The position numbers and the translations under genes are program-made. Shown here piece after piece: positions 1 to 64,000 of a stretch of 64,000 bases of DNA (its first letter is position 1; every line of letters begins with the position of its first letter). Below the pieces are notes generated by a model. It did no database searches. It saw only the letters and a program-made list of their open reading frames with translations, and was not told the DNA's origin. This DNA comes from Trichosphaerium sp. ATCC 40318 (Eukaryota; Protista; Tubulinea), in assembly GCA_038496445.1 (NCBI GenBank), contig JALMLS010000316.1, forward strand, positions 62,001 to 126,000. Reading direction: 5' to 3'.

Positions 1-1890
1 TTGCCACTGGTTTCAATAACACAGCTTTGAGAACCTCTAAATAATTACTTAGTAAAAAACAGTGCTAATAACTGTAAAAAAAATTGGAGTCATTTTGTGA
101 GGTCATCACGTGATTTAGGTTGTTTTCAAATAATCTTACGGTTTTGAAACTTGTCCAGGCGGACAGTCCATACAAGTTAAACTTCCTAATTGCCCAGCGT
201 AGGTTCCTATTTGGCAAAATAAATCAAACAAAAGACAAAAAAAAACTTTGTTATTTCAAAAGCAGGTACCTGCAGGACAAATATGACAAGTGTTGTCATT
301 GGGTAACGCATGATATCCATAATCACATTTTCTACAGTTAAATACAAGGCCCATATGTTCGAAACCACCAGTAGAAGGACAAACACCTGAAAAGTTAAAA
401 ACATATAATCTTCAAATAGGTTTTTCCTCTGTTCTTTATACGTACTTGTAACATTCTCTGGTATTGTTTGATTCTTATACATGGACAAAATGTGTTGATA
501 TGATAAATCATCTCTGGTCCAGTGGACATATATAAGCGAATGAGGTTCTGTTTTGGATAGAGGTTCCTTTGAGTCCATAAGGTGAAGCAAAAAGAAAAAA
601 AAGTGAAGTCATATCAAAAAAAGTGTAAGAGTCTACCTTTAAAATGAATTTGTTTCGCTCTAAGAATAGACTAGCATCACGTTGGTATATCGTCATAAAT
701 GCGGACTTAGAAACATAGATTGTGCAACCACGGACAATGAACAAAAAGAATACTTGTTGACCTAAACTTTGTTTTTTCTTAGTTCTTGTTTCATCCCACG
801 AGAATGGAGCAAGTGTAGCAGTAGTTGATGTCATCGACCCATCGTTAGCTTTATTATCTACTTGCTTATTTGGGTTCTTGTATATCAAAGTATTATTAAT
901 CACAGACGAAATAGTAGATTCATAAAGCCCTAGTTTAGCAACTAAAGGAAAACGTCATTTAAAAAAAAAAAGAAAAAAAAAGAAGGTACCTTCAACTTGA
1001 AGTGGTGCTTCTACTGTACAGTTTGCTATTTCCAATGATGCTTTAATACCAGATCTTACGTATCCTTGAGATTCGAAGCCAATATGAGAGTCGTAGATTG
1101 AAAGAGAACCATAAGCACCACGAAAGGCAAAATCGAGAGAAGTCAGTGTAACATTTCTCAATGTAATCATCACAGACAGGAACTCTTCAAACCCTTTTTT
1201 ACGAAACACACCTCCTCCAAGGCCAGTAGAAACGCCTAACATTGGATATTTAAATAACAGGCTGTGGCATCGTTAGACAGTACCATCGTATATCACCATA
1301 GGCTCTGTCTTCGAAGAAATGAAGTGCTTCGTTAGTGTTAGTTGGTAAAAATGGAAAAGACGATATAAAAACTGTACTCCACAAAACCCCAGTAATCACG
1401 TGATTGTTACGTACCATATTAATCACAGGTCTTCTTACTTGAGAAGTCTTCCAGTAGACAGCTTTAAAAGTCAAACTGAGGAAGTGATCCCAATAAACTG
1501 ACACAAGGTGTTTAGGTTCGAATACAACATTCCCTTTGACACGTTTAACAACCCGTTATATCCCAATGGATATTCGCACCCCCAACGCATACAACGTAAT
1601 CAACCTCTGTATCATTCTTTGTGGCCTGTTCGATACTGAAATATGGATACTCGCGCGTGCCAAGGTCCTAAAATGAGTTACAAAACAAGTTGAAATGGGT
1701 TTTTATCTTTTTCTTCTAGTTGTAACTTACAGCATCGTGCCCATGCTCATCTATGTATACATCACACCCTTTACAATAAAAATTAGAATAAAACTGTAAA
1801 TCGACAATTATTCGTACCGTAAGCATCCATAGAAGAAACAAGAGGAGCAAAAATGGATAAATAGAAAAGTGTTAAAGGTATCAAAGCCAT
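1..1890 (-). CDS. Multi-exon secreted/surface protein with Cys-rich CxxCPxG (GCC2/GCC3, ephrin-receptor-like) repeats; runs off the left edge
   Basis: Signal-like N-terminus MALIPLTLFYLSIFAPLVSS at 1890. Spliced reading near 150-390 gives FNCRKCDYGYHALPNDNTCHICPA|GTYAGQLGSLTCMDCPPGQVSK. Confidence 0.6.
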
Positions 1891-2300
1891 TGCAGATGAG
1901 TTTAAATGAAATTTCTGTGATTAAGCGAAAGCATCGCTAATACGACTTTTCGGAACACGTGATCAAAAGCTATATCTAAAGCAAATGCTGTGGGTGCGTT
2001 TGGGGATACTATGTCCTGGTACAATCCGGATTTTCAAAGGGCAAATGTACTGGTTGTTCCGCGAATAAACCTACATTATCAACTACCTTAGCGCTTTTTA
2101 TGACAAGTACTAGGTTGACAAAAAACTGTCGCAGTTATAAATGCATACTAGAAGGTATATTTACGCACTCATTTAACCAAAATCGTACTGGTGCGCGTGT
2201 CATTGGTGACCTATACACGTGAAAGTCTTAGCTGGTTTTTTTTTTCACAGTACTTTATTTGACTAGTTGTGCTTGCTATTGTAGGGCTGTAAATACAACA

Positions 2301-3539
2301 ATGGCTTGCTCTGATTTTCTCTGCTGGTAATATAGTTCATACATCGTTTTTAGTGCGTTTGCCATGCTAATATTAAAAATACAGGAGAGGTAAATTATAC
2401 TTGCCACTCCGAGTAGTAAAGTATGTTATCATGGCTATTAACTTATGCTTCTTTGTTCTTGGTTTCATTCTCATCGGTACCGGGGTACGTAAGATAACGT
2501 AGAAGACTTCAGTTGTAGTTACACAACACGAGATTTTCCATATCAACCCAGAACTTTCCGTTTCGTTTTTCACTCAAATACAATTGCTTGATTTCTTCCA
2601 CGTGCGTTTTATAACGTTTACATAGGCTTACGCATACTCCTACGGTGAACTTGGCGCTTTCGTTACAATACCTTCACTTGCGCTCGGTATTATCATTATA
2701 GGCGCCGTCATGGTTTCGCTATCGTTTTTAGGATGCTGCAGGTACAAAATCACGTGATTTTGAAAAAACTTTCTCTAATAAGATTTTGTTCCATTTAGTT
2801 CATACGTTCAAAGTAGACTGTTGTTGAGTACGTAGTTTTTTTTTTAAAGATCACGTGATATGTTTCTGTTTACGTATTTTTTTCAACAGCTGTGTTCTTT
2901 GTTATGATCATTGTTGTCTTGATCGCTCAAATATCATGTGCCATTGCAGCTACAGCGTTCGTACGTTATTCTTCAAACATACTGCATTTTCAAAAAAAAA
3001 CCTTTCTTGTATATCTACTAACACCAGCTGTTTAGTCCGGTCAAGTTGAAGTACGTTACATTTCATCGCATTATTTAGGAACATGTGGCTCATATGCCAT
3101 GTCTAGGGATGGGTTCGTGATGGCTATTCATCAATAGATAACAAAACTAAAGATTATTTGCTCAAAGAATTTCATTGTTGTGGTTTCCAATCTCCTTCAG
3201 ATGACAGTAAGCCCATATCATAGTAGCATCTATGTATTAAACTAAGTGAATGTAGTGGCTTTCTGTGGAAATCAAACTGAAGCGTCAAACTATCCAGGAT
3301 GCTATGATGTATTAACAGATTTCATAAAGGGCAAGCTAAAAGCACTCGAAGTTGCTGCTGGTGTTCTTGGATTTCTAGAAGTGATATGCTTGATTCTTTC
3401 TTGCGTTTTATGCACTAGGATGCCTAGTAGGAATGATGCTAGGTGGGAGGAAAGAAAGCTGTTATGGAATAAGCGTATGGAAGGAACATCTAATGATTTT
3501 GATTCGAACTCAAATTCTATACGAGACAATAACTTGTGA
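2301..3539 (+). CDS. Tetraspanin
   Basis: Four hydrophobic segments (VKYVIMAINLCFFVLGFILIGTG; GIIIIGAVMVSLSFLGCC; VMIIVVLIAQISCAIAA; AAGVLGFLEVICLILSCVLC), a large-loop EFHCCGF motif and PGCY. Multiple GT-AG introns. Confidence 0.9.
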
Positions 3540-4323
3540 GAAACAAAATTGTCTTCAAAAAACATAAGTACAAGAACTTGCCAATAAATAAATTTGTTTC
3601 TGATACAGGGCTCAGCTAGTTCCACGAGAACTTTCGCATGGACAGTCAGTTTACTTGTTACTTTCACGTTACTGAAGCTAACTATAAGTGTAACTGTTAA
3701 ATGGCGTTTGATAAGGACTAGTTTGTTACTAACTTTGGTGAGTTGCAATTCAATCAACGACAGATTACAACTTGTGCAAGACATCGATCCAATAAATGGA
3801 TATCTGGCTGCATCGGGTTGGTTCATTGGGAGCATTGAATGCTACAATGAGCGACTATCTTGGCTGCTTCCCAGTTGCTAAGTTATACGACAACGCAAAG
3901 TTCAGCAAACGTAACAAGGATTAGCTTTCGAACCAACGGTTTGAACTTAAGAAAAAACAATAAGTTACCTGAACCTTACACTAAAAATACATTTTACAAT
4001 GGCATAGTAATAAGTAATTATAAAAGCATCCTACTAGCTGGACCTTCATAGCTTCCAGTTATACGTGCAACAACATCCATAACGAAAGTACGTTTACAAC
4101 GTTTCTTTACGCAAACCGCATTAAGAGTAGTCACAGAGACAGAAAAAATTGCTTAACTCGTACATCACGTGATTTTGGTAGCTAAATATCAAGAAATTTC
4201 GAATCAAGCTAAACACGTGATCTAGGTTCTCAATGAGTTCGCTCAAAGCATGATGTCAATATTTATTGAACAAAAGTGGCTTGACTGTTAAAATCACTAA
4301 GTATATAAAATGGGTGAGGATAT

Positions 4324-6579
4324 TTAAATTGTTACTTTGCCAGCTGGTACAAATCCTTCTGGTAGGAAAGCCTTGTCTACACGGTACAACTTCTCGGCAA
4401 TACCAAAGTATCCCAAATACTCGCATTCATCAGGGGTAGTATCATAGTGATAATGACCTAGGTGGGAACAAACAGTTAAGCGTATTAAAAAAAAAGAGAA
4501 AAAACAATCTAAAATTTGAACGAAAAGAACAGTACAGTGGCTTTGCGGTATATAGAACGACAAAAATGTTTTTCTAGAGCTCTAAATGGGCGTCTAAATA
4601 GGGACACTCTTTCATAAATTTACTGTAAAGAAAGATTTGAGGAAAAAAGTTTCCAGAAGCAAACTTCAGTTTTATTTGTAACTGACTACTAATATTACCT
4701 GCGTGGTTATTCTCAGCGCTTGTGAAAAAGTGAGTATGCTCTACACGTAGTTCTAACCCCATATTTTGCGTAACCTACATGCGAAAAACAATAAGAATAT
4801 GTACAAGCAACAACAAAACAGCACCTGAACGCTTAGACAAGTTGCAGGAGCTGGTACTTCATACCAATTGAGCCAATCATCGACGATTTCTTGACTAACC
4901 AAGTCTTGCTATTATTTAACGTTAAACAAGTAAAATAGGAAGCTATGTACGTACTTGAGGAAAGCAAGGCATAACGTGCGCTTTTAATTTCCCTTGCAAT
5001 AATTGAAATACGCTGAAAGAAAAAATAAGACGTTCTTGACATTGTATGCAATAGTCTCCTACCCTCCAAGTGCTACTGGATTATCGCCGTATTTCTTGAT
5101 GAGACCTTGTCTCATACATGTAATAAGAGATTTCGTCTTTCCTGTACGGACCTTGACATGTACTTTGATTACCTTGTTTATTGTTAGTTCCCTCAGCGTA
5201 CATTTACAATAACCGGTATACCTTTCCTGCACAACCTTTACTGCCAAATAAATTTGCCATTGCAGAAACATCATTACCTTAAGCTCTGTTAATTAACAAG
5301 AAAGCAACAGTAGCTTGTACTTGGATACATGCGCTGTAAAACAAGTAAGCAACGTGCTGTAACTTAATAAAAGCAACGCACCTGAACACACGAGCCATCT
5401 TCAGCGACTTCAGCAGAGCGAGTTTTTATTTGTTTTGTTCCAATATTGGTATTAGGTGCTAACTCCCTACATGCACGTTATATGTGACAGCAAAAAGGAT
5501 AGTGGACATGCCGGGCTTCGATCCCAGTACCTGTCGCATGCGAAGCGACCGTGATACCAATTACACCACACGCCCATTTTAATTAATTACCTTTTGAAAG
5601 CTGTGGCGGTTTTAAAACAAATTTAAATTTCGCTTCCCACTGGCTACCAAGCCCACTACACAACTTTAAATGTATTGCACCCAGTTTTTCTTCACAAACC
5701 CGTTAGCTACGTATAGTGTAAATGCTTATAAAACCCCACCAGCTTTAAAGGAAAATAATTAAAATGGGCGTGTGGTGTAATTGGTATCACGGTCGCTTCG
5801 CATGCGACAGGTACCACACGCCACAAAATAATGACGACTTGAGTACTAGAGGGAAGAAACAAAAGTTCAAGGGAGTACGGGGTACCAACAGCGTAGAATT
5901 TAGTGGCATTCCAAAAAAAAAATGAAAAATTGATTGTTATTTCGTACCCATTGTCGCCAATTATCTTTGGTGAAGCAGCTCCAGCACCAATGAAAAATCC
6001 GCCTTCACACGTGTCAGAACGCTATTACAAATTGGTTATAGAGCGCACCTGGCATGCCCACACGCCTAGGCATAAGTAAGCGAAGGGAAAAAGATTATTA
6101 TTCGATCAAATAGTAATGGCGTTTTTTATCGAAACTTGGCGTTTTTGTTTTGTCTGACGCTCGGTACAGCAATTCCACTTAAAAAAATACGTACTTGGCG
6201 AGTTCTTCAATATCCCATTGTTTTAATCTTAAATTAGTGAACACAACAACCAGGCAATATCATATTGCGTACGGTACGTGGTTAATAGGGTAGTCCATGT
6301 TTTTGACACCGCCAACGTCCAAAATACAATTGTCGCCGCAGATACCCTTTGCAGCCAAATCCCATGGTGGGGAACTAAGATCTGGGCAATCTACAATTGC
6401 TACTTCTACCTTGTAAACTGTTAATTATCCAAACATGAATTTAAGGTTATTACCTCCTTGTAGTTCGCTTTCAAAGCGGTTTGTAAAGTTTCTACCACTT
6501 CTTCCATTGGTGGCATATGTAGCTCCTTAACAATCATGTTACGCACCAATTTCGAACCGAGAGGTCGTTTGGTTGCCAT
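4324..6579 (-). CDS. C11orf54: Ester hydrolase C11orf54 / DUF1907 (PTD012) homologue
   Basis: Exons give VDCPDLSSPPWDLAAKGICG, GFFIGAGAASP, ANLFGSKG..KVIKVHVKVRTG..ITCMRQGL, LRVEHTHFF and GHYHYDTTPDECEYLGYF..AEKLYRVD, matching the family motifs. Confidence 0.92.
5503..5575 (-). tRNA. tRNA-Ala(CGC), intact, inside intron 5467-5947 of the C11orf54 gene
   Basis: GGGCGTG...CATGTCC-A acceptor with the G3:U70 Ala identity pair; anticodon arm GTCGC-TTCGCAT-GCGAC; T arm CTGGG-ATCGAAG-CCCGG; T5 terminator shortly downstream. Confidence 0.95.
5766..5814 (+). pseudogene. tRNA-Ala 5' fragment (nt 1-49), inverted relative to the intact gene
   Basis: Identical to tRNA nt 1-49 with ~35-40 bp of related upstream flank. 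No T arm or 3' acceptor strand. Confidence 0.9.
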
Positions 6580-6823
6580 AGTTGGTTATTAGATAGAGTA
6601 TGACCAAGCAAGATTTTTTGGTCCAAAACTGAGCTCGTGGTATGCATTATATACGGCATACTAACTGCTTGTTCTCTAAGAATAAGGTCCAAAAAACTTT
6701 GCAACTGCTGTGAACAACATCATTCTCTCGGGAGACTTAGTTATCAGCCGCTACAGGGTGCACAAGCAAAATTGGTTAAACTTAACACGTGGAAAATGAG
6801 CTTAATACGTTCAGCATAATTAG

Positions 6824-7700
6824 ATGATCTTATCACGTATTCCACACAAATTACGTGCTCACATAGCGGCTGGATCTCGTTCTAAACGTCCAGTTTGCAA
6901 AAACGGACAAACACATCATGTAGTTACCAGATCGCGTCAAAACGTTATGCAACCCTCACAATACGCCAATTATCACCGCAGCACGTTCTTAGCTCACTCA
7001 CCAAAACCCAAAGTCCCTTTAACAGACGAAAATTCGTATGATTATGTTTGAAACGTATTGTTTAACCGTACTAGAGCCATGGTACATTTCTTGCTAAAAG
7101 ATGGAACAAAACAATCTGTACGAGGCCTTTACGGTACCCACGTACTAGATTTAGCACACCAGAATGATATTGAACTCGAAGGAGCGTGCGAAGGTAAAAA
7201 ACGATCATTTGTGTTCTCTACCATACCACCTACGCGCTGGTAATTACCTAGTACTAATATGACATAGCTTCTCTTGCTTGTTCAACATGCCACGTTATTG
7301 TCAAAAAAGATTACTTTGATAAACTACCAGAGGCAGTAGAAGAGGTATAAAACGCTTCAATGCCACAACAAAAAATTCAGAGCAATTTTTCCGCTTTTCT
7401 CAAAAGACAACCTTTTTTTTCTTTGTTTATTGTTCATTTTCTACTCTCTCCTGTTCCTCACCTTGTATTCAGGAAGATGATATGCTTGACTTGGCATTTG
7501 GTTTAACAGAAACGTATGTATTATTTTACTGCAAACTAAGATATCTCTTCTTTGGGCTTGTGCTTATTACTTTGTTTTTTTTTAGTTCCAGACTTGGATG
7601 TCAAATAATTTTAACGAAAGAGCTAGATGGGATTGAACTAACACTACCTCAAGCCACACGTAACTTTGCAGTTGATGGATATGTACCAAAACCTCATTAA
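6824..7700 (+). CDS. FDX2: Mitochondrial 2Fe-2S ferredoxin (adrenodoxin/Yah1/FDX2 type)
   Basis: Arg/Ser-rich presequence; [58 protein letters not shown]. Confidence 0.95.
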
Positions 7701-8102
7701 ACACTTAGATAACAATCAATGAGAAAAAAACCCGAAAACCTAAATGACAAAAAAGATATAAACCTACGGCCAAAACAGCTAGTTAAACACGTGCCTAATT
7801 TGTAATAAACAAACTATCTGCTTACACCAAATATCTCATTTAGTACTATTTGGTTTACGGGAACGGGTAGAGGGGTAGGGGACAACAAGTACGTGCAACT
7901 TGTGGCTGTATAGTTGCGGCACAGGATGATTCATAACTTCAAGACAACACGGCTGGCTACTGTTAAGAACAACATGGGGTACTTACTTGAGGTTTCTCGT
8001 ACGCAGCATTCCACAATGCATATTCGATAGAACCCGACTTCAAACTGAGCAATGAAGCGCGAGAAAAAGCGTCACAGCTTTCAAAAGATAAATAATTAAA
8101 AT

Positions 8103-8150
8103 GGGCGTGTGGTGTAATTGGTATCACGGTCGCTTCGCATGCAACAGGTA
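8103..8150 (+). pseudogene. tRNA-Ala 5' fragment (nt 1-48)
   Basis: GGGCGTGTGGTGTAATTGGTATCACGGTCGCTTCGCATGCAACAGGTA, preceded by the shared flank cacagctttcaaaagataaataattaaaat. Confidence 0.9.
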
Positions 8151-8810
8151 TAATTTGGAAAAAAACTGGCAAAATACTGGTTTCTCTTTATCTTGTTCGT
8201 AGATTCAGGGGAGATCCACGTGCAAACAATCGGTATGTATAACTGGAAGTGCTTTATCCGTTACTTACGAAAAAGATCTGAGCTGGCCACTCTTCAAAAC
8301 TATTATAGCAATTGTAAGACGTGCAATGAGGACAATAAATAATGTCAGGAAGAATAGGTTGCTTTGTATTGCTTTGTGTTGTTCCATGCTCTTATTGTTG
8401 CAGAAAATAGAATAGAAGTTAAAATTGATTCATGCACATCAATTCACTTATTTGACCACATGTAAAATTTTCAAGAAAGTTCCAGAAACATGCGTAGTAG
8501 ACTATCGGTACAGTGGACTCTAAATGATTGTAATTGGGCGCCAGTTGCACAAGGAACTTAAGCACATCGTTAATATGGTTACAGATTGGGATGCCACTTA
8601 ATAAGAATGAAAAATGTTTGCTGAAAGAAACTCACGTATTTGGGAGAACGTGCTACTATAAAAATAACTTCGCTAACCCTTTTATACACAATGATACATA
8701 CACTTCAGATTTGTGTAGCACCATTCTTGAATAGCAAGTTCACAAGTGTCAACTATAAGTCAATTCTGTTATTTTTCATTTTTTTTATCATTTCACACGT
8801 GACAACACAA

Positions 8811-10440
8811 ATGCTTCGCGTATCTATCATTGCTATTCTCTGCGTACTTCTTACACTTGTTTTGGCCCGTAACAAGCGTACGTTAGCGCCTTCTCTTTAT
8901 CTCGTGTGTTGTGTAACACAGAAGTCTAGTCGCTTTGCCAGAGTGTAAATTCGTACCTTGTGATAACAACAACCAATGTGGAAGCTTCGCTGGTAACTGT
9001 ACAAAGTGTAACTCAACAGGATTTTGCGACTACGGTACCTGATCTTTTACCTATTGTTTTTCAACTATTAACACTAAACTCAGGTGGCGGTTGTGGCAAA
9101 ACATGTAGTGCGTCTTTTTTGTATTTTACAGAAAAATTCGTGGTTCCTATTTTTTGTCTGAGTCTGTTTTAACGCTAAATTCAGAGGTAACAAGCGATTG
9201 TAATCAAGCTGAAGACTGTAAATTCTGCAAAGACGGCGTATGTACATCTTCTGGTTCCTGCGGTGCTTACTGCTCTCAACAAAGCGACTGCGTACAAGCA
9301 GCTGGTACGAAAAGCATTTTATTAGTGTTTTAAGAAATTGGCATGCTCTCCCAATGTCGTTTTGTGATTTTTTCTGTTTGTAACCAATTGTCATCTTTAA
9401 ATTTCTGTTTATCCCGTTATGAACGATTTTAACAACTTATTTAGACTGTGGCTTTTGTATTAACAATATGTGCGTCTCTCAATGCGCCAGTCCATGTGCC
9501 GAAGGTTCGTAACCTCTTTCTAAACTTTTTCGCACGTGATAGCTTCATTAACTCTTTTATTCTTTTCTTTAAGACTCTAACTGTAACTACGCTGGGTACG
9601 TTCGCTTAGAATATTTTAAAACAAAAGCAGAAGTCACTTACGGCTCTTTAGGTCTACTTGTCCTTTCTGCGAAAACTTCATTTGTCAAAAAGGCGGTTGC
9701 GGATCAAAATGTGGTTCAGAGAGCGATTGCGCACGTTATGGTGGCGATTGTAAGTTATGTACAAACTACCCTGAATTGGGTTACGCCATGTGCACATCTG
9801 GATGTAACATGAAGTGCTCAGAAGACTCAGAATGCGCTGGATTCAGCACTAACTGCGGTAAGCCTAACTAAACTTAAACGAAAGACGCTTACTCTGATAT
9901 CTAAGGTACCTGTAACACAACCACCCACTTGTGCGAAAGCGGTACTTGTGGTACCAAATGTAACAGTAACAACGGATGGTACAATCTTGTTTGTTTTTGT
10001 ATTTCGTTTTTGTATGGTTTTCTTTTGATTTATTAACTCTTGTCCTCCAGTGAAAATTCGCCAAAGGATTCTTGCTCAAGATGTTACCAAGGTGAATGTA
10101 CTAAAGGATTAGAGTGCTTCAGCAAGTGCACAGGTATTTTACAAAGTCACATTCATCAAGAACTTTATTAACGAAACAATAGTTAACTCTGACTGTGACC
10201 AAACTGGTGACTGTGTTGTATGCAGTTCACGTGGATTCTGTCTCAGTGTTGAAAAAGCTCAACATGTTGACAATCTATCTGAACAAGAAGCTCTGTACGA
10301 TACTTTCTTCTGGAGTTTTATTTTTTTTTTGTCACGTTTTTTTTCACGTGATTTGTTTTTTTGACCATCAGCAAAGGTATACTCATTTATTTTTTAGTTT
10401 GTGGATTGCTGAGCAAACACAAGAAAATGTTCAAGCATAA
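8811..10440 (+). CDS. Secreted cysteine-rich repeat protein (many introns)
   Basis: Signal peptide MLRVSIIAILCVLLTLVLA; repeated CGxxCxxxSDC...CxxC...C units such as GGCGSKCGSESDCARYGGDCKLC and CNMKCSEDSECAG. Confidence 0.8.
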
Positions 10441-10507
10441 GTACAATGAGAATAAAACTAATAAAGACTTTTATTCAAAAAAAAATTGTTTAAAGTTTGT
10501 GGTGTAT

Positions 10508-11478
10508 CTATAAATCGCTTTTCCTTTGAATAGCTGCAATCTCATCGAGAATCTCCTTTTCTTGAGGCGCGATTTTTCTCTGAAGAAAAAGGTTAGTTGG
10601 TGAAATAAGATTAAGAAGAAGAATACTCACAGCATCTTCTAAGTGCTCTAGTGCAGTCTCGTCGTCTTCTTCATGACGAGCAATTATACCCAAACTCCAG
10701 TGAGGTACCCACTCGTCTTTATCAAGAGTAGTCAGAGCGTTAAAGACATCTCTTGCGTTAGCATACTCCTCTAAAAAAACAGTTAAAAAAACTTTCAGTG
10801 CGAGAAAGAGGTTCGTTTTTGATTTGTGCTTTATTTTTGAACTAGCGTACTCAATTCAATATACGTGGCACCCAAATTATAATACGCCCTAAGGTTCGTA
10901 CGGTCACCTTCATAAGCTTTGGCAAAGGAAAGCACGGCAGATTTATAGTCACCGCTCTGCTGTTGCGCAAGTCCCAAATTATACCTACCCAAAAAAGAGT
11001 TTAATCACGTGGGTAAACATCGATTATGGCATCGAGTACTTTTTTACTTATCAGTAAAACTAAACGTACCACATTGGAGGTTCATTCGCCTTTGTTATCG
11101 CTGTTTTATAGTGTTTAATCGCTGTACTGAGCTTTCCTGCTTGGTGGTACCTAAAAGAACCTATTTAGCCAACATACTAACCCATTATGATATCTTACGC
11201 TACTGCGGCATTATAGAGTATGGTGGCGTTCTCTCCCTGTATTTCTAACGCTTGTTCATATAACTTTATTGCCTCCTCTATTTGATCAGCGAAATGCTCT
11301 TCTTGCGCAGCTCTAGGTACTGTAAAGCGAATGCGTAACACGTGTCATCTTTTGTGACGTATTATTCTACGTACAAGAAGTACTCATGTGCTGACTCTTC
11401 AGTGTCTTCTGAGTCCTCAGGGTGTGCGAATACACAAAAAGCCAGAAGTAGCGCCAACAAGAAAAATACAAATTTCAT
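10508..11478 (-). CDS. Signal-peptide TPR protein
   Basis: MKFVFFLLALLLAFCVFA, then TPR helices EEAIKLYEQALEI..LYNAAVAY, WYNLGLAQQQSGDYKSAVLSFAKA and AYYNLGATY. Confidence 0.85.
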
Positions 11479-11734
11479 TTTGAACCAATCTGACTTTTAT
11501 CGTTGCAATACTTAACTTTTTTTCTCAAACGACCAATGGTAAAAACCTGCTAGTGGTAGTAGACAAAATTAGTGAACTTGTGATAGCAACAATATCATCA
11601 TGCTCTATAAACGCACGTACGTCTCAATAGCGGAATACAGTAAGCCTTTTTTTATCGTTTTTTCTTTTGGTTGTTTGGTGAGGTATCTATTTTGTTAGGT
11701 TAAAGTTGACAAGTTTCATTTCGATTGCACATAC

Positions 11735-12090
11735 AAGAGTATCTTCCTTGGACATCCTACTAAAGATTTGAACAGAAGGATTATTGAAGACTACCCATGC
11801 GCTCAAAAAGACTTTTCGCTTATGTTGGTCAATAAGACAACAAAGAGTCTATAATCGCTGAGAATTATACTTATTATCCCCTGTTGTACGTTCTGTTGTA
11901 CTTGTTGGACCTCTATAAGATCCAAAAATAGACGATGGATCTCATTTGATTGTAACTTATTTTTGTTCTATTAGTATATGAAGCGTTGAGTATGATTCGA
12001 GAAGTTTGAAGTTGCAAGAAATTTCTTTGAACATTGTGTTTGCACAGGAGAAGCACTCAAACTCCAGCTGAAGATATTAATAAAACATGT
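11735..12090 (+). pseudogene. Possible degraded F-box(-LRR) gene remnant
   Basis: Fragments LP/DILLKI, LMLVNKTTKSL and ENYTYYPLLYV loosely parallel the N-terminus of the adjacent F-box-LRR protein. Broken by stops and frameshifts. Confidence 0.3.
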
Positions 12091-12251
12091 GATACATTGT
12101 GAGAGTAAACATACGTTTATTGCTTATGCGATATTGCGTCTCTGGTGTTTTGATGGTAACTAGTAGAAAATCTTTTATCTGATAAATCCCAAACCATACT
12201 AGCCTAAAACTGAGCAACTAAAGCAGAAAAACACTGTGCTAAAGAAGTCTT

Positions 12252-13229
12252 TTACTTTAAAATAGTGTTGTAGCCATACTCATCAACCATTACATTCCTA
12301 CAATTTTCTGTAACGTTTTGACAACCCCATAAGTGGATGTTGTGAACACCAGCCATAGCCAAAGCTGTCAATCCTTCATCAGTAATATAAGTTAATGTTA
12401 AATGAATATTATGAACACCTGTCAATGCCGTGATGCCCTTATCTGTTATATCTACACAACATGTTAAATTTATTGTATGAACGCCACTCAATGCTTTCAG
12501 CCCTTCATCTGTGACTTGGGTGTACGCTAAGCGAATGCTATGAACACCAGCCAACGCTTTTATACCTTCATCTGTTATAGCATAACAGTCACTCAAGTTG
12601 ATAGTGTGAACTCCAGCCATAGCCAACGCTTTCAATCCTTCATCTGTCACTTTTGTTCCAGATAAATCAATGTCGTGAACACCAGCCAAAGCCTCCATAC
12701 CTTCAATTGTAAACGAGCAATACTTTAACTTTATCGAGTAAACTCCAGCCAATGCTTTCAGTCCTTCATCTGTTACTTTCGTGAAAGATAAGCCAATGGT
12801 ATGTACTCCTGCTAAAGCCTTCACCCCTTCATTTGTAACATTTGTCTCTGATAGATCAATCACATGAATACCAGCCAATACCTTAACTCCATCATCTGTG
12901 ATTTTCTTACAAGATCTCAAGCTTATATTGCGTGCACCTTTAAGCAAGCTCAAGTGAGCATCCATAGCGAAGCCTTCGAGTATAATAGTCGTATTTTGAA
13001 GCAAAGGGCTACCATTAAGAACTTTTAATTCGTCAGTGTTTGAAACATACATGTGTGGATATCCAACGTGGTTGTGAACGATGTTTCGCATGAAACGACA
13101 TGTTTGAGCTGAACGAAGGGTAAATGTACCGCTCTTCAGAATTTGAACGATTATTTCAACGGGAAGTGCAACAATGTCAAAAGTATGATTATTAGCGCAC
13201 AGTACTGTTGTGTCGTTTCGTTCGTCCAT
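12252..13229 (-). CDS. Intronless F-box + leucine-rich repeat protein (giant-virus-like)
   Basis: F-box-like ALPVEIIVQIL...AQTCRFMRNIV, followed by ~10 repeats of LAGVHTIxLSxTxVTDEGLKA. Confidence 0.88.
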   Translation of the reverse strand: MDERNDTTVLCANNHTFDIVALPVEIIVQILKSGTFTLRSAQTCRFMRNIVHNHVGYPHMYVSNTDELKVLNGSPLLQNTTIILEGFAMDAHLSLLKGARNISLRSCKKITDDGVKVLAGIHVIDLSETNVTNEGVKALAGVHTIGLSFTKVTDEGLKALAGVYSIKLKYCSFTIEGMEALAGVHDIDLSGTKVTDEGLKALAMAGVHTINLSDCYAITDEGIKALAGVHSIRLAYTQVTDEGLKALSGVHTINLTCCVDITDKGITALTGVHNIHLTLTYITDEGLTALAMAGVHNIHLWGCQNVTENCRNVMVDEYGYNTILK

Positions 13230-13501
13230 TTTATCCCAAGAGATGTTGCCTTGGCTACGAAGAGGTAAGCTTTTTGAGTGATACGATTTATGAGTGAAGG
13301 TCGTACATAGTCAAGCAATTGTACACTCGGATAATTTATACGAAAATCAACCACGTGGTTTTTGTTGCATAGCTTACGGTTTGTGAAGAAAACCTTAGTA
13401 CAAGTCATTCTAAGGTGTGTAGTGGGCTTGTTGTCAGTGGGGAGAGAATTTTAAATTCGTTTTAGAAGCGTCACAGCTTTCAAAAGATAAATAATTAAAA
13501 T

Positions 13502-13550
13502 GGGCGTGTGGTGTAATTGGTATCACGGTCGCTTTGCCTGCGACAGGCAC
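13502..13550 (+). pseudogene. tRNA-Ala 5' fragment (nt 1-49, anticodon loop diverged to TTTGCCT) with ~130 bp of upstream homology
   Basis: 13370-13501 aligns to the reverse complement of 5576-5710. The fragment is followed directly by ATTTTTT. Confidence 0.9.
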
Positions 13551-13683
13551 ATTTTTTCAGGTTTAGCTATTTTCTTGCCTACTCACCGTGTACCATAGTC
13601 AAGCGACTTCTGTCTGTAATAGAGCTATCTTTAAAGACAAAGACACCAGAAAATTAACCCTAAGGCTTTCTTCACAAAACTAG

Positions 13684-14724
13684 ATGAATATCATACAATC
13701 AATGGATTATTGTTTATTAAACCTACCTGTAGAGATACAACTCGATATTATTGATCTAGACTCTGAATTATATCCAAAATGGCCGTGTTTATCAAAAAAC
13801 AGTGCAATGGTAACGAGGTATGATTGTAACTTGGAGAAACATGGTAAGTGGACGAAAAGGACTGCACTCCAATATTGGTCACATGGTAAACGCCATGGCA
13901 CATTCAAGTGCTGGTATAGCAATGGTAGATTGAAGAGTGTATGTAATTACGTTAACGATAAACAAGAAGGGGAGTACAAGAAGTACAATCACAAAGGACG
14001 TTTGAGAGAGAAAGGAAATTATAAACAAGGTAAACTTGAGGGAGAATATAAGTGGTGGAATTCAAAGGGTATTTTACGCAAGAAGGGTTATCACGTGAAC
14101 AATAAATTGCATGGAGATTGTATACTGTTTTTTAGAGATAAAAGTAGAGCAGAGTACAAGTATTCTAATGGTAAATATGAAGGAGAGTATAAGAGGTGGT
14201 ATAGAAATGGTCAGTTAGCTTTAAAATGCTATTACACAAATGGTAAACGGGAAGGAAAGTCAATAAAGTGGAGACGAAATGGTGTGTTGGAAGAACAATG
14301 CTCTTACATAAACAATGAACTAGACAAAGAGTACAAACGCTGGCATCAAAATGGTAGATTGGCACTTCATTGTCATTATGTCAAAGGGAAACAAGAAGGA
14401 GAGTCTAAACGTTGGTATGACAATGGAATACTAAAGGAGCAATATAACTTTGTCAAGGATGAACTTGACGGAGAGTGCACTCGGTGGCACAATAATGGGC
14501 AAATGGATTTTCATTGTCATTTTGTTAAAGGCCTTATAGAAGGTGAACAAAAGTCTTGGTATCCCAATGGTCAAAAGTTCAGACATTGTAACTATAAAAA
14601 TGGTAAACGAGATGGAGAGGATAAATGGTATAGTGATGGTAAACTGATTTCAAAACACACGTATGTAAATGGCGTTAGAGTGGAGTATAAGACAAGTAAC
14701 AAAAGGAGAACTGTACTCCTATAG
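13684..14724 (+). CDS. Intronless F-box-like + MORN-variant repeat protein (giant-virus-like)
   Basis: LLNLPVEIQLDII N-terminus; ~11 repeats of GKxEGEYKxWYxNGxLxxxCxYxN. Confidence 0.88.
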   Translation: MNIIQSMDYCLLNLPVEIQLDIIDLDSELYPKWPCLSKNSAMVTRYDCNLEKHGKWTKRTALQYWSHGKRHGTFKCWYSNGRLKSVCNYVNDKQEGEYKKYNHKGRLREKGNYKQGKLEGEYKWWNSKGILRKKGYHVNNKLHGDCILFFRDKSRAEYKYSNGKYEGEYKRWYRNGQLALKCYYTNGKREGKSIKWRRNGVLEEQCSYINNELDKEYKRWHQNGRLALHCHYVKGKQEGESKRWYDNGILKEQYNFVKDELDGECTRWHNNGQMDFHCHFVKGLIEGEQKSWYPNGQKFRHCNYKNGKRDGEDKWYSDGKLISKHTYVNGVRVEYKTSNKRRTVLL

Positions 14725-15803
14725 AAGCACTACTATCCAGGCCTTAGTGAGTGTGACCTAATATACATATTACCATTAGTAAGATGTTTTTTTAGTGTTC
14801 AGGTCACTATTGGCTTGTAGATTGAGGTGGCACACGGAATAAAAATGAAGATATTTAACAAAAAGTTTACTAGTATCCTTCGTCACATGCATCAAGTACA
14901 TTGACCCTGTTCAGTTCGGTATAGATAGTAAATAACAATAATGCTACTTTGAAATGCGTGAACTTGTCTAAGACCTGTTTGTAAGATTGCATGTCCATTC
15001 CTAGCGTACTATTTCGTTCTACTTCTGTTGTTTTCTTTTTTTGGTGTCGTTCATGACGACAGCTTAACTCTTTGTTGGATTGCAGTTAAAGGCAGCGTTT
15101 TTGGCATCAACGATTTATTTGCTGAAGGTTTGAAGTGCTCTAATCGATAGATACTCATCCCTCACCTTGTTTCTGCGTGCCAGCACTCATGTACCATTGT
15201 TTTTCGTGATTCGGGTTTGCCAATATTAAAAAAAGGCCGTTGCTCGTTTATTTGCACGTGATTGTTTAATTCGGTAAAGGTACAATGAATCGTACAATCA
15301 CGTACAGATAAAACAGCAACAGGCTATTTTGATAACACAAATAACCATTCAGAGTTTCCAAGGCATTAATCAAACGTTATGACGATATACTTGTGATGTA
15401 CACAGACAAAAATAAAACAAGCCAAGGCGCTGTAGTTTGATTCAAATAACGAAACCTGACTTTCAGAAAAACCACGAACTTGTTTGTTTTTTTTTCTACC
15501 TGTTGAACAAGTTTGCTAAATTATGATGTTGTAAAATAATTTCTAGAATACCTCATATCCAGATACCGAAAGAGAAAAAGTAATGTGATGAACAACAAGA
15601 AATTTACGAAATGATATTAACTGTCAGTAATCCACAAAAGCCATTGATTTGCTATGGTATTTCTATGTCGGATTATCCATCTCATGTACTTCTCTCACCT
15701 TAGACGCGTATGATCAGTATTACACAAATCGCACACAAGGTGTAGAGAAGTACCTAAAGAAGGGTATTAAGTAAGGTTTTATTTAAATTATTTGGTTCAT
15801 TCA

Positions 15804-17050
15804 ATGTTCGCACTACCAGAAGAAACAGCTCCTTTTGAAACAAATTTCGCAACTAATTTCGTGTCTTCCGAAACAAACGACTTTATTCTACAGTGTCACG
15901 ACATCTCGCAATTACTACTACCAGACAATTTCAACGACTCAATACCAGAACCACTCAACAATAGCCACGCCCCTTTGTACTGTGTCCCATCGATAATAAC
16001 GCTTGAAGAAAAACCAAATAATGTTTTCTTCCAAAGCAATCTTCCTCGCCTTCAAGAGCGTTCTACGGATGATTCACCACATAGAAAAGAATATTTAATG
16101 AACAGACTATCAGAATCATCAGATGATACAAAGCAGGTACGTTATCGCTAAAACTAAAGAGTACAAACTTCCGAAAAACATAAGTTTGGTCAGGGCAATG
16201 AAAAGTTTTTTTTTTGAAGAAAACCGACTTTTAAACTTCTCATAGGACAAACAAGATTGTAAGATAGGATCAAATAAATGTATAAAATTGATAGCACATC
16301 CATTACTACAAAGAGTCTTGGGGAAGAGTAAAAAACCGTACCTTTATGCTGTCTGTTTGGCAGTTATTTTGGAGTTGGGCGTAAAAGTAGAGAACAAAAT
16401 TTTTGTAGTTTTGTACGATCTCCTTTCCGTCTGAATTAAATCTCATCTAAAGAGTACGCTAACATTAACCTCGTAGTAATGATGATGTGTTTATGACTGC
16501 TATATCTATGCTGAGTCAATACAAACAAAGGAGGCCTAGAGATAGCTACGGAGCATATAAATCAATAAAACGGTTCGTAACACGTGATAAGAGCGCTCCC
16601 TTTGAAAAAAAACAAGTAAATTAAATCGCTAGTACTACCTTTCTTTTGTGTTGAGAGATGTTGTAGCACTGTATCATAATCTAATGAGCGGTATGTATTA
16701 GGTGGACTGAGGTGCTAAACAAGAGAAGAAAGGGAAATAGCTGGTGTTTTAAGGAAAAACCTTCTAAGATTGCTGTATGGACACAAACATTCGAAGAGAT
16801 CAGATCAATAGTAAAAGTACAAGCTTTTGTAAAATGGAAATGTTGGCGTACAGGAAGAGATATATCAACTGACATTACATCAAAGGACTTTAGCTCGATG
16901 ATATGGGCGTTGGCTGGAAGATATGATTGAACTTGTGATTGTGTTAAGGCGTAATTGAATTTTCTTTCTTTCTTTGTCTAGATTTTACAACAGGTGTCTC
17001 TGGCATGTCTATTACATTGTACCATAGCAAAATATTGATCAAGTCACGTC
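15804..17050 (+). CDS. Hypothetical multi-exon protein; 3' structure unresolved
   Basis: Long first exon ending at a CAG|GTACG donor and further exon-like blocks. No recognisable domain. Confidence 0.4.
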
Positions 17051-18458
17051 GTTGACAATTACAACAATAAGGTATTGAATACGTTTGTTCGCTTGTGGAG
17101 AAAAAAAACCTTGGACGTGAAAGGAAACCAATAAATATTACAAGTGAAAACGCGTTTGCCGAAATTCAATCTTACAGTTTAAGTGTCTATCGGTCTAGTA
17201 GAAATGCGCTTGAACAAACCGATTGTATAGCCATCAAGTTAGCTTTTGTCACTTGAGCAAGTAGCTTGCTGACACGTAAACGAGCATGAGTAATTCAATT
17301 TTTGAACAATGAACCATGTTTTCGAATACTCAAACTGATTGAAAGGCAAGTGTAAACACAAGTAGTAGTCAGTAACTTTACGGAAAGAACAATTTTATCG
17401 ACACCATGAGTTGCTTTTATTCATCTGAGTTTAGGTTATGTTTAATGTTTTACTGCCAAAGCTACAGCATCGATTACAGTATGGATGTGTGTTGTTTGTT
17501 CCTTCTATCAATCTCTAAAAATATTCAAGGTGGTCATGAACATGCGGTTACATCTTCTAGTACCGTTAGAGTAACCATGCTACGACGATAAGATGGCTTG
17601 AGTTTGAGCGAAATTGTAACTTTCAGAGGTACTGCCAGTCTTCTATGAAAGTCATTTATTGGCTATTGAACCTACAGAACTGCTTATCACATTACTTTTC
17701 GCTTTCCTCTCTAGAGGACTTGGTAGATTTAGAAGACTTCGAAGATTGATCGTCTCCAGCTTTTGATTTCGCTCTACGAGAGCTTGTTCTAACTACTGGA
17801 TCTTGACGCGAGCAGTTACGGATTTCCTCTTAGGATTCCTCGTCCTTGCTATTCGTGCGCTACAAACATAACGGATGATGCTTCAGATTTACTCACCTTT
17901 TAGTACGCTACGAGACTCTGGCTTTGCACCGTCGCCATTGCATCCAGCACAGGGTAAAGCCTGTATATTGAAGCGCGGGAGCACAGTTACCAAGGCACAA
18001 ACGACGTACAAGATTCGATGTTCAATACCGTAACATTCCTAGATGACGAAATACTTGGCGTATATGTCTACTGTACGCTATCTTATCGCTCAGCGTCAAG
18101 GTTTACCGTTTAAATAATTGCCTCGGTATTTTATCAAACTTGCTCTGTTAGTTCCCGCAAGCGCCAATAATAAGGTTTCATTGTTCTATAGCACAGTAGG
18201 TGGCCTCTTTACTCAATAACACGAAGAGTGTCCTAACACTTCGGTAAAACAGCCAGTACACCTCTACAATGAAAAAAGGAAAAGTACTACAACCTAGTGG
18301 AAGCCACAAACAATGTGCAGTCAAAAAAAGTATTCTATTTGTAATCTCGCGCCAACTCTTCTTTATTACTACTTCTAATAGCCACATACATTAACGTACG
18401 TATTGAATGCGAAAAGTTATCAGTTGGCGCCTAAAAGTTAGCCGTTAGTTGTAATTTA

Positions 18459-21400
18459 ATGGCTTCACGTACAAGGGGTTCCCCTACCCTTGCAAAGGGT
18501 GCACCGTCTAAAGTCAAAGTAATTGTACGACTGCGGCCGTTTCTAGACAGAGAAACAAAAGGAAGATGCGTATCAGTAGAACCAAGTGCTATTCGACTCG
18601 CAGATTCGCGTAGAATGTCTTCTGAAGAATTAAAATACGCGTACGTTCAGTTTTGATCGAATGTAGTAATACCATTGGGTTTGACACTTATTGAACTATC
18701 AGTTTCGACCATTGCTACGATAAACAAACAGACACCAGGACAATTTGGAAAAAGGAGATTCTACCAAATCTTAATCAAGTATTACGCGGTGTGCACGCTA
18801 CAATATTTGCATACGGAATGACTGGAGCTGGTAAGCATAAACGATTTTATGTTTTTGAAAAAAATGTAACGTATAATTCTGACAGTTTGGTTTTAGGCAA
18901 AACCTTCACTATGCAAGGGAATGATAAGAAACCGGGTACGTTTTTTAGAAAAAAATTCATTTGCGTCGTTTTAGCTTTTATTGACGTTGATCGCAGGTAT
19001 AATCCCTTTAACTGTTCAACACGTACTCAAGCAGTTAAATGGACCACAAACGACGCGAAATGGAGGAAGTAAAGTGTCGATAAGCATTGGTTTTATTCAA
19101 ATTTACAACGAAAAAGTTTTTGACTTATTGAACGCTACTGGGAAGGACTTACCAGTTCGAAAAAGCAGTAGCGGTGAAACCGTAATTTCAGGTCTTCACG
19201 AGGTACGTCAAAGTGATGATTCAAGGAGCACAAACTCTTTTAAAAATAAAACAAATACAAAAAAACGGTCGAATTTGAAAATCATTTTTACCGGTCTGTA
19301 CACGGATTATTTTTGTTACTAGTCGCCCCTTTTGAGTTTCGTGCAATGTATCTTAACGGTAGTAGGAACCTTTGGAATCTTACGATATGTTTACTGAGTT
19401 ATATCACGATGCTTTATCGAGACGATTTACTGGCTCTACAAAGCTTAATAATGAGTCATCGAGAAGTCATTCGGTACTCATGTTGCGTATAAAAACAGTG
19501 ACACAGACAAGGGTATGCAAGCGTTATTTTGAAACGTCCTTTTAAAAACCAAAAATGAGCAAAATGATTTTCTATTTTTCACGTGTTTTTCGCATCTCGT
19601 TTTTACTGACATTTGCTTAGATCATTACTGGTAAAGTAAATCTGATTGATCTTGCTGGTAATGAGGACAATCGTAAGACTGCTAATAAAGGTACGGGCTT
19701 TTTTTTTGTTAGAGCGTCAGTGCATACTCGTTGCGAGTATTTTTTTTCTTTGTATTACGTTAAGGTGTTTTCGGCGTTGACTCGTTTGTTTTTAGGAATG
19801 CGCCTAACAGAATCGCAAAATATTAACAACTCTTTGTTTGTCCTATCAAAAGTCGTAACTGCCTTAAACAAAGGCGCTATACGCGTACCATACCGAGACT
19901 GTAAATTAACAAGACTTCTACAAGTACGTTTTTTTTTTTTTTGGAAATCTTTTCGTTTCATTTGTGCTTTATTTGGATTTACGCACGTGTTGTATTCGAT
20001 ACTTTTTTGTATCACATATCTGTATTTGCATACACTCAAAATAGACGTTGTGTACTTTGTACCGTAATTCAAGAATTCTTGATGATTACCACTTTTTTCT
20101 CATTTTTTCTCTTTTTTATAGGATTCTTTGGGAGGAAGGAGTAACGCTATCATGATTGCTAATATAGCACCATCTGTAGAACATTTTCAAAATACATACT
20201 ATACTCTCAATTTTGCTAGTAAATCCAGAGAGGTAGTCAATGCACCTGTTGCACATTCAGGTACGTCAAGAAAAAAGTTTGAAAAGAAAATTTTTCAAGA
20301 ATTGCGCTCCCAGACATTTCGTTCCTTTGTGCCATTATCCACGTACTCACATGTTTTTTTAGAAGCTGTTACACCTCCAGCACGACCTGTAAATAAGAAA
20401 CGTATGTGGCAATCATTTTTGTTGGTCTTACTTGTTGCTAACGAACATTTTAGCTATAACCTACTTTGTTGAGGAGTATAGTGAAAACAGTAAGCGAGGA
20501 GGTAGAACACGTATGCGTTTACCTCTACCGCGACCTGCCATTGATAACAAACGTAAGCATATATTTTACATTCTCCAGAGCTTACAAGTTGATAGATTTG
20601 GTTAATCAGACGCAATTTGAGAGTCTAATAAGACGAGTTCGAAAGTGAGTTTTAGAACAAAAGTATTTTTTTTTTTCAATCTTCCTTCTAATCTCTTTGC
20701 TTCAGTATTGAGAAGGAAACACGTACAAAGACCCCTCAGTTTAGAGCAAAAGCTCATAATGCCATTGATCCTAATTTGGCTGCAATTGTTGTAAAGACCC
20801 CAGCTAAATTGAGGAACTTGAGCAAAGAAGAAAGAGCCGAGTACGTTTTTTGGGTTTAGGTGTTTTACAAATACTGACTTTGTTATCTTTCAGAAAATCG
20901 TGCGAGCTTGTTAAAGTTGCACGAAAGCACGATAAATTAGGACTACACGCTCAGAGTCTTATGGAGTTTACACAAGGTACACACTAATCCCTTTAACTTT
21001 CGCAATTTTTTCTCATTTTATTCTTATCTAATTAAAAAAACAACACTCATATTGCTTGTTTATATATTCATGTATTATTATTACAGCCCAACGTTTCTTG
21101 GATAAGAGTGATCCGAAATTCCAAGGATTGAACATAAAGATACAGAAGAGGATAGATAGGCTACGACGCCTTATAAACGAAAATGGAGCTGGCTTTGACA
21201 ATGAAGAAAACATGGTTCCTAACCGTCGGTCGTCACAAAAGCCAGGATCACTCAAAGTAAGTTAGCGCATGTCTAGACTTGTAAGGTACCTCTTCTTCTC
21301 TAATATCTACATAGCGTAAGACAAGTGTTTCAGAGACAAAACCAAGAACTAAAGCAAGAAAAAAAAGTACTGAGTTTTCTGCAGCTCAAATTAGAGTTGT

Positions 21401-21862
21401 TCAAGTTAACTTGAGGGAGTACACAGAAAAAGTTTTAAAAGGTGAAAAGGCTGTACGTTTCTTTTAGTTTTTGTTATACTATGTTATGTATTTTTTTGAC
21501 GTTGTTGTTTATAGCCTGAGAGGATGAGGGAGATTTTAGATATTTTCAATTCACGTGATGTTAAGGCAATCATGGGACTTAACCAAGTAGGCAAAAAACG
21601 CGCAGAAGCTATTGTCGCTGGTAAGAGCGGTGATCCTACATTCATATATACAGGTGTACGTTATTTAAAACAAAAAAAGAGTAGATACAAGTCAAGTTCA
21701 AACAGACGCTTTTTTGATCTTTCTTTTTTTTTTTCATTTCATAAGAATGTTGTTGTCCTTATTCGTATTCTTTAGCTTGAGGATTTAGTTCATGCTGGTT
21801 TGAGTGAAAAAGTTATAAAGACTATCATGCGAAATAATATGTTTGATTGCATGGTTTTATAG
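18459..21862 (+). CDS. KIF22: Kinesin-10 (KIF22/Kid-like) with C-terminal helix-hairpin-helix
   Basis: [76 protein letters not shown]; C-terminal [15 protein letters not shown]. Confidence 0.9.
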
Positions 21863-22039
21863 GAACCTGTTACCATTGTAAAATAAAGTGTAAAGTCATA
21901 TCAATTTTATATTACTTTTTTAGTTTTTACTGTGATATGACCTACGTAAACTGTTTGTGATCCATAGGTATCTTAAACAGCTATGTTGTAGTACTATACG
22001 ATAGTCCTTTCTTGGTAATTTCAGCCACCAAAAACAAAA

Positions 22040-22566
22040 GGGGAGGTGGCGGCACGTGCATTTTTCTCGCGCTGATTTTGTTCCCAATCAAGGGAGGTGT
22101 CAGGATACGCGAGCTTTGTTATGGTAGGCGGGTACAGAGCCCTATAAAGGGCCTGTATTCCTCGTCTGGAAGGATGTTCAATGATGTGTGTAAACGCAGT
22201 AGCGGTGTCGCAATTGTCGCCATAGTAATACAGCTACCGCCTACTCTTTACCTGCGCTTACAAGGACAATGAAACATTTGAGGTTATAGGACGTTAGTTC
22301 AGCGATAGTTATTCATTCACATTTGGTGTGTTGAGAGTTTAGTCATAGTTTCGAAGTAAACACGTCTCCTTGGCTGACTTAAGCAATCCCTTACAACTTG
22401 TCTTAAATGTCGGGTTTAAACTGGAATGCCTCGCTAAATGGTTCTTGACTTGTTGTCTACTTCCTGTGAATCCAGTGTGACTACAGTTTCGCCGATTTAG
22501 CTGGCTATCAGAATGAATCCAACAGACGTTTGCTATTGGTATGCTATCGTACTACTGCCGCTCCCC
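22040..22566 (-). ncRNA. Candidate structured non-coding RNA (~530 nt), class unknown
   Basis: 5' GGGGAG-CGGCA is complementary to 3' TGCCG-CCAC-CTCCCC, which is followed by TTTTGTTTTT. Several internal GC-rich stems. No credible protein. Confidence 0.4.
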
Positions 22567-23057
22567 ACTGACAAAACTGAATTGAAGCGCATTTGTAGTA
22601 TGACTTTGAAATTGAAAAAAAAATAGTGGTATACAAAAACTACTACAACCCATAGAATATGTGGTACTGGTAGCTAAGGATATCTTTTTGGAAAGTTAGG
22701 GTCAGGGCAACTTTCTTCAAAAATGAAAAATCATCTTGTTTTCGGAAAGTTGACGAAAATTCAGCAAGAAAAACGTGACGTCACTACGAAAGTATTCTTC
22801 TCTTACCATAATTCAGCATCTTTCAATAGTAATAAGTGTATATTGTTGCCTCTGTTTGTTGTAAACCATGATTTTGTATTATTTTCACGAAGGATTATTA
22901 CCAACAGATCTGACGACCGAAACTTAACGAGTTTTTAGCTGATTAATCGGTTGGACGCAAGTTGTCAAACAGTTCTTTACGATTGGTAATAATCATACGA
23001 TAGTACAAACAATTCATTTACTTTAGTGACTAGGAACTTTTGTATTTGTGTTTGCGA

Positions 23058-25007
23058 ATGACATCTAAGAGTTCAGTCACTTACACGCTAGTTGAAGCCG
23101 CAATCCAATGTTTGGACGATAATGTACGTTACACTTTTTGGTCCGGTTTAAAAAGGTTACAATAGCGTCTATATAAGTTTTAAGTGTTATTAGGGAGGTA
23201 GCCCTTCAATGCATGCGAAAGCGATTGCTGAATATTGCATCTCGAAAGGTTGGATGAACAACACCAAAACACCTCATAATTCAATATCATCCGCTCTAAA
23301 CGTCCATATAAAAAAGAGCGGAAATCAATCGTATTTTGAAAAAGTTGCTCCAGCTTGCTACGCGCTCTCAAAGTACTATAATAGCCTAAAGAATGAAATG
23401 GAGGACGATTTGATGCTTGAAGAAAAGGATTTCAACGATGAGGAAAAACCAAAACTAAAAATCACGCTAAAGGTTGCCAGCGCTAATACCTCATCTCAAA
23501 ATGGCGTCTCGCAAGTCCATGCGTTAGAAAAGCAGTTAGAAAATCTTAAAAAAGTTTACACATCGGACGTAAGTGGTTGGAAACAAAAGTATTTGGCGTC
23601 AGTAGTTGAGAACAAGGCTTTAAAAAAAAAGCTTGGTAAATTGGAGCAAGAAGTACAGATATTGAAGTATGGTAACCCAAGTACGTTATTCAACGCACTA
23701 GATCAATAATTCTTCCATTCTAATTTATAATACTGCAGATCACCAGGTAGATAACGTTAGGGATTTATTGTGTAAGATTCTTACGCCTTACAACTGTGTC
23801 TAAACTGTTTTTTTGCTTTCTTTTTTCAATATTTCGGAAAAGCGTAGATCAAGATTTTTACATGCTGTTTTTATTCACTGAAATGATGAAACGTTGAATG
23901 TACTTATTTGTTCACTTTTAGATCGTGGTATGGGTAATCCTCTATGCCCTTGGTACCTCCCTAATGAAGCATTTCATTCTCTACCATGGCGAACTGTAAA
24001 GAACCATTACCAATCGGAAATAAGTGCATTTAATGCGCCAACAATTTACAACTTTGTTTCGACGCTATTCACTTCTACTGCGCCAGACTCGTGGTATATT
24101 TCGCGAATCTTGGCTATTGATAACAAAGACCCTCTACAGACAATGTTCCAACGAAGAATGCAAACAATGGGTGAGATAGGCGCTTTCGGCAAATATCACG
24201 TGCAGTTTTTTTGGTAACTTTGTTTTACTGTTTAGATATGCGAGCAAATGATCCTACGTTTGCACCTTCATGGAAAAGTGAGGCAAACGTTCCTTTGCGA
24301 TCTCAATTATTAAGAAGACTTCAGTCTTTTGAGTGTACCGATCCAAGACAAGTATGTAAGTTTGTATGGGCATGGCATGGAACAGATCCTAAGTATGTTG
24401 ATCAAATATGTAATGCTGGATTTGCTGCTATTGGAAAAACGGACTCAGGTTTGACGTTGAAATAATATACGTAGCTCTTTGGTACTAACATCAGTTTTTG
24501 TAGGATACTTTGGTAACGGAATATATGGTTCTATCCAAGCTAAGTATTCTGGTACTGTATACACAAAACACAAATGTTTATTGCTATGTGTAATGTCATT
24601 CCTCAACGTATTTCCAGTTGTACGTTCCTTGCTTTTTTTGGTCAATTACAACATAAACTTGTTTTTTTCCCACTTCGTTCACGTGTTTGTTCCGCTTCGA
24701 TTGTTAACCTTGTTCAGGTTCATGATGATATGAAGATGCTTATGGGAAAGAATGCATATAAAACATATGATGCTCATTATATACCAGTAGTACCACGTGA
24801 TCCAAATGATCCTGATGAGACAATATTTTACGGACTTGATAAAAAAACACTGTTCCTGTTTACGACGAATTTGTTGTGTTTGAGGTACGGTTACTCAACC
24901 TAACGTTAGAAACTCAACTCATATTTGATATTTAGGAATCACAAATTCTACCTAGATTCGTTGTGTATTATGAAGATGCTGAAGAGAATTCAATGGATTG
25001 TGATTAA
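23058..25007 (+). CDS. HARE-HTH + coiled coil + PARP-like ADP-ribosyltransferase
   Basis: TLVEAAIQCL..MHAKAIAEYCISKGW..TKTPHNSISSALNVHIKK..FEKVAPACYAL (HARE-HTH). WHGT..GF..DSGYFGNGIY..YDAHY..YDEFVVFEESQILPRFVV (H-Y-E). One apparent frameshift in the A-run at 24841. Confidence 0.85.
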
Positions 25008-25613
25008 GAATAAATATCAAATATCAACAACTCACAGAGTGCTGACGTTCCTAACTATCTTGATAAAAGGTGTACAAATGCAAATAACCAATCTCAGCTC
25101 GTCTCTTTCTTAAAACTCCACTACTTGCGCTCTAATTTCTCGAGAGTTTTCTCTATGCGTAGCAGTAGCGTGTAACCCATGATTCATTCTCGTTAAAGCG
25201 AGGGTGCTTTGAAAATGCTTAGTGTGAATGCAAAAGCCATTAGTTATGATCAACATGGGTAGTGTTGACTACCAGGCAACTTTGTACACCTGAGTAAGCA
25301 GTCTCCATTTATGGGTTTGTTACGAAATTGGAGTTTATTAAGTGAGCTAGAAGTACTTGTTCGCTAGAAAACCACTAGAAATACGTATATTCATGTATTG
25401 CGACAAAAATAGAGCGAAATTTGAACTACTCCGCCTTAGAGTGTATATCCGCCGCATGTATGTTGTAGCGATTAGTGAGCATGTTGGTGTACAAACCCGT
25501 ACGTAACAACACAATATACGATCGTATATTTGTCCACGAAAAACCTTAAAAAAGAAACTCCACCTGCTTACCTTAATTACAAATTCCTCAATACAGAAGC
25601 AACGTATCTCACA

Positions 25614-25865
25614 ATGAAACTTCTATATACCCTCCTCATAATGACTGTACTCATTTCAGTGGCTTTATCTTCAAGAAGATCTGTATCTAACAGAGCAAAC
25701 CGCCAAGTAAGCAAACGCTCAGCTGAATGGCTACCTGCTTGTTATCAACCAAGTTGTTGTGTATTCAGTCAGAGAGGTGCACGCCGTACACGTAGTGCAC
25801 GCGGTAGAGGTGGTTGGTTTAAATGTGCTGCACGAGGTGAGCAGTTCTGCTGCTGGGGAAACTAG
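25614..25865 (+). CDS. Small secreted Cys-rich prepropeptide
   Basis: Signal MKLLYTLLIMTVLISVALS, basic pro-region ending in KR, six Cys in two C...CC modules. Confidence 0.7.
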   Translation: MKLLYTLLIMTVLISVALSSRRSVSNRANRQVSKRSAEWLPACYQPSCCVFSQRGARRTRSARGRGGWFKCAARGEQFCCWGN

Positions 25866-26465
25866 TTGTACAACAAATAAAACGATTGTAAAAAAACAAG
25901 CTACAGTTTTTTTTATTGTTAGAGGCTACGTGAGGATAAGCCTAAGCAAATAGCGTCCTCCTAGGACGTAACGAAATGTGTAAATATTTCGTAATTGTGG
26001 GACAGTGCCAAAGCCAACAGTATTGTGTACGACTACTTTACTAAATCCCTCCTCAATCTGATGGATTTGCCTGAAAACGCTTTTTAAGGTGCCTACTTTT
26101 AAAATGTCTCTCCTAATTGTAGCAAACACGTGAGTCTTATGCTCATGTAAAGTCCTCCATAAGGTTGCACTAATGGATAGCTTGCAGAGTTGCACGAGGC
26201 TACCTATGTTCACAAGCCATCCCGAAAAATCAGTTCAACCAATCCTGCTTTTCCTGGCTAGTACATACAAGAACAGAACACGAGCTTCAGCGCTCCAAAA
26301 CTCTTCTAATCGCTCACGCCAATACTATTGAATACACCACTATTCCTTTCCTAACCTCCAATAACAGGTATACTGATAGGTTTCTGTCACTGGAACCTAG
26401 TCACACTATCAACCGTTTCTTTTACAAAAACATAGGTAATGTTTTATTAGCCGAGATCTTTTTTG

Positions 26466-27994
26466 TCATTCAGAACGTAAACGACAAGTAATTATAGCGT
26501 TATTTAGCATATAAAGTCTCTTCATTGCATCTCCTTCTGATAAGTAAGGAACACGAGCTACACTGACAACATCAAATCCTGCAGGATGTAGAATATTATG
26601 GTATAGATTATTTAACTGTTGCTCAAACCTTTTTCGAAACGAATATTAGAGAAGAAACCAAAAAGACTGGTATGTGCTTAATGTGACATACCTGCGACCT
26701 GGTATGTTAAGATGCTCTTTAGGCGATTTCCATTGTCCGTTTACTTCAACAGAGGGGTTAAAAGGAAGTACAACAGCTATAGCTAGTATCCCATCTATCA
26801 AAAAAAAAAGAGAGTTAGATTGCACCAAAAGAGCACTTTGTTGAACCATACTTGGTTTGAGCATGTTTTTTATATCTATATTATGTTGTTAAGATAACGA
26901 TAATATTGTATCCAACAGGGTACCTGATATTAATGTTAAAGGTCTATCACAACGATCAAGGAGGTTGAGGCATGATATGAAATCAAATTTTATTTGTTGT
27001 AAAACTTCATCAGTGCCAATATCGCCTGTAAGAATAGCCCTATGGTAATCTGATTAAACAATCAAACTAATAACAATGTAGCGTACTCAAATCCCATAGA
27101 TTTCAAGCTTACTACCATAGAGCTAGAGACCTCTGTAGCATATATTTTGCTAAAATATGGCTTCAACTTTATTGTGACCTAGATTTTCATTTAACACTGA
27201 TCATCCCCTAACTTTGTAACAGTTACGTTTCCAGAACCAGCACCAATATCAAGTGCAACTCCATTCTTTTCTTTAAGATTTAATACTTTTCCCCACTGTT
27301 CTGTAGACATAACAAACATCCCTTAAACAAAATATTGAGCATGTGATTTTATGTTTTTGTATTTTTCAAAAAAAAAACCGGTGAAACTATTACGATCACA
27401 GCGCAATTGAAACGTACTTCCTGTATTAAAGAACCCGTTTAGATCAGTTAGAGAATACCAGTTACGGAGTAATGTGTATAACATGCCTAACAAGTAACCT
27501 TGAAGGGAAAAATTAATTAAACAAGACAAATTTTGTTGGAGGTGTAAGCACGACAACTTTTGATGAAAATTTTGACTCTTGGCTTCACGTGGTAATTAAA
27601 TATTTCGCAAAAAGCTTTCAACGTACTCTTAGGTACTGCGTTATTTATAAAATCGTCTGTTTCAGCATCTCTTGATAGCTGTACCTTTGTTTGAAGTTAA
27701 CACAGAATTACTTCGTTTATATCAATCCTGTAATGCGTAAAATGGTGTGTTAATGCGTACCCACGCGGATTTAAGCTCTTTTGTAAGAAAACTTTGTTTT
27801 GCGAGGTATCTTTTGTCTATTGCTTTTAACAGCTCGCTTTCGCGGCTGGTTGAACTAGCACTACCTAATATAACGATTAGCAACAATTACAGTTTTGTCC
27901 TGTCCATACTTATCGCAGCTCTTGTCCAGTGCTTCATTACGCCCTGAAATACTATTGCGAGTATAATACCACACACCACAGCTAGTATGCGCAT
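26466..27994 (-). CDS. METTL9: Protein-histidine methyltransferase METTL9 (DREV)
   Basis: LDIGAGSGNVT, FDFISCLNLLDRCDRPLTL, AVVLPFNPSVE..WKSPKEHL, ARVPYLSEGD. Confidence 0.92.
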
Positions 27995-28079
27995 CCTAGG
28001 CACATACTGTAGCTGGTTTTTCAGAACTACTTTGACTTTTTTTTTATTCCGTTTTGATCATTTTTGGAAGTAGACACTA

Positions 28080-28610
28080 ATGCGCTTCGTTTTCACCTTT
28101 TGCTTATTTTTATCGCTAGTCCTTGCAATAAAGGAGTGCGCCAAGGATACTACTCCTACTTGCGATGTTTACGACAGCTATTGTGAGGACTTCTACGAGA
28201 CCAGGGGCACTAAGCAATACAACTGCTACTGGAATAGACACAAAGATGTGTGCGAGGGAGTAGAAAGGTGCATTGTAAATAACGCAACTTGTCCTGCCTA
28301 TGAGTATGCTGAAACGTGTGCAAATTTTACTTCGCTTGATTGCCATAAACATTGGGTTCATGGTAGTCAACAAGGGCAAAGATGTGAATGGGATTATGAT
28401 ACTAAGAGCTGTGGCCAAATAGGACAGATATGCAAGGGCAGCCGCGATGATACTTGTAATACTTACCAAACTGACGATTGTAAAGACATGGAAGGTGATG
28501 TTTGTGGAAAGTTTTATGAGGACCCTGGTCACCCAAGTATTACATACAACTGTGCCTGGATCAATAACAAATGTTTGGGCGCAAGACGATGTGGTGACAA
28601 AGACTATTAA
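28080..28610 (+). CDS. Intronless secreted Cys-rich protein with three ~45-aa repeats
   Basis: Signal peptide; repeats C..F(Y)E......YNC.W.....C.G...C. Confidence 0.85.
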   Translation: MRFVFTFCLFLSLVLAIKECAKDTTPTCDVYDSYCEDFYETRGTKQYNCYWNRHKDVCEGVERCIVNNATCPAYEYAETCANFTSLDCHKHWVHGSQQGQRCEWDYDTKSCGQIGQICKGSRDDTCNTYQTDDCKDMEGDVCGKFYEDPGHPSITYNCAWINNKCLGARRCGDKDY

Positions 28611-28847
28611 TTGTTTAACTGTCGTACCAAGACACTTTAAATAAAACTCATTTTTATTCCCATTAATTACGTATCCATCTTAATTTTGCGTCTGGGTGAT
28701 AGACTTCTACACGCCTTATCCAAATACAGTTAGGTATTAGAGCATCCATAAAAGATAAGAAATGGCGGCTGAAATAAATCACAGATGAACGGTTTAAAGT
28801 TACTAGTTTTATTTACATTTTCCACGAATTTGCGACAATTTTTACAC

Positions 28848-30333
28848 TTATTCTGTAGCGTTGCCCCAAGTATTTATAAAGTATTGCGCTTCGTCAAACG
28901 TGTTCATACGAGAAAGAACAGGTTTACGTTTTGTTTGCGTTGTTTTGTGATTTGTAGTTCTTGTCGTTGATTGATAGTTGGTGTAAGGGCGTGCGTTGCT
29001 GTAATTAGCTCTCAGGGCGCTAGCAGCTTCGTTGCGTTCTGTGCGTGTAACTTTGCTTGGACCCATCTGATTAAACCAGGCTGCGTTTTCGCGGAGCATT
29101 CTCTTCTCTTTGGCCTCTTCTGTTCATTTTGTTTTGTTGCGTATAGTGTTCGTTGTAGTGTCTTATGCTGTTTACTTATTGTCTGAAGCTTAACTAACTA
29201 TAATTAACTGAAGCAAAAGTAAAGTTTAAATTGTGTCGTTAACAAAAGTATGCTACAAAGAGCAAAAGAAATACTATACTCACACTTACAAAACCCAAAG
29301 TACAACTACTAGCATACGCTAAGTTGTAGCGACACGCTCGAGAAGAAAATGAGAAACACTTTACGAAAAAAACAAGATGATAAATATGGTTTTATTTCAA
29401 CTTAGTACTTATCAACGTAGTGTATGGAACTAAGAAGATGTTTAAAGGTAGTCGTAAAACCATCAGTTATCTGTTACGTCTCAAAAGTGTTTATTGACAC
29501 AACACTCTACAAATTATTTATGGTACTTTGATTCTATTTTACATTTAATATCACATTGTTTTTGTTTATGTATTTATATAGTTTCACGTTTTGCTGATTG
29601 AGTAAGAGCAGCAATAGAACTACGTCTCTTTCTCTTTTTCTTCCATCTTAATACAAACTTTGCTGTTCCAGCTCCGTCGCCGTATGAAATAAAATATCGT
29701 TGTTGAGCACCACTTGCCAACCATGTTTTAGGTCCTTCTAGCTTAAAAGCAACAACATGCTTTCCCTGTAGATGTAAATGAGCACAAAAAAACAATCACG
29801 TGATTTACTAATGTCAGAAAAACGCCAAAATAAACGATGTAGTTTTTCCGATGTTCCGGACTGCACGTAATCCTTGAAGCGTTGGCGCAAGAAAAACGAG
29901 TAGTTTTCGAAACAGGCTAATTTCCAAAATTAACGAGGACGGAGTCCAATTTTCGAAAATTAGACGCCGGTTATGGGCTTTACCGTAAAAACACGTACAG
30001 CTTTTGTAACAGTCATTCTGGCTTCCGCACTTTTCTGCCAATTTACATCCCGAAATGATACTTGAAGCCGCTTTGATAGCTCAATAGCTCCATTATAAGT
30101 AGTATAATCTAAGTACGGAGTGTGAGTTATGTTGAATAAATTTAAGCACAAAGGCTGTTCAAGAGCAATTTTTCCTTACCACCGACTTGAATATTAAACT
30201 CGAAAGGTTTCTCTAGCCCAACGTGAACGCTCTCTCCCTCCGGGAGACCTTCACAAGTCTCAAGCTTTATATCCCATGCTTGGTATGTTACGCTCTTTAC
30301 TCTAGGACGAGAAGAAGATAATACACGCCTCAT
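28848..30333 (-). CDS. Hypothetical multi-exon protein(s)
   Basis: Consecutive minus-strand exon-like ORFs (30142-30333, 29960-30151, 29574-29795, 28848-29099) separated by T-rich intron-like spacers. May be one or two genes. Confidence 0.4.
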
Positions 30334-30944
30334 ATTGTTGAGTTGCTGTGTTGTTGTGTTTATGGAAAAAAAAATGATTGGTCAATATTGGACGTTCTTG
30401 CTGGTGTGGTTCTCCGGTGTACTTTTTTCAAAAAAAAAGTCCTATATGGATTCCGCGCGTGCATAATAGTAACAAACCATTCTTAAAAAGATAAGCGGAT
30501 AGTCAGGAGTGACGCGACATTGGGCACGTGTGAGCTTTGTTTCACAAAATGCCTCAGAATGCTTTGTAGTTGAGTGTTCATACTGTCTGGATCTCTCCTA
30601 CACTTGGTTTTCGCAACCGTCATGACTGTTATTAGACACAAGATGACACACGCAACACCTTAAACGTGAGTAGGTTCTATGAATCGTGGTTAAGCCAGCT
30701 TCGTAACTCGGAACTGTAGTTGCGCAAAACAACTGAAATTTATGTAAACGGCATTGTGACACGCGTGTCATAATGTCGTGAGCTGTGATTGCCACGCCAA
30801 TGTCTTGTAATCTAAAAAAGCTCAAAAAGGGTATACGCAAGGGCGTCGGTGCTAATAAAAGTAAACGTAGTGGTACAGGTACTTTTGACTATTTTTTGTA
30901 CATCACGCACCTAACAAAAAATTAAAACTACATGTCTATACTAT

Positions 30945-31319
30945 TTATTGTGCGCCAAGCATGTCTTGAACGAATTTTTCGACAACAAAGACGACATATA
31001 GGTCTTCTCCTTTTGGTGGTCTCTTCATGTAAGTTTTAACAGCTCCATAACAAAACAAGCAAGCATCACCCATTGCCATAATCTTGTGGACTCCAATCGC
31101 CTCGAATCTTGCGTGTAACGCCAATATACGATCATTCAGTTGTTTACTACCTGAATCGTTGTATTCTTTAATTTTACGTTGTAAAACCGCGTCTGAGAAT
31201 GATAGTTCAACATATTTTAAACCAGTAGATAGTTTAAACTGACGGTTGCCGTCTTTGACGTCAGTGTACTCTAGAAAGTATACGTCCGGATTTGATGGGT
31301 CTAAAGGAACTTTGTGCAT
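30945..31319 (-). CDS. Intronless hypothetical protein (124 aa)
   Basis: Clean ATG-started ORF with globular composition. Confidence 0.6.
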   Translation of the reverse strand: MHKVPLDPSNPDVYFLEYTDVKDGNRQFKLSTGLKYVELSFSDAVLQRKIKEYNDSGSKQLNDRILALHARFEAIGVHKIMAMGDACLFCYGAVKTYMKRPPKGEDLYVVFVVEKFVQDMLGAQ

Positions 31320-31635
31320 ACGGCAAAGCGATTATTGTTCAAATGTCCTAAAAGTCAAAGATAGTACCTACACCATGTTTGAAACTGCATATAAGGATGT
31401 GCAGCTTTACAGCGTGTGCTAAAAGCAGTTAAGGCCACTTCCTCAAATGTAGTGGCTGTAGTTATCTGCTGATCACAACGATATACATGCACAGTGTGAT
31501 AACATGGAGCTTCGATTGTAAGGTATGTTGAAAATGAAACTGTACTTGTACAACTTGTAAAGCTCAATCGAACCGTCTCAATAGCAACGCACATATTGTG
31601 CAAGTCAACAGCAATATGGTAGAATATTTACATGT

Positions 31636-33977
31636 TTATTTATTTGTATTGTTGCTATTTCGCGCTTGTTTAACCTTGCAAACTAAACACAAAAGAGCTG
31701 GAATCGCAATAAGCAATGCAAGTAGTACAAGTCCACCAAGACCCATGACCACTTTCTGAAGAGGTTCATCCTCTTTTCCAAGTTCACTTTCTTCTTGAGC
31801 AGGCGATAGAATTGCAGTACATTGTGATCCTTTTGAATCAATAAGAGGTCCAACTGTTGAGATATTTTTGATTGTGACTTTAGCTTTTTCTAAAAGAGAG
31901 GCACTTAGTACAATAACAAGAAAACTTTAATAGAAGTGTTATAGCAATAAATACCTTGTCCAAACACACACTGTTTTACTTCTATTACTCCTTGTTTATC
32001 GAATATTATCTGACTATCTTGCTGCCACCACATTGAACCTTAAGTAAAGTATTAGAGTAAGTCAACGATAACTATAAATACCTTGGATTACTAACGGCAC
32101 TTTTAAAGTAAACAAGATTGGTACATAAAAGTCACCAAACAAAGTCCACTTGTTATTAAGACACAAACAACGTTCCAAAGGTCGAGGATATCCACCACAC
32201 ATGCACTGATCATCGGTTAGTACACCAGTTTGCTGTGCACATGTGTTTGGAGAGGTAGGTGAACCGGGTTGTTCAGTAGTCGACGGCGCTCCTGTTGTAG
32301 GAGGTACAGTTGTTGGAGGGATTGTTGTTGGCGATGTAGTTGTAGGAGATGTGGTAGTTGGAGATACGGTTGTTGGCGGCGTGGTTGTAGGAGGTAGTGT
32401 CGTTGGTGGCATGGTAGTAGGAGGTAGTGTCGTTGGTGGCATTGTTGTGGGTGGTAATGTTGTTGGCGGTGTTGTAGTTGGGGGTGCAGTTGTTGGGGGC
32501 ATGGTAGTAGGAGGTAGTGTTGTTGGGGGCATGGTAGTAGGAGGTAGTGTCGTTGGAGGCATGGTAGTAGGAGGTAGTGTCGTTGGTGGCATTGTTGTGG
32601 GTGGTAATGTTGTTGGGGGTGCAGTTGTTGGGGCCGCGGTAGGAGGTGCAGTGGTTGGAGGCATTGTTGTTGGCGGTGAAGTTGTTGGAGGCCTTGTTGT
32701 TGGGGCCGTTGGAGAAGCACATTTAGTTTTGAAGAGATTGAATTGTGCTTTTGAATTAACAAAAGAAGTCAACAGTAGATTGCAAGTACTAATATGTACA
32801 TCGAAAAAATAGTTTTCTGTAGGCACACCAATTAAGGTAATTTCTTCTACATCAGTTATAGCATAGCTACATTAGTTAGATGGCAATCGTAAATAAACAA
32901 AACGTTTAGGTGAGACTTACGTATCTACATGTATTGTATACACTCTGATCTTGCTGGCACTGGCGTCCCATGTAACAGCAACAAACCTATAAATAGCTTT
33001 ATAGTAAACAACTTTGATTGGTACACTTGGTTGATTCCCTAGTGTAAACATAGCGCCATTGTTATCTAAGAAACAAAGTAGTTTAGTTACGTGGCACCAA
33101 GACAAATAAAATTAATTCTTACCGCTAAACACTACTCGCGAATGTTGATTACGGCTTAGAGAGACGAAATTGAAATTATGTGAACTATGTGCAAACGAAA
33201 CAGCACGTGGGTGATCATATCTTGTAGTCAGAGCACCACCAAAAATATATCCTGCAATAGCACTAGTAGTTAGTCTCGAATTATGATCGGGAATAAAACC
33301 CTCCCAAGAATAGACATATAATCCGCTGGTCCAAGAGAGGTCGTAAGCCATAATCTTGGGTGCAGTAATGGTAGAAGCGAGATCATAACAACACTTCTCC
33401 CCCTCTGCCACGTTTCCATATCTCATAAAGAAACTTTTAGCGCCCGAAACCTGATAAAATGTTACATAAATATTATCCTGGACGGTTTCATGAGTTGCAG
33501 TAGGCCTCATATCTCCTATTATTCCATAACCAAGAAGATCGCTTTTGTATCTCACGGGGGAGCCATTTTCATCCAAAAATAATGCAGCGAGGTGCGTTGT
33601 TCCACCCACTGCGCAAGCATATAAAATGTTGAATTCATTGCCAGGACCATATTCAATATCGTACTGAAGCCACTTATGATTATTAGAATCAGGAGCTATG
33701 CGACAAATTGAATCGACATAAATACCAGTTATACGTCCTGTGAACTCATTATAGAAGATGCCTGAGAAGTGACTAGCAGGGGTTGAGTTAGTTGATTGAA
33801 AATAGATAGTTGTTTAACGTACTGATCAGAGTATGGGTCCTTCCACAGCATTAGGAACTGATTAGTACCAGTACTGTACGTTGTTACAATTCTCCAAGGG
33901 TTAATAGTGAGAGTGATAGCAGGTAACGATTGTACTACGCAACACAATAGTGATAGAACCAAAATACTTGTCCTCAT
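31636..33977 (-). CDS. Type I membrane/surface protein with PT-rich mucin stalk
   Basis: Signal MRTSILVLSLLCCVVQS, beta-rich ectodomain, (T[LMA]PPT)n stalk, Cys motif, TM VVMGLGGLVLLALLIAIPALLCLVC, short tail. Confidence 0.85.
32290..32710 (-). repeat. Coding 15-bp tandem repeat (PPTTx)n
   Basis: Roughly 25 degenerate units such as ggaggtagtgtcgtt / ggtggcatggtagta on the + strand. Confidence 0.95.
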
Positions 33978-35081
33978 TAGATGTGGTCGTACGTGTTTGT
34001 TTTAGTATTTTTTAACTTAAACTATGCTCCCGTTTTGGAATCAAGCTGCGTCAGAATTCTAGTTTATAAAATCGCCACAAACACAATTATGATAGTTCAC
34101 TAAGCTATTTCGACTTTCATTTTGGTAGTTCGCTATTCGTGCACGAAAAAAAAAATTATAAGCGCAATCACTTTTTAACAACAATATTTGGCGTTGTAAG
34201 GCCAAAACGCAGTGAAAGATTGAAATACGAACTAGCTCCAACTTTGGTATGTTACGAATATCGATATCATCAAATATTTAGGCAATTACCCTAAAATTTA
34301 CCAGACGTTTGTGTGAAGGTAGTTTAGGTTATTTTAACGCGTAAAGTTGTAAATAGAAAACTAACATTTTTCATCCGTTTCTGGCATGTTCCGAATTACT
34401 ATCAAACAACTCGTGAACCTATTAAACGTAAAAGATTTGCTGTCAGTACACTCACAATGGATGTTTGATTATCTCAAGAAAACATGGGAAAAACTAAAAG
34501 AGTGAAAGTCGGGCAACATAACGGAATAAAGTGACCTTGCATCTCAGATAGTTATTTACGCGTAGAAAAGGAGATATAGAGTATTTGCAAGCTCGTTTAT
34601 GGATTATAACAGACAGAGATAAAATAACTACCGGAAAGGTGGTGTGTCGCTCTCGTTTGAGCTCGGACGGCTATATGTTACTTTGTTGGGTTTTTTGAAT
34701 TTTCTTTTTGAATTATTTTAATTCATCACAGATTTGTACAAAATTATTTCAGTTGTTTTGATCAACACAGTGTTACAAAGAAAGACAAAGTCAAGTTCAA
34801 AGCCTACGACGAGTTGAAATGCCGAAGCTCTGAACACGTGCTCAAGTATTGCTTTTCATGTGATACTAAGTAAATTTCGCATACACCAACCACTAAACTG
34901 TTTTGAAAGAATTTGCCCTACTTCCGATACCTCATTGACGGTGGCGGTTGTAGAGCAACACTTCAAATGCTTCGTTGAAATCCGTTAGCCAATCTCATTT
35001 CCTTGCCTTAAAATTATTTCTTGTATTTTTCGCTTAAGACTTCTATCAACGCGTTTTTTCAACATACTCAACTATAAAAGC

Positions 35082-37763
35082 ATGGCTGAAACAAAATCAA
35101 GAGAAGAACTCGAGCAAGAGCTTGAAAAGTGTAGAGCTAAAGTAAAAGAGGTACGAAAACGCTATATTGATAAATTGGTGGCAATTGTAGACGCTACAAA
35201 CGATATTTTTTGCACGTTCTATTTTTCTTTGGCTTACCAGCGTATTAGCTAGAATCGCGCTTGTCTGTATCAGAGCCTGATTTACCACGCCGTGTGTCAA
35301 TTGGTGCAGTACGTATTTACTAATGGATCACAAAACGCAGCTGAATACGATATTCTTGTATGTGCGACACGATCTAATACTATCATAGCTTGCTAAAAAC
35401 CCGGATGCGTATATTGGCAAATATATTGGTGTAGGTGGCTGGATTAGATCAGCTCGGTACGTTTCGTAGCGTATACAGCAGTTTTGAAGCTCTTCAGCCG
35501 CAAGTCTCTATTTCCGACTGACACTCCCTAGTACTGCCGGAGGTGGTTCATTTTGCTTCGTCACAATTACTGACGGTACTACACACGCCACTCTTCAAGT
35601 ACGCACTCAAATTATTTAAAAACTGTCAACTAGCCAACACAGTATTCCTTACGAACACACGCAGGTAGTAGTAGACGGCAAGATTGAGAACTTTGATAAA
35701 GTCAAGTCTGGAAGCACTGGCATGTCAATTTTCGTAAAGGGAAAGCTCATTGAGAGTAAAGGTAAGCTATACGTGACGTCAACACAATAATAATGGTTGT
35801 TTATAGGTAAAGGACAGTTATTTGAGCTCTCTTGCCAATATATTCGCGTTTTGGGTGAATGCCCACAAGATGGATACCCACTACAAGGTAAAGGACACGG
35901 ACTAGAATATTTGCGTGGTTTGACGCACTTGAGACCGCGAACACGATTGGTATGCACATTTTTAGTTAATTTTTTGTTCAAAACACAAAAACAACTTTTT
36001 TCTTGGACGCCTTTGTTCTCGAATTATTTCGCTTCGTTAATATCAAATACCATGCTAATTTACGATTATAGTTTGGTGCTGTATTCAGGATCAGAAACGC
36101 TCTAGCATTCGCCACTCACTTGTTCTTCCAACAACAAGTAAGTTTTTTTTTTGATTTGTTTTTATGGTCCAATCTAACAATTTTTTAATAGGATTACTTA
36201 TACGTTCACACACCTATCATCACAGCTTCTGATTGCGAAGGTGCTGGTGAGATGTTCCAACTCACAACATTGATGAAGGATGATGTTAAGGAAATTCCAC
36301 AAACAAAAGAAGGAAAGGTTGATTACACCAAAGATTTCTTCAAACGCCCAACTTTCTTGACTGTATCTGGTCAATTAAACGTAGAAGCTTTTGCATGCGC
36401 ATTATCCAACGTTTACACTTTTGGACCAACATTCAGGTACCCAACACGCATCAAACTTAGCTCGAAAAAAAAAGCTTCCCTCTTTAACATGTTTTCTTAC
36501 ACTTTTGTCTTTTTAGAGCTGAATACTCTTTTACTACTCGTCACGTCGCAGAATTTTGGATGATTGAACCTGAAATTGCCTTCGGTGATTTGTTAGAGAA
36601 CATGGACTTGGCTGAGGTAATCGTTTTTTTAATATTTATTCCTCTTCCATTGAAAGGTAGTTACGCTTATGTGATTGTATAGGCATACGTCAAGTTTGTC
36701 ATTAAATATTGCTTGGACAACGTTCACGGTGATTTATTGATCTGTGAAGAGCACCAAAAGAAGTGGTTGAAGGTACGTGTCGCTGAAGCTCAAGCAAAGG
36801 CAAAGAAAGCAGGTACACGTTAAAAAAATGGTAATTAAAATAAACAATCTTACTAATCGTTTACCAGCACAAGGAAAACCACAAAAGAAAAAGAAAAAGG
36901 GACCTAAAGATTGGCATGCAGTACCTCTTATTGAGCGCCTCGAAAACCTTGCAAACTCCAGATTTGCTCGTATCACCTATACTGAGGCTATTGACCTATT
37001 GCTCAAAGCTGTTGAGGAAGGTATTGTGTTCGAAAACGTACGTTACGAGAAAACAATCTTGAAGAAGTTTCTTTGGTTGTTTGGTGTACTAATTGTTTGT
37101 TTCTTAGAAAGTTGAATGGGGTATTGATCTTGCTTCTGAGCATGAAAGATACATGGCTGAAACTGTATTCCGTAAACCAGTCATTGTTCGCGATTACCCA
37201 AAGGAAATCAAGGTAAAGCAGATGTTTCTGTTTGTATTTTTATTACATTTTAATTTTACATTCTCTTACCTTGTATTTTAAGGCTTTCTACATGCGCTTG
37301 AGCGATGATGAAAAGACTGTTGCTGCTATGGACATTCTTGTACCTGGTATCGGTGAATTAGTAGGAGGTATGTAACTGTTTTCTCAGCAGTGTTGGTTCG
37401 TTCAAATTGTGTTAAACACGCTTCGTAGGTTCTCAAAGAGAAGAACGTCTTGATGTACTAGAACGTCGTATCAAAGAATGTGGACTTGAAGAGAGCGCTT
37501 ATAAATGGTATCTCGATCTCAGACGCTACGGATCTGTGCCTCACTCTGGATTCGGTACGCTTTTATACAAAAAATATTGTTTACTAATTTATTTGTTGTA
37601 GGTGTTGGTTTTGGCCGTCTTGTAACATACGTTGCTGGTATCGAGAGTATCAAGGATGTACTTCCTTACCCAAGACACGCTGTCAAAGGTGTCAAATTGG
37701 ATGTACGTCATCATCAAATACTTTTTTTTTTATTTATTCTTTATTTAGCACGAAATGATCTAA
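35082..37763 (+). CDS. asnS: Asparaginyl-tRNA synthetase (AsnS/bacterial-like type)
   Basis: [100 protein letters not shown]. Confidence 0.96.
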
Positions 37764-38021
37764 TGACGTTGTTTGTACCGCGTATTATGGGCTAAATAAT
37801 TGTAATAAACGTATAAGCTTTGTTGCACTTCTATTCCCATTAAAAAAAGTCACATCGTCTGTCGTTGTATTGTCTATTGCGTCATTTTTTAAGGGTGGTC
37901 TTTGAGCGGACTTACTAAAATCTGAGATGTGGAATACAGTTGACTTTTTGTAGCTCCTTTTGTATTCATTTTTCCCGCTATAATTTAAAAATCTAAACGA
38001 CGTGTTCGTATAGCACTACAA

Positions 38022-41000
38022 ATGACTACGTCTTCAATGCGCGGTGTTTCACTGCTTTCTGGGTTGAATAGTATAAGTAAACCGGCAAAACGCGTAGATC
38101 GATCATCAAATGTATGTGCCAGTGTATTTTGATCTATTCTAACGCGTTTATAGATCAATAACGTTTTGAAGCTAGACGTAAAAGCCATTGTTGTACGCTG
38201 AATGTGATTGTGTGCTAGCGTAACTAACTACGCTAGGTGTTTGATGCAGAAGAGCTTATTGAAGAATTAAAGAAAATTAGACGCACCTTGCACTCTACAA
38301 ACGCAGAATGGAGTACCAGGGTATGATTATAACGCCACAAAAACCTTTAGTCAAGCATCAGAAACATTCAAAAAAATAACCGTTGGTTTTAAGTAAAAAA
38401 CGTACAAACTAAAAAAAACCGTTAGGTGGATAGTATGAAACGCTTGCAAGGTTTAATCATCGGATGTGCTCTTGAATACGACGAGTTTTTCTCATTTTTG
38501 AAACATTTACACGCACCGATTGCAACACAGGTACAGTAGCTATTTTATTGCGTCAAATATTGATTAAACGAAGCATAACAAAAAAAACCAGCAAAAAGTT
38601 ATTGTTTTTTATGACTGATTTCTTTCTTTGTAGTTGACCGATCTTCGCTCTGCTGTTGTAAAGGAAACATGTCTTACTATAAGATTATTTGCGTCAAAGC
38701 TTGGTGATGATTCAAACGTCTTTGCTGATTTTATTATTCCTCATCTGTTGAGGTACGGGAGAGTCTGTCCGAAATCAAATAATTTTGACATTCTTTTTTT
38801 GTTTGCTTTGTTTTTCGATGATGATTTCACGCTGGCTCGTCAGAACAATAATGTTGATCAGCTGTGCCTGATTAGCACTGTCTTAGGAATACATAACTTG
38901 TTTTAAACAACATAAACCTCTTTCCTAAATTGGTAAACTGTCGATACTTACTTTTTTTTTTCTTCATAGATTGCTTGTTGTTACTATCCAAGTAATGTCA
39001 GAAGCTGCAAATGACGCCATCACTACTATTATAAATAATGTCACTCTTCATTCTGCGTTTGTACATATTCTAAATAACGCAAAAGCAAACAAACACAGCA
39101 CGCTCAGAGCAAGGTATACAAGCAAATCGAACGTTTTATTTTTATTTTTTTGTCACTGTTTCAAATAACGGCCAAAAAAGCTTTCTTATACTTCGTTTTA
39201 TTTACGCATAAGGATAACCCCACACTCTTTTGTACTGCTCAACTAACTAAAATCCAACTCTATTTTGCCTTTTTTTGTATTGTCTTTTTCAATGAAAAAA
39301 AGCCGCTATGCCACGAGGAGAGTGATATCCACACTCCTCCTGGCATGCTACATAAGCTATGTAGTGACTAAGTACTGTCCATTCTTAAGTTAACTGTTTT
39401 CATTCTTAGATCTGTTTCTTATGTTCATATGGTTCTACAAACGAGAAGTAAAGCTTATCTAGAGCGTTATTCTTCTCAGATTTCTTCTGTTATATATAAT
39501 TGTGTTATGGATGCTTGTGGTGATGTGAGGTCTGGTGCAAGATCTTGTTACTATAGTTTCCAACTCCACTTCCCGGAATTAGCTGAAAGGTACGCACACG
39601 AAGGACACTAGATGATTTCGAGAACAATTACAGTTTTTGTTTTCTCATGTTTTTTGTTTGTTTGTTGACACTTTGTAGTTTATTGTGTTCCTTTGATATT
39701 TCTATGCGTCGCCTTATTGGTGACGAGAACGTCGCTCCTAAAGCGCAACCAACAAGAGCTCGTAGAACTAATGGTAATCAAGCCATGGCAGCAAAACCTA
39801 GAAGGAGGCAAATACCATCAAAAAATACAAAAAATACAAAAAAGACAATGGATAGTAAAAAAGGCAAAAGAGTTGGGTTTGGTCGTGTTCCTCTTACTAA
39901 TAAAACAAATCTACCTTCGAGCCGTGGAAACACACCTTCACGTGTCGCTTCAAAGAAACCTGGTACGTAGGCAACCTTTATTTGAAACACCTAGTTTTGC
40001 GTCTTTCATCACGAGTTTATTAACTGATTTTTTCTAAAGGTTTAGGCGCTAGTTTTACTGTACCTCATAGTGTCAAACGTAAACCAGCAGTCCCCCATAG
40101 ATTCGCTACTACAACAGGCGTTTCACGTCGTGTTGATAAAGCATTGCCGACGTAAGTTTCCGGTGAAGAAAACTCGACTTTGTTATTTTTTATTAATCTT
40201 TTTTCTCAGACTTGATGTAATGTCTCCTGGTTTCCGTATGTCTGCACCACGAAGAAAAGTTGTTACAAATCCAGTTACTCCAAATAATAACGCACTATCG
40301 AAAATATCTGTGCGATACCCGAAGATCTTCAGAGATGCCACAAGCGCGCCAAGGTAAACAACGGAACACCTGTTCCTTTTTCTTATTTTTTTCTTATTTC
40401 TCCTTCGTTAATACCCTCGCAGGCGACAAGTCACTCCAAGTGCTACACCTAATGTTAAGCTACCACCTAAACCTAGGTTTACTAGCAAACCGAAAACAGT
40501 AGCAAAGAAACCACCTATTCCACGACGTATTGCACCTGAACGTAAAAAGAAATCAGAACGACGACGAAGATCTTCTGGTACTTTACAACCAAACGCTCCT
40601 CTGGATATGCCTACAAGGCCATTGAGGAATGCTAAGCCTGGCACACGCGCTCAAAACAAACCTGTATCAAAAGAAGATGTTTCCGTAGAGAAAGGTAAGG
40701 AAGCATCCGAACTATTTTGAATAGTAAGCTTTATACTGATTTTTTCCTCTTTCAAAGATTCCGTACGGGAGTACATCATACACATTAAACAATTATCGGA
40801 TTCTGATTGGCACACAAGATTAGATGCGTGGCGTTGGTTGAAAGAACAAGTTCATGCAACCCACTTCAAGACAAGGGTACCAACTTTTTTGTCTGATAAT
40901 ACTAAAAACCGATTTGCAACTTTTCTTCTTTTCTAACTCTTTCTAAAAAGGTCCTTGCCAAGAAGTCCCTTGTTGATAAACTTGTCACAGCGTACAGAAA

Positions 41001-41764
41001 TCATATTCTAGATCCTCACTTTAAAGTAATGCACCAAGTAAGTTATCACTGTGAATTGTACGATTTGTTGCTTACTTGAAAAAAAAAAAAGGTTCTGGCG
41101 TCTTTTGCAAATTTAATTATCCTCTACCCTCGCGAAATACAGCCTTGGCTTGACTCTGTATTACCACAACTTCTTTCTTTATGGGCTGGTAACTCACATA
41201 AACAAGACTCACGCACACATGCTCTTGAGTTAATAACACATTTGAGAGAAAACTATAGAGTAAGTTAGAGTTCTTTTCGTATTTCAAACCTTCTCTAACT
41301 CCATTATTAAGGGCGGTATTCTTGCGCAACTTACCATAAAATTGGTGGAAAGACCAGATCTCACTATCAGGCTTGGAGCCCTACAACTTTTGAATATGGT
41401 CATCCCAGACGCAGGTCATTTTTTCAATAACTCGAAACGTACGCCTTCTCCTTTTTTTCTTCTTTTTTTTCTGTCCACTCTTTCTTCCTCCTTTTATCTC
41501 CTTTGCTCACTATTTCTATTAGATGTCCGCGTGTGCTTTTCAAAGCTATCAAGGACATATGCATCGGTAAATACATCAACAGTAAAGAAACAAATTGTTG
41601 CTGTTCTACTGAGTGTATACAAGCATCATGTTAGCGCTTATAAAACAAATGCTCAATCAATACAATGTAAAGAACTAAGAGCACTTATTGAGTCACGTAC
41701 TAGGCGTTGTAGCTCACCACTTACATCACCTGCACATAAAAAGAAGAGAGCACGCCTACGGTAG
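38022..41764 (+). CDS. CLASP-family TOG/HEAT microtubule-associated protein
   Basis: EWSTRVDSMKRLQGL, QLTDLRSAVVKETCLTI, IYNCVMDACGDVRSGARSCY, basic S/P/R linker, second HEAT block DWHTRLDA..ILDPHFKV. Confidence 0.85.
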
Positions 41765-41994
41765 AAGAAAATAAGAAAAAAGAAAGAAAGTTAACTTTGT
41801 TGTTTTTGAAAAGAGCTGTACAATAATAATAGAAAAATAATGTTATGAAAGGATTTGTTTGCTTATGTCGCAAGACAAAGAGATCTACATATTTACTGGC
41901 TTTTTTTTGGAATTCGACTATTTTAATGGCGTGTAAAACTTTGTTTTCTGTACAAGTGGTTAAAACAAGCCTAGAAAAAAAAAACAACCGACTT

Positions 41995-42120
41995 CACAGA
42001 CAACCAACAACGCCACGAACACAAAGGGCCCCAACAACACTACCTCCTACTACCATTCCCAACTACAAGGCCACCAACAGCTGTACCTCCTACTACCATG
42101 ATACAACGGCGGACAATAAT
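41995..42120 (+). pseudogene. Orphan frameshifted fragment of a PT-repeat mucin gene
   Basis: QPTTPRTQRAPTTLPPTTIP/PTTRPPTAVPPTTM, similar to the 32.3-32.7 kb array, without a flanking gene body. Confidence 0.45.
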
Positions 42121-42318
42121 ATTTCTTCAGGAGCTACCAGCAGTATTTTTGGCACAATGTTGGATTCCATAGTTCAGATATTGGTTACAGCTTTCGCAAG
42201 AAGCCGAAATGACTGTTTTTGAACAAAGGTGTGATACAGATACAGATAGAAGAACAAAATTGTTGTATCAAGCCATGTTTATGTGTTATTTCAAACATAA
42301 CAATACAGAAAGCGCATA

Positions 42319-44420
42319 CTACCCAATGGGCGGTATTGACGCACAAGTATCTTTACAAGCGCACAAGCTATCAGAACATCTCTTGAAAGGTAACACATCA
42401 GGCACGACTGCTACTTCAGACGTCTGAATAAACTCTCTACACCAACTATGAAATGCAACTCCAAGAAAGCAGCTCTGAATCCTAAAATACTTGAATCAAT
42501 ATCAAGAGATCCTGAGCAGTGATAGCATACCTGTTTTAGGAGTATCAGGAACGCCCTTGTAAATTCGACCGCTTTGTGTAAGAGGGAGGATAGGCGTAGA
42601 AGTCCATGGAATCGCTTCTGGAATAGCTCTGAGTACACGTGCTTTTTCGTTGTATGCTGTCCACATGAGTACTTTCTATAGTATAATTAGAATTAATTAT
42701 ACCTCGTGTAAAGAGCTTACTGTGGGTACTACAGAAGCAATTGAGTAAACTCTACCGGTACTTCTAAAAATCCAAGAACGGACTTTTGGTATTGTGATTT
42801 GATTTATCAAAGCATTGTACCAAGTGATAATACTCTCTCTAATAGTAAGTGTTAGCTTCATAATGACTTAACTGTAAGTACATTGCCAAAGGCCCTGCGC
42901 TACCGTGGATAGAATTTGGAACATATCTCAACGACTTTGGACCTCGTAGTCTTTTATAGTAAAACTGACTGCTAGTAGGTTCAAAAAACCTGCACAAAGA
43001 AAAACCATTAGCGAAAAAACTGACTATCCGTGGTAGTTTGGTTGGTCACGTACTCATCTCCAGCGGAGTTAATAATGTATTTAGGCAGGGTAAATCTGTC
43101 ATTGTAACTGAATGGATCAATGAGATCCATCATCCTTTTGTTCTAGTAAAACTTAATCCAGGCTCCGTCTGGTCCAACAACGATGTTCAAGTAAAGCTTT
43201 ATAAAAGAAGAACAATGATACGTACTTCTGGTGTGTTTAGGAATCCATTCCATCCAATGGCAGCATAGTCACCAATAGCATAACTAAAGAACCCGTACGC
43301 CTGTTTTTTTGTAAGTTACATAAGACGAAATCCGTTGAAATTTATTCACGTGCCCTAAATTGATGATTCAAGGATGGAATTAAGTTCAATACATCTAAAA
43401 CTAAAGGTACGATTCCAATGACTCTGTTGTCGATTGCAGATAACCAGGATGTCCTAAAAGATCTAAATTGAATGTAAAGTACATATGGAGAGCGATTTTT
43501 GTACCATCCGCGTTTAGACGCTCCCGTGAGAACAAAGTCGTCAATTTTTGCTGCAGTTCTACCTGCTATCGCTTCTTCAGCAACAAACTCTTGAATAGCA
43601 TCCATTGCTTTAACTGCGGCTTTGACCATTGGAAACCTTGCAAGCTGGTATAAAATGTGAGTTGGTAGCAGTACAACAAGTGCTCACAATAGTAGAATCG
43701 AAGTTGTGAAGGTAATCCCACCACGTGAAAGCCATCAATTCGTCTAACAATACTTAAGATTTCTTCGTGATTGTTTTTTTTCAAAATGCATACCTTCTTC
43801 TCTTTGGAATCCTGGTACCGGATCATCTCTGAAAGAGATCTTTTGGTTTGGTATTTGATAGAGCCCAGCCCATACTGAGTTTAAAGCTAGAATAGGCTCA
43901 AAAAAAGCTTCAAGTTCGTGAATGCTGTGATCAGAATTGTTAGCAGAAAGGAGTCTTTTAGCTCGAAATAGTAAGTCATACCCAGATATATTGGTAGGTG
44001 GACTGCCTAGTGGATTGAAACCTGGACCAATGTACATCATGGCAGTGCTGTAGTCTACTTGGTCGGGTATAGCTCTGATAATATTATGAAAAGGGGGAAC
44101 GGGAGAACAATTTTCCCGACGGTTCTTTTTAGACTTACACTACCAACCAGTGCTCCCATACTGGCAAAGATACACGAGGTCGAGATAGCCACTTTTGAGA
44201 AGTTAATTTCAGCACGTTTACTGTGTATCTAGGTTCCCTAAAAGATGAAGCACGCTCCCACTTGTAGCTACAAAAGAAAACTTGGGTTAAAAAAACTGAA
44301 CAGCATTGTAATTTGTTATCATTACGTAGGGTCTGGAGCTGTTACATAAGCATCCAGTTCAGTGTATTTGACCGCAAATACACTTAGGATTAAACATAAG
44401 ACCAAGAAATGCTGTTTCAT
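42319..44420 (-). CDS. Secreted PhoPQ-activated pathogenicity-related (PqaA / AprA-like) protein
   Basis: ELDAYVTAPDP, LTSQKWL..WEHWLVV, LYQIPNQ, FPMVKAAVKAMDAIQEF, FVLTGASKRGWTSW, IDPFSY..LPKYIINSAGDEFF, YVPNSIH. One apparent indel near 42440. Confidence 0.9.
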
Positions 44421-44874
44421 TGGTGTGCTTGTTGGAAAACAATCACTTGCGGCATGGGCAATTTTTAGTTGTGAATCTTTTTTCGAGACAAAATTTCTCA
44501 CTGCTTTCTGCTATTAGCGATAGTGTAATCAATTATTGCTTTACCCGGTAAATACACAAATTCACGTGACATTAAAAACCAGACACGGGCAAATCAAGTG
44601 AAATTTACCGGTAAAATACTGGTATCAAAATGATGGTATCAAGTTCAGGATTGGGCGTCAAAAGTTTTATGAACACGTACAAAACTGTTGGCACATAGTG
44701 GCCTCTTTTGAGTTACCTCACAAGTTATAGTTAAGTACACGGCAACTTAGTAGTGGTATGATGTAAACAAACAATACATGGCGTATCAGTTATTATGAAG
44801 ATATCAGGGCTAAAAAAGAAAAATTGTATGTTTTATTTTTGACTACTTGACTATTTAAGTGTGCAGCTTTAACT

Positions 44875-46581
44875 TACACCTCCTACTATTCCTCTACAAA
44901 TTGAAGGACCAACTACCAAAGTTATAACTCTGGCACCAACAGATGTAGTACCAATGACAACAACTGGAGCACCGCCAAAGTGTAAGTGTTTCTACGTACA
45001 TCTAGCTCTAGGAAAACTAATGGAAGGAATTTTGTTTGATTTGCCAGATGAAATGTGGATTAAAAAAACAAACCAAACTGGCAGTATTGCTGAACTGTGT
45101 GTACAAGAAGGCTGGTGTATAAACTCTATACAACCAAATACACAAGAATGTGAGTGTTATTACTCTACTATGAGTTTACTTCTGTATAGGGTTTAAGGAG
45201 CAGTATGTATGTAACTATTGTGCTAAACATAAGCACAATGGAACTACTGTAGAAATTTTTTTAACTTGTGGGTAGGAACTAATTGATGATGTACACCTAA
45301 AATGTAAGCATGGCACATATGCTATTCAGCCTATCAAACCAAATACAGAATTAGGAGACACTACTGCTGGTACAATCAATGCTGCTCTACCAACCATTTA
45401 ATTTTGAAGACAGGATTAAAAAGTAAGACACCTTGGGACTTAAACCCTCGATTGGAGTATGCACATGGATGGGATAGATCAAACAACAAGTTGAGGTTTA
45501 ATGTCGTTAATTTGGTTTAATAGTTTATAGGGGTTTTAATAAAAAAGCAACCCATTACAGAACATTGGACCTTTTTGATGAGAATGACACTGTAGCGAAA
45601 AGAGAACTAAAGTTTCTTCATGAACACATTGCAAAAATGCACGGATATGAGCAAGTCACTGTTAAATCCACATATGCTTGCTCTTATGATGAATCTCAAG
45701 GCGACAAAACTTTGATTTTGAGTCTAGTTACACCTGGAAATGTGTATCCTGTATGTATATTCAGTTTTATTTTTATTTACTACAATGCTAGGTAATAGAA
45801 AAGCCTACAGACGTTTTTAACTTTCAGGGTAAGCCTATTAAACCAGGATACCAAAGTCACTATACAGTGGTAAACAACAAAGGACAAGCTGTAAAAGACA
45901 ATATTGACAAGTATAACTGGGATGAGTTGGTTGTGGCTCAAGGTAACTAGTCTCATGTGAGCTGTAACGGTGGCTTTCTTTTTACTGTTAATTTAGATGT
46001 GCAAGCTGTTGCACGATATATCATTACAGTCGCAAAGAGGCCAAAGAAACGGGTAGTGATCCCTAAAAAAAAAAATAAAGTAATGAAGAAAACAAAAAAG
46101 GCCAAGATCAAAACTATTGGAAGTGAAAACCTAGAAACCAATGAGGTTTCAAATTCTGAGAATGACAGCGAGTCAGATGAGTTGGTTGATGAAGAGTCAT
46201 TCAAAACTAAACGGTAAGACTGACAACACAGAATAGCTCACTAACTTACTTTCAAGAAAACTATGGGCAGCTGCAAATCCAAATCAACCTGATCAACCAA
46301 GTGTCCAAGATCTGCATGTAAAATCACTAAAAAAAGAAGTCACAAAGCTCAAACAAGAAAACAAAACCATCATTGCCGAATTTGTGGAAACAAATACCAA
46401 ATTGCAAGAGGTGCAACAAGCTAACACATTACTCCAGAAAATCAACGCCAGCCACGAGGAAAGCACAAACAACTACCTTGACAAAATCGCCAAACTGGAA
46501 GAAGAAAATGCAAACCAATGCTCTCAAATTGCCAAACTACTAGCCCGAATTGCAAATCTAGAAGGTAATGTGAGCTCTTAA
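44875..46581 (+). pseudogene. Chimeric partial paralogue: mucin fragment + C-terminal half of the ankyrin-PARP gene lacking the catalytic core
   Basis: 44875-44959 matches 60025-60099 (reverse complement). 45010-46581 matches 54809-56850 with an in-frame deletion between QVTVKS and YACSYD. Confidence 0.8.
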
Positions 46582-46730
46582 ACTATGTATGAATAAATGT
46601 AAATAAGGAACTAACTGCCTGACACTCCTGCTACAGGTTTCTTTATGTTAGTTACAAAAAAAGTAAGAAGTAAACGTGAAGTTCATGTAACAAGAAAATC
46701 AGTTTTATTAGCATAATTCTATTTGTTTTT

Positions 46731-47336
46731 TTAGTTTCCTGGTGTTGCTAAGTACAGTTGAACCAATCCTTTAGTTATATGCTCTTTTAGAAACCCTGAA
46801 ATCCTACATGTTTCCAGTCCTGTTGCAATCACAGTGTAAACGTTAAGAATACTAAGATCACAATCCGGTTCCATCTGACAATCAGTTTCGATTGTCAAAT
46901 AAGCGTTTTTGCAATCTTCAGGTGTTTTGTAGGTGAACGTTGCCCACGAGTCTGATTTATCGCCTTCTCCTGGTACCTGAGCTGCTTGAAGGGTCAAGGA
47001 AGCGGGATCTTCCTTTGAGAAGGGTGCTAGTTTGCTGTAGCCGGCTTGGAGTGGAGAAAGTCCCCATAAGGAAGGTGAGTGTTCTTGAGCTGTTAGATTG
47101 TGCGCAGATGCTACTGTAATGTTACACCATAAGAAACTAAAGAAAGGAGCCGTAGGAGAGCCGCATTGATCAGTTAGTTTGCAAGGTCCGGCTAAGAAGT
47201 CTGCCTGTGTTCTACAAACCGATTGCGGGGTTCCTGGTGCGTAGCCTACGTAAAAGAACGAGAATTGGTCTACAGTGATGACTTGTTGTGATGCTACTAC
47301 GCATAAGAATGCCAAAACGAGCAATTGTTGCCTCAT
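46731..47336 (-). CDS. Intronless secreted protein of unknown function
   Basis: Signal MRQQLLVLAFLCVVAS; ~200 aa with eight Cys after the signal. Confidence 0.8.
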   Translation of the reverse strand: MRQQLLVLAFLCVVASQQVITVDQFSFFYVGYAPGTPQSVCRTQADFLAGPCKLTDQCGSPTAPFFSFLWCNITVASAHNLTAQEHSPSLWGLSPLQAGYSKLAPFSKEDPASLTLQAAQVPGEGDKSDSWATFTYKTPEDCKNAYLTIETDCQMEPDCDLSILNVYTVIATGLETCRISGFLKEHITKGLVQLYLATPGN

Positions 47337-47514
47337 TGCGATTAAATACACGGTTTTAAACGTCAAGGCAATTCTTGTCTTCTGTAGTATCTGTAACACC
47401 CAAATAGTGCAACTGCTAGTATATTTACAAATTCGGCGAACGGCGATTGCACATCAGAGATGTGATTTCTTTAATTTGGGTGTTTTTGTCACAACTTCGT
47501 AAAATTCAAAGTTG

Positions 47515-47807
47515 GGGGCAGCATCGCTTTTGAGACAGTTTCGAAAATTACGACATTTTTGATTTTTGATATTTACGGCATTTCGAGAATCTTTGAGACG
47601 TTTTTACTCACCTCAGAACCGTCTTTACCAAAAATTGTTATTATGAACATTTAACTAGTATTCTATACTTATAGGCTTAAAAACAATTTTGCGATTCGTT
47701 CTTGCTGTGCGGAGGAAAAGTACTGACAGTCAAAGCAATTTTTTTCAAAACAAACTTTTTCAAAAATTTTGGACTTTCTGAAACTGTCTCAAAAGCGATG
47801 CTGCCCC
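47515..47807. mobile_element. MITE-like non-autonomous DNA element (293 bp)
   Basis: Perfect 28-bp terminal inverted repeats GGGGCAGCATCGCTTTTGAGACAGTTTC (47515-47542 / 47780-47807), AT-rich non-coding interior. Confidence 0.8.
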
Positions 47808-48529
47808 TAAAGTGACACGTGTTCAGAAGAGCCTCTGTCGCATTATCTTGTTACGCTCACCCTAAACATTAGTGCAATGCTTGATGCTATAATTTATTAC
47901 CTACGCACTGGTATTTGTGAGCGCTAAATTCTGAAGTTTTGTCAAGTAAATAGCTATTTATTGAAGTCACAATTCAAACTATGGATTGCTCCCTCTACTT
48001 GTTTCCAATTTTGTACCATTTCTTATACTCTTATAGGCCTGGAAATGTACTTTAGTGTAGATATCGATGATATCCAGCTGTAGTTCCACTGGAAGATAAT
48101 ATAGCAGTATTTGCCTATTTGGTGTTCATTAGTAAGGCCACAAATCGTATTGATCGCTTGTGTACAACTACTTTATGTTTGGACGCGATTTCTTTGAGGA
48201 TGTTTGTTAACACGTGATGAGTCGCGGTTGATTCAATAACCTTTAACAGTTGTGCAGTCAAACAAAGTGCCTTTACGCACTTTTGGTGAACTAGAACGTA
48301 GAAGATTGAAATGGCAGACAGTGACCAACCAAATCAGTAGCTTATTAATTAATTGAATTAACTTGACCACACATCACGGACAACTCATTGGTTGGTATTA
48401 ACCTATCAAGAAACCAACAAACACGAGACTTATTGTATTTTTTTTTGTTTATTGCACAATCCTTCTTTGTTTTTTATATTTTCTATTGTAATGTGGCCCC
48501 TTGTGATTTCGTGCTTGGGTAAATGTTGT

Positions 48530-51045
48530 TTATAGGAGCGTTATAATTAGCATCATGTAAGAACAACAACAAACAAATAGCCAAGTACTGTGTTGAAGCA
48601 TAGGCAGCGTTGATGAGGAACTTGAGGTTGGAGCAATTGTAGTGTTTGAAGGTTGTGTTGGTATTACAGCCGACGGAACTGTAGGCCCTTGTGTTGTTGG
48701 CGATTGTGTCGGTGTAGGTAAAGTTGTTGGCGCTACTGGATTTGGTGTTGTTGTTGGAGGCAATGTCGTTGGTGGCGCAGTTGGTGCCTGAGTACTTGGA
48801 GGTGGAGGCGGGTTGTATTTAAAAGCAGAGATTCCCAAAGTGACACCAACATTCACATCTGTTTTAATGACAGATAGCGTTGTAGCGTTGATGTGTACTA
48901 AGTTGCCATTTCTACAAGAGCCAACAAGAACATCACTTGATATTGGTGTGATACCTTGTTTTTTTATTTGTAAGCTTGAGAACGTAAAAAAATGATTGAT
49001 TGACGTACCTGCCATTTCACAATTGGGGATTGATGCTGAAGTATTTGGCAAACATGAACCAGCCATAAAATTAGTTGCTTGAGTTACTTGGTTAGTACCA
49101 GCAATATACAGAACGTCACCGATAAGTGTACCTAACACAAGTTTAGGATCAAGGTTTTTGTAAGTAATGTTTGTAGTGTACCACCAGACGCTGATGTTGT
49201 TTGGTCGTTGCAATGTTGAGAATATTCACAGGTCTCCATATCAATTTCTAGGATGGTATGGCCTAAACTCTCACCAAAAATCCTTCCACTTTCTGCATCT
49301 ACCATCAAACCAAATGTATTAGCGACAACAGCGCAAGTCCTATCCTATTCAAGGAAGTTAATACATAAACAACTTATCACTGTTCAACAAAATGTTTGCC
49401 GGAAAAAAGCAACGTACGATTTCACATGTGTAAGGATCAACCGTGAATATCTTACTATTGAAATTGATGTATATGATCTTATCAATAGAACTGCTATATG
49501 CTAGTGCAATTGGAACGGTGCCCAGACCTGGTGTAGAGCAAGCTGATACAATGATTAATACGAGGTAGAAATACAAAATAAATACTTACATCCAACAATA
49601 TCACTTGTGTTTGAAATCATTCGATAATCAAACCCTAATGGATCAATTGATTCTGATCCTCCTCTTCCTGTGATAAATACATCTATTGTACCTCCATCCG
49701 GAGCTATTGTAGGTTGTAGAGTGGGTGCTCCAGTACTAGGTGATACAGTAGTAAAAGGAGCGATTGTTGTTGATATATCATAGAACATTGATGCGATTGC
49801 ATTTCCATTGGATATGCTTGTCGTGTACGATGATGTTGCTCCTGTGTTGATATTAAATTTCTGGAAGCCATATAACGTTGATGCAACCACCTCATCATCT
49901 GAAATAAAAGCGAGTGCTAAGAAGAATATATCAGGAAAAGACTTATCTTACCATGCCAATTTACATACCTGTAGGGCCAATTGGTATTGAGAAAGTGCCT
50001 GTTGTAGATGCAGTACAATTTTGCGCATTAAATGAGGGAATAACTGATAAAAATCCCGCGCCACTTGCTACCAATGTTGAATCACTAAACACGACTATAC
50101 ATAGAAAACAATTAGGGGAACATATATATAGTCTTAGCGGAAATTGTATTACTTGCAACTTTCACACTACTCTTTTTTTGCTAGGTCTGTACCTCAAGCT
50201 GGAAAAATGCAAGAGGTACGAATTAAGACTTTTCGAAGTTGCCAATATTAAAGCTGTAGATAAAAGGGTTTTTTCCCGTAAATACGTATTTACAGCCAAA
50301 ATCACGTGATTAAATTTGTTGGCTTACGAAACGTTTTAAAAGTAAAACTTAGCAAATGTAATCTAGACGCACGGGATGTTCCTGAAATAGTTAAATTAGC
50401 TTCGCAAGCAAGCTTAAAAGTGACATCACAGGTTGAATAGTCTATTTCTGAAAAAAACGTTATTCCGGGTCCACGTCCACCCGATGTGCTACTAATTGCG
50501 TAAAGTATCTCAGTGTTTGGATCTACACTAATTGAACCGAAACCTGTTGTCAACGAGCATTCTTTCTAAAAATAGTAAACAAACAACAAAATGCTACAAT
50601 CGCCTGAAACCAACGCTCAGTAACACGTGAACAAGCATTTTGTATATAATTGCGGAGTAAGTCCGACTGTTACCAGTTTCAAGCGGCAAATCGCTTGAAG
50701 GATGTGCGTACCTGTATCCGGCATGTATAAGGATCCATAATAAGAAATGTTGGGGTTGGTGGAGTTGTTTGAGCTGTTACAACAAAAAGCAAGTTTTTAG
50801 AAGGCAAGTATGTCATTGATCTTATCGGTGAAGTGATATTTGTACATGCTAATGAGGGATTATTATAAAAACACAATTTCTGATCAAAACGTGATCACCG
50901 TACTATGTACAACAGTGTCGTCGCTTGCGATCATGCGTATTTCAAATCCATTTTGTGTTCTCGCACTGATAAAGGCGTTGGGAGTCTGTGTTCTCACCAG
51001 CGCAATAACAATGGCGAGAACAATAAATTTATATCGAGTATTCAT
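48530..51045 (-). CDS. Secreted surface protein with duplicated beta-rich domains, PT stalk and hydrophobic (GPI/TM-like) C-terminus
   Basis: Signal MNTRYKFIVLAIVIALVRT; repeated motif F.[MV]DPYTC.I; PT-rich stalk; terminal WLFVCCCSYMMLIITLL. Confidence 0.75.
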
Positions 51046-51459
51046 TGCGTTGAGTTTTGCTTTCAAGAAAGAATGAAGAAGTAAGAACAAGTCTTATTTT
51101 TTTTTGTAGTTTTTCTAACGTGGAAAAACGGGCGTAAACCAGTACTAAAAAGTGGGTAATAGTTAACCGAAATAGAACCAAACACAAAAATAGACACAAT
51201 CCTATTTTTCTACGAAATAAAAGTCAAATACCAACAGGATTAGCTAATCCTGGTTTTTTTTCTCAGAAAAAAAGTGGGTTTGTGTTTCTCTGACACCTCC
51301 TATAATGTAGTATATTCGCATTGGTATTCATCAGCAGCAGCTGGGACGTCATGCCTGGCAGCGTCATGTTTATAGACTTGCTTCAGAGAACAGTCCGAAA
51401 TTAGCGAAATGTAAAAAAATTGATTGAATTTCTTAAGTTGGCTGTTTGGCACGGCCTAT

Positions 51460-52330
51460 CCCAGTTATATTTGTCAATATTATCTTTTACAGCTTGTCCT
51501 TTGTTGTTTACCACTGCATAGTGACTTTGGTATCCTGGTTTAATAGGCTTACCCTGGTAAGGATACCAAAGTCACTATGCAGTACAATTCTGGTAATAGA
51601 CCCACCTGCATAATGTAAAGGTGTCCATCCATCATTGTCCAACACTTGCGCCTGATTGAATTAACTGCTTACTTAATCTTTTGTGTCCATGTTTAGCTAG
51701 TATTTGTAAGCTGAAAAAGTTCGTTCAAGATCCAGTATGATTACAACAGTACCAGCACAGTATAAAGCTATCAAGAGCGCCCGCGATTCTTTCCGTAGCC
51801 GATCTTCTACGCGATCTGCTAGAAGCCAGCAACGCAGCGAGGCGCAAGAGCAACCACTCAACGTTGGAAAGTGTGAGAACATAAATTGATAGTTATTTAC
51901 AACATTACCTGCAAAGTGTAACGCTGTTTCTCCATTGTTATTTGTAACATTTATATTTGCATCAGCGTTAATCATCTTTAGTCATATTATTGTATCCACT
52001 TCATGCTCTAAAGTGTGAAAATATATCGCTTATTTACAGCAAGTACCTGCTTTGTGTAAAGCCGTCTCTTCTTCTTTATCTGTTGCGTTTATCTCCTTTT
52101 TCATCTGGATAATGTGGGCGTGTAGATAAATTACCTGTTGTAATATTCCTGAACTCTCTTTGAAACTTCTTTGGCAAATGTGGTACTCTAATAAAGTGTT
52201 GGTCTAAGGTAATAATTTATCAAAATTAACCAAAATACAATAAGTTTGCGGTGTTCTACAACACTTAAGAGAGTGTTGAGTGATAAACACTGGCTAAAAG
52301 CAAAGGACTCTGAGGAATTTTGCCTTGTCA
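51460..52330 (-). pseudogene. Collapsed paralogue of the ankyrin-PARP gene
   Basis: About three ankyrin exon remnants (INADANINVTNNNGETALHFA) joined to a PARP C-terminal piece (GKPIKPGYQSHYAVVNNKGQAVK). Upstream DNA 52330-52790 resembles 58620-58930. Confidence 0.8.
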
Positions 52331-53859
52331 AATAGGGTGGCCACTGATACAGGCAAGGTTTTTCTCGGCTTTTTGTGAGTTGTCCGTTATGAACCGCGAG
52401 TGAGCTTACTGAAAAAAAAAGTAAATCAAAGACGCTAATTACATTATGCTCGCTTCGTTCGATTGTTTAACAAATTGAATTTGGCGCAAGGTTTCCCTGG
52501 GTTTGCACTACTTTTCGCGAAATTGATTAGAGCCACGATTGACTAAAAAATGTGAGCTCTTTTCTGCAAAAATGTAGAACATTCGCCTCCAAAAGAACAG
52601 ATTTAGAAGAAATACAACATGCCGCCAAATTTCGTGAAATGTAGTGCGTTTATGTAATCGCATGCGATTTTAGTTCAAGGCATTTACCTGAAATGCTCAA
52701 GCTACTCTAAGCATGTCTTGCGTGACAACTAAATAAAGCCTGCTGTTTTACGTGCCTGTTGGCTGTTTTTTATCACGTGATAACTCTACACGTTTGCTCG
52801 AAGCGGCACGTATTGTTGAGGTTGTATAGTACTGCGACTGTGGTAGTTATTGAGGTGTTATAGTCAGCTTTTTTCGTACAGCTTGTTCGAAAGTGTTTTC
52901 TAACCTTAATTCTAACGCACGTAATTGTTGTTTACCTCGACTGTGGCTGTTACATTTTACCTCTTCATTTGGTTTTTCGAACAGTTTTTTTTTTTTCGAA
53001 CCAATTAATATTGTGCACACTTTACAACTTTATGTTACACCTTGTACCTTATTTCAACAAGGAGATTCATAGTTGAATACTTATAAGACTCTAGAGTCAC
53101 AACATGCAGTTCATGTTGAAATACCCAGTAACGAATATTACTAGTTTAGACCAAGGTTGACCTCCCTTGGGTTGCGGGTTCAATCCCGGTTGAATGCTTG
53201 TAAACTAATCCTTTGATCTCAATGCCATATTTAAATTGGTAGTCATTTCAAATGTGTTTAAACACGCCTCCGGTAGAACTTTGCGGTCTGGACCAGGTTG
53301 GGACCCTGGTTCGTCTCCTACAACAAACCCCTGGAACTCAGTTGAGCTTCTAAAAATAATACATATAAATTATACTATAAAAAGCACAGGGTGGAAGGTC
53401 TCCTTCACTGTTACGGTCCATCAAGTAGTTGGTATCCTAGTCGTATATACACGTGGAAGATTGGTTTGGTGCAACTCCAAATGTCAACCCTTAGTGAGCA
53501 CCAATGTAGGCTTGCTTAAGAATGGGTCAGTCCCAGCGTAGACAAATAAAAGTAAAGATATATTATCAGTTTTTGTGGCTGACATAGCCTATTTTATGTT
53601 GGTTGCAGTTCAGTTTAGACTGTCTTATTAGTAAGCCAGCTAGATTTCGGAATAGGAAGCGTGTATGTTTGCATCATCTTTAAAGTTTCCGCTCTCGGTA
53701 ATGAAGCCTAAAATTGTGCGAGCTTCCTGTCATTTGCAGCTTGTTTACAAAGAAAACTCAAAGAAAATTAGGCGCTTAAATACGTTTCGAAACAACTAAT
53801 ACACGCCCCCCACCTCTCCCGTAACGAAGCTTTTGTACTGTCAAATAAACTCGTTATCT

Positions 53860-54649
53860 TTATATTTTTTTATGTCTTTTCTGATTTTGGGTTGGAACCA
53901 GTCGCCACAACTTGAGTTTCATATCATTGAAGTAGAAACCATTATCATTAGTAATATCCCATCCAAGAATTCTACCAAACCCAGATACTGAGAGATCAAC
54001 ATTTACTTGCACTATAACATATGGACTGTTTTTTATTGCATTATTTGGGTTGTTTAATAGCAAAAACGGGTTAGTAGTTTCTGGTAGCTCTAAGCATCCC
54101 TCTGTTGAGTTATAGTCCTCTGTTATACCCATTGTTAAGCTCCTATTGGTTGTACACTGAGAAATCATGTAGGCGGTTAAAGACGTACCCATCACCTGCG
54201 TCATCATTTAAGTTGTGTCTGTATATTCCATAGAATTCCAGGCGTTTGAGGAACTTTGCTGACCAACCAAATTTAAGGATTACCATAGCATGACAAGCAC
54301 AGAAACATTGATGGCAAGCAATGATCACCCTCTTCCCCGCCCAATCAAAGGCGAAACTTTTTGATCCTAAAACTGAATTTATTTGAAAAACAAATTTGAG
54401 GATCCCTTTTTACCTGCATAAATACTACTTGTAAATGTATGTTCAAGAGATAAACACTTACTCGTGTGTTGTATTAGCCACCGAGACGTTAGTCTTCTCC
54501 AAACCGGTCCTGTTCTCTCTGTTGTTCACACAAAAGCCTTTTCATCTAACCATTAAAGTTGAATTCGTGTACTAGAGTTGACCATGTGTTGTTGGTAGGT
54601 ACACCATAACAAATAGAGCTAAGAATACGGAAGCTTTGAAGTGATGCAT
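53860..54649 (-). pseudogene. Disrupted duplicate of the 59.9-60.8 kb surface-protein gene
   Basis: High similarity to 60440-60810, with a frameshift, a 334-bp insertion at 54216-54549 and no PT stalk. Confidence 0.75.
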
Positions 54650-54808
54650 CTTGTGTAATGATTTAAAGTATATTTGGCAATAAGTTGGAGATTGATTTCT
54701 TGAGTACACAAGCATATCTTTACTATCGCTTCGCTTTTTCATTATGAACTAATAATGGAGCTTGTTGTCAGAATTAGGAATAATAAAAGAAGCGACTTTA
54801 TTTGAATC

Positions 54809-57800
54809 TTAGTTATATGAGCTCACATTGCTCTCAAGACTAGCAATTCGGGCTAGTAGCTCAGCAATTTGATTACATTGATTAGCATTTTCTTCTTCAA
54901 GTTTAGTATTGTGTTCCTCCAGTTTAGTGATTCTGATAAGTTGTTTTGTGTTGTTTTTCTCTTGCTCAGCTTTAGTTTTCTGGAGCTCGGCAGTAACTTC
55001 TTGCAATTTGGTATTTGATTCCTCAATAACAGTTTTGTTTTCTTGTTTGAGCCTTGTAATTTCGTGTTTTAGTGATAGTACAAGCTGGTCTTGTGCGCTT
55101 GGTTGATCAGGTTGATTTGGATTTGTGGCTGCCCATAATTTTCTTCATAGTAAATGAGTAAACTATTATTATGTGTGTAGTCTTACCGTTTATTTTTAAA
55201 TGAGTCTTCATGAAACAACTCATCTGACTCATTAACATTGTCTGATTTTGAAAGCTCTTTGTTTGTCAGTTTTTTATTTCCAGTTGGTTTGATGATCTTG
55301 GTCTTTTTTGGCTTGCTTGATTTCTTTTTTGTTGTTTTACTTTTGTTCTGAACTATCCGTTTTCTTGACTTTACAACCTTAATAATATAACGTGCAACAG
55401 CTTGTACATCTAAATAAACAATAAGAGCAATACTTAAGGCCATATTAGACTATTTTACCTTGAGCCACAACCAACTCATCACGTGGATATACATCAATAT
55501 TTTCTTTTACAGCTTCTCCCTTTTTGTTTACCACTGCATAATGACTTTGGTACCCAGGTTTAATAGGCTTACCCTTAAAGTTAATAGTATTTGTAGGTTT
55601 TTCAATTACCTACCAATATTGTAAATAAACATAGAAACCAATGTTTGCATACAGGATACACATTGCCAGGTGTAACTAAACTCAGAATCAGAGTTTTGTC
55701 GCCTTGAGATACATCATAAGAGCATGCATAAGAGAGACTACTCTATGGGATTATTAGAACAAGAACAAAGTGATGATTAAGTACTGTAAAATAGATTCCT
55801 TGTCCATAATATCCAGCATCCAAGGCACTTACAGTTCCAAATCCAGCTTTTACAATGCTATAAGCTGCTTCAGCACGTGTTCCATGTGCCATTAACACAA
55901 CAGGTAACTGAAAAATTAGTCACAAGTATGATGATTGCTACTACTACCTCTGTGTTGTTAGTTGGTACAGTTATCAAAGATGAAAACTTGTCGTAAACGT
56001 TTGTTCTTTGAATGTGGTGAGTGTCACGTCTCCAATCATCCTTACAAAATAACTTGGGTAGTTCCCTAAAGTAACAATCAATAATCCTTACAACATGTTT
56101 ACATACTGGTGCCTATGTTGAAGTATTGTGTTGTACATCCCAAAGTTTCGAAGCAAGACATCATTGCAAACAAGATGAGCTGATTTAACAGTGACTTGAT
56201 CATAGCCATGCATTTTAGACATCTGTTCATGAAGAAACTGTCGTTCTCTTTTGGCTACAGTGTCATTCTCATCAAAAAGGTCCAAAGTTCTATAATGTGT
56301 TGCCTTTTCAATAAAACCCCTGTAAAATGTTAAACAATATAACAATGTGATAACTCAACTTGTTTTTTGATCTATCCCAGCCATGTGCATACTCCAATCG
56401 TGGGTTTAAGTCCCATAACGTCTTACTTTTTAATCCTTGTTGAAATCAAATGATTGTATTAACATTACTGTACCTGCTATAGTATCTCCTAATACAGTAT
56501 TGGGTATGATAGGCTGAATAGCATATGTGCCAAGTTTACATTTGAGGTGCATGTCATCAATAGGCTTCTACCCACAAGTCAAAAAGAATATACCTATTTG
56601 ACATACACTTTCTTTGTGCGTGTTTTGAGCACATTTGCTGCATATGTGAAGCTTATTTACCACTATACTAACAGTTAAAAGAATTGTATTTGATTAAAAC
56701 TCACAATCTTGCGTATTTGATTTATGCAGTTGAATGGAGTTTATACACCAGCCTTCTTCTGCACACATTTGAGCAACATTACCAGTTGGTTTTGTTTTTT
56801 TACTCCACATGTCATCTGGTAAGTCATACAAAATACCTTCCATTAGTTCTCCTTGTTCAACCCAAAAGCTCTATAGTGAAATTAGCTGTAATACCTTTAT
56901 AAAATTTGATACCGAGGATTGTACAAATATGCGATTGTAAGTACAAATTAATGAACATATACCCTTTTGCATTGCAAGATTAAAATAAGAATGTGTTGGC
57001 TTAGTATGATTAATTTTCATATTTGACATAAGGCTGTACCAAGTACTGTAGCCATTTTGCAAGATGATATCTCCATTTTGGAGTGTTGACATTTGAACAT
57101 GATAGCCATAGTGAGTGATTGTGTTGATTAGTTGGAAATTGTGACAAAACAGTTTCAAAAACTTTGGTGTATGCGGGATCATTGTCAACTACCTTCATCA
57201 ATATAGTTCTAAAGCCAAACTTCTGTCCTCTCATTGTCCGTGAAAAAACATCATTTGCATTTGATAAGATGAGAAATACTGCTGTATTTTTACAGTGTGC
57301 TAATAGAGGTTGTTATTTAATGTTTTGCAAATAGAATCACCTGCATAAATTAAAGGTGTCCATCCTTTATTGTCTACTGCTTCAATACTAGCATGTGAGT
57401 TAATTAACTGCTCAACTATTCTACTGTGTCCACGTTCAGCTAGCCTGTATAAGTAAATTGTATTGTTAAGATTAATACCAGCAACATGTAAAGCTGTATG
57501 TCCATGGTTATTTGTAGCGTTGACATTTGCATCTGCATTTATCAATAACTTAACAGTTTCATGGCGCCCACAATGTACTTAAGAGTTTTGAGAACATATT
57601 GTATTACAACACCATACCTGCTTTGTGTAAAGCTGTCTTTCCATCTTTATCTGCAATATTGATATTTGCACCTGCATTGATCAATAAGCTAGCAATACCA
57701 TGAAAAGCTGCAATTTGTGAGAACACAATGTATTTACAACACCGTACCTGCAACATGTAAGGCTGTCTTTTCATCTTTATCTGTACTATTGACATTTGCT

Positions 57801-58613
57801 CCTGCATTGATCAATAACTTAGCAATATGATCATGTCCATAAAATGCTTAGAAATGTGAGAACAGACACTGTGTTTACAACAGGTACCTGCAAAATGTAA
57901 AGCTGTACGCCCATCTTTATCAATAACATTGGCATTTGCTCCTTCATTAATCAATAAGTTAGCTATAACATTGTGTCCATTAAACGCTGAGAAGTGTGAG
58001 AACAGACATTGTATTTACAACATAGTATTTACAACACCATACCTGCTTTGTGTAAAGCTGTTTGTCCATCTATGTCTATAGCGTTGATATTCACATCTGC
58101 ATTGATCAGTATTTTTACAACATTATCATCACGTCCATATTGCACTAGAAAATGTGAGAATATCTATTGTATTTACTGCAGTACCTGCTTTGTGTAAAGC
58201 TGTTCTTCCATATTTATCTACAGTATTGACATCTATCCACATTAAACACATTGATGCAATATTTGGCAAATCAGCACATGCTAAATTAAGTTGATATGCG
58301 CTTACGTCCATTATACAAACCTGAATACAGTAGAATTTTTTTGGCTCTCTCTGGACTACATAGTTTGTCCTTTAGTTTGTTTACTACAAACACATGAACA
58401 AGTTACCTAGGATAAACAGTACCTGTTGTGACATGCTTGAAAACTTTTTTTAATAATATTGAATCAAAGTCTACGCCCAAGATAGAAGTATCAAGATTGA
58501 AGCGGCGAAGTTTTTTCAGTTCGTCTAGGCATTATTAGTAGCTTATGTATTAAAACAAGTTTGATAATACCTTTTAAGTCTCGGTTAACTTCTTCTTGGC
58601 CCTGGATTGACAT
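54809..58613 (-). CDS. Ankyrin-repeat + PARP-like ADP-ribosyltransferase + coiled-coil protein
   Basis: Seven ankyrin exons (LINAGANVN..DKDG.TALH.A); LMAHGTRAEAAYSIVKAGFGTVSALDAGYYGQGIYFT..SYACSY..PGNVYP..YQSHY..DELVV; basic region and terminal coiled coil. Confidence 0.85.
57341..58281 (-). repeat. Tandem ~140-bp exon+intron units, one ankyrin repeat each
   Basis: Exon 3' ends at ~57341, 57479, 57618, 57748, 57888, 58043 and 58185. Most introns share tgtgagaaca...tgtatttacaaca...tacc (+ strand). Confidence 0.9.
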
Positions 58614-59414
58614 GATATGCGGCCACTGAACGTCAGTACTTGCTTTCTTGGCTCTTGCGCAGCCACGTATGTTGATAATTGAAGTGTTTTGTTGTCTCGG
58701 CTTTGTGCGAGTTCTGAGCTGTTTGCTACAAAAAAAGTGTCATAAAGACTGGTTATATGTCAAAATTGATGTCGGTGTCAGTTTTTTGCGTTTCTGTATC
58801 CGTGCACTTTCTGTTTGAAGATTTTCCAAATACTCGCACTACGATAGCGCGTTCCATGTCACAACTGTGATATAGACGCTTTTTTTTAACGTGCCTTTTG
58901 GCTCTTTTTTATCACGTGATAACTCTACGCTCGAGCGATATGTACTTTTGAGTTTGTATACCGCGAATGGTTACTGTGTTTTAAAGTCCTATTTTTTCGC
59001 GCTGTTTCTCGAAAAGTTGTGCGAACAAGTTGTTCTTTTCCGCTCTCATTACTACTCACCCCAAGGAGCCATAAAAACGGCTACGAATTAATAACGATTT
59101 ACGTGTTAACTTACTAGCACCAAGCGCGAATGCTGGCACATAATCAGGCGTAAAGAGGAGTATTTAACGTGAGATAACGTTAAAACCTCAAAGAAAATTA
59201 CAAGCGCTTCCAAAGTATCTTGCGCTGAGTGTACGGTACTAGTATAGCATAATAGTACGTTTTAGAGTATACAAGACAACTGCTGGACCTTAAAGGACGT
59301 TAACAGAACTGCTAACAATGTACAAAATAAAATAATGGTTAAAAACACGTGGTGTCGCAATAATATGTATGCGTTGTGGATTTAATTAGTTTTTTTCCAG
59401 AACTGACAATATAC

Positions 59415-59502
59415 GTCAGATCTTGTAGTTTTTAAGAGATCTTGAAAGAACTACCAAGATCTTGTAGAACTAACAGAAGTTGCAAGATCTGTCAGATCTG
59501 AC
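59415..59502. repeat. Cluster of five AGATCT palindromes
   Basis: AGATCT at 59418, 59437, 59457, 59485 and 59494; bounded by GTCAGATCT...AGATCTGAC. Confidence 0.7.
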
Positions 59503-59951
59503 TAAACACGAAAACCAAAAGTCACAAACAGCAAAAAGTTGCAAACTTTGCAAACTTGAATGATAAGACAATATGTTACGATTATGTCTGAGATAGTTTT
59601 GAGTGTGCAATTCTTTGAAATAAAAAGACATGGCGACCATTGGGCGGATTTCAAATCGAGGAACTAACGAGATGTTGTGATAGCTACACCGTTTTTTTTT
59701 TAACTAGATAGATCCCTATCGTACATTGGCCAACAAACAACAACACATAATCAGGAGAACATGCCTCTTGCAGTTGGTCCCAAATATTGTGACCTACTCA
59801 TTGGTTATTAAAAGTAACAGAAATAAAACTACATAAGCTCATTCATCTGTCGCTGTTGCTGGAGGATCAGTTTCGATCAGCAATAAGTGGCATCTTTTAA
59901 CAACAAATTTGTATGGATTAGAAACATGTTATCAAAATAAACTATGCCATG

Positions 59952-60806
59952 CTAGAATAATGTGTGGAACACAATTAATGCACCTGTAGTAACAAGTACC
60001 AAAGCAAGCGAGGGGGGAGTTAATGTCATTGGTACTACATCTGTTGGTGCAAGTGTTATAACTTCAGTAGTTGGTACCTCAGTCTGTATAGGAGGTGTAT
60101 TTGTTGGCGCTTCAGATAATGGAGGTATAGTTGTCGGTGGTTCTGTTGTTGACGATATAGTTGGCATTTCTGTTGTTGGAGGTACAGTAGTTGAGGCTTT
60201 TGTAGATGGCACTTATGTCGTTGGTGGAACAGTAGTTGGTATAAAATCACAAGAGTTTGTTGAAGGTTCAAACCTACAATATAGTGTTACTATCTACTGG
60301 CTATGTACTGCGTTTGGGTTGGAGTTTTTGGCTCTAGAAGCTCGGACGCACGCGAAAAAGATTGTGTTGAGACCGCTTTGTAAATTAGAAGTTTGTGCAT
60401 TGGAACCAATCCTGTACACTTGAAGTAAAACTGGGTAGTATCGTATCCCACAAGAATTCTACCAAACCCAGATACTGAGAGATCAACATTTACTTGCAAT
60501 ATAACATATGGACTGTTTTTTATTGCAATATTTGGGTTGTTTAATATCAAAAACGGGTTAGTAGTTTCTGGTAGCTCTAAGCATCTCTCTGTTGAGTTAT
60601 AGTCCTCTTTTATACCTATTGTTAAGCTCCTATTGGTCGTACAGTGAGAATACATCTCGGCAGTTAAAGACGTACCCGTCACCTGCGTCATCATTTAAGT
60701 TGCCATTGAAGTTGAATTCGTGTACTAGAGTTTGACCATGTGTTGTTGGTAGGTACACGATTACAAAATAGACAGCTAACAATGCGGAACCTTTGAAGTG
60801 ATGCAT
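59952..60806 (-). CDS. Secreted surface protein: LamG/ConA-like start, PT stalk, hydrophobic tail
   Basis: MHHFKGSALLAVYFVIVYLPTTHGQTLVHEFNFNGNLNDDAGDG; PT-rich stalk; SLALVLVTTGALIVFHTLF. Exon joining is uncertain. Confidence 0.65.
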
Positions 60807-60902
60807 CTTGTGTAATGGTTAGAATTATCCTGCCAATGAGAGATTGAAGTATATCTTTACAATCGCTTTTGCAAGAAAAATATGAGATAACAAAACACTT
60901 TT

Positions 60903-62409
60903 TTATTGTATTGTACATCGCTTATGATCAGTAGTACCACCATACTTATCAATCCTTGGTAGTGTATGGTAAGTACCACGAAATATAGTGCAAACCTCAT
61001 CAACAACTATAAAGCCAAGTCAATAAGGTGAAAAATTGAGATAAAGTTTAATACGTTCTGCAACACCAATACCACAAAGGCTATCAACTTCAACATAACT
61101 AAAAGCCTATCCAAAAAAAAAAGATGTAAGCTAACATTTGATGTTATTCGTCAAGTACCTTAGTTTGTTTTGCTAAATCAATACCTTGTGACCAACTTAT
61201 AACAGACTCACGAGGCCTACCCTTAATATTTTTTAGCTTCGAAAAAAAAAATTGCTTCGAAATTGTTTTGGTTGTCGAGTTGCGTAGGGACCAAGGTGAT
61301 TTAAATATGTACCTCCAAAATAGCTGTAACTCTTGAATTTTGTTTTAAGCCAACAAGAATACGTGGCACAAGAAGTCCGTGATGGTTTAACTCTGGTATC
61401 CACTACCCTATTAAATAAGCACATAAACAAAAACAAATATATAGAGAGTTATTGTACGCACTCGAGATGTAATACTCTCATATGATTCATAGTTATCAAG
61501 GGAGAAGCAAACTAAGAGAACATCCTATTCTTACAACCGTCATCCAAACAGGGCGTTATAAGCTTGTACAATAAAAACAAAAAGTAAACATCAAAGAAAA
61601 TTACCGTGCTAGGATAAGTAATAGGCCTCAACCTATCATACTCTGGTTTACCACTTGTATCGCATATTCCTACAATACATTAATCATTTTTAAGTGAAAA
61701 AAAAAATACAGTTAAAGGTTACGACCACGTGCAAACACAAAACCGGAAATCTAAAAATACATTCCGCCTAGGTACCTACAGTAAACGGGTCTTTGCGAAT
61801 CGCAATTTCAGCACAAACTGCAGGCAGAACGAAGGACTCATGAGGTAAAATATCTCCAAACGGTTCTTCATGATTAAATCCGCTATTAATACACCATATT
61901 AGATGCGTTTTGCCTTTAGTTTGTTAGTATAGCATAGTTTTTATGTTTATTTTACCTACACCCCGGTCACCACAAACCACAACCCTAATATTACTGGGGA
62001 TATCAGATGCCATTTGTATTCGCCTTACCGTTTAAAGTTCACTTAACCAATTGTACTGAGCTTATGAAGGAATATGCAAACAGCCCTAATGCTGCTAATG
62101 ACTCGGTCATAAGCTGAGTTGAGTAGAGAAAACCTGATGAAGCCTATTGGCGTGCATGGGCTGGCGAAGAAGTACGAATTGAAAAAGTTCTGTGTGTTCT
62201 TCAAGCAACATCATTGCAGAAAGCCCATCCTGGTATGATGGTGGTATAACAAATATTGCCGCTAACACCATAACTTGACGTAATTGGAGCGTCTGCAGCC
62301 CCGTATGAAGGATTTTGAAGGTTGTTCCATTGCCATCTCCTTGGTTTATTGGGCGGATTGTTCTTAACGATTTTGACAGGTAATGAAGAATGGCCTCTGC
62401 AATTACCAT
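60903..62409 (-). CDS. Atypical Rho-family small GTPase with CaaX; 5' end uncertain
   Basis: [57 protein letters not shown], terminal CTIQ*. Confidence 0.85.
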
Positions 62410-62677
62410 CTAAAAACAGAACAGGTACGCGTTTTCTCAGGTCAAAAACAGTTGATTTGGGAGTTCAAGCATGAGTGGTAGGTGTACTACGCTGTAAGTG
62501 AACAGCAAAAACAATATGTTCGAATGAAAAAAAAAACTTGAAATTTCTTTCCCGGAGGCCTATAATTTGGCACAGTGAAGCTATGAGTGCCTATAGTCGT
62601 AATTTCTCTAGACACGGGCTACAGTGAGAGTCCAGGACTATATAGTAGACAAGTATACATTATAGTGGAAATCTGAT

Positions 62678-64000
62678 TTATTTTATCTTTTGTTTCTTTG
62701 ATTGATTTCTTGAGTTACGACGACGTTTACGTTTATCGCTAGGTGTACTTTTTTTAGGTTTTGCATTTGAGAAGTTTGGGTCCAAACACGTGAGCACTAT
62801 TTTAGGAGAGTGTGGTACAGACTCATCAACTTCAAGGCGTATCTTAACCTTTGCAAAAATAGATAATTTAAAACTACCAAAATCAAGCTCTTGAGCCCTC
62901 TCATCGAATTTTGCAATACCTTTTGGTATGTAAACAACTTCTTCGATACCATATCTAATTGAAAAGTAAGTAGGTATGACATTAGATACAGATACAGATG
63001 AATATATGAAAAGTAATCAAGTTGAGGAAAAAAATAAATTCATGAATTTATCAAGACATTAACGCTATGTATAATTAACCAGAAGTACTACATTGATATG
63101 TATATATACTACAATTAGTAATACACAACATATTGTATTCTGATCGACATAGTCTAACATGAAATGGTGGAAAATGTGAAAAATTGCTGCAAGCGTTTTT
63201 TTTCTGAATTTTTTTTCGACAGAAAAGTAAATAATCATACCTTGCTACCATGACATGGAATCCATTACTCCTTACGGACATTACATAAGCATCTTCTTCA
63301 ATAACTTTTCCTTTGAAAAAATAAACAGTATGAAGCTTCACTGAGTCCCTAGAAGCATATTCTGCCATGCGATGACTTCTATTAATACGATCACATGTAC
63401 GTTGAATTCCCGTTCTATTAATAGACGAATGGACAGGAGCAATGGCTATACTAGCAGCAAGTAACCTGTGTACAATAATATCTATACAATAGAATATCAG
63501 ATAGATGTAACAGAGCAAATAAAGTGAAGAAATCGACAAACAATAAACGTGTCAACTTTTTTTGCACATGTCTCATTTTTCATAACAAAAAACAAAGAGT
63601 TTTGAAGCAGTACCTGCGTATCTACGAATAGGTGATGTGAAATGAGTGTAAATAGGTGCAGCGAGTCCGTAGTGATGAAATTCAGAAGGAGGTACTGATC
63701 CTGAAGCGAAATATCTTGCTTGTTGCATACACCGTGTTGCCAATATTCTTATAAGTTTGTTCACAAATGGATCAGAAGATACCTTGAGACAATAATTAGT
63801 TTTTTACAAAATGGCCGATCACGGGATGGAAAGTTTTTTTTGTGAAGCGGTGAAACGGTGGTGTAGGTGGTGTACGTACGTTTGCTTTATCTAGGGAGTC
63901 TGAGAGCTCTTTAGAGTTTCCGACATCAAGAGTTACTCCAAGTTTTTTTACAATTTGAATAAGTCCTTCTAACTTCTTTGGATCAGGGGAAGGATGACGC
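62678..64000 (-). CDS. DIS3: Exosome exoribonuclease DIS3/RRP44, 3' part
   Basis: [52 protein letters not shown]1 region, basic NLS-like tail. Confidence 0.95.

Follow-up and report, generated by a model that had tools for sequence, protein, structure and literature searches.

Intact tRNA-Ala gene and its surroundings

The window, i.e. the whole 64-kb stretch of DNA that was analyzed, contains a single tRNA called by ARAGORN and Rfam, tRNA-Ala(CGC), which scores 49.4 bits against the gathering score of 29. Direct reading of its sequence identified a G3:U70 pair, an A box at nt 8-19, the B box-like GGATCGAAGCC at nt 52-62 and a T5 run 6 nt past the 3' end. The gene is accompanied by three truncated copies, denoted A, B and C (Table 1). 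The intact gene and copy A are arranged head-to-head between exons of a DUF1907-like gene, and copies B and C are intergenic, amid ordinary host genes.

The DNA is nuclear and protist-like, from a eukaryote other than human. Six-frame reading placed intron-containing host genes beside every copy, and the ORFs beside and between the copies matched only DUF1907, TPR, F-box/LRR_6 and MORN_2 in Pfam. Transposase or recombinase genes, which the preliminary description had suggested might be linked to the copies, were absent from the ORFs scanned, as were integrases and reverse transcriptases. Metagenome, viral and genome pattern scans yielded 0 matches to related DNA, and a protein word search with the fragment ORF also gave 0 matches.

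Table 1. Features of the tRNA-Ala cluster and of the adjacent host gene.
Feature	Position	Strand	Evidence or remarks
Host gene, DUF1907 / C11orf54-like	4327-6579	-	Pfam PF08925 on single-exon ORFs, unjoined
DUF1907-like exon	6263-6415	-	PF08925 profile positions 11-49
DUF1907-like exon ORF	5062-5274	-	PF08925 profile positions 151-188
DUF1907-like exon ORFs	4577-4762 (weak, E 0.095, below Pfam cut-off) and 4327-4563	-	PF08925 profile positions 241-285
Intact tRNA-Ala(CGC) gene	5503-5575 (ARAGORN/Rfam start 5502/5503)	-	ARAGORN; Rfam RF00005, 49.4 bits; direct sequence reading
Upstream flank of intact gene, -1 to about -143	5576-5718	-	Repeat pairs, BLAST, alignment
Copy A upstream flank, about 42-50 nt (about -46/-50 to -1)	5720-5765	+	Repeat search, BLAST, alignment
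Copy A, tRNA nt 1-49, 0 mismatches to intact gene (49/49)	5766-5814	+	Mismatch search
CACACGCC, reverse complement of tRNA nt 2-9	5815-5822	+	Reverse-complement match
Copy B upstream flank, about 36-38 nt	8065-8102	+	Repeat pairs, alignment
Copy B, tRNA nt 1-49, 2 mismatches (G41A, C49T)	8103-8151	+	Mismatch search, alignment
Copy C upstream flank, about 138-143 nt	13362-13501	+	Repeat pairs, BLAST, alignment
Copy C, tRNA nt 1-49, 3 mismatches (C34T, A37C, T47C)	13502-13550	+	Mismatch search, alignment
T6 run, one base (A) beyond copy C end	13552-13557	+	Sequence reading

Three truncated copies with a common right end

A search for tRNA nt 1-49 with at most 3 mismatches found four occurrences in the window (the intact gene and copies A, B and C) and 0 in 100 shuffles, so that the three dispersed 5' halves reported in the preliminary description are real. 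The G41A change of copy B disrupts the anticodon stem, and C34T turns the anticodon of copy C into TGC. All three copies are on the plus strand, that is, inverted relative to the intact gene. Their lengths are about 86, about 100 and at least 190 nt, and none is more than 8 kb from the intact gene, copy A being at a distance of 190 bp. These tRNA-Ala stubs are the only small dispersed non-coding repeat family in the 64 kb.

Each copy includes the upstream flank of the tRNA, the lengths of which (Table 1) agree essentially with the earlier estimates of ~40, ~40 and ~130 bp. As the upstream flank is included, the stubs are DNA-level copies, as had been claimed. A SINE or retrocopy derived from a tRNA begins at tRNA +1 or close to it, lacks the genomic sequence upstream, and has an A-rich or simple-repeat 3' tail and target-site duplications (TSDs). 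Here 36 to about 140 nt of the upstream flank were copied, and direct reading of the junctions revealed neither poly(A) or other 3' tails nor TSDs or flanking direct repeats, in line with the earlier rejection of a SINE-like origin. The best explanation is that copies A, B and C are non-coding partial duplicates (pseudogene stubs) of tRNA-Ala(CGC) loci made at the DNA level. They look like old, decaying scars of repair or copying, rather than genes or transposon ends.

The right end follows nt 49 in all three copies; because position 49 of copy B is T and not C, this copy ends at nt 48 or 49. The end is one base into the T stem and 2-3 nt short of the B box (nt 52-62), the position of which in tRNA genes is well established. 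Beyond it, the copies resemble neither each other nor the 3' part or trailer of the tRNA (BLAST; shuffle p 0.64-0.99), which bears out the earlier statement that the right flanks are unrelated. Were the ends scattered randomly over the gene, the probability of two more of them falling into the same 1-3-nt slot would be about 2e-4 to 2e-3, or 0.014-0.04 if only two of the events were independent. The tRNA 3' part (nt 45-74) has a single occurrence, so that no orphan 3' half, as envisaged previously, is present within the 64-kb window; a BLAST search of the window with the whole tRNA region (word size 7) found no further copies either. The window extends only 5.5 kb leftward of the cluster, so that 3' halves could be located immediately beyond its edge.

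The T6 run next to copy C, which the preliminary description also mentioned, is separated from it by one A. A comparable T run occurs within 2 nt of a random position with frequency 0.006, and it could be a Pol III terminator or a chance occurrence. There is no T4 within about 300 nt of copies A and B.

Flanks, left ends and the conserved core

The flanks of copies B and C are identical (36/36, from -36 to -1) and hence come from one source; the independent truncations may therefore number two, not three. Overall, B and C are about 6% diverged. The flank of the intact gene has about 80% identity with that of copy C (19.5% diverged), and from -36 to -11 it differs from the flank of copy A by about 20%. 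Comparison of the intact, A and B/C flanks gives an unrooted trichotomy. Given these flank variants, which reflect old divergence or another source paralogue, none of the stubs is a recent duplicate of the window's intact gene.

The flanks of copy A and of the intact gene abut head-to-head: homology between copy C and the intact gene stops at 5718, and the inverted unit of copy A starts at about 5720. As the homology limit of copy C coincides with this junction, the left end that can be detected may not be the true left end of copy C. Of the fixed right and variable left ends postulated earlier, the former are the same to the nucleotide; the detectable left ends do differ, but this half of the claim is weakened by the coincidence at 5718/5720 and by the common source of B and C.

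No differences among the four copies were found from -10 to +33, whereas divergence on the two sides of this core is 19.5% and 18.8% (p 7e-4). B and C differ at 5 positions, every one of them in nt 34-49 (p 2e-4). The identical core points to gene conversion or constraint.

Junction sequences

The right end of copy A is followed by CACACGCC, which together with the preceding AC forms a 10-nt reverse-complement match to nt 2-11 (5767-5776). Matches of at least 10 nt within 300 nt are found at 2.6% of random positions, calculated per junction, and the significance is thus only moderate. The tract reads as a snap-back templated insertion: the sense-strand junction runs on with the complement of nt 9 to 2, with AC/GT microhomology. 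This suggests that a free sense-strand 3' end was once present at nt 49 and was extended on itself. The same tract lets copy A resemble a tRNA without a T arm (Rfam tRNA match at 5767-5823 with 24.8 bits, under the gathering score).

At the left junction of copy B, AAGCG is repeated (8055-8059 and 8067-8071), which hints at microhomology. Copy C has neither microhomology nor a snap-back tract at its junctions.

Possible origin of the stubs

Synthesis during repair or replication may have proceeded from the flank into the tRNA-Ala gene and aborted at the TFIIIC-bound B box. We put this forward tentatively, as the preferred account of what was observed, namely the stub anatomy, the common end, the lack of mobile-element features, the snap-back tract and the conserved core. 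Synthesis in break repair or at a disturbed fork would have been primed at a variable point of the tRNA-Ala upstream flank by fold-back, template switching or filler-DNA synthesis, and the sense strand would have been copied into the gene. It would have aborted at nt 49, 2-3 nt before the B box, the site of the stable TFIIIC/Pol III complex that may act as a roadblock, and the aborted end would have been ligated to whichever DNA end was at hand. Variable priming, abortion at nt 49 and joining to any end would together produce variable left ends, a precise right end and unrelated right flanks.

Copy A could have arisen by fold-back on the intact gene's own flank, with -143 joined to about -46 of the inverted copy, followed by the 8-nt second snap-back and ligation. 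A fold-back with a loop of roughly 97 nt predicts exactly the observed geometry of 5718 and about 5720. As the flank of copy A is about 20% diverged, this reading needs later mutation and conversion. In subsequent concerted evolution, -10 to +33 would have been kept identical, probably by gene conversion with intact tRNA-Ala genes, and the last 16 nt at the homology edge and the outer flank would have decayed.

It is background knowledge that tRNA genes stall replication and sit at rearrangement breakpoints, the evidence being of low resolution and mostly from yeast. In yeast, tRNA genes of either orientation form protein-mediated barriers to forks and give rise to DNA damage and rearrangement (PMC8021198; PMC5413955). 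Two observations speak against a roadblock: the yeast TrAEL-seq peaks are upstream, downstream or over the first ~15 bp, not in the T stem (PMC8021198), and fork pausing and damage are stronger head-on, whereas the model needs synthesis co-directional with transcription (PMC5413955). We found no published case of DNA synthesis halting at nt 49 of a tRNA gene, and the roadblock model is based on three copies, perhaps representing two independent events, B and C having one source.

More generally, it is possible, if rather doubtful, that DNA ends form in this eukaryote at a fixed point of tRNA-Ala, namely nt 49/50, on the 5' side of the T arm and B box. Either the TFIIIC-bound B box would stop repair or replication polymerases and so leave evolutionary footprints precise to the nucleotide, or an undescribed site-specific nuclease or mobile element would use the position; gene conversion would then keep the stubs tRNA-like.

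Alternative explanations

Sequence-specific cutting or recombination of tRNA-Ala at nt 49/50 would account for the nucleotide precision in three copies. The agent could be a nuclease or mobile element such as an HUH nickase or an element of the Dada-like DDE transposon, tyrosine-recombinase or site-specific non-LTR type. Each stub would in that case mark a single side of an old insertion, inversion or one-ended event, with the partner 3' half and the element lost or located outside the window, of which only 5.5 kb lie left of the cluster. The site is 6 nt after a GC-rich hairpin, the anticodon arm, with the junction GGTAC/C in copy A, and Dada one-ended junctions with the target gene at one flank only exist (PMC3706591). 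However, right flanks with nothing in common provide no common element end, the fragments run in the opposite direction to the intact gene, the target of Dada-tA is the anticodon loop (PMC3706591), and 3' halves, TSDs and ORFs of element genes were not found in the window, where intron-containing host genes abut every copy. We thus consider such an element unlikely, and the terminus of a mobile unit or the target of a Dada or integrative element, both suggested in the preliminary description, found no support in the window for the same reasons.

It is similarly improbable that a tRNA-Ala paralogue was truncated once and the stub then re-duplicated, the agreement of the ends being part inheritance and part chance. 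The identical flanks of B and C and the unrooted trichotomy, which is compatible with a common truncated ancestor of A and B/C, favor this scenario, and AATTT in B versus ATTTTTT in C past nt 49 might mean that B holds a few bases of a C-like right flank. Yet although B and C are only about 6% diverged, any similarity between their right flanks is gone by nt 50 or, at the latest, about nt 55, and the right flank of copy A is equally unrelated; every copying event would thus have had to end where the first truncation did, and this too calls for a cause.

Genes for genome-encoded tRNA halves, another earlier suggestion, are also unlikely, since B and C have changes that disrupt the structure and a T run follows C alone. 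More broadly, we regard it as quite unlikely that the stubs are functional, either as A-box-only Pol III genes for tRNA-half-like RNAs or as selected promoter, boundary or binding modules with the -10 to +33 core. The perfect identity of this core against about 19% divergence on either side, the T6 after copy C, a TATA-like AT-rich element at -1 to -14 and the survival of an old family in recognizable form would fit. On the other hand, there is no B box, A and B lack a nearby T4, gene conversion from intact genes, combined with erosion at the edge of homology, accounts for the core equally well, and function leaves the coinciding ends unexplained. The decay in B and C (G41A, C34T, A37C) likewise argues against function as tRNA-like RNAs.

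Collapsed or chimerically joined tRNA-Ala reads are a very improbable source of the stubs: although short repeats and the 68-90-bp inverted repeat at 5527-5814 are places prone to assembler error, each copy has private substitutions and unique flanks within coherent gene structures, and three chimeric joins at one base are not expected.

Comparison with known systems

Three copies in one window are for now a well-documented curiosity. If stubs ending before the B box proved to be genome-wide and to include other tRNA families, they would be a nucleotide-precise natural record of synthesis failure at Pol III genes and would also supply host genes with small internal inverted repeats. Should they instead turn out to be confined to tRNA-Ala and associated with an element, they would indicate that a protist has a mobile element or nuclease of a new, target-specific kind.

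Separate encoding of 5' tRNA parts is shared with the split and permuted tRNA genes of Nanoarchaeum and Cyanidioschyzon, and copy A can be drawn like a T-arm-less mitochondrial tRNA. Unlike in these systems, there are no matching 3' halves in the window and no pairing leaders, the break is at 49/50 and not 37/38, and the decaying copies coexist with an intact gene in a nuclear setting.

Dada transposons also disrupt multicopy small-RNA genes, including tRNA-Ala, site-specifically, and one-ended junctions are known for them. They target tRNA and snRNA genes, are 4.7-11 kb long, encode a DDE transposase, have 6-7-bp TSDs and are flanked on either side by target halves; the insertion site of Dada-tA is TAGCAT/GCGCAA in the anticodon loop (PMC3706591). 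None of these features is seen within the 64 kb, and the stubs break at nt 49/50, where the variable loop meets the T stem.

In the Islander model of tyrosine-integrase islands in prokaryotes, as summarized in PMC4383910, a regenerated intact gene and a displaced fragment lie in direct orientation at the two island ends. A precise-ended partial tRNA gene near an intact copy is common to both cases, but there one fragment marks the far island end, whereas here there are three 5' parts, each with its promoter flank and each pointing the opposite way from the intact gene, in a eukaryotic nuclear genome, with neither an island nor an integrase or recombinase domain in the ORFs scanned.

Templated or filler-DNA insertions and fold-back inverted duplications arise in break repair or fork restart (MMBIR, polymerase-theta end joining). 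The stubs differ from such scars in being old and not traceable to a fresh donor, and from these and known tRNA barriers in the nucleotide-exact common stop inside a tRNA gene, which we did not find described in the literature; the 3'-end maps of yeast, with peaks outside the tRNA gene or at its start (PMC8021198), are unlike nt 49 here. They resemble these scars in being short local copies with variable starts, in the hints of microhomology, in the apparent snap-back piece at one junction, in the inverted copy beside its putative donor, and in having neither TSDs nor element genes.

Truncated copies of the tRNA-Ala gene

The only tRNA gene in the window encodes tRNA-Ala(CGC), as identified by ARAGORN and Rfam (tRNA model, 49.4 bits; gathering score 29). 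The gene has a G3:U70 pair, an A box at nt 8-19 and the B-box-like GGATCGAAGCC at nt 52-62 (numbered along the tRNA, with negative positions upstream), and a T5 run lies 6 nt beyond its 3' end. It is slightly unusual: the D arm (GTGTAATTGGTATCAC) is tRNA-Gln-like, and an A at position 54 of the T loop (ATCGAAG) places the B box one mismatch off the consensus.

Three stubs, copies A, B and C, contain only the 5' part of this tRNA (see the table), and no comparable match to nt 1-49 occurred in 100 shuffles. All of them end after nt 49, position 49 being T in B, and all include upstream flank: about 42-50 nt in A, about 36-38 nt in B and about 138-143 nt in C. The homology between C and the intact gene stops at 5718, and the inverted A unit starts at about 5720; hence the true left end of C is not readable from the window. 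The right flanks of the stubs showed no kinship with each other or with the rest of the window in BLAST searches and no match to the 3' part of the tRNA and its trailer above shuffles (p 0.64-0.99). The 3' part of tRNA-Ala occurs once in the 64-kb window, a permissive Rfam scan of 4.5-15.5 kb found no orphan 3' part, and word-7 BLAST of the whole tRNA region against the 64 kb gave no matches beyond the gene and copies A, B and C. The probability that random ends coincide is about 2e-4 to 2e-3 for three independent events and 0.014-0.04 for two, the sample being three stubs from one 64-kb window. The nt-49 stub family is a real feature, and the preliminary description holds in that nt 1-49 recurs three times with copied upstream flank and unrelated right flanks.

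Coordinates of the tRNA-Ala gene, its truncated copies and neighboring genes
Feature	Position	Strand	Remarks
tRNA-Ala(CGC), intact	5503-5575	-	
Copy A	5766-5814	+	tRNA nt 1-49, 0 mismatches
Copy B	8103-8151	+	tRNA nt 1-49, 2 mismatches
Copy C	13502-13550	+	tRNA nt 1-49, 3 mismatches
DUF1907-like exon	6263-6415	-	profile positions 11-49 (Pfam)
DUF1907-like exon ORF	5062-5274	-	profile positions 151-188 (Pfam)
F-box/LRR_6 gene, intronless	12252-13229	-	
MORN_2 gene, intronless	13684-14724	+	

Several further candidates were rejected. A residual T arm past nt 49 scored no better than shuffles when the right flanks were aligned locally to tRNA nt 50-73 and the trailer, and a 3' end remnant at 6048-6060 (11/13 matches) scored within noise. 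The best tile outside the family, 28987-29021 (+; GGGCGTGCGTTGCTGTAATTAGCTCTCAGGGCGCT; score 28 vs mean 14.3), weakly resembles tRNA-Ala nt 1-32 and is probably a chance likeness, without the upstream flank motif. A motif that MAFFT aligned downstream of A, B and the intact gene, at a distance of about 53 nt, has no support from BLAST. Exact-pattern searches of metagenome, viral and prokaryotic genome contigs with the flank plus tRNA, or with tRNA nt 1-27 or 1-33, found no match, and neither did a literature search with the tRNA sequence string.

Divergence of the copies

Across positions -36 to -1 of the flank, B and C match throughout (36/36); at four sites they depart from the intact gene, and at these A has the state of the intact gene. 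At -11 and about -44, A has the B/C state, and it carries about six private changes. Given these shared and private states, the intact gene, A and the B/C lineage go back to an old split into three, their flanks having diverged by about 20%. The separation of B from C is more recent (about 6% divergence over 85 nt), and no stub is a fresh copy of the window's intact gene.

The core from -10 to +33 is identical in all four sequences, whereas the intact gene and C differ at 25 of 128 nt (19.5%) from -138 to -11 (core vs flank, p 7e-4) and at 3 of 16 nt (18.8%) from +34 to +49. All five differences between B and C fall within nt 34-49 (p 2e-4); pooled, the two stubs have 0/66 changes in nt 1-33 vs 5/32 in nt 34-49 (p 0.003). 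Copy A matches the intact gene at every position between -10 and +49, with about 6 events from -36 to -11 (p 5e-4). The simplest reading of the core is gene conversion from intact tRNA-Ala genes, failing near the edge of homology; the alternative is constraint on the promoter-proximal and A-box part. Features of the tRNA are broken by G41A in the anticodon stem of B and by C34T (anticodon) and A37C in C, and two of the B/C stub changes are CpG transitions.

AAAATGG at -4 to +3 in every copy starts short plus-strand ORFs with ATG (5764-5925, 8101-8202 and 13500-13598). The short ORF beginning MGVWCNWYHGRFAC was rejected as coding: three of five B/C changes are synonymous in frame, which is not significant (p about 0.1). 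A protein word search with an antisense ORF reading through copy B, used as a stand-in for the DNA in looking for relatives, found nothing.

Genomic setting

The window is eukaryotic nuclear sequence and presumably not human, as follows from its G+C content of 35-42%, the scarcity of long ORFs, the genes interrupted by short introns (among them kinesin, DUF1907/C11orf54-like, ferredoxin-like and a Cys-rich secreted protein) and the best protein relatives, which for the F-box/LRR gene are MMETSP marine-protist transcripts (44% identity). The intact tRNA gene and copy A stand head-to-head, 190 bp apart, and are bracketed by Pfam-supported exons of the DUF1907-like gene; since these exons match the profile on both sides, both lie within its intronic DNA. 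The DUF1907-like and ferredoxin-like exons were scored singly, without joining, the middle exons being too short for scoring. The ferredoxin-like and Cys-rich genes flank copy B, and copy C lies between two divergent intronless genes.

This long intronless pair contrasts with the otherwise intron-rich region, and its MORN_2-repeat member has an F-box-like N-terminus. An exact-protein look-up of both genes was empty. A viral origin was rejected: MORN relatives on two large IMG/VR contigs have only 33% identity, and the LRR protein has no relatives in IMG/VR.

Apart from the stubs, the window has no small dispersed family of non-coding repeats, the remaining repeats being coding-repeat arrays and gene-family or segmental duplications. 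A large inverted segmental duplication (44890-46580 vs 54816-56853 and 60018-60093; blocks of 74-97% identity) is accompanied by direct duplicates (53964-54215 vs 60451-60702; 51458-51556), and these duplications include arrays coding for ankyrin-like repeats (57.4-58.2 kb) as well as paralogous ORFs. A tandem array at 32240-32720 with periods of 15/30/150 nt encodes a Thr/Pro-rich (PTTxPPTT) mucin-like protein on the minus strand, with similar tracts at 48.7 kb and 42.0 kb. A 51-nt inverted repeat (47512-47562 / 47760-47810; 86% complementary, 197-nt spacer) forms a small MITE-like structure.

The junction of copy A

Past C49, the copy reads CACACGCC, the complement of G9 to G2 backwards, which together with the preceding AC forms a 10-nt reverse-complement match to nt 2-11 of the same copy; beyond the nt-2 end of this match the DNA is unrelated. 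Matches of at least 10 nt within 300 nt occur at 2.6% of random positions in the window. With moderate support, the junction fits a free sense-strand 3' end at nt 49 that would have folded back, been extended and been ligated. The layout, in which the intact flank reaches -143 and there meets an inverted copy spanning about -46 to +49, likewise fits the expectation for a fold-back with a loop of roughly 97 nt. Because of the snap-back piece, Rfam scores 5767-5823 as a tRNA without a T arm (24.8 bits, below threshold). This tRNA-like look is probably a by-product and not a gene, since copy A lacks a B box and is followed by about 300 nt without a T4 run.

The gene and the inverted copy A (5495-5830, -) form a hairpin of roughly 90 bp in the transcribed DUF1907-like intron (-180 kcal/mol, z -18.9), which might give rise to small RNAs directed against tRNA-Ala or, as DNA, be a fragile palindrome.

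Origin of the stubs

We tentatively favor copy-and-abort DNA synthesis as the source of the stubs. A broken or stalled 3' end would prime by microhomology somewhere in the tRNA-Ala flank and copy the sense strand into the gene until a stable TFIIIC/Pol III complex halted synthesis 2-3 nt short of the B box, and the aborted end would be joined to DNA elsewhere. In copy A, a microhomology of 2 nt (AC against G10-T11) would have let the nt-49 end fold back and be extended by 8 nt before ligation. Such synthesis would yield variable left ends, a fixed right end and unrelated right flanks, as well as small size, local spread, no element features and the snap-back at A. It is established that yeast tRNA genes act as protein-mediated fork barriers and give rise to damage and rearrangement; the 3'-end peaks lie either outside the gene or on its first ~15 bp, and effects are stronger head-on (PMC8021198; PMC5413955). 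Since these peaks lie elsewhere and head-on effects are stronger, an exact stop at nt 49 is what we infer; no precedent for it was found in the literature. A T-arm hairpin in the template strand was rejected as the block, the antisense T stem having an A.C mismatch and being weaker than the anticodon stem, which synthesis had passed, so that a protein roadblock seems more plausible.

Two other explanations appear unlikely, though less so than the remaining ones. A site-specific nuclease or mobile element could act at 49/50, with partners outside the window; ORFs adjoining or between the copies contain no transposase, integrase, reverse-transcriptase or HUH domains, but the window extends just 5.5 kb left of the cluster, and partner 3' halves could sit right outside it. 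Equally doubtful is one ancestral truncation with later re-copying of the stub: B and C differ by only 6% but have no right flank in common, so something would still have to account for every copy ending at the old truncation point. A function as A-box-only or regulatory units, to which constraint on the core would correspond, is improbable, and an assembly artefact is scarcely credible. Overall, the stubs resemble old scars left by repair or copying at tRNA-Ala loci, partly homogenized with live genes.

Comparison with known systems

The preliminary description excluded SINE-type retrocopies, and we agree, because the upstream flank was copied and tails and target-site duplications are absent. 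The causes it proposed find no support here. Genes for tRNA halves are unlikely, since only C has a T-run (T6, one base past its end; background frequency 0.006) and both B and C show decay. Elements of the Dada type are DDE transposons of 4.7-11 kb with 6-7-bp target-site duplications and target halves on both sides, and Dada-tA inserts into the anticodon loop (PMC3706591); the stubs have none of these features. Integrative elements were also suggested, and no integrase was found here; integrase islands carry an integrase, and their displaced fragment has the same orientation as the regenerated gene (PMC4383910), whereas all three stubs run opposite to the intact gene.
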